Part shown: piece by piece, positions 1 through 30,852 of the stretch
Layout of the letters: the number at the start of each line of letters is the position of its first letter
Position numbering within the stretch: position 1 is the first letter of the stretch
Source: a virus
Lineage: Duplodnaviria > Caudoviricetes
Strand: one strand, 5' to 3'
Virus record (IMG/VR): IMGVR_UViG_3300026484_000176
Location: 1 to 30,852 of that record
Length of the DNA: 30,852 nt
The notes under the pieces: generated by a model
Told to the model about the DNA's origin: nothing
Database searches by the model: none
Seen by the model: the letters and a program-made list of their open reading frames with translations, nothing else
Translations under genes and position numbers: made by a program

Positions 1-127
1 AATATTAAAATCATTTTCCAAAATTATTCTATTTAAGTTTGTCATTGTGTGTCCTTTTTATTTTGTTTTTTATAAGTTGATTTATGAGTTTTTCAACTTA
101 TGTATTGTTATTATAATGTTTTTTTTT
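1..127. repeat. Terminal direct repeat (circular assembly overlap), copy 1
   Basis: 1-127 is identical to 30726-30852; 127 bp equals a common maximal assembler k-mer, so the contig is probably a closed circle of 30,725 bp. Confidence 0.95.
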
Positions 128-141
128 ATTTTTTGTTTTAA
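47..141 (-). promoter_or_regulatory. Early promoter/leader cassette driving ORF 30770..30321 across the circular junction
   Basis: Minus strand: TTAAAA (136-141), 20 nt, TATAAT (110-115), inverted repeat ATAAGTTGA-N12-TCAACTTAT (72-101), AAGGA RBS, then ATG. Confidence 0.75.
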
Positions 142-299
142 TTTTAAAAGAATTTATAATTTTTTTAGATTTTTATTTATTGAGGATAGAATGCACAATA
201 TATTATCACATAAAAAAAGGACAAACTTAAAAAATGCAATAATATATTGGGGTTGTAGTGCAAGTGTAGTAGATACACTGTTTATAGTATATCATAAAA

Positions 300-383
300 T
301 TATTTTTTTATTATTCTTTTTTTTGAAATTTCATAATATTCTTCATTTATTAATCTTACTTTATCTGTTTCTTCTTCTTTCAT
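300..383 (-). CDS. Small hypothetical protein (27 aa, MKEEETDKVRLINEEYYEISKKRIIKK)
   Basis: Not in the ORF track; TAATG stop/start coupling with the upstream ORF and an AAGGA RBS. Confidence 0.45.
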   Translation of the reverse strand: MKEEETDKVRLINEEYYEISKKRIIKK

Positions 384-703
384 TATTTGTCCTTTGTTAT
401 TTTTAATGTTATTCTATAAATGTTAGCTTTGTATACTTGATTTTCTCTTTCATTATAATTAAAAACGTCTTTTTTTATTCTTCTTACATTTAAAGAAAAA
501 TATTTATATTCTTTTAAATTTTCAATCTTTCTTAATTCTTTTAAAAAAGTTAAATTAAGATATTCTTTAAAATCTTCCTCTCTTAATGTATCATTTAATA
601 ACACAGAAAAAATTTTATATTTTTCTGTATCATTAATTTTTTTATTTTTTAATTTAAATTTTTTTTTAATTTCTGAACTTAATAGTTCTTTTAAATTTTT
701 CAT
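383..703 (-). CDS. Hypothetical protein
   Basis: 106 aa ORF with AAGGA RBS, coupled (TAATG) to its neighbours. Confidence 0.75.
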   Translation of the reverse strand: MKNLKELLSSEIKKKFKLKNKKINDTEKYKIFSVLLNDTLREEDFKEYLNLTFLKELRKIENLKEYKYFSLNVRRIKKDVFNYNERENQVYKANIYRITLKITKDK

Positions 704-936
704 TATTGTCCTTTTGTATTTAAATCATTATAATACCAAGATTTTTTATCAACATTATAAACAAATAATCCACAACTAATTAAAGTGTTTTTTGGAAGAT
801 TTGAAAGAAATTTATCTTTAATATGTTCTTTTTGTGGTATTGAACTACAAATAACATTATTATTTATTTTAATTAACTTTGCTGAACTTATTGTTGATAT
901 TAATGTTAATAACATTATTAAAACTATTTTTTTCAT
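703..936 (-). CDS. Small exported/membrane hypothetical protein
   Basis: MKK + hydrophobic stretch + SSA cleavage-like site; AAGGA RBS; two Cys. Confidence 0.7.
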   Translation of the reverse strand: MKKIVLIMLLTLISTISSAKLIKINNNVICSSIPQKEHIKDKFLSNLPKNTLISCGLFVYNVDKKSWYYNDLNTKGQ

Positions 937-968
937 TGTTTATCCTTTTTTTTGTTTTGTTTATATAA

Positions 969-1502
969 TTAGTATATCATTTTATTTAATATTTTTTTAA
1001 TACCAGAAGTTATTGTTGTATTTTCTTTCTCTATAAAATTTAATAACTTGGCACATTCACTTTTGCTAATGTTTTTTTCTAAAAGATTAATATTTAAAAT
1101 TTTTAAAAATTCTTCTTTGTTATATTCTTCATTACAGTAATTATTTTTACTTTGTGAAGTATCTTCATATTCAACTTTTTTAATTTTTTTTGATTCACCA
1201 GACTTTTTATATTCTTTATACATTTTGTTTCTATCAATTTTAACAATTTGATTAACACTAATAAGATTATGTATATTTATTTCTAAATATTTATTTATAT
1301 AACCAAATAAAGAAGATTTCTCTCCTTTTGATTTGTAATTTAATGCTAATTTATATGCTGTTAAATAACATTCATTATAAATATCTTCATAAGAATACAT
1401 TAAATTATTATTTCTATATTTATAAGCTATTTTCCTGAATAGTTTTGAATAATTATTATAAATATGTTCTTGTAAATCTTCTGTTTTTATTTCTGTTTTC
1501 AT
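969..1502 (-). CDS. Sigma70 region-2-like protein
   Basis: YSKLFRKIAYKY...SYEDIYNECYLTAYKLALNY...SSLFGYI...QIVKI resembles sigma region 2; region 4 not evident. Confidence 0.6.
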   Translation of the reverse strand: MKTEIKTEDLQEHIYNNYSKLFRKIAYKYRNNNLMYSYEDIYNECYLTAYKLALNYKSKGEKSSLFGYINKYLEINIHNLISVNQIVKIDRNKMYKEYKKSGESKKIKKVEYEDTSQSKNNYCNEEYNKEEFLKILNINLLEKNISKSECAKLLNFIEKENTTITSGIKKILNKMIY

Positions 1503-1720
1503 TATTTGTCCTTTGATAAAACTTCTATTGTTTCTTTTGCAATTACATCTTCTAAATCTACATATTCAACAGGTCCAAAATGTTTTCCTGGTATTTCTAC
1601 ATTTATTGAATATCTTACATAATCCTTATCACATTCTGCAAAAGGTGTAGTTGTTGCCATTAAAAACTCAGGTTCTATATATCCTTTTCTAGGTAAATCT
1701 ATATACATTCTAATTTTCAT
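1502..1720 (-). CDS. Hypothetical protein
   Basis: 72 aa ORF with AAGGA RBS, TAATG-coupled to the sigma-like gene. Confidence 0.75.
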   Translation of the reverse strand: MKIRMYIDLPRKGYIEPEFLMATTTPFAECDKDYVRYSINVEIPGKHFGPVEYVDLEDVIAKETIEVLSKDK

Positions 1721-1882
1721 TGTTTATCCTTTAAAGTTGTTCAAAATAATTAAAAAAATTATTTTCTTTATGTTTTAAATATTTAGCATAAAAACTATTT
1801 TCGAATTTTGTATCATTATAAAAATTTTTTTTATACATCACTTTTTTAAGTAATGTATAATATTTATTTATTATATAATTTC

Positions 1883-2338
1883 TTATTTTGTTATACATCT
1901 GCTTATTCCTTTAATGTTCATTATATTGTCAATAATTAGACCTAATATTATCTCTTCTATTGTTTCAGTAGTATTTACACAATCTTGCAATTGATATGAA
2001 TTTATTTCTGCTATTTCTGCTATTTCTTTTCTTATAAATTTTAAATCTTTTTTATCTTCAAAATTTATTTTTTTATTTAATGAAATAGAATATAAACTAA
2101 GTAAAGATTTAGATATATTTATAGTTGTTCTTTTATTTTCTATATATATATTTATTTTTAATTTATTCTTTTTAGTTCTTTTTCTTAACTCTTTTGTTCT
2201 TTTTTCTTTTTTCTTTTCTTGTTTTTTTATTTCTTTATTATGTTTTTCTTCTAATTCTAGAAGAATTCCTAAGTTTGCTGAACTTCTTGAAATTAATTCA
2301 CTTAATTCCTGTGCTTTTTCTAATATTGGTGTTCTCAT
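1883..2338 (-). CDS. Hypothetical protein, possible ribbon-helix-helix-like DNA binder
   Basis: Own promoter cassette and RBS; Lys-rich linker followed by IYIENKRTTINISKSLL, reminiscent of an RHH beta strand (weak). Confidence 0.6.
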   Translation of the reverse strand: MRTPILEKAQELSELISRSSANLGILLELEEKHNKEIKKQEKKKEKRTKELRKRTKKNKLKINIYIENKRTTINISKSLLSLYSISLNKKINFEDKKDLKFIRKEIAEIAEINSYQLQDCVNTTETIEEIILGLIIDNIMNIKGISRCITK

Positions 2339-2435
2339 TGTTTATCCTTTTTTTGTTTTGTTTTTATAAGTTGATTTATGAGTTTTTCAACTTATCTACT
2401 ATTATTATAATGTTTTTTTTTATTTTTTGTTTTAA
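2339..2435 (-). promoter_or_regulatory. Early promoter/leader cassette
   Basis: TTAAAA (2430-2435)-N20-TATAAT (2404-2409); inverted repeat 2366-2395; AAGGA; near-identical to 47-141. Confidence 0.75.
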
Positions 2436-2779
2436 TTTTTGATAAATTTCAAAATTTTATTTTTTTCATAGTCATAATGTATATTACAAATATTTAAACT
2501 ATCATATTTATAGTTAATATTAAAGAAATTATGTCTAAAATCATATTCAAAATAAATATCAAATCCTTCTATATTTGTTTCTAAATGATGTTTAAGTTCT
2601 TCTTTACTAAATATTAATTTGAATTTATTTTTTAAAACTTCTGTTTCACTTAAATTTTTATCTAACATATAACAAAAGATTTCTTTTATTCTTTTTATGT
2701 TATCTATTAAATGTTTATCAGTAAAAATCTGATTTGCCTTTATTTCTTTTTGTTTTTGTATTTCTTTGTATAATTCCAT
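2432..2779 (-). CDS. Hypothetical protein
   Basis: 115 aa ORF with own promoter cassette and RBS. Confidence 0.75.
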   Translation of the reverse strand: MELYKEIQKQKEIKANQIFTDKHLIDNIKRIKEIFCYMLDKNLSETEVLKNKFKLIFSKEELKHHLETNIEGFDIYFEYDFRHNFFNINYKYDSLNICNIHYDYEKNKILKFIKN

Positions 2780-2877
2780 TTTGTGTCCTTTTTGTTTTAA
2801 TTTTTGATAAGCTGAATGTTTTACTTTTCAACTTATCTACTATTATTATAATAGTTTTTTATTTTTTGTTTTCTTAA
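2780..2877 (-). promoter_or_regulatory. Early promoter/leader cassette
   Basis: TTAAGA (2872-2877)-N21-TATAAT (2845-2850); inverted repeat 2807-2836; AAGGA. Confidence 0.75.
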
Positions 2878-2896
2878 TTTTAAAGAAATTTAAAAA

Positions 2897-3142
2897 TTAT
2901 TTCTTTATATCTTGTTTTTTAGAAGAATATCTGACTTTTGTTTTTAACATAATTTGAATTTCTTCAACCATTAATAAAATTTGATTTATATTTCTATAAT
3001 CTTTTAATAATAACTCATAATCTTCTTGTTCTAATTCTTTTACTGTTGTGAAATTACTTAATTTATATATTTGTTCTATTTCTTCTTTTATTTGTTCTAA
3101 GTCTCTTGTTTGTTGTTCTATTTCCATTTGTTCATAATGCAT
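2897..3142 (-). CDS. Hypothetical coiled-coil protein
   Basis: 81 aa ORF, first gene of the leftward arm, with own cassette. Confidence 0.75.
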   Translation of the reverse strand: MHYEQMEIEQQTRDLEQIKEEIEQIYKLSNFTTVKELEQEDYELLLKDYRNINQILLMVEEIQIMLKTKVRYSSKKQDIKK

Positions 3143-3238
3143 TGTTTATCCTTTTTTGTTTTGTTTTTATAAGTTGATTTATTAGATTTTCAACTTATCT
3201 ACTATTATTATAATAGATTTTTTTTATTTTCATCTTAA
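3143..3238 (-). promoter_or_regulatory. Early promoter/leader cassette
   Basis: TTAAGA (3233-3238)-N20-TATAAT (3207-3212); inverted repeat 3169-3198; AAGGA. Confidence 0.75.
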
Positions 3239-3274
3239 TTTTAAAAGAATTTGCAAATTTATAAATTATTTCAA

Positions 3275-3710
3275 GATGTAACCTTTTTTGTAACCTCTAT
3301 ACTTCCCTATATTCTGGGCTTTATGGACTGTTTTGGACTGTTGTTATTTTTTAGATGTAACCTTTTTGTAACCTTTTTGTAACCTCTGAAAGTTCCTGAT
3401 GTAGGGCTCTTCAAGTGTTTTGCTTGTTAAAATGTCTAAATTTTTTAGTTTTACTCTTATAAAATATAGTACACATAATTTATTTTTTTTTTAGTTATTT
3501 TAGTATATATTGAAAATTTATATGTTAAAAAACCTTATGAAAGTACATAATATAGGGAAGTATAGAGGTTACAAAAAAGGTTACAAAAAGGTTACATCTA
3601 TATTTTAACCATTCTCCAGCAAAACACTCGAACAGCCCTCGCCAGAGTGAAAAACTAAGCATGTCGAAAAGGTTACAAAAAGGTTACATCAGCAATAAAA
3701 TCATGTAACC
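3275..3710. repeat. Head-to-head GTAACC/GGTTAC iteron array with long inverted repeat; candidate replication origin
   Basis: GTAACC at 3278, 3290, 3357, 3368, 3379, 3705; GGTTAC at 3567, 3579, 3590, 3671, 3682; 11-12 bp spacing; about 3277-3313 is the reverse complement of 3549-3585; AT-rich centre; sits at the coding-strand switch. Repeat is seen directly, function is inferred. Confidence 0.75.
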
Positions 3711-4091
3711 TACTGATTAAAAAATAGGCAAAAACACCACTCGAGAGCAATAATTTTCAAATTTTGAAAGTTCCACGGATTTTTTTTATAACGGAAAATA
3801 ACAAAAAATAACAGAAATGAAAAATTAACGGAAAATAACAAAAATTAACATTAACGAAAAAAAACATTACATTCAGAAAAAATTTTCAAATTTTAAAAAT
3901 TTCCAAAAAGTGAAAAATTAAAAAACCAAAAAAATAAAAATGTTTTGAAAAATTAAAAATTAACAAAAGCTAACAAAAAAAAATATTAACAAAAAATAAC
4001 GAACAGGACATCCAGAAAAAATTTTCAAATTTCAAAATTTCACATGAACTTTTTTAGAAAACTTTAGGAACTTTTTTCGTGCAAAAAATTT

Positions 4092-4106
4092 TGATAATGA
4101 TTATCA
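4092..4106. promoter_or_regulatory. Fur-box-like palindrome
   Basis: TGATAATGATTATCA, perfect 7-1-7 Fur consensus. Confidence 0.7.
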
Positions 4107-4166
4107 ATATCGATTAAAAAAACAGGACATCCAGAAAAAATTTTCAAATTTCAAAATTTAGCAAAA

Positions 4167-4199
4167 TTAAGAGAACATTTTTTAAAAATCTATTATAAT
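4167..4199 (+). promoter_or_regulatory. Rightward promoter upstream of terS
   Basis: TTAAGA-N21-TATAAT, lying between the two 112-bp repeats. Confidence 0.6.
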
Positions 4200-4285
4200 G
4201 TATATTCAGAAAAAATTTTCAAATTTCAAAATTTCACATGAACTTTTTTAGAAAACTTTAGGAACTTTTTTCGTGCAAAAAATTT

Positions 4286-4300
4286 TGATAATGATTATCA
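4286..4300. promoter_or_regulatory. Fur-box-like palindrome
   Basis: TGATAATGATTATCA. Confidence 0.7.
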
Positions 4301-4342
4301 ATATCGATTAAAAAAACATTGCATTCAGAAATAATTTTCAAA

Positions 4343-4357
4343 TGATAATGATTATCA
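4343..4357. promoter_or_regulatory. Fur-box-like palindrome
   Basis: TGATAATGATTATCA directly after motif A (4326-4342), about 70 bp before terS. Confidence 0.7.
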
Positions 4358-4429
4358 AAAATAAATTTATAATATTATTAAAAAATAAGAAAAGAAAAAA
4401 ATATTTTAAAAATCAAAAAGGGATAAAAA

Positions 4430-4927
4430 ATGTCAAAAAAAATTTTATTAATTGAAGAACTAGAACAAAAAAACTTAATAAAAATTGCAAAAGAATATTG
4501 TTTAAATGGTTTTGATATTGTTTCAGCATATAAGACATTTATAAGCAAATCAGTATATAAGACAGATAAGAAAGCAAAAGAGAGAAGCGAAATTATTTCT
4601 GAATATACAGAGTTTAAAAACTATATAGAAGACTTTAAAGGAGATATAAAAGAACTTTATAGAGACACTACAATAGAGACAATATCAAAGCTAAGAGAGA
4701 TTATATTAAATGAATATTATGAGAAATATGATGTAATAAAAGATACTAAGACATTAGAACATAAAGACATTAAGTATAAATCTTCTATACCATTTACAGA
4801 CAAGCTAAGAGCCATAGAAACGCTAATAAAGCTATCTAAATTAGTAGAAGATGGAGAAGAAGATAAAGATACAAATAACACTATATTTAATTTTTATACA
4901 AAAGATTTAAACAAAAAGAAAAAATAA
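4430..4927 (+). CDS. terS: Terminase small subunit
   Basis: Directly upstream of TerL; N-terminal KEYCLNGFDIVSAY helix-turn-helix-like segment and DKLRAIETLIK resembling TerS C-terminal motif. Confidence 0.7.
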   Translation: MSKKILLIEELEQKNLIKIAKEYCLNGFDIVSAYKTFISKSVYKTDKKAKERSEIISEYTEFKNYIEDFKGDIKELYRDTTIETISKLREIILNEYYEKYDVIKDTKTLEHKDIKYKSSIPFTDKLRAIETLIKLSKLVEDGEEDKDTNNTIFNFYTKDLNKKKK

Positions 4928-4992
4928 TTTTTTTTAACATTATATAAAGAAATAATTTTTGAATTTAAAAATTTTTTCCAGATGTCATTAAA

Positions 4993-5025
4993 ATAAGAAG
5001 ACATTTTTTTTTAAAGTGTTATAAT
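4993..5025 (+). promoter_or_regulatory. Promoter upstream of terL
   Basis: ATAAGA-N21-TATAAT with TG extension (TGTTATAAT). Confidence 0.55.
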
Positions 5026-5066
5026 ATATATAAGAAAAGAAAAGGTTTTTAAAAGGAAAAAAATTT

Positions 5067-6347
5067 ATGAATACTCAAGAACTTTATCCATTATCTGAAA
5101 TATCACAACAAGTATGGGAAGAACAAGATAAATATAAGATACAATGCTTACAAGGAGCAGTTAGAAGTTCTAAATCATTTACTGCAAATATAATTTTTTT
5201 AAATAAATTAAAGAATAAAAAAGGAAATGTATTAATATCAGGATTTAGTGCAGATAGTGCAAAAAAGAATATATTACCAGAACTTGAAGAATTATTAAAT
5301 GTAGAATTTGAAGGACATAATAGCACAAAAGGAGAATATTTCAGCATACCTTTAAAAGAGTTTAGACATATAAAACTATATGTTAAAGGTGCAGGAAAGA
5401 ATGGAGATGAGAAAAAAATTCAAGGTATTACACTACTTGGTTGGTTAGCTGATGAAGTAGCAACATATTCAAAACCATTTTTTGATATGACATTAACAAG
5501 ACTAAGTATGTCAAATAGTTTTGCTATATGGACATTAAATCCAGAGAGTCCTTCACATTGGTTAAAGAAATGGTTAGATAAACAAGAAGAGATAAAAGAT
5601 AATAAATATATAAAAAATTATTATTATAAATTAGATGATAACTTATCATTAACAGAAGAATATAAGAATGAATTAAAAACAAGTTTCAGTGGTCATTTTT
5701 ATGATAGAATGGTTTTAGGAAAATGGGCAGTTGGAGAAGGATTAATATTTAATATAGATAAAGTTAAATTTGTAAAACAACAAGACATTCAGAAAAAATT
5801 TTCAAATATCCCAAAATTTTTATATGAAGATTATGTTGCAATAGATTTTGGAACTACTAATTATACAAGTTTTTTACATATAAGAAAACATATACCAAAA
5901 GAGATATATATAGATGAAGAAAAAGATAATGAAAGATATGCAGAATATTATATAATAAAAGAATTTTATAAGAATAAATTAAGTCCATCACAATATGTAA
6001 AAGAGTTAGAAGAGTTTATAAAAGATATAAATGTAATACAGATAATAATAGATCCAGCTTCTGCACATTTTAAACAAGAAGTCAAACAATCAGAATATAT
6101 AATGAAAAAGACAGAATTAAGAAGTGCAAAGAATGATGTCAAAAAAGGAATTTTATTAACCCAAAGATTTATAGAGAATGGATTATTAACAATATCAGAG
6201 GAATGTAAGAACTTAAAAGATGAATTAGGAGGATATAGCTGGGATGAAAAGAAGATAGATACACCTATAAAAGAGAATGACCATGCAGTTGATGCAATGA
6301 GATATGGAATATTTACAACTTCATCATTTACTTATGAAAGTTTATAA
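5067..6347 (+). CDS. terL: Terminase large subunit (PBSX/SPP1-like)
   Basis: Walker A GAVRSSKS, Walker B WLADE, coupling motif TLNP, nuclease residues IDFG, DPA, DHAVDAMRY. Confidence 0.95.
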   Translation: MNTQELYPLSEISQQVWEEQDKYKIQCLQGAVRSSKSFTANIIFLNKLKNKKGNVLISGFSADSAKKNILPELEELLNVEFEGHNSTKGEYFSIPLKEFRHIKLYVKGAGKNGDEKKIQGITLLGWLADEVATYSKPFFDMTLTRLSMSNSFAIWTLNPESPSHWLKKWLDKQEEIKDNKYIKNYYYKLDDNLSLTEEYKNELKTSFSGHFYDRMVLGKWAVGEGLIFNIDKVKFVKQQDIQKKFSNIPKFLYEDYVAIDFGTTNYTSFLHIRKHIPKEIYIDEEKDNERYAEYYIIKEFYKNKLSPSQYVKELEEFIKDINVIQIIIDPASAHFKQEVKQSEYIMKKTELRSAKNDVKKGILLTQRFIENGLLTISEECKNLKDELGGYSWDEKKIDTPIKENDHAVDAMRYGIFTTSSFTYESL

Positions 6348-6355
6348 ATATATTT

Positions 6356-6370
6356 TGATAATCATTATCA
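6356..6370. promoter_or_regulatory. Fur-box-like palindrome (inverted composite element)
   Basis: TGATAATCATTATCA followed by the reverse complement of motif A (6371-6390). Confidence 0.7.
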
Positions 6371-6439
6371 TTTAAAAATTTTTACCGTATATTCAGAAAA
6401 AATTTACAAATTTACAAATTTTTTAAAAATTTAGCAAAA

Positions 6440-6472
6440 TTAAGAATAAAAAAATTTTTTTTCTATTATAAT
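6440..6472 (+). promoter_or_regulatory. Promoter of early-cassette type
   Basis: TTAAGA-N21-TATAAT then ATAAGTTGAAA half-site (6481) and AAGGA. Confidence 0.65.
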
Positions 6473-6526
6473 ATAAGTATATAAGTTGAAAGACTTAAAG
6501 AAAAAACAAAAAAAAAGGACAAAAAA

Positions 6527-6862
6527 ATGAAAAACTTAATAAAAGAATTAACAAACAAAGTAAATAAAATAAACGCAATAAACGATAAAATAGAAAATTT
6601 TAGAGCTGATATGCTTCCAAGAGATAAATTTATATTTGGATTAGAAGAAGAAGAATTAACAATAACAATTGAAAATCCTTATAAAGATTCAAAATTTTCT
6701 TTATCAATAGTTAAAGAAGAAGAAAACAAAGAAAGATTTAATAAAGCTTTTAATAAATTATTAGAAGATTTAACAGAAGAAGAGTTAAGCGAACAACTTT
6801 GGGAAATAATATATGTTTTCTATACTTTTAATAATAATTATGAATTAGTTGAAAGATACTAA
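6527..6862 (+). CDS. Hypothetical protein
   Basis: 111 aa acidic ORF with strong RBS and own promoter. Confidence 0.8.
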   Translation: MKNLIKELTNKVNKINAINDKIENFRADMLPRDKFIFGLEEEELTITIENPYKDSKFSLSIVKEEENKERFNKAFNKLLEDLTEEELSEQLWEIIYVFYTFNNNYELVERY

Positions 6863-7011
6863 TCCATAATTTTAAAAAATTTTTTTTAAAATGTTATAAT
6901 TAAACAAGACATTCAGAAATAATTTTTGAATTTAAAAATTTCTTTAAAATAAGAACAAAAAAAATAAAAAAACATTATAATAAATAATGAAAAGAAAAGG
7001 AAACAAAAAAA

Positions 7012-7371
7012 ATGAAAATTAATTTTAAATGTTGTATGACTTGTAATATTGTAAAAGATATTAAACATTTCAATAAAAACAATAGACATTGTAAAAAATG
7101 TATAGCAAAAAAAATTAAACAAAAAAGACAAGAAACAAAAAAACATTTATTAAAAAGAAGAGGAAACAAATGTGAAGACTGTGGATTAGAATATGATGGA
7201 GAGAATATTTATTATTTTACATTTCATCATGTAAAACCAGAAGAAAAAAAATTTGAATTATCAGCAAATAAAAATTATTCTTTAAAAGAATTAGAAGAAG
7301 AAGCAGACAAATGTATAATATTATGCCACAATTGCCACAATAAATATCATTATATAAATGGATTTAAATAA
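7012..7371 (+). CDS. Zn-binding HNH endonuclease
   Basis: CxxC pairs, CEDCG...FHH...KCIILCHNCH; own promoter ATAAGA-N21-TATAAT at 6949-6981. Confidence 0.85.
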   Translation: MKINFKCCMTCNIVKDIKHFNKNNRHCKKCIAKKIKQKRQETKKHLLKRRGNKCEDCGLEYDGENIYYFTFHHVKPEEKKFELSANKNYSLKELEEEADKCIILCHNCHNKYHYINGFK

Positions 7372-7511
7372 TTAATGACATCCAGAAATAATTTTCAAAT
7401 TTCAAAATTTAGCAAAATTAAGAACAAAAAAAATAAAAATCTATTATAATCAAAATCAAAATTATTTTTGTAATATAATTAAAAATAAAATATTACAAAA
7501 GGTATTAAAAA

Positions 7512-7793
7512 ATGAAAGAAGAAAAAAAGGATTTTTGTACTTTATTTTTTGAAAATTATCGAGGTGTATATATTGGAGATTGTTGCAAAAAGCACGATAT
7601 AGAGTGTGGATTTTCAGGTTCTTACAGTATTAAAAAATCAATAGATATATTTTATAATTGTTTAATAAATAAAATAGATAAGTTTTCTGCTATAATGATA
7701 ACAGCAGGTGGAACAATAGGATACATTGTAAAATATCCTTATTTATTTATAAGAAAATATAAATATAGAAAAAAAATTTTAAAGGAAAAATAA
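7512..7793 (+). CDS. Phospholipase A2-like small protein
   Basis: DFCT...DCCKKHD matches the CCxxHD secreted-PLA2 catalytic signature; promoter TTAAGA-N21-TATAAT at 7418-7450. Confidence 0.55.
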   Translation: MKEEKKDFCTLFFENYRGVYIGDCCKKHDIECGFSGSYSIKKSIDIFYNCLINKIDKFSAIMITAGGTIGYIVKYPYLFIRKYKYRKKILKEK

Positions 7794-7794
7794 T

Positions 7795-9081
7795 ATGTCA
7801 GTAAAGTCAAATAATAAATATAAAACATTAGCAGAACATATAATAAAAACATATGAAGATGATGAATATTACAAAAATTCAATATTTAAAAATGAAGTTT
7901 TAGGTAAACATATAGTAGATAAATTTGGAAATATAGATGATAAAGCAATATCACAAATTCAAATAATGGTTTTGCCATTTGTTAGATTTATAACAACTGC
8001 AATATCACAATTATATTCAAAACCAGTTTTAAGAACAATAAATACAGATAATAATAAAATATTAGAATTATTTGAGGAAGTTTGTTCAGCTTATGACAAT
8101 ATTTCAGAAGATATAGACAAATATACATTTGCAGGTGGAATGTCAGCAGTAAAAGCACATTTTGATGATATAGATAAAGAATTAGAATTTGTGATATATA
8201 CAGCAAATATGTTAGATTATACTCCAAGAGCTGATGATTATACAAAAATGGAAGAATTATATCTAAGTTTTTATAATGATGAAGTACAACAAGAAGAGGT
8301 TTGGAGTAAAGAAGAATATAATTATAATGTAAATGGTTCAAATTCAAAAAGTGAAAAAAATATTTATGGATTTATTCCTTTTGAAATTTTTAGAAATAAA
8401 ATAATTCCAAATTCTTGGTTTTGTCCTCCTTCTTCTAATTTATTAGACATTCAAAATTATATTTCTAATCAAAATACACAATTAGGAAATAATTTTAAAT
8501 ATCAATCAATGGATATGATAGTTGTTAAAGGTGGAGGAAAGTTAGAAAATATGAATTTTGGTGCAAAAGCTGTAAATAAAGTAGAAACAGAAGATGATAT
8601 AAAATTTATTTCTCCATCTACAGATTTAAAAAAATTAGTTTCAGTAGTTGAAGACCAAATAAAAATTTTTTCAAGAATGAATGGAATACCTGATTCATTA
8701 ATTTCTGCTGCTTCTACAAGCTCAGGAATATCTTTAATAATATCACAAAAAGCTTTAGATGATTATTTAAAGAATAGAAGTATAAAATTTAGAAAGACAG
8801 AAGAAAAAATTCTTTTAAAAGGTCTTAAAGTATTAGGATATCATAAAGGAATAACTATACCAGAAGAATTAAAAATTTCTTTAAATTATACTTCTGCAAA
8901 TCAAATGACAAAATTAACAGAAGATGAACAAAAAATGTGGGATTTTTATATAGAAAAGAATATATTAACAGAAGTTGATTTAATGATGACAATGTTTCCA
9001 AATCTAACAGAAGAAGAAGCAATCCAAAAGATAGAAGAGAACAAACAAAACAAAACAAAACAAGAAATCATTACATCTTGA
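7795..9081 (+). CDS. Portal protein
   Basis: 428 aa, position after TerL; N.YG.IPF, SSG.SL and C-terminal TEEEA...IEE features typical of SPP1-like portals. Confidence 0.85.
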   Translation: MSVKSNNKYKTLAEHIIKTYEDDEYYKNSIFKNEVLGKHIVDKFGNIDDKAISQIQIMVLPFVRFITTAISQLYSKPVLRTINTDNNKILELFEEVCSAYDNISEDIDKYTFAGGMSAVKAHFDDIDKELEFVIYTANMLDYTPRADDYTKMEELYLSFYNDEVQQEEVWSKEEYNYNVNGSNSKSEKNIYGFIPFEIFRNKIIPNSWFCPPSSNLLDIQNYISNQNTQLGNNFKYQSMDMIVVKGGGKLENMNFGAKAVNKVETEDDIKFISPSTDLKKLVSVVEDQIKIFSRMNGIPDSLISAASTSSGISLIISQKALDDYLKNRSIKFRKTEEKILLKGLKVLGYHKGITIPEELKISLNYTSANQMTKLTEDEQKMWDFYIEKNILTEVDLMMTMFPNLTEEEAIQKIEENKQNKTKQEIITS

Positions 9082-9123
9082 AAAAATTTTCAAATTTCAT
9101 TACATACGGAAAAAATTTTTAAA

Positions 9124-9138
9124 TGATAATGATTATCA
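9124..9138. promoter_or_regulatory. Fur-box-like palindrome
   Basis: TGATAATGATTATCA after two tandem motif-A variants (9074-9123), just upstream of the RBS of ORF 9163. Confidence 0.7.
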
Positions 9139-9162
9139 AAAAGAAAAAAAAGGATTTTTAAA

Positions 9163-9975
9163 ATGACAACTGAAGAATTAGTAAAAAAATTAAGTCAAAC
9201 AACAGATAGAAAAGCAATATTAAGATTAATAAAAGAAGCAACTATAGATAATTCAATAAAAATTGATGATATTGCTTCTGGTGATATTGGTGATACATAT
9301 ATGTTAAAATCTGATTATGATACTGATAAGAATGGAACAGTAGATATAGCAGAATTAGCGTGGGAATCAAGTGAAGCTGCAAGAGTTAATGGACATACAG
9401 TAGAGAGTGATGTTCCTTCAAATGCAGTTTTTACAGATACAACATATACAGATTTAGAAATAAAAACAAAATATGAAAATAATCCTAATACAAATGCTTA
9501 TACAGATATAGAAAAAGCAAAATTAGATGGAATAGAAGAAAATGCAACAGCAGATTTAACAGCACCAGAGATTAAATCATTATATGAGAGTAATGCAAAT
9601 ACAAATGTTTTTTTAGATGCAGAAAAAGCAAAACTAGCAGGAATAGAACCATTAGCAACAGCAGACCAAACAGATGAAGAAATTAAAATTGCATACGAAA
9701 ATAATTTTCAAGTTTTAACAATAAACTCTGATACAATATTAACAGAAGAAAAAAGAAGTATTTTAGCTGATACAATAAATAATAATATAAATTTAACTTT
9801 ACCAAATTTAAAAGATAATTTAATAATAAATATAAAAAAAATTAATGAAAAAAATATTTTAAGAATTATAACTCCTGGTAATGAATTAATAGAAAATGAT
9901 ACAGAAATAATTTTAAATGTTAAAAATGAAAGCATAACACTTTTATGTGATAATAATAATTGGTTTATTATATAA
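9163..9975 (+). CDS. Fibre-like virion structural protein
   Basis: 37-aa tandem repeats with EKAKL.GIE..ATAD, a YDTDKNGTVD motif and a C-terminal ILADT...INLTLP beta domain, all seen in phage fibre proteins. Confidence 0.6.
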   Translation: MTTEELVKKLSQTTDRKAILRLIKEATIDNSIKIDDIASGDIGDTYMLKSDYDTDKNGTVDIAELAWESSEAARVNGHTVESDVPSNAVFTDTTYTDLEIKTKYENNPNTNAYTDIEKAKLDGIEENATADLTAPEIKSLYESNANTNVFLDAEKAKLAGIEPLATADQTDEEIKIAYENNFQVLTINSDTILTEEKRSILADTINNNINLTLPNLKDNLIINIKKINEKNILRIITPGNELIENDTEIILNVKNESITLLCDNNNWFII

Positions 9976-10024
9976 TAAAATTAAATAACAAGATATTAAG
10001 AAAAAATTTTTAAAAGGAAAAAAA

Positions 10025-11227
10025 ATGAGTTATAAACCATTTAATATGTATGATAAGAATGATACAGCATTTGATGCTTGGGGAAGACCAAAGATTTATC
10101 AAGATTTATCATTATTGCATGGAGTTTTTACATATAATGTTCCAAATTCTTTATGGATAATAAAAGAAAATGGAACTGAATTATTAGATAATGATACTTC
10201 AACAAAAGTTTATTCTTCTACTATAAACTTAGGAAGATTAATAGTAGAATCAGGAGAAAATGCAAATGATGAAGGAAGCTTATATTCAAGAAGAAGTCCA
10301 AGATATCAGCCAAATAGAGGACATTTATTTTCAACAGCAGTAGGTTTCCCAAATCCAACAGCAGATGGGATTAGAGATTTTGGATTATTTAATGAAGAAA
10401 ATGGAGTTTTTTATAGATTAAAAGCAGATGGATTATATGCAGTTATAAGAAGTGAAGGTTCTGATTATGAAGAAAAAATAACAATACCTTTTTCAATAGA
10501 TTTATCAAAAGGGAATATTTATGATATACAATTTCAATGGAGAGGAGTAGGAGATTATAATTTTTTTATTGGAAATCCAGAAAGTGGGAAAATAGAATTA
10601 GTTCATAAAATAACTTTTTTAAATACATTAACAGAAAAATTATCAATTTCTAACCCTGCTTTACCAGTTGGAATGAAAGCAACTAATATAACAGAAGCAG
10701 TAAGTTTTTGGCTTGGTTGTTTTGATGTTTCAAGTGAAGGTGGAAGTAAAGTATTTTTTAAATATTCGCAAGTAGGAAATGATAATATAAATGGAACAAA
10801 AATATCAAATGATAAATTATATCCAGTAGTTGCTTTAAAGGTAAATAGAACATTTAATGGAAGAATAAATACAAGAGATGCAATATTAAGAAGAATAATA
10901 TTAAGTGCAAAAGATGAAAATAGATATGAAGTACAAGTAACAAGAGATGAATCAGCTTTTTCTGGAACAACTTGGACAAATAAAGGAAGTTTTGATAATA
11001 TGCAATATTCACAAGGTACAGATATATCATATACAGAAACACAATATTGTCATACAATATTAAATGGAAGAAGTGAAATAGATATAAAAAATGAAATAGC
11101 AACTCCTGTTTTTGATGGAAGTTCTGATTTTACATTAACTGCTGGTGATTATATAGTAGTTTTAATGAAAACAGATGGAACAGATAAAAGAGCTTGGGCA
11201 TCTATTGAATATACAGAAGAAGTATAA
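10025..11227 (+). CDS. Putative beta-rich virion structural protein
   Basis: 400 aa; DAWGR N-terminal motif, RYQP.RG, QWRGVG; beta/lectin-like composition; function inferred. Confidence 0.55.
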   Translation: MSYKPFNMYDKNDTAFDAWGRPKIYQDLSLLHGVFTYNVPNSLWIIKENGTELLDNDTSTKVYSSTINLGRLIVESGENANDEGSLYSRRSPRYQPNRGHLFSTAVGFPNPTADGIRDFGLFNEENGVFYRLKADGLYAVIRSEGSDYEEKITIPFSIDLSKGNIYDIQFQWRGVGDYNFFIGNPESGKIELVHKITFLNTLTEKLSISNPALPVGMKATNITEAVSFWLGCFDVSSEGGSKVFFKYSQVGNDNINGTKISNDKLYPVVALKVNRTFNGRINTRDAILRRIILSAKDENRYEVQVTRDESAFSGTTWTNKGSFDNMQYSQGTDISYTETQYCHTILNGRSEIDIKNEIATPVFDGSSDFTLTAGDYIVVLMKTDGTDKRAWASIEYTEEV

Positions 11228-11649
11228 TGAAATTATTTTTAAATTATACACCAGTTCCTGCTTCAAGACCAAGAGTAACGAAGTGGGGGACATTTTATAG
11301 TAAAAAATATAATGATTATAAAAATAAAATAAAACATGACATTCAGAAAAAATTTTTAAATGATAATGATTATCAAAAAGCAGAAAAAACAACTGCATTA
11401 AATATAAAAATAATTTTTAAATTTCCTTTTCCAAAATCATATAGTAAAAAAAAGAGATTAGAAATAAAAGAAAATAATTATTTGCATTTAATAAAACCAG
11501 ATTTAGATAATTTAGAAAAAGCTATTTTAGATGGAATGAATGAAATTGTATATAATGATGATAGTCAAATATGTGAATTATCAAGTTCTAAAAGATATAC
11601 AGAAGAGGAAAACGGAAGTACAGAAATAATTATAGAAGTTATAAAATAA
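11227..11649 (+). CDS. rusA: RusA-family Holliday junction resolvase
   Basis: PVPASRPR N-terminus; KPDLDNLEKAILDGM...YNDDSQI catalytic motif. Confidence 0.92.
   Translation: MKLFLNYTPVPASRPRVTKWGTFYSKKYNDYKNKIKHDIQKKFLNDNDYQKAEKTTALNIKIIFKFPFPKSYSKKKRLEIKENNYLHLIKPDLDNLEKAILDGMNEIVYNDDSQICELSSSKRYTEEENGSTEIIIEVIK
11361..11375. promoter_or_regulatory. Fur-box-like palindrome inside rusA
   Basis: Motif A (11344-11360) + TGATAATGATTATCA, read as DIQKKFLNDNDYQK. Confidence 0.65.
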
Positions 11650-11703
11650 TTTTTTTTATGATATACTATAAAAGAACAAAAAACAAAAAAAAAGGAATTA
11701 AAA

Positions 11704-12342
11704 ATGCTTACAGAAGAAGAAAAAATAAAACAACAACTGGAAGAATTAAACAAAAAGAAAGAAGAGGAAAACAATGATAACAATACTAATAATAATGAAG
11801 AAGATAAGAAAGAAAATGAAGAAAATGATGCAGAGAAAAAATTTTCAAATGATAATGATTCTCAAAAAGAAAATAAAGAAGAAGTAGAAGATAAAAAAAA
11901 AGAACAGGAAAAATCTATATCGAAAGAGCAAGAAATACTAAACAAAAGAATAGAAGAACTTGAGAAAAAATTAGAAGAAGAAAGACAAAAGAAAGAAGAA
12001 ACAGAAAAAACATTATTAGAAAAACAAAATGAGATTTTAGAGAAGTTAAAAGATAAAGAAAGAAAGATAGAAGAAAAGATATTAGAAAGTTCAGGTGCAG
12101 AAGATAAAGAATATGTTAAATATTTAGCAGAAAAACTAGTAAATGAAGGCAAAACATTTGAAGAAGCTATAAATGTATTAAATGAAGAAAAACCTAATTT
12201 ATTTGTGCAAAATAGAAAAAGCATAGGGACAAAACCAAATGGAAACAGTTCAGGAAAATTAACATATGCAGAATGGGAAGCATTACCAAAGAATGAAAGA
12301 ATAAAACAAATGAATGCAGGAAATGTTGATTTAAACTCATAA
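11704..12342 (+). CDS. Capsid scaffolding protein
   Basis: Highly charged coiled coil directly before the capsid gene; EKPNLF motif; extended -10 TGATATACT at 11659-11667. Confidence 0.8.
   Translation: MLTEEEKIKQQLEELNKKKEEENNDNNTNNNEEDKKENEENDAEKKFSNDNDSQKENKEEVEDKKKEQEKSISKEQEILNKRIEELEKKLEEERQKKEETEKTLLEKQNEILEKLKDKERKIEEKILESSGAEDKEYVKYLAEKLVNEGKTFEEAINVLNEEKPNLFVQNRKSIGTKPNGNSSGKLTYAEWEALPKNERIKQMNAGNVDLNS
11850..11864. promoter_or_regulatory. Fur-box variant inside scaffold gene
   Basis: Motif A + TGATAATGATTCTCA (one mismatch). Confidence 0.6.
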
Positions 12343-12440
12343 AAAAAAATTATAATATAATTATATAAGTTATTTTTTAACAATATAATTATATTTTTAT
12401 AATATAATATAAAAAATTAAAACAAAACAAAGGAAATAAA

Positions 12441-13256
12441 ATGGCATTCAAAAAAACTTTTTGGTCAGATAAACTTGAAGAAAAATTATATGCAAATCAA
12501 CCTCTTATAGATGTTGTTAGAGCAGATTTTGAAGGTGAAGCAAAATTTGGTAATATGGTTAAGGTATATACTTATGAGTCAGCTGTAACAGTTCAAGACT
12601 ATGATGGAGTTACACCAGTACCAGCACAAAAACTTGCACCGTCTGAAGTTACTTTACTAATAGACCAAGCAAAAACTTTTAGAATAAGAACAGATAGAGT
12701 TGATGAACTACAAGGTGATCCTATGGCAATTGACAAATTTGCTAAAACAGCAATGTTTGAAGTTGGTCAATTAATAGAATCTAAAATATATGCACATAAA
12801 GCAGATTTAACAAATAACTTAGATTTATCAGGTCAAGGACCAATGGACGCAACAAATGCAGTTTCTATAATTGAAAAACTTGAGGTTTTACTTGATGATG
12901 AAAATGTTGATACAGACAGATTTTTATATGTACCAAATGCTATAAAATCTATTTTAAGACAAGCAAATTATTTAAATGTAACACCAGTAACTAATTCTGA
13001 AACAGGTGGAACAAGAGAAGTTGCAAGATGGGGAAATTTTGAAGTTATTTCTTCTAGTAATTTAGTTGCTAATGGTGGAGTTTATGAAATCTTATTTGGT
13101 TCAAAAGATGCTATAAGATTTGTTGGAGCATTAGAAGAATTAGAATATGGAAAAGTTGAAGGATTATTTGGTAAAGCAATTTTTGGTCTTTATGTATATG
13201 GTTCAGCAGTTTTCAATTCTAAAAAAGGTGGAACATTAACAATAGATGCTGCATAG
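12441..13256 (+). CDS. Major capsid protein
   Basis: FWSDKL, FEGE..FGNMVKV, LLIDQAK, VP..DRFLYV-like and GLYVYG motifs of P22-coat-like HK97-fold capsids; follows scaffold. Confidence 0.88.
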   Translation: MAFKKTFWSDKLEEKLYANQPLIDVVRADFEGEAKFGNMVKVYTYESAVTVQDYDGVTPVPAQKLAPSEVTLLIDQAKTFRIRTDRVDELQGDPMAIDKFAKTAMFEVGQLIESKIYAHKADLTNNLDLSGQGPMDATNAVSIIEKLEVLLDDENVDTDRFLYVPNAIKSILRQANYLNVTPVTNSETGGTREVARWGNFEVISSSNLVANGGVYEILFGSKDAIRFVGALEELEYGKVEGLFGKAIFGLYVYGSAVFNSKKGGTLTIDAA

Positions 13257-13327
13257 TGTTTATTGTTAATTAAATATTAAAAAATTTCTCTTTTATGATA
13301 TAATATAAAAAACATAAAAGGGAAATT

Positions 13328-13555
13328 ATGAAAAAAACAAAAATAATAAATACAAAAACAAATTTAGTCTTCTATATATTAGATTTATTTGTTCCTACAC
13401 AATTAGAAAAAAATCCACATTATAAAATCTACAAAGAAAAAAAATCCACAAAGAAAAAAAATAATAATAAAATTAAAGAAGAACAAGATATTCAGAAAAA
13501 ATTTTCAAATGATAATGATTATCAAAAAGAAAAAAAACAAACAAAGGATAAATAA
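13328..13555 (+). CDS. Small basic hypothetical protein
   Basis: 75 aa; extended -10 TGATATAAT at 13296-13304; TAATG-coupled to next gene. Confidence 0.65.
   Translation: MKKTKIINTKTNLVFYILDLFVPTQLEKNPHYKIYKEKKSTKKKNNNKIKEEQDIQKKFSNDNDYQKEKKQTKDK
13510..13524. promoter_or_regulatory. Fur-box-like palindrome inside ORF 13328
   Basis: Motif A (13493-13509) + TGATAATGATTATCA, read as DIQKKFSNDNDYQK. Confidence 0.65.
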
Positions 13556-13935
13556 TGTTAATATTAACAGGACAAGACATAATTGAATATATGCCAGTTA
13601 TATCAGAATATGCAGGATATGAAAGAGATAATACAGTATTTGATGAATATATATTATCAGTAGCACAAATTTTATTAAATGAATTACAAATGGCAGGAAT
13701 AGATGGAACAACTGAAGAGGTACAAAACAGTCCTTTGTTTAAAGAGCTTACATTAAAAACAATAGTATGTAAATATTATAATGAAACAAGTTATAATATA
13801 GAAGAAGACGAAAGATTTATAACAAGTTTATGTGAAGATTCAAAAGATTTTTTAAAAAAATTTATAAAATCAATGTTAGATAATGGAACACCAGATAAAT
13901 TTAATGGTTCAATAACTACTTCATATTCAGGTTAA
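13555..13935 (+). CDS. Putative head-tail adaptor
   Basis: Size, helical character and position after the capsid gene. Confidence 0.5.
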   Translation: MLILTGQDIIEYMPVISEYAGYERDNTVFDEYILSVAQILLNELQMAGIDGTTEEVQNSPLFKELTLKTIVCKYYNETSYNIEEDERFITSLCEDSKDFLKKFIKSMLDNGTPDKFNGSITTSYSG

Positions 13936-13939
13936 TAAT

Positions 13940-14299
13940 ATGAAAAAATCTAGAATATTAAGAAAATTAGATAAAAGACTAGATAATAAAAAAATTTCAA
14001 ATATTATGGCTAAATATATAGCAATACAAGCTAAAAAAAATATTAAGTCTGGAAAAGATGCTAATTATAAAAAATTTAAGAAAAGAAAGACAAAAAGAAA
14101 AAATAAGATTTTGTATGATACAGGAGATTTATATAAATCTATTAAATATAAAAAAAATAATATTTCTTTATTATTATATGGAATTTTTAATCAATATGGA
14201 ACAAGTAGAGGAATAGATTCAAGAAAATTTATTCCAATGAATAAGACAAAGCAATTTGAAGTTATAAAAAAAAGAATACTTAAAGGATTATTAAAATGA
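13940..14299 (+). CDS. Virion morphogenesis / tail completion protein (Mu gpG, P2 gpS-like)
   Basis: ILYDTGDLYKSI and NQYGT...I..RKFI motifs. Confidence 0.75.
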   Translation: MKKSRILRKLDKRLDNKKISNIMAKYIAIQAKKNIKSGKDANYKKFKKRKTKRKNKILYDTGDLYKSIKYKKNNISLLLYGIFNQYGTSRGIDSRKFIPMNKTKQFEVIKKRILKGLLK

Positions 14300-14682
14300 T
14301 AACACAATATTTAAAAGATTTATTACAAGATTTTAAAGATAAAAATCCAGAATTTAATAAGATAAAGACTTCAGTTGGTTTAACACAAACATTAGAAAAT
14401 AGAAAGAATTTTGCTGATTTACCATTAATATTAATAGAAAATATAAATTTTTCTAGTGATGATTTATTAACAGGAACATTATCTTTTGATATAATGTATT
14501 TTGATATAGACAAAAAATATAATGGATATGAAAAGTTAGAACAAGACTTTTTGGAAAAATTTATAAATTATATCAAAAATTATGTTTGTGAAATAAATAT
14601 AACTAATATAGAGTTTGAAATATCTGATACAGACAATGAATTTGGTGTCATTGTTAGTTGTGATACAGTATATACAATTTAA
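14296..14682 (+). CDS. Putative tail terminator
   Basis: Position before tail tube, acidic, LPLILI motif; ATGA-type overlap. Confidence 0.5.
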   Translation: MITQYLKDLLQDFKDKNPEFNKIKTSVGLTQTLENRKNFADLPLILIENINFSSDDLLTGTLSFDIMYFDIDKKYNGYEKLEQDFLEKFINYIKNYVCEINITNIEFEISDTDNEFGVIVSCDTVYTI

Positions 14683-14738
14683 AAATTTTTTTATAATATC
14701 ATTATAAGAAATAATTAAACAAAACAAAAGGAAATAAA

Positions 14739-15686
14739 ATGGCAATAGGTAAGTCAAAAAAACAACTTTTATCAATTCAAAGAAGTTATGATAATGCAAA
14801 TTATGATTCAATACCAGTTACAAATGTTATAGATATAAATCCAGAAGCAGTTGGTGAAGATATAAATTTAATTACTTCAAAAATGGGAAGTAAAAGAAAT
14901 TATAATGATAAATGTCATACAACTGTTAATTTTAATATTGAAACATATTTAACAAGTAAATTAATTACTTATGATAATGGTGGAACAGATGAATATTATT
15001 CTATATTAGATACATTATTAAAACAATCTGGTATGAAATCAGCACAATTAGGTATAGGTATAGGAGTTGAATATACACCAGACTCAAATGCAAATGATAA
15101 TTCAATAATGAATTTTTATAAAGAAGATGTTAAAAGAACAATAACAGGTGCAAAAAACTCTTTAACAATATCTGGTGAAGTAGGAAAACCATTAGCAATA
15201 ACTTTTAATAATTCAGCATATACTGATTTAGTTCCAACAATATCAGCACCAACTGAACCTGATGCTGTTTTAGATAGTGGAGAATTATTTATTCTATGTA
15301 AAATACAAGGATATACAGAAGCTGGAAATATTGTTAATTTACAATCTTTTACATTAAATCAAAATACAGAATTACAAGATACATATGCAATAGGTTTAGG
15401 ACAATTTGATATGACAGATTATGATTATCAATTAGAAGTTACAGCATTAAAGTTAAAAAATGATATTTCAAATTGGCAAGATTTTGAAGCAGGAACACTT
15501 AAAGAAATAGTTATAGGTGCTACAAATTCTGATGAAACACATGAAATAACAATTGTTATAAGTCAAGCAAAATTATTAACAAATACTGATGGAGACGATG
15601 CTGGAAGACAAACAGTAGTAAGAAATTTTAGATGTCAAAATGATTTAGGTGATGACAATATAAAAATAATAATTGCAGAAGCATAA
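14739..15686 (+). CDS. Major tail (tube) protein
   Basis: 315 aa beta-rich; TGAK.SLTISGEVG motif; position before chaperone and TMP. Confidence 0.8.
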   Translation: MAIGKSKKQLLSIQRSYDNANYDSIPVTNVIDINPEAVGEDINLITSKMGSKRNYNDKCHTTVNFNIETYLTSKLITYDNGGTDEYYSILDTLLKQSGMKSAQLGIGIGVEYTPDSNANDNSIMNFYKEDVKRTITGAKNSLTISGEVGKPLAITFNNSAYTDLVPTISAPTEPDAVLDSGELFILCKIQGYTEAGNIVNLQSFTLNQNTELQDTYAIGLGQFDMTDYDYQLEVTALKLKNDISNWQDFEAGTLKEIVIGATNSDETHEITIVISQAKLLTNTDGDDAGRQTVVRNFRCQNDLGDDNIKIIIAEA

Positions 15687-15748
15687 AATAATAATTTTGT
15701 GATATACTATATAAAAATAATTTTTAAATTAAAAAAGGATATCACAAA

Positions 15749-16021
15749 ATGAAAAAATTAAGTTTTAAAACAAAAGAAACTAAAAGAAAGACTACAATAT
15801 TATTAGAAATTGATAATGAAGAAATAGAAGTAATTTTTACAACTCCTACTGCTTCAAATGTCGGACAAGATAAATTAATAATTGATATGTTTAAATCAAT
15901 GTTAAGATTAAATAAAGATAAAGAAAAAATTTTTAATTTATTAATTGATAATTTAGATATAGAACAAATAACAGAGATTATAGGTTCTGTTAATGAAGAA
16001 CTTTATCTAAAAAAAAAATAA
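15749..16021 (+). CDS. Tail assembly chaperone (gpG-like, short form)
   Basis: Between tube and TMP; ends on an A10 slippery run. Confidence 0.8.
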   Translation: MKKLSFKTKETKRKTTILLEIDNEEIEVIFTTPTASNVGQDKLIIDMFKSMLRLNKDKEKIFNLLIDNLDIEQITEIIGSVNEELYLKKK

Positions 16022-16359
16022 AAAGACTTTTTAAGTGGACTGAGCAGAATTCAAAAGATGACGGTTCACTTAATAAATACATAATAGAAAATAAAGAAGA
16101 ATATTTAAAATTAGATATAGAAGATGAAAATTATATAGAATTTTTAGAAGATGATTATGAATTAAAAGAATTATCAGAAATATTTTTATTAATTCCTTGG
16201 GATTATTCAGATGGGATTATTTTAAATAAGAACTTTATTGCTACAAAAACACTACTAAAACTCCATGGTTATGACTTAAAGACTACTTTACCACTATTTC
16301 TACAATTATCTAATATTTGGGCTAATAATAAAAGAGAAGAAATTAAAAATAAAATTTAA
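16009..16359 (+). CDS. Tail assembly chaperone -1 frameshift extension (gpGT-like)
   Basis: The -1 frame is open from the A10 run (16009-16018) to TAA at 16357-16359 (IKRLFKWTEQNSKDDG...REEIKNKI) with no ATG of its own. Confidence 0.8.
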   Translation, partial: KKKIKRLFKWTEQNSKDDGSLNKYIIENKEEYLKLDIEDENYIEFLEDDYELKELSEIFLLIPWDYSDGIILNKNFIATKTLLKLHGYDLKTTLPLFLQLSNIWANNKREEIKNKI

Positions 16360-16416
16360 TGTGTAATATAATTAAAATAATAAATAAAATCATTATATAG
16401 AGAAAAAATTTTTAAA

Positions 16417-16431
16417 TGATAATGATTATCA
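16417..16431. promoter_or_regulatory. Fur-box-like palindrome upstream of TMP
   Basis: AGAAAAAATTTTTAAA + TGATAATGATTATCA about 10 bp before the AAGGA RBS. Confidence 0.7.
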
Positions 16432-16452
16432 AAAAGAAAAAAGGAAAATTTT

Positions 16453-18603
16453 ATGGCAAGAAATAATGAAACAATAACATTAAAAATAAATGTTTCAGGA
16501 AATGGCAATTTAGAAATAAAACAAATGAATGAAAAACTTGAAGAAACAAGTAAAAAAGGGAATAAAGCTTCTAAAAGTGTAAATAACATAGGTGAATCAG
16601 CAATAAAATCAACAAAAAAAGTTTCAGATTTATCTGTTTCTTTTAGTTCATTATCAAAAATAGTAGCAGGTATTTCATTAGGAGCATTAGCAACAGACTT
16701 ATATAGAACAAATGAAGAATGGAGTAGATTAAATGCTATAATGAAAGCTACTTCTAAAAATTCTGAAAAAGTAAAAAGAGATTTTGAAATAATTAAAAAT
16801 TTTAAAGGAATAACATACTTTGATCCACAAGATATAGCAGAAAGTTATAATTTATTAAGAAGTCAAAATATTAAATTCTCAAAAGATTTATTAAATACTA
16901 TAACTGGAACAGCAATTGCAACAAATCAAAATATAGTAACAGTTACAGAACAATTTAGAGCAGTTTTAAATGGAGAAGAAGCTACACTAGATGATTATTT
17001 TAAAGCAGTAACTAAAACAACTGATGGAATATTAGTACAATATACAACAGCAGAAGGTAAATTAAAAACAAAATTATTAAAAACAGCAGAAGATACAGCA
17101 GAAGCAATGAAAGAACAATTTGGAAGTGTTAATAAAAGTTTAGAAGATACATTTTCACAAACTGCAAGAATATTTAAAGAAAGAATATCAAATAGAATAT
17201 TAAAAGATTTAAAAATATTTGCTAAAACTTATATAGAAGAATTTAATAAGATAACTAAAAAAAGAGAAGAAGAATATTTAAAACAAAATAATTTACAACC
17301 TGCAAAAGTAAATAAATTTTTATTAGAAGATACAGATGTTAAAGCTGGTGAAAAAATAATTGAAAAAAATAAAGAAATAGAACAAAGTAATAAAGAACTT
17401 GCTGATTCTGTTAAAACAGTTAATGCTTTAACAAGTCAATATCAAGAAACTATAAGTGATACAAAAAGTCTAGAAGAATTAAATAATGCTACTGTTAAAT
17501 ATTATGATACTTTAAAACAAAAAGGTCTTAAATTACAAGATGAAGTATTAAAAAGACAATCAAAAGAATTTGAAAAACAATTAAAAGTAATTGAAAAAAA
17601 TAATAAAGAAAAATTAAATAAAAAAATAGAAGAAATTAATAGAGAAATTGAAATTTTAAAAGCAGGTAAAGAAAAAGAATTTTTATTATTAGAAGAAGCA
17701 AAACAAAAAGAATTAGAAAGTGTTAAAAATCCTAAATTAATACAAGCAATAAATGATAAATATGAAGTTGAATATAATTTATTAAAAGATAAATTAGAAA
17801 AAGAAAAACAATTAAAAGAGCAACAAACATTAAGTTCAATAGATAGTAGAATTTCAGCATTAGGAGAAAGTCCTATTGATTTAACACAAGGAATGACACA
17901 AGAAGAACAAAACCAGAAAAAATTAGAAGAAATAAACACATTTTATGATGAAAAAATTTCTATATTAGAAGAAAAATTAAATTTAGAAATTTTAACAAAA
18001 GAACAATTTGCACAAACAGAAATAGAATTAGAACGAGCAAAAGCAGATAAAATATTAGCAATAAGAAAACAAGTAGAAGATAGTAAGAAACAAGAATTAT
18101 CAAATATTGCAACTGGTTTAGAAGGTATTGCTTCTATTTTTCAATCTTTTGATACTGTAATGGGTAAACAATCAAAAGGAAGTTTTGAAGCACAGAAAGC
18201 TTTTGCTATTGCTTCTGCTACAATTAATGCTTATCTTGGAGCTTCTAAAGCATTAGCAGAAGGAGGTCCAGTATTAGGACCAATAATGGCAGGTGTTCAA
18301 TTAGCTTCTGGTTTAGCACAAGTAGCACAGATATCTTCACAAACATATCAACCAAAATATCATGATGGAGGTTTAGTTACAAATAATGGTTCTTTAAGTA
18401 ATGAAGTTGATGCAACACTTCAAACTGGTGAAGGTGTATTATCAAGAAGAGGAATGTCTGCATTAGATAAATTAAATAGAGGTGAAACAACAACAAATGG
18501 AAATGTCGAAGTTATTATTGTTAATAATATGGAAGAAGCATTAGAAAGACAATTAAATTCAAGAAGTGGAAGAAGTTTAATAAAAGAAATTTCAAATAGT
18601 TAA
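16453..18603 (+). CDS. Tail tape measure protein
   Basis: 716 aa helical/coiled coil; C-terminal KAFAIASATINAY..A..ALA, YHDGGLV and LQTGEGVL motifs; follows the frameshifted chaperone. Confidence 0.9.
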   Translation: MARNNETITLKINVSGNGNLEIKQMNEKLEETSKKGNKASKSVNNIGESAIKSTKKVSDLSVSFSSLSKIVAGISLGALATDLYRTNEEWSRLNAIMKATSKNSEKVKRDFEIIKNFKGITYFDPQDIAESYNLLRSQNIKFSKDLLNTITGTAIATNQNIVTVTEQFRAVLNGEEATLDDYFKAVTKTTDGILVQYTTAEGKLKTKLLKTAEDTAEAMKEQFGSVNKSLEDTFSQTARIFKERISNRILKDLKIFAKTYIEEFNKITKKREEEYLKQNNLQPAKVNKFLLEDTDVKAGEKIIEKNKEIEQSNKELADSVKTVNALTSQYQETISDTKSLEELNNATVKYYDTLKQKGLKLQDEVLKRQSKEFEKQLKVIEKNNKEKLNKKIEEINREIEILKAGKEKEFLLLEEAKQKELESVKNPKLIQAINDKYEVEYNLLKDKLEKEKQLKEQQTLSSIDSRISALGESPIDLTQGMTQEEQNQKKLEEINTFYDEKISILEEKLNLEILTKEQFAQTEIELERAKADKILAIRKQVEDSKKQELSNIATGLEGIASIFQSFDTVMGKQSKGSFEAQKAFAIASATINAYLGASKALAEGGPVLGPIMAGVQLASGLAQVAQISSQTYQPKYHDGGLVTNNGSLSNEVDATLQTGEGVLSRRGMSALDKLNRGETTTNGNVEVIIVNNMEEALERQLNSRSGRSLIKEISNS

Positions 18604-18660
18604 AATAATATAATAAAAACAAGATATTCAGAAAAAATTTTTAAATTATAAAGGAAGAAA

Positions 18661-19188
18661 ATGGATATAATAAGACATATAGCAAAGAAAGATAGTATAA
18701 GAGAATATATCACATTAGAATTTTCTACTTTTGAGTCAAAAGAAAAATATACAAGTAGAAGAAAAATAGAAATTGTACCAAAATTTACAATAACTGAAAC
18801 AATAGTAGCAAAAAATTATAATGAAATAAAAGAATTAGAAAAATTTCTTTCAAAAAATATAACTGAATTAATTGTTTTTCCTTTGTTTAGTACAACTACA
18901 AAAGCAACAGTAACAGAAACAACAAATATTGTAAATGGTGATTTTGTAGAACCTTGGACAAAGCCAGGTGATGTTTTATGTTTTGGAAAAGATACTAAAA
19001 ATTTAAAATATGAAACAATTATTGCAATAGATAGTATAAATAAACAAATAACTTTACAAAATGATATAAATATAAATGATAAAGATTTATTAATAACTGG
19101 TAAGATAATGACATTAAATAAACAAATAACAATAAATAAGACTTCTAACACATTTTGGGAGTTTAATATAAAAGGAAGTGAGTTATAA
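18661..19188 (+). CDS. Putative distal tail protein
   Basis: Position immediately after TMP; beta-rich. Confidence 0.5.
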   Translation: MDIIRHIAKKDSIREYITLEFSTFESKEKYTSRRKIEIVPKFTITETIVAKNYNEIKELEKFLSKNITELIVFPLFSTTTKATVTETTNIVNGDFVEPWTKPGDVLCFGKDTKNLKYETIIAIDSINKQITLQNDININDKDLLITGKIMTLNKQITINKTSNTFWEFNIKGSEL

Positions 19189-21257
19189 TGAATATATACA
19201 CTGATTATGAACTATTAAATATAGAAACAATAACAAAGATAAGTGAAACAATAAATAATGATTTCAATCTATTAGGAAAAAATTATAACAAGATAGAAAA
19301 ATACGTAGATAGTAAAAATATTTTTAATTTTAATATTGATTTTTTATTAAATAAAGAAGAAAAATATAATTTATATAAGCAAGTTTCAAAAGATTATTTT
19401 TGGGTTGAATTTTTACTTGAATTATTTGAAACAGAAGTACCATTAGAAATTGATGCAAATACAATAAAAGTTAAAAAAAATAATTTATTATTAGATACTA
19501 ATAATGATATTTATATAAAGATAAAAGATGAAAATAATATAGTTGGAATTTCAAAAATTATTTCAATAGATAATAATGATACAAATTTTACAATATTAGA
19601 ACTTGAAAATGATATATCAACATTAAACTATGATGTAAATAAAAATTATTTTTTAAATCTTGTTAAATTATGTTATTTAGACCAAAAAGGTATTCAATTT
19701 AATATGATTAATGAAGATTTATATAAGGCAAGAATAAAAGCAAAAACAACAATAGGTGTTATTGCTAATATTGATATATTTCCTTCACCGGTTATTGAAA
19801 CAATAGATTTAGAAACATATGAAAAACCTATTTTTATTGGTGATAGAATATTAACTGGAAGATTTACTGAATATTCTTTGTCTGATACATATAAGTACAC
19901 TTTTAAAGAAGGTTATACAATAAAATCTAAATCAATAGAATTTAATGATTATATTTTAACATTAACACCAAAAAGTTTTATTATTGGAACAGATTTAAAT
20001 ATAAATGTAAGAATAATAACATATGATAAAATTTCAGGAATAGAATTTTCAGAAGTTATATTTAATGATTTTTTGCCTTATTCAGAAGTATATGGAGAAA
20101 AGATACAAACTTTTCATGTTTACACAGATAATATAAATATTTATTTATTAATAAGAATAAATAACAAAGTTTTAATTTCACAATTAGATTTAAAAGGTGT
20201 TTTAATAAAAAATTATTATTTTAATACAAATATTCAAGATTATATAGATTTATTTACAGAAAAAGAAAAATATACTGATGAATATGGTAATTTAAGTGAT
20301 TTATATTTATTATATAAAGATAAACAAGAAGAACACGAAAGTTTAATAATTGAAAATGGTATTCCAGTTTTATATAAAGTTTTTTTTAATAAAAAGTTAA
20401 AATATTCTTTTAACTTAGATAATTCTACATATTCAGTTCAAGAAAAAGATATAAAACTTTTATTTATGCAAAATAGAACAAGATTTTTTAATAATCAAAC
20501 ATTTACAAGAAATGGAGAAAGTTTTACAGCTCAATTTTATACTGGTTTATATACAAGTCAATATTATTTAAGAGTTTATAGAAATTCAAATTATGAAATT
20601 TTATTTGATACATTAATTTATAATTCTGAAACAGAAGGATATGGTTTATTATATAATAGTTATATGACTGGTAATATAAAAATTTTTACTGAAAATAATG
20701 ATTTGTATATTTTAATGCATAATTTAAAAAATTCAAGTCAAAGTTCTTATATGTCTTTAAAAATATCAGAAATTTTTAATAGAAATTTACCAACAACACA
20801 TTCAAAAACTTTTGAAACTATTTCAAATAATTATGATATTTTTTCTAACAGAATATTTAATATTAATAATGTTAAATATAAAATAGGTGTAAAACATAAG
20901 ACTCAAGTAAATTATGATGATTATACATATTTAAAAAAGATAGAATTTGAAAAATCAGAATTAGATGGAACAAATAAATTTTCTTTTTTAATTGATACTG
21001 AATTAGACAATATAACATATACAGAAACTGATCCAATAGAAAGTGCTTATGTTCAAGATAGTAATTTAGGTACTGGTAATTTAACAACTCCAACAATAAA
21101 TTTAGCTTTATGTTATACTTATGATACAAATATACATATAATAAATGATACTTATATTTTATTTATTGTTCCATTAATGAAAAATTTAGAGAATTATACA
21201 TTTTTATATGTTAAAACTGATTTAAATTTAAATATTATTAAAAAAGAATATATTTAG
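19188..21257 (+). CDS. Putative minor tail protein
   Basis: 689 aa in the tail module, TAATG-coupled; no motif recognised. Confidence 0.55.
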   Translation: MNIYTDYELLNIETITKISETINNDFNLLGKNYNKIEKYVDSKNIFNFNIDFLLNKEEKYNLYKQVSKDYFWVEFLLELFETEVPLEIDANTIKVKKNNLLLDTNNDIYIKIKDENNIVGISKIISIDNNDTNFTILELENDISTLNYDVNKNYFLNLVKLCYLDQKGIQFNMINEDLYKARIKAKTTIGVIANIDIFPSPVIETIDLETYEKPIFIGDRILTGRFTEYSLSDTYKYTFKEGYTIKSKSIEFNDYILTLTPKSFIIGTDLNINVRIITYDKISGIEFSEVIFNDFLPYSEVYGEKIQTFHVYTDNINIYLLIRINNKVLISQLDLKGVLIKNYYFNTNIQDYIDLFTEKEKYTDEYGNLSDLYLLYKDKQEEHESLIIENGIPVLYKVFFNKKLKYSFNLDNSTYSVQEKDIKLLFMQNRTRFFNNQTFTRNGESFTAQFYTGLYTSQYYLRVYRNSNYEILFDTLIYNSETEGYGLLYNSYMTGNIKIFTENNDLYILMHNLKNSSQSSYMSLKISEIFNRNLPTTHSKTFETISNNYDIFSNRIFNINNVKYKIGVKHKTQVNYDDYTYLKKIEFEKSELDGTNKFSFLIDTELDNITYTETDPIESAYVQDSNLGTGNLTTPTINLALCYTYDTNIHIINDTYILFIVPLMKNLENYTFLYVKTDLNLNIIKKEYI

Positions 21258-21304
21258 TTTTATAATATCATCAAAATATAAAATTTTTAAAAAAAGGTAT
21301 TTTA

Positions 21305-22066
21305 ATGATAGAATTATATAGAATTAAAGATGGACAAAATGAATATTATTATACAAGTTCAAATAAAGAATTTACTGTTAATAATATTGATTCTGTCGTT
21401 GATGGTATAACTTTTTATCCAAGAGCTATTCAAAGGTCAGAGATTTCAATAGATAGTATAGAAAAAGATAATTTTGATTTTGAAGTTCCTATTAGTATGA
21501 AACCTTTTGATGAATTTATTTTTATTAATCCAAATGATTCTATTTTTGTTTATTTATATAATGATAAAGGAGAAAGTTTATATACTGGTAAAGTTTCTAA
21601 TGTTGAATTTAATTTAAAAAAACATAATATGAAAATAAAAGTTTCTAATATTATTTCTATATTATCTAACAATATACCAAAAAATAATTTTTCTCCAAGT
21701 TGTAGCTATGATTTATATAGTAAAGACTGTGGAATATTAGAAGAAGATAGAAAGGTAATATATAATAATACAGAATATCAAATAAATTCAAATTTAGAAA
21801 TACAATTATTAATAACAGCACCAGATATAAATTATTTTTCAAATGGTTTTTGTATTATAGATAACCAAAATAATTATATAATTTCACATAATACAGATAT
21901 AATAAAATTTTTGTATCCTATTAAAAATACAAGTTTTACAGGTGATATTTATATTTATCCTGGTTGTTCTAAAACAATTAATGAATGTAAAAATAAATTT
22001 AATAATTTAGAAAATTTTGGAGGCTTTCCATTTGTTCCAAAATCAGATCCATTCTTAAAAATATAA
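21305..22066 (+). CDS. Tail hub protein, DUF2163/BR0599 (lambda gpL-like) family
   Basis: CSYDLYSKDC and GCSKTINECKNKFNNLENFGGFPFVP, the conserved four-Cys C-terminal signature. Confidence 0.88.
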   Translation: MIELYRIKDGQNEYYYTSSNKEFTVNNIDSVVDGITFYPRAIQRSEISIDSIEKDNFDFEVPISMKPFDEFIFINPNDSIFVYLYNDKGESLYTGKVSNVEFNLKKHNMKIKVSNIISILSNNIPKNNFSPSCSYDLYSKDCGILEEDRKVIYNNTEYQINSNLEIQLLITAPDINYFSNGFCIIDNQNNYIISHNTDIIKFLYPIKNTSFTGDIYIYPGCSKTINECKNKFNNLENFGGFPFVPKSDPFLKI

Positions 22067-22080
22067 AAAGGAGTTAAAAA

Positions 22081-22299
22081 ATGTGGTTATTTTTATTATA
22101 TGCTATTGTAACAGTTGCAGTTGTTTTATTTGCACCAAAACCTCAAATGCCAGAAGCAGAATTGCCAAATCTTGATAAGTTTCAATTTCCAACAGCAGAT
22201 GAAGGAAGAGTTGTTCAAGAAGTATATGGAACTGTATTAGTTGGTGGAGCAAATTGTTTTTATGCTGACAATTTAAGAAATGAAATAATATATATGTAA
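22081..22299 (+). CDS. Small tail assembly protein
   Basis: Hydrophobic N-terminus then FQFPTADEGRVVQEVYGT, typical of the short protein following BR0599-type hubs. Confidence 0.7.
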   Translation: MWLFLLYAIVTVAVVLFAPKPQMPEAELPNLDKFQFPTADEGRVVQEVYGTVLVGGANCFYADNLRNEIIYM

Positions 22300-22337
22300 T
22301 ATGATATATTATATAAATAAAAGATAAAAGGAAAGAT

Positions 22338-24467
22338 ATGGGTTCAAAAAAACAACCAAAGCAACCAGTAGGACAAGCTGTTTTTGCTACGTTTGCATTA
22401 GCAGTAGCAAGTAAGATAGACGAATTTCAAGAATTATGGATTGGAGATAATAAGATATCAACTTTTAATACAGAAAGTAATATATCTAAAATGAACACTG
22501 GAATTAAATCAACTCAATATCCTAGTAATGCTGGATTATCAAAAATTATTTCATATTTTGGAGACAATAAATTTTATAATGCTTATATGGCAGCAAAAAC
22601 AGGTTTTAAATTAAAATATAAGAAAGTAGCTTATTTATTTTTTGAAGATGCTTTTATGGGTGATAATGTTAATAGTATTCCAAATTATAAAATAAAAGTA
22701 AAAAGAACAAATATTCTAGGTTGGTATAAAAATGGAGAATTATTAGATGATATTAATGGAGAAGCTAATCCTGCTGTTGTTTTATATCATATGCTTACAG
22801 AATTAGGAAAGATAGAAGAAAGTTTAATAGATAAAAATTCTTTTATTGATATTGCTATAAAATTAAAAAATGAAGGTTTTGGTTTATCTTTTTCTATAAC
22901 TTCTTCTGATACTATGAAAAAATGGATAGAAGAAATATTAAGACATATTGACGGAAGTTTATATTTTGATACACTTATTGGTAAATATACTTTAAGAATA
23001 ATAAGATATGACTATAATATAAATGAACTTATTTTATTAGATGATAGTAATACAAAAGATGTTAAAATGAAAAAACCTGACTGGAATACATTAGCAACAA
23101 ATTTAACATTAGAATATACTTCAAATGATAATTTTAAAAAAACTAGTATAAATAAAGAAAATCTTACAGTAAAAAAATTATCAAATAAAGAAAATAACCA
23201 AATAGTGACAATGATGGCAATAACTAATCAAGAATTAGCAAAAACTGTTTTAAATAGAGAATTAAAAAAATATTCTTATCCTTTATTTAATGTTACAATG
23301 AAGATACCAAATAATTTACATTTTAAACCTTTAGATGTTATAAAATTTTCAAATAAAGTTTTAGGAATTGAGAATATGGTTCTTAGAATAATGGAAATAG
23401 GAGCTGATGATTTTGAAAAAAATTATTATGAAATTAAATGCGTAGAAGATATTTTTAATGCAGGAGATTTTGATTTAACAGATGTTCAACAACCAAAAGC
23501 AGATTTAAAAGACTATAATATTAATTTTAATATGAAATTATTAAGTCAAGTTGTAAAATTAAATAGAGATATGTTATCTTCTGAAAATCCAGAAATTTTA
23601 TTTTTAGACAATGCTGATGATAATTCGAAAGTAACTTTTGACACTATCACAAGTAATGGAGTTCAATCAAACCAAAAAATAGAAAATTATACAAAATTAA
23701 AACAAGATTTATTATTTCAAGATACTTATGAGAATGGAGGAATAGGATATAATTATATAGAAGATAAAATAATATTAGAAAGACAAAGTTATATGGTAGA
23801 ACATGAATCAACTGATGAAGATTATCAAAAAGGTCAATATAGTGTTTCTATAAATGGTGAAATAATTGTTTATAAATCTTTAAAATTTATTGATGATTTT
23901 ACTGTTTCTATAAATGAATGTATAAGAAATATAAATAATATAGAAGTAAGTTCTTATTATATTGAAGATATTGTTTGGTTTATAAATACAGAATATTCAA
24001 CAATAAATTTTGAAAACCATATAAATGGAAAAGAATTAGAATTTAATGTAACTTTAAACAATGATTTTAATAGTTCAAATAAATTTTATATTCAAACTGA
24101 AAATTATGATGATTTTTACATTAAACCTTATAAAGTTGAACAAGTTATATGGGATAAATCAACTGGTAATGTTTCTTTTTATCCAACATATTTCAGAAAA
24201 GAAAATGGAGCAAGTTATCAAGACCCTGATACAATCACATTTAATTCAGCAGATGAAAATAAAGTAGAAGAAAATCAAATTTTTTATATAACTGCTAAAT
24301 ATAAAGTATTAGCAAGTGATACAGATTATATAATATATGAAAATTATTCGCAAGATTTATCAGTAGATACTGGCATACTAGGAAGTTATGAAGTTATAGA
24401 ATATTTTTATTTATATAATATCATTAATAATAAAAAAAGTCTTCCTTATGATATATTAAATACATAA
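22338..24467 (+). CDS. Tail tip / central spike protein (gpJ or GTA megatron-like)
   Basis: MGSKK start, EANPA, GFGLS, EILRHIDG.LY.D...GK..L..IR.DY motifs. Confidence 0.8.
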   Translation: MGSKKQPKQPVGQAVFATFALAVASKIDEFQELWIGDNKISTFNTESNISKMNTGIKSTQYPSNAGLSKIISYFGDNKFYNAYMAAKTGFKLKYKKVAYLFFEDAFMGDNVNSIPNYKIKVKRTNILGWYKNGELLDDINGEANPAVVLYHMLTELGKIEESLIDKNSFIDIAIKLKNEGFGLSFSITSSDTMKKWIEEILRHIDGSLYFDTLIGKYTLRIIRYDYNINELILLDDSNTKDVKMKKPDWNTLATNLTLEYTSNDNFKKTSINKENLTVKKLSNKENNQIVTMMAITNQELAKTVLNRELKKYSYPLFNVTMKIPNNLHFKPLDVIKFSNKVLGIENMVLRIMEIGADDFEKNYYEIKCVEDIFNAGDFDLTDVQQPKADLKDYNINFNMKLLSQVVKLNRDMLSSENPEILFLDNADDNSKVTFDTITSNGVQSNQKIENYTKLKQDLLFQDTYENGGIGYNYIEDKIILERQSYMVEHESTDEDYQKGQYSVSINGEIIVYKSLKFIDDFTVSINECIRNINNIEVSSYYIEDIVWFINTEYSTINFENHINGKELEFNVTLNNDFNSSNKFYIQTENYDDFYIKPYKVEQVIWDKSTGNVSFYPTYFRKENGASYQDPDTITFNSADENKVEENQIFYITAKYKVLASDTDYIIYENYSQDLSVDTGILGSYEVIEYFYLYNIINNKKSLPYDILNT

Positions 24468-24493
24468 GAAAAGAAATTTAAAAAAGGAAAAAA

Positions 24494-25498
24494 ATGGCAA
24501 CATTAAATAATGGTTTAAAGACTATTGAATTAGGCTCAATAAATTGGAGAAGCATTTTCAATAGTAATATGCAAAAACTAGATATTTCAACTATACAATT
24601 TATAACTTATGCTGAATTGCCAACTGTTTTTGTTGGTGATAGAATGTATTTTACTACTGATAAATTAAAATTTTATTATGATGATGGAACTCAATTATTA
24701 GAAGTAATAGGAGGAATTATTCAAGGTTTAGATGCTGATAAAGATACAAACACAGAAAATGGTGATTTTTATTATGCTACTGATACAAATATTCTTTATT
24801 ATAAAGATGATACAGGAACAATAATAAATGTTACTGGTAGCGTTGATTTTTCTGCTGTTGACCAAAGTATAATACCAGATGTAAACTGGTCAAGAAATTT
24901 AGGAGCTTCTGATAAGACTTGGGGAAGAGGTTATTTTACTTATATTTATGCAGATAAAATATATTCCAAATCTTCTGGTGAATTAACAATAGATGCTTTT
25001 GGAAATAATATAAATTTTGCAGAAAATGGAACAATAAGAAGTTATATAGGTCCAAATATAAGTTTTACACCAACAGGAACTTTTAGAGTTTCTACTGCTA
25101 ATACTGTAACTTTAAACTCTTCTGATAGTATTCAACTACAAACTGGTACAACTACACGAATGTCTATAAATCCTAGTTTAATAAATATTTTAGAATTTAC
25201 AGCATTAGGTGATTTATCTCCTAGTATAAAACTTAAAAAGATAACAGGGACAACTGGTGCAGCAGAAGGAGACATAGTAACAGTAGCACATAACTTAACA
25301 GGTTCAAAAATAATTAGTTTTAAATTAAAAGTAGAAGATGCAACAGATTCAGGAATACCTGAAAATCATACAAGTGATACAGGTTATCAAGTTTCAATAA
25401 AACATGATGGAACTAATTTTATAATAACAAATGTTTCTTCAAATTCTGCGAATGTTTTATCTAAACCATTTTCAATATTAGTAACTTATGAAGCTTAA
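24494..25498 (+). CDS. Tail fibre / receptor-binding protein
   Basis: Repeated Y.TTD...YY.D units, SIIPD....RNLG...KTW fibre motif, Thr/Ser/Gly-rich C-terminus with VAHNL. Confidence 0.7.
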   Translation: MATLNNGLKTIELGSINWRSIFNSNMQKLDISTIQFITYAELPTVFVGDRMYFTTDKLKFYYDDGTQLLEVIGGIIQGLDADKDTNTENGDFYYATDTNILYYKDDTGTIINVTGSVDFSAVDQSIIPDVNWSRNLGASDKTWGRGYFTYIYADKIYSKSSGELTIDAFGNNINFAENGTIRSYIGPNISFTPTGTFRVSTANTVTLNSSDSIQLQTGTTTRMSINPSLINILEFTALGDLSPSIKLKKITGTTGAAEGDIVTVAHNLTGSKIISFKLKVEDATDSGIPENHTSDTGYQVSIKHDGTNFIITNVSSNSANVLSKPFSILVTYEA

Positions 25499-25512
25499 AA
25501 AAAGGAAAAAAA

Positions 25513-25758
25513 ATGACAATAAAAGAACAAAATTTAATTGATGAAAATAATTTAAGAATTATAAATATAGAAAAAGAAATGAGAATTTTAAATGATATAA
25601 ATGAAGGATATCAAAAATTAATTTTAAATAATCAAGTTAATTCTGATGAAAAATTAATATTAGAAGATAAAATGTATGATAATTTAGTTAAATATAGCAA
25701 TATTTTAACTGAAAAGAACTTATGCATACAAAATATAGCAAATATAAGGAATCAATAA
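25513..25758 (+). CDS. Hypothetical coiled-coil protein (possible fibre chaperone)
   Basis: 81 aa with AAGGA RBS, directly after the fibre gene. Confidence 0.6.
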   Translation: MTIKEQNLIDENNLRIINIEKEMRILNDINEGYQKLILNNQVNSDEKLILEDKMYDNLVKYSNILTEKNLCIQNIANIRNQ

Positions 25759-25761
25759 AAT

Positions 25762-26208
25762 ATGCTTAAAATTTATTTATATTCTAATCCAAATAAATTA
25801 TATCAAAAATTAATTTCTTTTTTATTTAATACTAAATATTATCATATTGAATATGAACTTGAATTTTGTGAGGAAAATTATTTTTTAAGAAGTTATTATG
25901 ATGGTAATTTTGTAAGTAATGAATATTTATCTTACTTAGTAAAAGATACAGACATTTATTATATAGATATAACAAAAGAACAATCTAAAAAAATATTAGA
26001 ATATTTTATAAAAGTTAATAATACTAAATATAATTATAAAGATATACTAAAATGGTTTTTTTATTATAAAATATTAAAAAAAGATATAAATTATTTTAAA
26101 AATAATAATAAAATTAATAAATATAATTGTTTTAATCATTTTATTAATATAGACAATATAATAAAAAATAAAAAAATATTTAATATAATAGAAAAGGAAA
26201 TATTATGA
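25762..26208 (+). CDS. Hypothetical protein, possible permuted papain-like (YaeF/YiiX) hydrolase
   Basis: Order YYHIE ... KYNY ... KYNC echoes the His-before-Cys permuted NlpC/P60 pattern (weak). Confidence 0.45.
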   Translation: MLKIYLYSNPNKLYQKLISFLFNTKYYHIEYELEFCEENYFLRSYYDGNFVSNEYLSYLVKDTDIYYIDITKEQSKKILEYFIKVNNTKYNYKDILKWFFYYKILKKDINYFKNNNKINKYNCFNHFINIDNIIKNKKIFNIIEKEIL

Positions 26209-26654
26209 GTATAACTTCAGAATTAATAGGAATGATATCAGGTGGTACTTTTGGTGCTGTTACTAAATTTGTCAGTGATTATATGGCAGATAAAAGACAA
26301 GCAGCACAAGAAAAGCATAATAGAAAAATGGCAGAACTAGGTTTTATAAAAGAACAATCTAAAATGTTATTAAATATGGAAAAAAGTGTTCCAGGTTTAT
26401 CATTTACAAAAAGAGTTATTTCTTTTGTTATTGTTTTTACTATTGCAGCAGTTGTTTTTATGCCTGAAAATCATTTAATTAATGTTCCAGTAACTGAAAC
26501 TATTAAAAATACTTGGTTTTGGGTTTTTACTACTGAAACAGTATCAGAAACTTATAAGACACTAAAAGGTGGAGTTTTAACAAAAGAAATAACAATAGCA
26601 TTTTTAACAATTGTTTCAGCTTATTTTGGTGCTTCAATAGCAAAAAGGAGATAA
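26205..26654 (+). CDS. Putative holin
   Basis: 2-3 hydrophobic segments; C-terminal IVSAYFG + basic tail, like 3TM phage/GTA holins. Confidence 0.6.
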   Translation: MSITSELIGMISGGTFGAVTKFVSDYMADKRQAAQEKHNRKMAELGFIKEQSKMLLNMEKSVPGLSFTKRVISFVIVFTIAAVVFMPENHLINVPVTETIKNTWFWVFTTETVSETYKTLKGGVLTKEITIAFLTIVSAYFGASIAKRR

Positions 26655-26657
26655 TAT

Positions 26658-26822
26658 ATGAAAAAGATAGATATTTTTAATAAATTTATAATAAATATAT
26701 TCATTTTATCTTCTTTTTATGGTTGTTCTTATAAAAATTATAATATAAATAAATATAATTATTCAATTAAAAATAATAATCAATCTAAATATATAGTTGA
26801 AATTTATAATAAAGAAAAATAA
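26658..26822 (+). CDS. Small lipoprotein (54 aa), possible spanin component
   Basis: Not in the ORF track; MKKIDIFNKFIINIFILSSFYGC lipobox-like Cys23; AAGGAG RBS. Confidence 0.55.
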   Translation: MKKIDIFNKFIINIFILSSFYGCSYKNYNINKYNYSIKNNNQSKYIVEIYNKEK

Positions 26823-26992
26823 TGGAAAATAACAAAGATATATTAAAAAAATTTTTAAATAAAGAAAACTTTGGTATAACAAAAGATATAGCAAAAAAAT
26901 ATTCTTTTGAATTAAGTGAAATATATTTACAAGATGCTATTTTTATATTAAAGAATGAATTAAAACTATCAGAGGTAAAAATAAATGGATAA
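26822..26992 (+). CDS. Small hypothetical protein (56 aa, MENNKDILKKF...)
   Basis: Not in the ORF track; TAATG-coupled to the lipoprotein, fills the gap to ORF 26985. Confidence 0.5.
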   Translation: MENNKDILKKFLNKENFGITKDIAKKYSFELSEIYLQDAIFILKNELKLSEVKING

Positions 26993-27320
26993 TGAAGCAT
27001 TAGTAAATAAAGTTATAGAAATTGATATTAATCTACATGAACAAAAAATGTCAATTAATACATTAGAAAAAACATTAGAAAAGATAACAAATGTATTAGA
27101 AAAATTAACTGTTATTGAACAAAAAAATGCTGTTTTAAATGAACAATTTATAAATGTAGAGAAAAGAACAACTAACTTAGAAGAACGAAATAAATGGATA
27201 AATAGAACATTAGTTGGATTAATGATAGTTTCTCTTGGACAATTCTTTTTTGATAAAATTATACATAAAAAAGAAGAACAAAATAATACAGTTGTAAAGA
27301 TAGAAAAGAAAAAGACTTAA
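26985..27320 (+). CDS. Coiled-coil protein with C-terminal TM helix (XhlA-like lysis protein)
   Basis: Heptad repeats then KWINRTLVGLMIVSLGQFFF. Confidence 0.55.
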   Translation: MDNEALVNKVIEIDINLHEQKMSINTLEKTLEKITNVLEKLTVIEQKNAVLNEQFINVEKRTTNLEERNKWINRTLVGLMIVSLGQFFFDKIIHKKEEQNNTVVKIEKKKT

Positions 27321-28912
27321 ACAATTAAGTCTAAATCTTCTTTTAATTTTAATCTTATACATCTTTTAGTTGTTTTATAATATGGGTGTTTATGCATTTT
27401 AAGTTTTCCACCTAATAGTTCTTCAAATTTATCTGCTTTATATATACTTGTCTTTTTAAAATTATTATCTTCACTTTCTTTTATTAATTTTAAAAATAAT
27501 TCTTTTGGTCTTACTATAAACATTTCTAAATCTTCATTATGCATTTCTTTTACATATATAAAATCTGAATATTTTGTATAATAATCATCTGCTAATATAT
27601 CTATTGCTATTGTTTGTAATCTATCTTTAAAAAATAATTTTAAATTTGTCATTAAATCATTATCAATACCAAGATTATTTTTTTTGAATTCACTATTAAG
27701 AAATTCTATTGCTTTTAATTCTGATTTTTCTTCTCCTAATTTTTTATACATATCTATTTCTCTTTTTATACTAACAAGTGCATAATGTTTTAAAATTCTT
27801 TTATAAGACATAGAACCTATTTTTTTAAACATTTCTAAATCATTTAATCTTCCTGTATCTTCTAAACTATAAGATGTTATTCTTTCTTGTATTTGTTTAT
27901 CCACAAAACCTTTAAAAGAATTTACTGTTTCAGCATGTAGCATAACTTTTGAAAATACTGGAACTTCCATTTTTAATCTATTTTTTGCAGATATAGAAAC
28001 TTCATTTGTTATTTTTTTCATACCAGATTTAAAAATTTTAAATTCATCTTCATATATAAACATTTTTCCTACTATCATTTCTGGGCTTGTTGCACTTCTT
28101 TCTACTAAAAGATTTTCAAATTCAACTTCTCCTGCAACTCCAAGCTCTTTATATATCGATAACATAAAAGATTTACCAAAATTTGCTGGAAAATGTAAAT
28201 CAAAAAAGCTTGTTTTTCTATTGCTAGTGAACATACTTGCAACAATTAATTTATTAAATGTATCAAATACTGGATTGAAATCAAGATATTCTTTTAATAC
28301 TTCTGGTGCATCTTCTAAATTCTTCTCTGTTAAATCTTCTAGCTCAAAAAATAATATATCATTATTATATATAATAAGATTTGATTTTTCTTTTATTGCT
28401 TCATTTCTTCCAAAAAAGTTGAACTTAAAACTAATATTTTCTATTGTATTTTCATCCATTATGTGTATTAGTGCCTTTTCTATATTACATACAAAATAAT
28501 CCTCTTTTTTTCTCTTATTTGGTAGCATAATATTAACAAAAGAATTTGGATAATAAACTTGTTTTATTAATTTTAATAAATCTAATTTTGAATAATATTT
28601 TATTTCATTTTTATTATCTTCAACATCAACTCTTATAAACATTCTCGCTTTTGTATCATAAAATATAGTTTTTTTAATATCTGTTAGAATTTTGTTCTGT
28701 TCTTGTTCTGTTAAAAAATAATCATTACCTGTATTATCTTTATATCCTTCAATATATCCAACTTTTTTAATAAAGTCTTCAATCTCATTTTGTCTTTCAA
28801 ATTTTCTATTTTTATGAACTGCTGTTTTTTCATTTAAAAAATATTCTAAGTTTGTCATTTTTTGAGCCTCCAAGTCTAGAACTTCTTCCATTTCTTTAAT
28901 ATACATATTCAT
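27317..28912 (-). CDS. SF3/D5-like helicase-type replication NTPase
   Basis: Walker A PANFGKS, Walker B FIYEDEF, downstream KKIT...I..KN pattern; largest gene of the early arm; promoter TATAAT at 28967-28972. Confidence 0.7.
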   Translation of the reverse strand: MNMYIKEMEEVLDLEAQKMTNLEYFLNEKTAVHKNRKFERQNEIEDFIKKVGYIEGYKDNTGNDYFLTEQEQNKILTDIKKTIFYDTKARMFIRVDVEDNKNEIKYYSKLDLLKLIKQVYYPNSFVNIMLPNKRKKEDYFVCNIEKALIHIMDENTIENISFKFNFFGRNEAIKEKSNLIIYNNDILFFELEDLTEKNLEDAPEVLKEYLDFNPVFDTFNKLIVASMFTSNRKTSFFDLHFPANFGKSFMLSIYKELGVAGEVEFENLLVERSATSPEMIVGKMFIYEDEFKIFKSGMKKITNEVSISAKNRLKMEVPVFSKVMLHAETVNSFKGFVDKQIQERITSYSLEDTGRLNDLEMFKKIGSMSYKRILKHYALVSIKREIDMYKKLGEEKSELKAIEFLNSEFKKNNLGIDNDLMTNLKLFFKDRLQTIAIDILADDYYTKYSDFIYVKEMHNEDLEMFIVRPKELFLKLIKESEDNNFKKTSIYKADKFEELLGGKLKMHKHPYYKTTKRCIRLKLKEDLDLIV

Positions 28913-29000
28913 TGTTTGTCCTTTTTGTTTTAATTTTTTTAAAAGTTTTTCAACTTTCTTATATACATTATAACTAAAAAAAAAATTTTTTAAGTTAATT

Positions 29001-29717
29001 TTAAAATAAATTTTCTAAATTGTTATCTTTTAGATATTTTTTTATTTTTAATATTATATTTTTAATATTATTATTTATTTTTTTTGTTTTACCAGATAAA
29101 AAATCTTCAATATATTTTAATTCTTTTTCTGTTATTTTTTTTGCCTCATAACATTCAAATATAACATCTAAAATAGGAGTTTTTTTTCTTTCTTCTGTGT
29201 TATCTAATATATAAGTATCAAGAGTTATACCTTTATCTTTATCTTCTATCTCACTCTCAAATAATTCAAAATTTTTTTTAATCTTATTCTCTTCTTTGCA
29301 TTTATTTAATAATTCTTCATATTCTTTTTCTGTTATCTTTTTATTTTTCAAATCTTTCTTTAATTCTTTCTCATATTTATCAACTTTAAGTTTATTATAT
29401 CCATATTTTTCCCAAAATTTAGTAACCCAAGGAATATGAACTATATCATGGTTTTCAATTGTAAATTTATATAAAGAATTATATATTGAAGAATATACAA
29501 AAGAAGTTATCTTCATTCCTTTTGTTTCATCATATTTTGAATGTGCTATTATTACACTTATCCAAGCTTCTTGCAATAAATCGTGTATGTTCTGTTTTGA
29601 TTTTTTAGAAAAAGAAATAGCAAATTTATAAACCATATTCTCATACTGTTCAATAATATTATATTTGAACTTTTTTTCTATTTCTTCAGTTGTCAAATAT
29701 TCTTTTTCTTCTTTCAT
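29001..29717 (-). CDS. Sigma70 region-2-like protein
   Basis: YENMVYKFA...HDLLQEAWISVIIAHSKYDETKGMKITSFVY...IVHIP closely follows the sigma region 2 consensus (DLxQE, yD..kG.kf.ty, ir.P). Confidence 0.75.
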   Translation of the reverse strand: MKEEKEYLTTEEIEKKFKYNIIEQYENMVYKFAISFSKKSKQNIHDLLQEAWISVIIAHSKYDETKGMKITSFVYSSIYNSLYKFTIENHDIVHIPWVTKFWEKYGYNKLKVDKYEKELKKDLKNKKITEKEYEELLNKCKEENKIKKNFELFESEIEDKDKGITLDTYILDNTEERKKTPILDVIFECYEAKKITEKELKYIEDFLSGKTKKINNNIKNIILKIKKYLKDNNLENLF

Positions 29718-29743
29718 TTTTTATCCTATGATATATTCTTTTT

Positions 29744-30244
29744 TTATAATATATCATAAAAATAACTTTTTTTGTTGTTTAACATTGATAATAATGTTTT
29801 AATAAATACATTATATTCTTCTTTTTCTATATCTTTTTTACCAGTATTTCCAAAAGCAACTCCTAATGCTTTAGATTCCCAAAAATAATCATGAACTGGA
29901 TTATATCTTATATAATATTCTTCATTTGTTAATTTATCTTTTATTTTTACATCTGTTTTCTTTTCAAAGTTAAAAAATTCTTTATATTCTTTAACTAATT
30001 GTATCTCATAAGCAATATCTATATATTTTTTTAAATTTTCTTTTAAAGTATCATTTTTTAATATATCTTTATATTTATTTCTTTCAAAATTTCTTTTTAT
30101 TAAATAAATATTACCAAAGTCATTTAAATTACTATAAGTATATTGAATTAAGTGATTTTCTCCTTCACTTAACTCAATATTTTCTATTTTTATTAAACTA
30201 TTTATGTAATTTTCTAAGTTTTCTTTTGTTAATAAGTTTTTCAT
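29744..30244 (-). CDS. Hypothetical protein
   Basis: 166 aa; promoter TTAAGA (30303-30308)-N20-TATAAT (30277-30282) and AAGGA RBS. Confidence 0.75.
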   Translation of the reverse strand: MKNLLTKENLENYINSLIKIENIELSEGENHLIQYTYSNLNDFGNIYLIKRNFERNKYKDILKNDTLKENLKKYIDIAYEIQLVKEYKEFFNFEKKTDVKIKDKLTNEEYYIRYNPVHDYFWESKALGVAFGNTGKKDIEKEEYNVFIKTLLSMLNNKKSYFYDIL

Positions 30245-30320
30245 TTTTTTGTCCTTTTTTGTTTGTTTGTATATATATTATAATAGATTTTTTTTATTTT
30301 TATCTTAATTTTAAAGAAAT

Positions 30321-30770
30321 TTATATATTTCTTACTAATTTTAATATTTCTTTAAAGAATATTTCTGATAGTTGAAAATCTTCAGATATATTTTTAAAAT
30401 AATATCTATTCTTACTGCTGTCAAATATTAATTCATAATCATAATCTAAAAAATAATTATATAAAAAAATAGAGTTTTGTTCTTCTTCTTTAAATGTTTT
30501 TAAAACATTATAATAATGTTCTTTAATATGTTCCTCTAACATATCTTTTAAAATCTTTTCAAATGAATATTCTATATATTTATCATTTATTATTTTTTTA
30601 TAAACACCATTTTTAAAATTAAAATACAAATAACTAATAGTTTCAAAATCATCTTTGTTTGATATTATATGTTCTTGTATTTCTTCTATTTTTGCTCTGT
30701 TTTCTTTATATTTACTATGGAAGTTAATATTAAAATCATTTTCCAAAATTATTCTATTTAAGTTTGTCAT
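30321..30770 (-). CDS. Hypothetical protein
   Basis: 149 aa downstream of the cassette at 47-141 / 30771-30852. Confidence 0.75.
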   Translation of the reverse strand: MTNLNRIILENDFNINFHSKYKENRAKIEEIQEHIISNKDDFETISYLYFNFKNGVYKKIINDKYIEYSFEKILKDMLEEHIKEHYYNVLKTFKEEEQNSIFLYNYFLDYDYELIFDSSKNRYYFKNISEDFQLSEIFFKEILKLVRNI

Positions 30771-30852
30771 TGTGTGTCCTTTTTATTTTGTTTTTTATAA
30801 GTTGATTTATGAGTTTTTCAACTTATGTATTGTTATTATAATGTTTTTTTTT
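30726..30852. repeat. Terminal direct repeat (circular assembly overlap), copy 2
   Basis: Identical to 1-127. Confidence 0.95.

Follow-up and report, generated by a model that had tools for sequence, protein, structure and literature searches.

Introduction

Repeated or dispersed sites are known from other phages. Cluster A mycobacteriophages such as L5 and Bxb1 carry 20-30 dispersed stoperators, which are bound by one protein at promoters and elsewhere and whose consensus diverges between related phages (PMC6550527). These are 13-bp asymmetric sites, to which the immunity repressor of temperate phages binds as a monomer (PMC9283540). In Cluster K mycobacteriophages, dispersed start-associated repeats (SAS and ESAS), about half of which have an added imperfect inverted repeat, are of unknown function (PMC3203893). 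The pac region of SPP1 contains pacL and pacR, both bound by TerS, and overlaps the late PL promoters (PMC6316719). On the host side, the Fur operator is a 19-bp box, GATAATGATAATCATTATC (PMC3788343). In B. subtilis, boxes of Zur, a member of the Fur family, had a cis-repressive effect when they lay within genes, though Zur itself could not be demonstrated as the cause (PMC4324032).

The motif described here resembles the stoperators in being dispersed over promoters and other places, probably for a single protein, and in having a consensus that diverges between related phages. It differs from them in that it is a 25-bp dyad half, lies in packaging and head genes, and is fused to a Fur box. 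Unlike the stoperator phages, this phage yielded no match to an integrase (PF00589) or an HTH_3 repressor (PF01381) at E 0.1, nor did its relative G001, other repressor folds being possible. SAS overlaps the ribosome-binding site itself, whereas our motif is found ahead of it, ahead of promoters or in genes, and the two have no sequence likeness. With SPP1 the phage shares a PBSX/SPP1-type terminase and AT-rich repeated sites upstream of a likely terS, but the SPP1 pac is one locus and the copies here extend over 15 kb. In the seven Fur boxes fused to the motif and in two that stand alone, the sequence is GATAATGATTATCA (with a mismatch in one box), corresponding to bases 1-14 of the 19-bp Fur box read as its reverse complement (PMC3788343). 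These predicted sites differ from described Fur operators in being phage-borne, in lying within coding sequence in three cases and in standing flush with a second conserved half-site.

A literature search, with most subscription papers outside its reach, found no description of a phage motif joined to a Fur box, or of such boxes scattered over virion genes, and the whole word 'Fur' was not found in the T5 injection-stop preprint. If our main reading is true, a phage in which no lysogeny genes were recognised connects a host metal sensor directly to its head and packaging genes through hybrid operators, and does so strongly enough to overwrite protein sequence. The motif offers a short, concrete and testable element for asking whether phages sense the iron of their host via Fur.

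A dispersed motif in a small siphophage genome

The window, by which we mean the whole 30,852-nucleotide stretch that was analysed, is a circular, AT-rich siphophage genome of 30,725 bp, 88% of which is coding. The host of this small vent phage is likely a member of the Campylobacterota. The large terminase gene (terL, 5067..6347, + strand) matched TIGR01547 over positions 24-414 (E=6e-30; 104.9 bits vs a cut-off of 105.05), and its predicted product is of the PBSX-like type, which we take to imply headful packaging. A primase is encoded at 27317-28912. The cumulative GC skew has its minimum at 3.5-4.5 kb, and eleven GGTTACA/TGTAACC repeats in two opposed groups (3275..3710, no strand assigned) likely represent an iteron-type replication origin. 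In contigs of sequencing run X1, which may be the source sample and was compared over positions 1-11500, depth was 16.9-22.3 in three pieces (116-3578) and 27.6-39.8 in five (3556-11374); this step is compatible with a pac site or an origin near 3.6-4.0 kb and was not counted as evidence.

The motif has the consensus RAYATnnnGAAAWAATTTTYAAA|T. Allowing up to two mismatches, CAGAAAAAATTTTYAAA matched 22 times vs 1.30 expected, a number that none of 100 shuffles reached. The initial annotation had listed about 19 dispersed copies, and all 17 on the plus strand and both inverted ones (cores 4964-4980 and 6371-6387) were recovered. A PWM of 25 columns trained on these 19 and applied at a threshold of at least 18 bits gave 22 matches, the additional three being 2905-, 3274- and 4947+. 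In 100 order-4 Markov genomes it gave a mean of 0.02 and a maximum of one, and the leave-one-out scores of the copies were 17.2-37.0 bits.

The copies are not uniformly spread. A density fading rightwards had been claimed, and all 22 matches indeed lie within 2.9-18.7 kb, or 51% of the genome. At 4.9-10 kb, six of six intergenic gaps contain a copy; past 11.6 kb, two of 11 do (Fisher p=0.002), and the nine gaps without one include those preceding the capsid and tail-tube genes. Part of the density peak is made by a 194-bp tandem duplication, with 112 identical bases from 4013 and 4207. The motif had further been called oriented. There is a bias, with 18 of 20 right-arm copies on the + strand and 20 of 22 co-directional with transcription, but strand base skew alone predicts 88% in the right arm (p=0.56), so the bias need reflect no more than composition. 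We set aside an RNA element because there was no Rfam match and folding energies were weak (-1.3 to -3.6 kcal/mol in four copies). A generic sigma-70 promoter scan was uninformative (152 found vs 163 expected).

The motif is half of a dyad whose other half is replaced by a Fur box in seven copies

The motif, initially compared to asymmetric stoperators, proved to be half of an imperfect dyad of about 34 bp centred at +16/+17. At least 10 of 17 dyad positions match in nine of the 16 non-Fur copies (15 PWM matches and a weak copy at 3745) vs 2.3% of the background. Four of the dyad copies are found on the + strand at 3867..3907 (copy 3874, 33.6 bits), 4006..4046 (4013, 37.8 bits), 4125..4165 (4132, 37.8 bits) and 4200..4240 (4207, 32.3 bits), the second and fourth belonging to the first and second unit of the duplication. 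A full dyad copy on the - strand (3241..3281; 18.3 bits) has 13/17 matches, and its lead overlaps an iteron-like repeat. Two half-sites meet tail to tail (4947+ and 4980-) in a complete 48-bp palindrome at 4940..4987, and another pair, 6387/6394, stands head to head.

The Fur box has a 7-1-7 form, and nine boxes in the genome lie within one mismatch of TGATAATnATTATCA. Two stand alone, at 4092..4106, where TGCAAAAAATTT precedes the box, and at 4286..4300, its duplicate. The other seven begin at motif +17, so that the change from motif to Fur box falls precisely on the centre of the dyad and the box stands in for the right half; the leads of these chimeras vary and the junction is exact throughout. 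They are the same seven for which zero spacing had been reported, six with no mismatch in the box and one with one. Given an imperfect dyad, opposed pairs, an orientation explained by skew and no integrase or HTH_3 match in either phage, the proposed analogy to L5 stoperators is weak. The accompanying idea of a protein acting together with Fur fared better: position, dyad anatomy and the exact register of the fusion all fit it, for what are predicted binding sites.

Copies lie near predicted promoters, in leaders and in coding sequence

Although most of the genome is coding, 17 of the 22 copies are intergenic (p=2e-12). Copies fall in three positional classes, namely upstream of a -10 hexamer, between a -10 hexamer and a ribosome-binding site, and in genes. 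A TATAAT stands at +62 in 4/22 copies and at +73 in 2/22, vs a background of 0.7%, with offsets that were picked after inspection and copies that are not independent. The +62 spacing is found at the 3241..3281 copy (first early gene), at 4132, at 6914 (6907..6947, +; a dyad copy 19 nt past one TATAAT and at +62 to the next, that of an HNH gene) and at 7383 (7376..7416, +; gene 7512). The +73 spacing links the palindrome to the TATAAT upstream of terL and the dyad copy 6394 (6387..6427, +) to that of gene 6527. Motif-linked promoters have a single TTAAG 21-22 nt before the TATAAT. A half-site missing from the initial annotation (2888..2912, -; 22.0 bits) overlaps the 3' end of an 81-aa ORF, and 55 nt downstream of it follows the TATAAT of a gene that ends at 2779.

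Five copies start 13-33 nt past a TATAAT. Copy 4207 begins 13 nt downstream of the start of one, and three sites on the + strand are located between a TATAAT and a ribosome-binding site: the half-sites at 9991..10015 (gene 10025) and 18622..18646 (gene 18661) and the chimera at 16393..16431 (tape measure gene). The chimera at 9100..9138 (+; box 9124-9138) lies immediately before the ribosome-binding site of gene 9163, and a half-site (9071..9095, +; copy 9078) at the stop of the portal-like gene. The chimera at 4319..4357 (+; box 4343-4357) is just upstream of the TATAAT of a likely small terminase gene (terS, 4430..4927, +), which precedes terL, matches Terminase_2 below the cut-off (E=0.017) and is 49% identical in G001. 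An inverted chimera (6356..6394, -; box 6356-6370) is the head-to-head partner of copy 6394. The Fur boxes at 4343, 9124, 13510 and 16417 adjoin a predicted TATAAT or ribosome-binding site, and those at 11361, 11850 and 13510 are within genes.

Four sense-strand copies are in genes, and all share one reading frame. The copy in terL (5783..5807, +) is translated as DIQKKFSN, and an alignment of 12 terminases is variable there. The remaining three are chimeras on the + strand. One is in a RusA-like gene (11337..11375, DIQKKFLNDNDYQK), where indels set the stretch apart from its G001 counterpart, one is in a scaffold-like gene (11826..11864, AEKKFSNDNDSQK; Fur box with one mismatch), and one, 62 nt ahead of the gene 13555 start, is in a 75-aa ORF (13486..13524, DIQKKFSNDNDYQK). 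The invariant G of the motif falls in CAG (14/252 Gln codons) or GAG (70/798 Glu codons). The single frame, the rare codons and the variability of these stretches among relatives suggest that the constraint acts on the DNA.

A related phage carries a related motif

Relatives of the portal and terminase at 37-58% are known as proteins alone, and our comparative genomics used G001, the sole relative found with readable DNA. There, this motif reached a best PWM score of 8.2 bits, and a related motif, AAAWAATTTTTGCA, occurs six times (null 0.04). G001 also has five Fur boxes, none fused to the motif. These five boxes and five of the six exact copies of the related motif are in one long gene-free stretch. 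The boxes are spaced 300-700 bp apart, and most of these sites have no -10 hexamer at a constant spacing, which points to a role independent of position. Two of the six copies are followed 45-46 nt downstream by a -10-like hexamer. The flanks are lineage-specific, as expected for a phage-encoded binder. A weak, 15-bit copy of the related motif was found in register at the same position of the G001 terL, with the rare codons TTG CAC ATC (null 0.21 hits per genome), a single after-the-fact observation aided by conserved Lys-Phe codons.

Exact matching against GTDB genomes returned no chimeras and 13 single, scattered matches to the motif alone in unrelated taxa, none of them Campylobacterota. 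A host-conserved site was set aside on this result, which a degenerate host site would escape. Viral contigs contained no chimeras and three single motif matches. In metagenomes, 24 stretches matched, five of which were the window's own record; the other 19 were single, and none extends into a full Fur palindrome.

Possible roles of the motif

It is likely that the 22 copies form a network of predicted protein-binding sites that would couple the expression of head and packaging genes to iron in the host. Our main reading, to which we give a probability of roughly one half, is that the motif, one half of a dyad, is a dispersed operator for what is probably a phage-encoded dimer, and that this protein and host Fur would act together on head-gene promoters. 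Numerous genes appear to have a TATAAT-type promoter of their own. Host polymerase would read these at once, so the phage would need a brake on its packaging and head genes. Upstream of a -10 hexamer, at +62 or +73, one helical turn apart, and beside the TTAAG, the protein may activate or repress. Bound downstream of the -10 hexamer and ahead of the ribosome-binding site it would block initiation, and within genes it would form a roadblock. Host Fur would bind the Fur-box half of the chimeras when iron is plentiful, iron-loaded Fur becoming the second half of the complex. Since Fur would supply that half, head-gene output should go up when iron or free Fur drops, including through titration of Fur by replicated genomes. 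More tentatively, these chimeric operators, in which one half would serve a protein of the phage (the small terminase is a possibility) and the other half host Fur, and which are in frame in terminase, resolvase and scaffold genes, might constitute an iron-gated, genome-copy-counting switch for virion assembly or packaging. Promoter control alone leaves the fading of copies away from 4 kb unexplained.

That fading would be accounted for if the motif were a packaging or DNA-end element, which we consider unlikely. TerS or an end-coating protein would bind in the vicinity of a pac site that precedes terS, the thinning of copies would reflect the span of successive headful ends, and Fur would gate cleavage or shield the ends. 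The PBSX-like TerL, a copy-density gradient that is real, five copies in the 560 nt that precede the likely terS, and the overlap of pac with late promoters in SPP1 would all agree with this. So would G001, whose related motif and Fur boxes occupy the corresponding region, with origin-like repeats on one side and terS on the other. However, such an element needs neither a +62/+73 spacing to -10 hexamers, which is also seen in the leftward early arm, nor placement before ribosome-binding sites. Furthermore, the orientation is not polar beyond base skew, and the identity of TerS is weak. A constant distance to -10 hexamers is more in keeping with transcription than with the polar signal suggested initially.

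It is less probable still that the sites are landing pads or decoys for host proteins, either iron-bound and iron-free Fur or Fur and another regulator, on the two halves, which the phage would soak up to reprogram iron control or to coat its DNA. The nine near-perfect Fur boxes here, the five in the gene-free region of G001 and the seemingly position-independent spacing there would suit decoys, and the H. pylori apo-Fur element TCATT-n10-TT (PMC3950669) spans the junction in 7/7 chimeras. Yet the genome has 42 occurrences of this element, none of them in a non-Fur copy, no Campylobacterota genome in GTDB has an exact copy of the motif, and Nitratiruptor phage NrS-1 has neither the motif nor Fur boxes. 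By inspection, the consensus does not have the form of the CosR (TTAA-n7-TTAA) or HP1043 (TTTAAG-n5-TTTAAG) operators. Decoys would also require neither overwritten coding sequence nor a fixed promoter distance.

Finally, an upstream promoter element spread by duplication and gene conversion, with most copies idle, would explain the 194-bp duplication, the early-gene-like promoter cassettes of genes 6527, 7012 and 7512, all missing from G001, and the two G001 copies 45-46 nt upstream of -10-like hexamers, but is very unlikely. Selection at each site is indicated by the four in-frame, rare-codon copies in genes of the structural region, of which three include a Fur box, and by an exact +17 fusion in seven copies despite varied leads.

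Candidate binding proteins

DnaA and CodY boxes were set aside by eye. RAATTY methylation is presumably linked to Campylobacterota. This link was not found in the accessible part of PMC4752239. A RAATTY methylation cluster was rejected: up to three sites occur per dyad, the genome has no excess (216 vs 227.5), and the commonest G001 form has none. A promoter for a phage sigma factor has no room at 9998 and 18629, where the ribosome-binding site is within about 22 nt of the site start. The ORF at 1883-2338 resembles a ribbon-helix-helix protein by eye; it was rejected with no RHH_4 match at E 10, no solved relative, Atlas RHH_4 rows under the bar and no counterpart in G001.

With two related motifs and orthologous candidate binders, this phage and G001 represent a natural specificity swap for finding the binder. 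The candidates are proteins common to both phages, namely the likely TerS and two proteins with sigma-70 region 2 on the - strand, one a weak match (969..1502, E=0.0018; 36% identical in G001) and the other at 29001..29717 (E=4e-10; 46% identical in G001).

Motif occurrence and distribution

All 19 copies of the dispersed 25-base motif listed in the initial annotation were present. A PWM built from them gave 22 matches at ≥18 bits, well above the average of 0.02 per genome across 100 Markov genomes (leave-one-out PWM scores, 17.2-37.0). The record is closed by a 127-base terminal repeat and thus represents a circular genome of 30,725 bp. Its plus-strand arm, from 4430 to 27320, carries terminase, capsid, tail and holin-like genes, and its minus-strand arm encodes a primase-like protein, two sigma-region-2 proteins and unknowns. 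A 1.3-kb gap with opposed GGTTACA repeats separates the arms. All 22 matches lie within 2.9-18.7 kb. The proposed density gradient was borne out, with a copy in 6/6 gaps at 4.9-10 kb compared to 2/11 beyond 11.6 kb. This fall-off persisted after correcting for intergenic space; one tandem duplication adds to the peak. Orientation had also been claimed as a property of the motif, but strand bias was no greater than base skew predicts. Contigs from run X1, a public metagenome run that is possibly the source sample, had letters identical to the window over copies 4326 to 11344.

Motif anatomy and Fur fusion

The conserved half reads RAYATnnnGAAAWAATTTTYAAA, and its G is invariant. The trailing TTTCAAAATTT noted previously is present, but as a degenerate second half of a dyad rather than a separate trailer. 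At least 10 of 17 dyad matches about +16/+17 were found in 9 of the 16 non-Fur copies examined, versus 2.3% at random, and two half-sites form a full palindrome at 4940-4987. In seven copies, hereafter chimeras, a Fur box starting exactly at +17 takes the place of the second half. The genome contains nine Fur boxes of this kind. Along 14 bases their sequence matches the classical 19-bp box (PMC3788343) in reverse complement. The Helicobacter pylori apo-Fur element (PMC3950669 and PMC9696931) was present in all seven chimeras and in no other copy, with 42 occurrences genome-wide.

An exact search with the chimera found no match among GTDB genomes, nor among viral contigs other than the window; metagenomes gave 19 partial single matches beyond the window's own record. 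The motif alone had 13 scattered single exact matches in GTDB genomes, none in Campylobacterota. 

Position relative to promoters and genes

Seventeen of the 22 copies are intergenic, though 88% of the genome is coding (counting one assumed ORF, 16140-16358). Six copies have a TATAAT at +62 or +73, offsets one helical turn apart, and one has it at +55. Five copies begin 13-33 nt 3' of a TATAAT, and several finish directly 5' of a ribosome-binding site.

The four sense-strand in-gene copies share one frame, and in each the invariant G is the last base of a rare codon. The copy in terL, the large terminase gene, lies in a region variable across 12 aligned terminases, and its peptide occurs in none of the other 11. 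The copies in RusA, scaffold and a small ORF fall where G001, a close relative, differs. Since in-gene copies occupy stretches that vary among relatives, it is, as judged from sequence, the DNA motif rather than the encoded peptide that selection keeps.

A third repeat, the inverted repeat TAAGTTGA-N12-TCAACTTA, is located in the leaders of four early, minus-strand genes (74-111, 2368-2405, 2809-2846 and 3171-3208), directly 3' of the same TATAAT, with a half copy at 6482. It may be an operator or an RNA hairpin, and was absent from G001. Also absent from G001 are three genes (6527-7793, one of them HNH) that lie after terL and before the portal-like gene; each carries its own early-type promoter cassette.

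Comparison with a relative

G001 (IMG/VR; 31,372 bases) has 26 ORFs in common with the window at 33-73% identity, in largely the same order. The window PWM scored at best 8.2 bits there. G001 has its own repeat, AAAWAATTTTTGCA, with six occurrences versus 0.04 under the null, one base away from the window variants at 4947 and 6914. Five of these six copies lie in its long gene-free region (~3.8 kb), together with five unfused, extended Fur boxes 300-700 bp apart (G001 5024-6856), three of which are CGATAATGATTATTATTATCAA. Its terL has a weaker copy in register with that of the window, with three rare codons, a single after-the-fact match. This suggests that both repeats belong to a single family of elements, with flanks that change from one phage lineage to the next, which fits a phage-encoded binder present in both phages. 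At the sequence level, the comparison shows Fur fusion and spread into genes to be peculiar to the window phage. Phage NrS-1, of vent Campylobacterota, carries neither motif.

Iteron-like opposed repeats share the between-arms location and differ in sequence between the phages (GGTTACAAAAAAGG, window 3275-3710; AGACCTCACCTAAG, G001 3877-4354). G001 also has four identical copies of a promoter-like 17-mer, TGTTATACTATGGTAAG (13300, 14901 and 18251 on plus, 1475 on minus), and two genes not in the window, for an HU-like protein (1818-2108, minus) and a 49-aa protein with a match to the C-terminus of NrdD (15177-15326, plus). One 33%-identical gene pair is in the early arm of the window (383-703, minus) and the late arm of G001 (18622-18969, plus).

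Proposed role in regulation or packaging

The motif is real and selected, and probably regulatory. A phage-encoded dimer would bind the dyad and Fur would occupy the Fur boxes, repressing packaging and head genes; low iron, or titration by the growing number of genomes, would lift this repression. Cis-repression by Fur-family boxes inside genes has a precedent, although a direct role was unproven there (PMC4324032). Neither the window phage nor G001 yielded a match to an integrase or an HTH_3 repressor, so control would concern timing rather than immunity. The analogy drawn to stoperators extends to a dispersed operator network, since in its proposed working the motif most resembles those of Cluster A (PMC6550527 and PMC9283540), but not to an asymmetric site, given the dyad, nor to the repressor. 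SAS/ESAS elements resemble the motif solely in start-associated placement (PMC3203893). Fused or in-gene phage Fur operators were not found in the literature searched, including the available parts of PMC6969025 and bioRxiv 10.1101/866236.

A pac or DNA-end role is a live alternative to repression. The distance gradient and the promoter-poor layout of G001 both count against repression, TerL (5067-6347) is PBSX-like, and in SPP1 the pac region bound by TerS overlaps late promoters (PMC6316719). If the binder is TerS, the product of the likely small terminase gene (4430-4927), the regulatory and packaging readings merge. Neither TerS nor the larger sigma-like protein had a significant match when searched against solved structures. 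The proposal of ORF 1883-2338 as a ribbon-helix-helix binder was a guess that follow-up searches did not support. By inspection, the motif fits neither the CosR nor the HP1043 motif (bioRxiv 10.64898/2026.08.04.742711 and PMC5253667).

Host and minor features

The single public run containing the window is a hydrothermal vent metagenome. AAGGA lies ahead of 33 of the 43 genes, and no gene has GGAGG there. Several promoters have TTAAG 21-22 nt 5' of TATAAT, the position at which the HP1043 element substitutes for a -35 box in H. pylori (PMC5253667). From these features we infer a Campylobacterota host. Genome GC content is 21.6%.

An open stretch lacking a listed start (16022-16358) follows a 90-aa tail gene, which has an A-run before its stop. 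This stretch is presumably a frameshifted tail assembly chaperone.

Follow-up and report, generated by a model that had tools for sequence, protein, structure and literature searches.

Evenly spaced Fur-box palindromes running from the terminase genes of a phage, with a possible role for host Fur near DNA ends

Bacterial Fur operators have been described in a 7-1-7 form, TGATAATnATTATCA, and in a 19-bp form, GATAATGATAATCATTATC (PMC7536154, PMC11353095, PMC3950669). In the 19-bp box, two 7-1-7 sites overlap with a 6-bp offset (PMC7536154, PMC11353095), and so one Fur would read both forms. In B. subtilis the half-sites are TGATAAT for Fur, TTATAAT for PerR and TCGTAAT for Zur (PMC3950669). The preference described for H. 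pylori holo-Fur is TAATAATnATTATTA, two letters off the palindrome, and Aliivibrio Fur is described as binding short 15-mers more weakly than 19-mers. Phage DNA bearing a host Fur site is known from lambdoid coliphages, in which the sitABCD Fur box is the operator of prophage accessory genes (PMC6969025). For Repeat Region 3 and the injection stop signal of phage T5, DnaA boxes have been proposed (bioRxiv 10.1101/866236); the word iron is absent from the main text of this preprint, the supplements of which could mention Fur. Our search of literature titles and abstracts returned, among the matches listed, no paper on phage Fur arrays.

The window analysed here is a stretch of 30,852 nucleotides, assembled as a circle whose ends overlap by 127 nt, and represents a complete phage genome of 30,725 bp. 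The 15-bp palindrome TGATAAT-N-ATTATCA occurs in it as eight exact copies and one variant (Table 1). The earlier note on this DNA had placed the exact copies at 4092, 4286, 4343, 6356, 9124, 11361, 13510 and 16417, and all of them were recovered, as was the variant at 11850, which has one mismatch. The gaps it gave from 4343 on (2013, 2768, 2237, 2149 and 2907 bp) are correct, and so are its placements of three boxes near ribosome binding sites and three before terS. It had seen no perfect copy past 16.5 kb or in the early arm, and we found neither exact nor one-mismatch copies elsewhere in the genome. The description of the ladder as genome-wide does not hold, as the set covers just 12.3 of 30.7 kb; it starts just 5′ of terS, points the same way as the late genes and ends at 16.4 kb. 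The note had missed several features described below: the fused repeat A, the in-frame copies, the terminase link in other phages and the small share of late promoter-like sites with a box (2 of 17).

Against the eight exact copies, Markov models of orders 0 to 5, suggested beforehand as a check, expect 0.002-0.010. Allowing up to two mismatches, the genome has 12 matches, while shuffled genomes had 1.87 on average and five at most (12 was reached in none of 100 shuffles). The step of the ladder averages 2,415 bp, which is 7.9 % of the genome, and the spacing is even (CV 0.147), with P 0.0009 against uniform placement and P 0.004 against gene borders, both in tests devised post hoc on five gaps; with the variant box added, P is 0.015-0.03. 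Logan contigs of run X1 match positions 3284-11600 with identical letters among the eight pieces listed, leaving two short gaps near 4032-4206 and breaking at repeats. The repeats are therefore not an artefact of a single assembly, although run X1 is possibly the source sample, so that the match is not independent. To the left of 3.58 kb the contig depth was 16.9, to the right of it 26-40. This would fit a pac step, but it concerns a single short contig and is given no weight as evidence here.

Table 1. Positions of boxes, repeats and neighbouring genes in the window
Feature	Position	Strand	Remarks
sigma-70 region-2-like protein	969..1502	-	kept in G001 (36%); candidate phage regulator
inverted GGTTACA repeat arrays	3274..3690	.	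likely replication origin
non-coding region before terS	3868..4362	+	five repeat A copies, three Fur boxes, 194-bp tandem duplication
Fur box 1	4092..4111	.	exact 15-mer; matches the 19-bp form at 2 mismatches; no repeat A fusion
Fur box 2	4286..4305	.	duplicate of box 1
repeat A + Fur box 3	4320..4357	+	box begins 25 bp 5′ of terS TATAAT
probable terminase small subunit	4430..4927	+	by position; 49% identity to syntenic G001 ORF
terminase large subunit, probable PBSX family	5067..6347	+	in-frame repeat A without box at 5784
inverted repeat A + Fur box 4	6356..6393	-	back to back with forward repeat A at 6388
repeat A + Fur box 5	9101..9138	+	between portal-position gene and ORF 9163
repeat A + Fur box 6	11338..11375	+	in frame in RusA (11227-11649), reads DIQKKFLNDNDYQK
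repeat A + Fur box 7 (one mismatch)	11827..11864	+	in frame, probable scaffold gene
repeat A + Fur box 8	13487..13524	+	in frame, near end of ORF 13328-13555
repeat A + Fur box 9	16394..16431	+	between TATAAT and tape-measure gene RBS
repeat A without box	18623..18646	+	last strong copy of A; 2229 bp past last rung
sigma-70 region-2 protein	29001..29717	-	kept in G001 (45%); candidate phage regulator

The motif has the form of a Fur site. The boxes are 7-1-7 inverted repeats with TGATAAT half-sites (eight exact, one with one mismatch), and TGATAAT is present on at least one side in all nine, by a rule which is that of B. subtilis. Together with the 19-bp form in a relative, the phage G001, and the lack of a FUR-family protein among those encoded by either phage, the half-site supports the identification as Fur made in the earlier note, and the nine palindromes are likely docking sites for iron-loaded host Fur. 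Two of the nine boxes match the 19-bp form at two mismatches, the rest having at least three; the seven boxes of the G001 cluster match it at one to three. Such a switch from 15 to 19 bp between relatives fits Fur better than a phage protein. A blast search with box 1 found a match in a Ralstonia replicon between siderophore genes and an AraC gene, one of three matches opened, the others lying before eno and in an unannotated stretch. The boxes are not distributed like those of iron-regulated promoters, as a late TATAAT is no more than 60 bp away for two of nine and three are located in ORFs.

G001 was the sole close relative found in IMG/VR scans with TerL, capsid, portal, tail-tube and the composite motif. 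A metagenome scan (19 of 64 parts) and a genome scan yielded, beyond the phage's own record, only TerL relatives of 27-35 % identity, and TerL at 42-48 % identity exists as protein sequences without DNA. Around distant terminase relatives, the exact box occurs in none of 158 loci (1.85 Mb), only three of which are below 32 % GC. When positional conservation was checked in G001, neither the ladder nor repeat A was there and its late genes had no boxes, yet this phage shares the terminase family and a similar genome size. Its seven 19-bp boxes lie at 5025-6855, between the origin and terS, with gaps of 0.07-0.5 kb; shuffles of the entire genome had 0.075 on average. The boxes at 11361, 11850 and 13510 of our phage are inside ORFs and in frame, while the orthologues have none; the segment of RusA that contains box 6 is missing from its orthologue. 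Entry into genes is thus specific to this lineage. As to the host, we found no related prophage, and the search for homologues of the G001 HU protein was not informative. Among plasmids, Arcobacter HU gave the best E-value for G001 HU, at a bit score equal to that of Bacillus HU, and both Arcobacter and G001 HU have R-x-P-G where RNP is usual. The host is likely to belong to the Campylobacterota.

We scanned the whole of IMG/VR for two exact boxes 20-50 bp apart and obtained 12 loci. Nine of them are within 2.2 kb of a terminase gene and represent four lineages; six of the nine are one family, and one array is located 3′ of terL. L166, L167 and L178, from a partial scan, likewise lie within this distance of terminase genes, but no such link was established for L243/G002 (nine sites in 530 bp) or for L199/L203. 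A Pfam terminase search of five array-bearing records gave one weak match, and the missed terminases were found by PHROGs. The same motif is thus borne by unrelated phages with unrelated terminases, and in phages with one cluster this is beside the terminase genes or in a terminal repeat. In T5 (AY587007), all four matches are in the terminal repeats and none in the unique part, one of those in the repeats being some 550 bp short of the right end. As to the box at 233 of T5, in dmp, four of eight relatives have it exactly and the other four have a synonymous change; it may be just peptide-driven. A dispersed ladder was absent at all 12 paired-box loci in the DNA examined around them, and so the ladder rests on one genome.

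TerL scored 104.9 bits against TIGR01547 (cut-off 105.05), compared with 121.2 for G001 TerL and 168.1 for SPP1 gp2. Its nearest solved structures are 5OE8/5OEA, it is 27 % identical to D6E TerL, and blastp gave no significant match to SPP1 gp2. Given a TerL that probably shares the family of SPP1, packaging probably begins near terS and proceeds as a rightward headful series, although terminase family is an imperfect guide to headful mode. Sequential headfuls begin at the preceding cut (PMC8402733). There is no long terminal repeat in the record, and the boxes are dispersed. SPP1, D6E and NrS-1, which share the terminase family, have no box at up to one mismatch. The non-coding region before terS is a candidate pac region, and the two boxes at 4092 and 4286 are the halves of its tandem duplication. 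The GGTTACA arrays upstream are a likely replication origin, judging from the sequence: AT skew flips its sign there, and G001 has other inverted repeats at the matching place. Family search of the probable terS gave no match. Among the starts examined, AAGGA was present as ribosome binding site at 30 of 36 and GGAGG at none.

The explanation we tentatively prefer, while giving it less than an even chance, is that host Fur docks near DNA ends and that the even ladder covers ends shifted rightward by headful packaging. Fur would be a structural helper on the phage DNA and not a promoter switch. Every headful would end one terminal redundancy to the right of the previous one, and a ladder that starts at terS and runs rightward for about six steps would keep every end made in 4-19 kb no further than 2.9 kb from a Fur site. 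At an end, Fur could shield against exonucleases, hold the DNA at re-initiation of packaging, or stop the back-sliding of entering DNA, with shielding or holding as our first guess. The ladder disregards gene borders, with three boxes in frame in genes and few at late promoters.

Titration was proposed as well: replicating genomes would absorb the Fur of the host, thereby lifting the repression of iron uptake or of other genes under Fur control, and position would be irrelevant. Multicopy Fur boxes are established to titrate Fur (FURTA). Both our phage and G001 retain many near-consensus sites that differ in place and form, and other phages have dense gene-free arrays, reaching 14 matches within 560 bp (L378). 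A decoy, however, needs neither even spacing nor boxes in RusA and scaffold, and it leaves the link to terminase genes unexplained. Moreover, the run holding the phage DNA is labelled hydrothermal vent metagenome, and ferrous iron is usually plentiful at vents. We regard titration as unlikely.

The gating of late transcription, the other role put forward in the earlier note, fared less well. Fur would keep the promoters of terS, the tape-measure gene, ORF 9163 and ORF 13555 repressed until it is outnumbered by replication or iron falls. The box at 4343 does overlie the -35/spacer zone belonging to the TATAAT of terS, the box at 16417 is in the tape-measure leader, and two more are 39 and 45 bp 5′ of an ATG (the latter being box 8); near box 5, neither TATAAT nor TATACT was found within 120 bp. 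The hexamers of the late genes are ordinary TATAAT/TATACT, and the 39 ORFs searched gave no match to an integrase, repressor or iron gene family, in line with the earlier failure to recognise a phage repressor. Nevertheless, no box is found within 60 bp of 15 of the 17 late promoter-like sites, among them those of terL, scaffold, major capsid and tail tube. In G001 the late genes are free of boxes, the nearest being 1.3 kb from terS and behind another ORF, and late control could run through the phage's own pair of conserved sigma-like proteins. A timer of this kind is rather unlikely. TGATAAT was also considered as a -10 element and dropped, because 17 late genes show TATAAT/TATACT.

Seven of the nine boxes form the 3′ half of a longer repeat, the 5′ partner of which is the phage-specific repeat A. 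This raises the option that only the cluster before terS is functional and that the downstream copies hitch-hiked with repeat A by recombination of promoter cassettes. The genome has several homogenised promoter cassettes, several of them opened by repeat A, and repeat A, which G001 lacks along with the ladder, has 26 profile matches among those listed (17 being the copies that built the profile), mostly without a box. Against passive spread, the seven fused copies have the same box except for a single position in a single copy, while the A half varies at many, the box spacing is more even than chance, and the copies in RusA, TerL and scaffold took the place of coding sequence in frame. We find it quite improbable. 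A CodY site was considered for repeat A and dropped after comparison by eye with the CodY consensus. The phased A-tracts of repeat A resemble the bent DNA of pac sites. An Rfam search gave no match.

Least probable of all is that TerS or a sigma-like protein binds the palindrome, with or without repeat A, and that it only looks like a Fur box: the set begins at terS, repeat A is phage-specific with phased A-tracts, and TerS and both sigma-like proteins are common to the two phages, but the 6-bp shift between outer half-sites from one phage to the other is what a pair of overlapping Fur dimers would give, the motif recurs in unrelated phages whose terminases are unrelated too, and one match of box 1 lies beside siderophore genes. 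For ORF 1883, put forward in the earlier note as a possible phage binder, there was no family, no useful Atlas match and no counterpart in G001. Repeat A alone may be a site for a phage protein.

Docking of Fur near ends makes numerical predictions: a pac site near 3.9-4.4 kb, ends reaching to about 19 kb and a redundancy near 2-3 kb. These separate an end role from decoy and operator roles, which compact arrays cannot. A broader version, which we consider doubtful, is that lytic phages recruit Fur as an end-binding cofactor, with one terminal array in phages with fixed ends and, in the present headful packager, a ladder over the permuted ends with a step of about the terminal redundancy, for which protein genes were rewritten. 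If true, iron status would directly govern the entry of DNA, the survival of its ends or packaging, and the injection-stop region of T5 would be explained by the same element. If Fur binds, it would be an undescribed host factor at the genome ends of many unrelated phages, testable in T5 and E. coli. The DNA motif was strong enough to enter RusA and a scaffold gene in frame, much as uptake sequences are written into bacterial genes.

With bacterial Fur operators, the phage boxes share the exact 7-1-7 consensus, the Fur-type half-site and, at two mismatches in boxes 1-2 and one to three in G001, the 19-bp form. Here, however, 12 kb of virion genes contain nine copies that are almost the same; most of them are off promoters, three are in ORFs and no iron gene lies below. 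The sitABCD coliphages also bear a host Fur site; they are temperate, however, with one operator before an iron-transport operon, and our phage has no such cargo. T5 Repeat Region 3 has in common Fur-like palindromes, non-coding terminal-repeat DNA and the flank TTTTTAAATGA(T/G)AAT, whereas T5 has fixed ends and a single array and the sites here are dispersed. T4-type phages possess mobile promoter cassettes and, likewise, homogenised promoter-leader repeats genome-wide; here the copies are also in frame in genes and contain the site of a host regulator. IHF acts as a host architectural protein at lambda cos, and the likeness is that of a host DNA-binding protein by the terminase site. Fur differs in being a metal-sensing repressor and not a DNA bender, and its candidate sites recur along the presumably permuted region.

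The box series of the window is real, and the boxes are probably sites of host Fur. A motif search confirmed all nine positions listed in the earlier note (see table), where at most 0.01 exact copies are expected under Markov models of composition. In contigs built independently from the probable source run, the eight listed pieces between 3284 and 11600 showed no letter change. The first 127 bases are identical to the last 127, so the window represents a phage genome of 30,725 bp, assembled as a circle. The boxes span 40 % of this genome; the "genome-wide ladder" claimed before thus stands as a series, but not in its genome-wide extent. The spacing is even: the five distances separating perfect copies have a coefficient of variation of 0.147 (P = 0.0009 relative to uniform placement, P = 0.004 relative to gene borders, and P = 0.015-0.03 with the variant box included), by a test designed post hoc, once the data had been seen. 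Seven of the nine boxes belong to a composite element, with a 24-bp repeat (repeat A, consensus GACATTCAGAAAAAATTTTCAAAT) as its 5′ half and the box as its 3′ half. Given the layout of its forward and reverse copies, repeat A is mostly oriented away from the putative origin; a box-less copy extends the series 2229 bp beyond the last box, and several homogenised promoter cassettes start with the repeat.

The phage has a GC content of ~22 %. Its late arm runs rightward with probable terS (4430), terL, head, tail and holin-like genes up to 27.3 kb, and its early arm runs leftward with a primase and two sigma-70 region-2-like proteins. Among the 39 window ORFs scanned, none matched the integrase, repressor or FUR families. 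The sole run containing the window DNA is labelled as hydrothermal vent metagenome. Ribosome-binding sites (AAGGA at 30 of 36 starts, GGAGG at none of the 36), together with an Arcobacter-like motif in the HU of the relative G001, point to a putative Campylobacterota host.

Features of the window and of other box-bearing viral sequences
Sequence	Position	Feature	Remarks
Window	4092, 4286, 4343, 6356, 9124, 11361, 13510, 16417	Exact boxes	TGATAAT-N-ATTATCA
Window	11850	Variant box	One mismatch
Window	3868 to 18646	Repeat A, forward	17 clear copies
Window	2911, 3280, 4986, 6393	Repeat A, reverse	Few; two left of origin
Window	3274-3690	Inverted repeat arrays	Look origin-like
Window	969-1502, 29001-29717	Sigma-70 region-2-like proteins	Two within a 31-kb phage, both retained in G001; might activate late genes or compete with host sigma
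Window	42-171, 2336-2465, 2777-2906, 3139-3268	Early cassettes (promoter-hairpin-RBS)	Four, near-identical, preceding small early genes; hairpin arms ATAAGTTGA...TCAACTTAT; suggesting cassette shuffling
Window	4940-5025	Back-to-back TATAAT sites	Between terS and terL; one antisense into terS, behind reverse repeat A
Window	16010-16358	90-aa ORF preceding tape-measure gene	Ends in A-run, then frame without ATG; by eye looks like the usual tail-chaperone frameshift
G001 (L001)	3058-6980	3.9 kb without ATG-started ORF of at least 50 aa	Origin-like repeats, 85-bp tandem repeat, seven Fur boxes, many TTTTTATT motifs
G001 (L001)	1818-2108	HU/IHF-like protein gene	No such ORF among window ORFs
G001 (L001)		Motif AAATAATTTTTGC, five copies	Differs from repeat A; core common to some A variants
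Phage T5 (L370)	233-247	Exact Fur 15-mer in frame in dmp	233 bp from left end; reads DNDYQ, as in-gene window copies
IMG/VR locus L378	10001-10554	Fourteen Fur-box matches	Partly 89-bp periodic array; contig end, upstream of tail and terminase genes
G004 (L230)	3887, 5366, 6162	Three Fur-like boxes	Dispersed, 0.8-1.5 kb apart, upstream of weak terminase match; possible second case of spread-out sites
G002 (L243)	2217-2749	Nine Fur-like boxes in 530 bp	Record positions; close to the start of a 62-kb low-GC viral contig; no terminase by Pfam
Paired-box loci, six of one family	~360 bp before terS	Two exact boxes
Paired-box locus, one	112 bp before terS	Two exact boxes
Paired-box locus, one	2.1 kb before terL	Two exact boxes
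Paired-box locus, one	170 bp after terL	Two exact boxes

Positional conservation, which the earlier note had proposed to look for, was not seen in the sole close relative found, G001 (TerL 73 %, syntenic), which has no ladder. Between its origin and terS it carries, in a non-coding stretch of 1.8 kb, seven 19-bp boxes (1-3 mismatches), with one further weak match elsewhere (shuffle mean 0.075). According to PMC7536154 and PMC11353095, the 19-bp box consists of two 7-1-7 sites with a six-base offset and is bound by two Fur dimers. PMC3950669 gives TGATAAT as the Fur half-site of B. subtilis, unlike the PerR or Zur half-sites, and TAATAATnATTATTA as the holo-Fur site of H. pylori, so the window boxes are not an exact match to the Fur of that Campylobacterota species. 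Because the two phages realise one consensus in its two known forms, the boxes of both would be most readily attributed to a single reader from outside the phages, Fur; judging from the sequences, the binder is probably a Fur-family host protein.

Boxes were also found in other phages. Scanning 3 of the 64 parts of IMG/VR recovered 121 loci, 41 of them with flanks of just 300 bp; 103 were single-site and none had more than six sites. The multi-site loci L166, L167 and L178 lie 0.1-1.9 kb upstream of terminase genes. The complete IMG/VR scan, which required two exact boxes at a distance of 20-50 bp, returned 12 loci, none with a ladder; nine had a terminase gene within 2.2 kb and the other three could not be placed. 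In T5, all four matches within one mismatch are in the terminal repeats, where one is located within the injection-stop region, with its copy lying ~550 bp from the right end. The dmp box is exact in only four of eight T5 relatives and therefore carries no weight here. No exact box occurred around distant terminase relatives (158 loci, a weak control for base composition), and SPP1, D6E and NrS-1 had no box within one mismatch.

The common theme of the box-bearing phages is that the sites are close to where DNA ends are made. For the PBSX family, of which SPP1 gp2 is a member, the window TerL scores right at the cut-off. In pac phages each headful begins at the previous cut, so successive ends are displaced from each other by one terminal redundancy; the P22 headful is 104 % of the genome (PMC8402733). 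If pac lay near terS and packaging followed the late-gene direction, sites spaced 2.4 kb apart between 4.3 and 16.4 kb would leave a Fur site at most 2.9 kb from every end made up to ~19 kb. We tentatively suggest that the boxes might be docking sites for Fur near these ends. This single account would explain where the series starts, which way it runs, its even spacing and limited length, and why it ignores gene borders. It fails to explain the compact cluster retained by G001.

A decoy role, as in the Fur titration of the earlier note, seems unlikely. The boxes could serve as a late-gene timer with still lower probability; they do not follow promoters, as a TATAAT/TATACT hexamer occurs at 17 late genes and just two of these have a box within 60 bp of it. 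Passive spread with repeat A is improbable; RusA, the probable scaffold gene and ORF 13328 each contain one box in frame, terL contains a box-less repeat A in frame, and the orthologous positions in G001, where repeat A was not found, have neither. Binding by a phage protein is the most doubtful. The roles are not mutually exclusive: box 4343 could be a terS repression site and the others could serve the ends.

We found no description of Fur-site arrays in phage genomes in the literature searched, with most subscription journals outside the search. The two nearest printed cases are a single Fur box that precedes the sitABCD genes of lambdoid phages (PMC6969025) and, in T5, the injection-stop repeats, which their source (10.1101/866236) interprets as DnaA boxes. 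Phage Fur-box arrays as a class are not unique to the window genome; the dispersed layout seen there is new, and no other layout yields so sharp a prediction.

Follow-up and report, generated by a model that had tools for sequence, protein, structure and literature searches.

The 30.7-kb genome of an uncultured phage in IMG/VR record IMGVR_UViG_3300026484_000176 (the window, i.e., the whole stretch analysed, is 30,852 nucleotides) carries a two-part DNA element. Module A is an asymmetric, AT-rich sequence of 24-27 bp with 22 copies in the genome, and module B is a Fur-type 7-1-7 palindrome with nine copies, seven of them joined to module A. The copies, their orientation, their distance to the -10 boxes and, within genes, a codon choice that tracks the DNA motif are directly seen. 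We give about even odds (ca. 0.5) to a joint reading in which module A would bind a phage protein, likely the small terminase (TerS), likely beside host Fur, with the sites serving as operators and roadblocks. The sites and the surrounding features, by position in the window, are the following.

2888..2914, minus strand: module A over the end of the early ORF 2897-3142 (QDIKK*), -10 box 61 bp further on
3257..3283, minus strand: module A, with an early promoter's -10 box 68 bp further on
3277..3710, no strand: GGTTAC repeats in clusters inverted relative to each other, located where the GC skew is lowest; likely the replication origin
3865..4357, plus strand: control region upstream of terS, including a 194-bp duplication, with five module A copies (3868, 4007, 4126, 4201, 4320) and three Fur-type boxes (4092, 4286, 4343)
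4430..4927, plus strand: terS, small terminase
4938..4989, both strands: opposed module A pair (4941 plus, 4986 minus) between terS and terL, -10 box 79 bp downstream of the 4941 copy
5067..6347, plus strand: terL, large terminase, PBSX/SPP1-type
5781..5807, plus strand: module A in terL, residues 239-247 (QDIQKKFSN), without Fur-type box
6356..6411, both strands: overlapping opposed pair past terL, one module A (6393 minus) with box 6356-6370 and another (6388 plus) with a -10 box 79 bp downstream
6905..6931, plus strand: module A in an intergenic stretch, 13 bp past the start of a first -10 box, with a second -10 box 68 bp further on
7374..7400, plus strand: intergenic module A, -10 box 68 bp further on
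9069..9143, plus strand: tandem, one module A over the portal stop (9072) and one with box (9101; box 9124-9138) ahead of the gene that follows
9989..10015, plus strand: intergenic module A, preceded by a -10 box and followed by the ribosome site of ORF 10025
11335..11380, plus strand: module A with perfect Fur-type box (11361-11375) in rusA
11824..11869, plus strand: degenerate module A with one-mismatch box (11850-11864), both in the low-complexity N-terminal part encoded by the likely scaffold gene
13484..13529, plus strand: module A with perfect box (13510-13524) towards the end of ORF 13328-13555, 68 bp upstream of the next start codon
16391..16436, plus strand: intergenic module A with perfect box (16417-16431), ahead of the tape-measure gene
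18620..18646, plus strand: last strong module A, with a -10 box before it and the ribosome site of ORF 18661 after it
29001..29717, minus strand: sigma-70-like protein of 238 aa (a second one at 969-1502)

Copies, orientation and spacing of the two modules

An initial motif scan gave 19 matches scoring over 16 bits, where Markov shuffles gave 0-0.05. A scoring matrix built solely from 16 intergenic copies was applied to all 27-mers of the genome. Of 28 matches above 10 bits we retained 22 and left out the six weaker ones. Ten of the 24 columns are invariant in all 22 copies and the spacer columns are variable (chi2 153, 23 df), an unevenness typical of a binding matrix. Twenty of the 22 copies are co-oriented with transcription (P = 1e-4; 24/28 with the weaker matches included), bearing in mind that replichore and transcription directions are inseparable in this genome. 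The two anti-oriented copies are members of opposed pairs, and two more are found among the six dropped matches.

The -10 box (TATAAT) lies exactly 68 bp past the module A start at four promoters, 79 bp (one turn more) at two and 61 bp at one, two of these seven promoters being early. Such fixed spacing may also arise by copying of module-A-plus-promoter blocks, since those at 4126 and 7377 are 88% alike across 74 bp. Ten of the 22 copies lie inside 3800-6450, around terS-terL, and all 15 late-arm copies fall within 14.4 kb of the start of this 22.9-kb arm (P = 0.001), with two dropped weak matches beyond. We rejected a structured RNA, as the seven copies tested had no stable fold (z -2.0 to +0.3) and Rfam gave no match. 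The motifs of CodY and P1 C1 sites matched at only 10/15 and 9/17 positions and were set aside as AT-richness.

Eight of the module B copies are perfectly symmetrical and one has a single mismatch (null mean 0.1 for this genome). The junction distance between A and B is fixed in all seven fused copies. On its reverse strand module B agrees with the E. coli Fur consensus, which may not be that of the host, at 14/14 bases, and two copies match the 19-mer E. coli consensus with one mismatch. Fur-type matches outnumber Per-type ones (nine versus two at up to one mismatch). Only the 4343 box has a TATAAT close downstream, the remaining ones being in leaders or genes, three of them within coding sequence. 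Six A+B cassettes share 36-44 of 47 positions and AAAAG trails the box in five of seven, with flanks near background (9-22 of 30). No Fur gene was found among the phage ORFs and no iron genes were seen on the phage.

Copies written into genes

The original prediction had described the element as one peptide written in a single frame into four unrelated proteins, and the four are there: QDIQKKFSNIPKF in TerL (5784), HDIQKKFLNDNDYQK in RusA (11338), NDAEKKFSNDNDSQK in the scaffold (11827) and QDIQKKFSNDNDYQK in ORF 13328 (13487), the last weakly supported as a gene by a syntenic ORF in the relative G001 (E = 0.013). The 14-residue peptide is common to three of them, but the TerL copy is module A only and shares eight residues. 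Likewise, the TGA-TAA-TGA stops close one alternative frame, but not in TerL, and the third frame is open (KTFRKNFQMIMIIKK). Two further gene-end copies had been missed, at the portal (9072) and in ORF 2897-3142 (2911), and in both the stop codon falls within module A. The prediction also lacked the division into two modules, the Fur-type nature of the second and the motif of G001 on the corresponding TerL codons. By the matrix, TerL (36.5 bits), RusA (36.4) and ORF 13328 (34.4) rank 3, 4 and 6, and the scaffold (17.2) ranks 23.

The proposed selection on the DNA site is backed by rare motif-keeping codons, by the uneven column conservation and by the distribution of the peptide, which was carried by none of the 248 other proteins fetched. 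The outcome named as refuting that prediction, identical peptides in homologues from phages without the motif, was thus not borne out. The invariant G of the motif occupies the third position of its codon in each of the four genes (CAG, CAG, GAG, CAG), and these codons are rare in the 18 late genes (CAG 8/183 Gln, GAG 41/485 Glu). On sequence grounds, the shared peptides are a by-product of the two-part DNA element. The further claim, that loops of essential proteins were overwritten, overstates the cost, because the copies fall on the least conserved columns or in low-complexity tails (modal residue frequency 0.23 vs 0.51 in TerL and 0.19 vs 0.54 in RusA). The TerL copy is a substitution of the same length relative to G001, in a predicted helix (238-246). 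RusA exceeds that of G001 by 5 aa, for a peptide of 14 aa, and the scaffold exceeds its counterpart by 24 aa; the portal of G001 is 32 aa longer than that of this phage. Metagenome contigs of one run matched the TerL and RusA copies without difference, an agreement that is not independent as this run may be the source of the record; these contigs showed no strain variation.

G001 is the only relative at ≥60% identity retrieved by TerL, capsid and tail-tube searches, in which the metagenome scan covered 55/64 parts, so that the comparison between phages is one of two genomes only. It has no copy of module A (best match 9.5 bits) and uses a different motif of its own, with seven strong non-coding or gene-end copies. 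The best held-out match of that motif falls on the same TerL codons (15.0 bits; of 95 AAATTT occurrences not in the control region, the next best has 8.2), although with the full 24-bp matrix it reaches only 11 bits, rank 9. The codons used there are again rare (TTG 7/227, CAC 4/20, ATC 15/237). This copy is on the opposite strand under the likelier alignment of the two motifs, and the AAATTT seed at TerL is common to both phages by descent. The rusA and scaffold genes of G001 hold no copy of its motif.

Candidate binders and competing explanations

TerS is the leading candidate binder of module A, and the sigma-70-like protein at 29001..29717 a possible alternative. TerS residues 45-62, that adjoin the predicted DNA-binding end, match poorly between the two phages. 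The SF6 TerS domain binds DNA weakly and with little sequence specificity (PMC4737164), a poor fit to the invariant bases of module A. Neither repressor, integrase nor ParAB was detected when 31 ORFs were compared with PHROGs, 23 with Pfam and 18 with NCBIfam, many small ORFs being without family, so that a novel repressor may be among them. Searches with TerL, the primase, the sigma-like protein and HU named no host. AAGGA precedes 16 of 20 starts (GGAGG none), a ribosome-site pattern linked to Campylobacterota. TTAAG, compared with the -35 motif in PMC3824568, lies ~21 bp ahead of TATAAT. Together with the source sample, a hydrothermal vent metagenome, these features tentatively suggest a host in Campylobacterota.

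In the joint reading, module A would be bound by a phage protein, TerS being the likely one, and host Fur would likely occupy the attached box alongside. Promoter copies would be operators, and those within the terminase and head transcripts roadblocks. Copies 68-79 bp ahead of a -10 box would modulate initiation; those just past a -10 box, or in terL, rusA, the scaffold gene and ORF 13328, would slow initiation or elongation, a function outside promoters that is plausible; and where a Fur-type box is present occupancy would follow the iron state of the host. In-gene copies likely arose by substitutions and small length changes from seeds such as Lys-Phe AAA TTT and would persist only at places where a hydrophilic stretch does no harm to the protein, which would account for the single reading frame used. 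As a more tentative extension, which we think improbable, lytic phages would recruit host Fur to the terminase locus and genome end to gate packaging and virion genes by iron, a terminase-site/Fur-box cassette having spread in this phage into terminase, resolvase and head genes, whose proteins were recoded to accommodate it, with the terL site re-tuned as specificity drifts.

Module A might instead be a bent pac-like terminase site that marks the first-packaged half, with Fur as an architectural helper, much as IHF acts at lambda cos, and transcription secondary. The high density at terS-terL and the confinement of the late-arm copies described above are in line with it. Non-coding arrays of at least three Fur-type boxes adjoin terminase genes in three of four unrelated lineages, and in T5 and Sundance the boxes lie within the terminal repeats. 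In SPP1, direct repeats of pac cover the terS promoter and TerS chooses bent DNA (PMC4737164). However, the exact -10 spacing at seven promoters, two of them early, argues against it, and the terminase link amounts to four lineages, one by TerS only, and at ≥2 boxes to 3/14 loci versus 4/62 coding and 5/44 single non-coding controls, many of these with only ~600 bp of sequence each. We regard packaging as an unlikely primary role.

A decoy array, in which the number of sites counts and not their place, would let replicating phage DNA titrate host Fur and, through module A, a second host regulator and derepress iron uptake. G001 has six Fur-type boxes (null mean 0.23), located in a stretch of 3.9 kb without genes, and this favours a role independent of position; this phage, whose longest such stretch is 1.3 kb, lacks that spacer and has boxes in genes. 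Box counts are alike (nine vs six) in two 31-kb genomes where the places differ. The boxes are near-perfect to consensus, and another genome, G002, has nine within 520 bp. The A+B element was absent from viral contigs (two patterns) and from every bacterial and archaeal genome contig scanned, and Fur-type boxes from 158 other loci (1.43 Mb). Two other loci, L084 (TerL 42%) and L085, had no such repeat in sequences that lack the region upstream of terS. As about half of the perfect boxes in viral contigs (60/126) fall inside ORFs, a lone in-gene box may be due to chance. Titration leaves unexplained the orientation bias, the A-B junction (7/7), the promoter spacing and the shared TerL position, and the phage comes from a vent metagenome. 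Iron may not be limiting at hydrothermal vents. A decoy is, in our opinion, quite improbable.

The original prediction had also offered spread of a micro-element by gene conversion, in effect a functionless 47-bp cassette copied by recombination and surviving where coding stretches are permissive. The likeness of the six cassettes with their trailing AAAAG, the longer RusA and scaffold and the 194-bp duplication speak for it, but it fits poorly with the unchanged TerL length, the column-specific decay, the flanks near background, the different G001 motif on the same TerL codons and a module B that matches a known protein site, and we give it very little credence. That module A is a host-protein site or an uptake-like bias, differing between phages because their hosts differ, has in its favour the failure to find a phage repressor among the ORFs scanned, the difference between the two phages also in promoter and Fur-box style and the poorly conserved codons that uptake sequences likewise occupy (PMC2817400), but the A+B pattern is absent from the genome contigs scanned and the CodY and P1 C1 motifs fit badly, so that we find it scarcely credible. 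Uptake-driven accumulation is not known to have strand and position bias, which also counts against it.

The case is a compact one in which selection at the DNA level fixes 8-14 residues in essential proteins of virion assembly, and the relative, which has another motif at these TerL codons, provides a built-in control. The case also points to Fur, a testable host factor, for a kind of site found repeatedly at terminase loci and at the ends of phage genomes, including that of T5; this makes iron control of lytic development testable in a laboratory phage. It is also a caution that peptides common to unrelated phage proteins may be DNA signals. Our literature searches, mostly of non-subscription papers, returned nothing relevant on Fur boxes governing lytic phage genes, phage Fur titration, in-frame phage motifs or Fur at the T5 stop signal.

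Comparison with known systems

RPE/MITE-type elements are insertions that lengthen proteins and have terminal inverted repeats or a stable hairpin. Here TerL keeps its length, RusA gains only 5 aa for its 14-aa peptide and no stable hairpin was detected in the seven copies tested. Uptake sequences have cores of 9-10 bp. Those of Haemophilus and Neisseria also occur within genes with certain frames preferred, at poorly conserved residues and with certain peptides enriched (PMC2817400), but they number hundreds of copies in competent bacteria, unlike a strand-biased element of 24-47 bp in a 31-kb phage. Module B has the 7-1-7 symmetry and consensus bases of the Fur box, described by a 19-bp E. 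coli consensus (PMC7536154, PMC11353095); it is a predicted site, for which Fur binding is inferred from sequence, located on a phage, with a second motif fused at fixed distance and three copies coding. The near-perfect boxes of the T5 terminal repeats are alike, but T5 has no module A; they occur only at its genome end, and one perfect box is in frame in dmp as DDNDYQ.

SPP1 and SF6 have a TerS that represses its own operon, and their terS promoter is covered by direct repeats and A-tracts (PMC4737164). This phage also has PBSX/SPP1-type TerS and TerL and direct repeats, in five copies, over the terS promoter region. The SPP1 repeats are described there as local and recognized with little sequence specificity, whereas the strict motif found here reaches 14 kb into the late arm.

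Module A would work most like the stoperators of mycobacteriophage L5 and Cluster A. These are 20-30 asymmetric, transcription-oriented sites across the genome, some at promoters and most elsewhere, predominantly intergenic, with a consensus that varies among related phages and some sites syntenic (PMC6550527, PMC5712189). Our element differs in being AT-rich and 24-27 bp long instead of 13 bp, in the seven copies fused to a host-type Fur box and in the four that recode 8-14 residues within genes and two that set stop codons. Stoperators belong to temperate phages that encode an immunity repressor, and the protein bound to them blocks elongation; repressor and integrase were not found here among the ORFs scanned. 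As to the shift in consensus and the synteny, the comparison covers a single relative, which has a different motif and one shared TerL position, with the strand likely opposite. The 22 related sites distributed across the genome, asymmetric and in 20 cases oriented with transcription, are what this phage has in common with L5.

Two-part element within and between genes

The original prediction placed the same peptide in four proteins, and we confirmed all four in one frame. Module A, the asymmetric 24-27-bp site behind them, also occurs at two gene ends, where it contains the stop codon of the portal gene in one case and that of ORF 2897-3142 in the other:

5784, terL gene, module A only
11338, rusA gene
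11827, scaffold gene
13487, ORF 13328
9072, end of the portal gene
2911, end of ORF 2897-3142

The consensus of module A is CAN KAYAT NNN GAAAWAATTTTYAAAT, and its last base is the first T of module B (TGATAATGATTATCA), a Fur-type 7-1-7 box. All four genes share module A, and TerL has no B. A matrix scan of the genome gave 28 module-A matches >10 bits, against 0.45 matches >12 bits and 0-0.05 >16 bits in Markov shuffles. We kept 22 copies; the six weak matches left out are at 9690, 11399, 14545, 14700, 20697 and 26837, and 14700 scores level with two kept copies that were retained for the box after them. With a matrix from the 16 intergenic copies alone, the genome-wide ranks are 3 for the TerL copy, 4 for RusA, 6 for ORF 13328 and 23 for the scaffold. 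Module B has nine copies with at most one mismatch in the window (null mean 0.1), seven of them at a constant distance from A. The TerL and RusA copies are identical in contigs of the vent run, which are not independent of the record.

Module A is co-oriented with transcription in 20 of the 22 copies (P = 1e-4; 24/28 counting weak matches), and the two anti-oriented copies belong to opposed pairs flanking terL. Positions 3800-6450 contain ten of the copies, and none of the 15 in the late arm is found beyond 18.9 kb. At seven promoters TATAAT follows the start of module A by 68 bp (four cases), 79 bp (two) or 61 bp (one), and five other intergenic or leader positions, the RusA copy among them, lie 7-30 bp after the TATAAT start. 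No RNA folding and no Rfam match was found for the element copies. The late promoters resemble extended -10 sites (TATGATATAAT). Directly before the RusA copy (11307-11321), the KYNDY codons form a Per-like palindrome plus TATAAT, also kept in G001, the only close relative; this may be chance.

Two boxes without module A (4070-4111 and 4264-4305) differ from the 19-bp Fur consensus at one position, each after GTGCAAAAAATTT, which resembles the motif of G001; this arrangement is possibly the ancestral form of the element. Weak in-gene matches at 26822-26992 (26837), 14545 and 9690 encode KDILKKFLN, QDFLEKFIN and, from a different frame, IAYENNFQ; they could be sites that are young or have decayed.

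The window corresponds to a single circular phage record (30,725 bp, 127-bp end overlap, 21.6% G+C) of hydrothermal-vent origin, its DNA having been found in one run. A gene-free region (ca. 3140-4430) divides leftward early genes from rightward virion genes and, with GGTTAC repeats in inverted orientation where the GC skew is lowest, is likely the replication origin. PHROGs identify TerL, RusA, capsid and tail genes and the Atlas identifies TerS; the putative scaffold is so labelled from gene position and make-up. There is a holin-like gene at 26985-27320 (Pfam XhlA match below cut-off), and none of the window's genes was recognised as an endolysin. Three extra genes between terL and portal (6347-7795) code for 111 aa, an HNH protein and 93 aa, and every one has an A-plus-promoter block of its own; G001 has no extra genes at this place.

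Selection on the DNA and cost to the proteins

Selection on the DNA site, as originally proposed, is borne out by uneven column conservation and by rare codons that retain the motif. Ten of 24 columns are invariant across all 22 copies and the spacer is variable (chi2 153, 23 df, somewhat inflated because the copies were chosen with the same matrix). In each of the four genes the invariant G falls on the third base of a codon and imposes rare codons, namely CAG in three (8/183 for Gln in 18 late genes) and, in the fourth, GAG (41/485 in the same genes); rare GAC (40/386) is also found in the TerL and RusA copies.

No module A was found in G001 (best score 9.5 bits), which has its own motif, AGAACAAYATGCAAAAATTATTT, in seven strong copies, six in its gene-free region and one at a gene end. 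The best remaining genome match to a 16-bp matrix from these seven is the homologous TerL codons, at 15.0 bits vs 8.2 for the next best of the 95 AAATTT sites that lie outside the control region, and the codons there (TTG CAC ATC) are all rare (7/227, 4/20, 15/237). The case for a shared site is weakened by the full 24-bp matrix, which gives this copy only 11 bits and rank 9, by its opposite strand under the likelier motif alignment, and by the lack of copies in the rusA and scaffold genes of G001.

At the TerL site the peptide is a replacement, FLTEEELNNKFLHISKF in G001 vs FVKQQDIQKKFSNIPKF in the window at equal length (TerL 73% identical), while RusA has five more residues than in G001, at a place where the family alignment has gaps. 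The modal residue frequency is 0.23 at the TerL site vs 0.51 elsewhere (17 homologues), and 0.19 vs 0.54 for RusA (24 homologues). At the TerL site the D6E terminase, of solved structure, lacks 7 residues relative to the family profile. The scaffold and ORF 13328 copies lie within charged, low-complexity ends. One frame of A+B has stops, one reads MIMII and one is hydrophilic, the last being used by all four genes. Given the variable columns, the low-complexity ends and the hydrophilic frame, the cost to the proteins is likely small. The notion that the site overwrites loops of essential proteins is weakened as regards its cost, and the TerL peptide falls in a predicted helix (238-246, pLDDT ca. 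92) directly after the interdomain linker. The shared peptide was found in none of 248 other proteins compared, so that homologues sharing it, which would have spoken against a DNA-level origin, were not seen.

Several other features of the relatives were recorded. In the 3.9-kb gene-free stretch of G001 (L001, one of its stretches, 3060-6980) there are, besides the motif of G001, Fur-type 19-mers, a triple repeat of 83-85 bp and inverted repeats resembling an origin, with no Rfam match. Compared with the 531-aa gene of the window, the primase-like gene of G001 seems to be divided or frameshifted over the end of the record (L002, the other stretch, 10416-11873, and L001 1-630), and G001 encodes an HU protein (L001 1818-2108) and a peptidase-like ORF before rusA. 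A more distant relative (L084) has two methyltransferase-like ORFs between portal and scaffold (3094-4582), each followed by a 54-bp direct repeat (3621-3674, 4639-4692).

Fur-type boxes in other phages

The 7-1-7 arrangement is the minimal Fur box unit in the available text of PMC7536154 and PMC11353095, and the reverse strand of module B agrees at 14 bases with the Fur consensus that the former reports for E. coli, which may not be that of the host. G001 has six Fur-type boxes, five within its gene-free stretch, and none was found in 158 other loci. T5 boxes with at most one mismatch are confined to the terminal repeats (L163 233-247, 9658-9672, 9699-9713), the perfect one lying in frame in dmp (EDDNDYQF) and retained in a T5-like contig (L183); Sundance has one Fur-type box per terminal repeat. 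We estimate, from 7 of 64 parts, ca. 1300 viral stretches with a perfect box. At most two perfect boxes were found in any of 121 loci, vs eight in the window. A lone in-gene box is weak evidence, since ORFs contain 60 of the 126 perfect boxes. Non-coding arrays of 3-9 boxes occur in unrelated uncultured phages, and the one mismatch of the scaffold box is their commonest variant:

L203, 2217-2749
L204, 4041-4268
L167, 1788-1901
L196, 3887-6176

Possible roles of the element

Very probably, in our view, the element is some kind of protein-binding site under selection. More specifically, and with a probability of about one half, module A would be an operator for a phage protein, effective at promoters and, within transcripts, as a roadblock, and host Fur would sit beside it at seven places; every binding and regulatory step here is one that we infer. 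TerS would be the leading candidate binder, given the copy clustering, the poor match of its residues 45-62 to those of TerS in G001 and the precedent of SPP1, whose TerS represses its own operon (PMC4737164); the available text of the same paper also describes weak, non-specific DNA binding by TerS, which counts against it. Alternatives are the two sigma-70-like proteins (969-1502 and 29001-29717), both kept in G001 with 46% and 36% identity.

A packaging role is unlikely. In its favour, non-coding arrays of at least three boxes adjoin terminase genes in 3/4 lineages vs 4/62 coding controls (P = 0.003, optimistic given one case via TerS and little flank at 41 loci); for arrays of at least two boxes the figure is only 3/14. 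Titration of Fur by the element is somewhat more doubtful still. The spread of a micro-element by gene conversion, also raised in the original prediction, fared poorly: we consider a selfish cassette improbable, and the TerL copy came with no change in length. A site for a host protein is, if anything, a shade less credible.

The operator and roadblock reading resembles the stoperators of L5 in working mode (available text of PMC6550527 and PMC5712189). It differs in that the repressor of their family was not found among the window ORFs scanned, where integrase and Fur were also absent, so we regard the element as stoperator-like in action and do not class it as a stoperator array. Dispersed oriented operators are already known in L5, motif-coded peptides from uptake sequences (PMC2817400, in part) and Fur boxes ahead of prophage iron genes (PMC6969025, in part). 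Neither Fur boxes at the terminase loci of lytic phages nor cassettes lying in frame in phage genes turned up in the literature searched; what is new in comparison with these systems is a 47-bp cassette exported into coding sequence and a motif switch at one TerL position between relatives.
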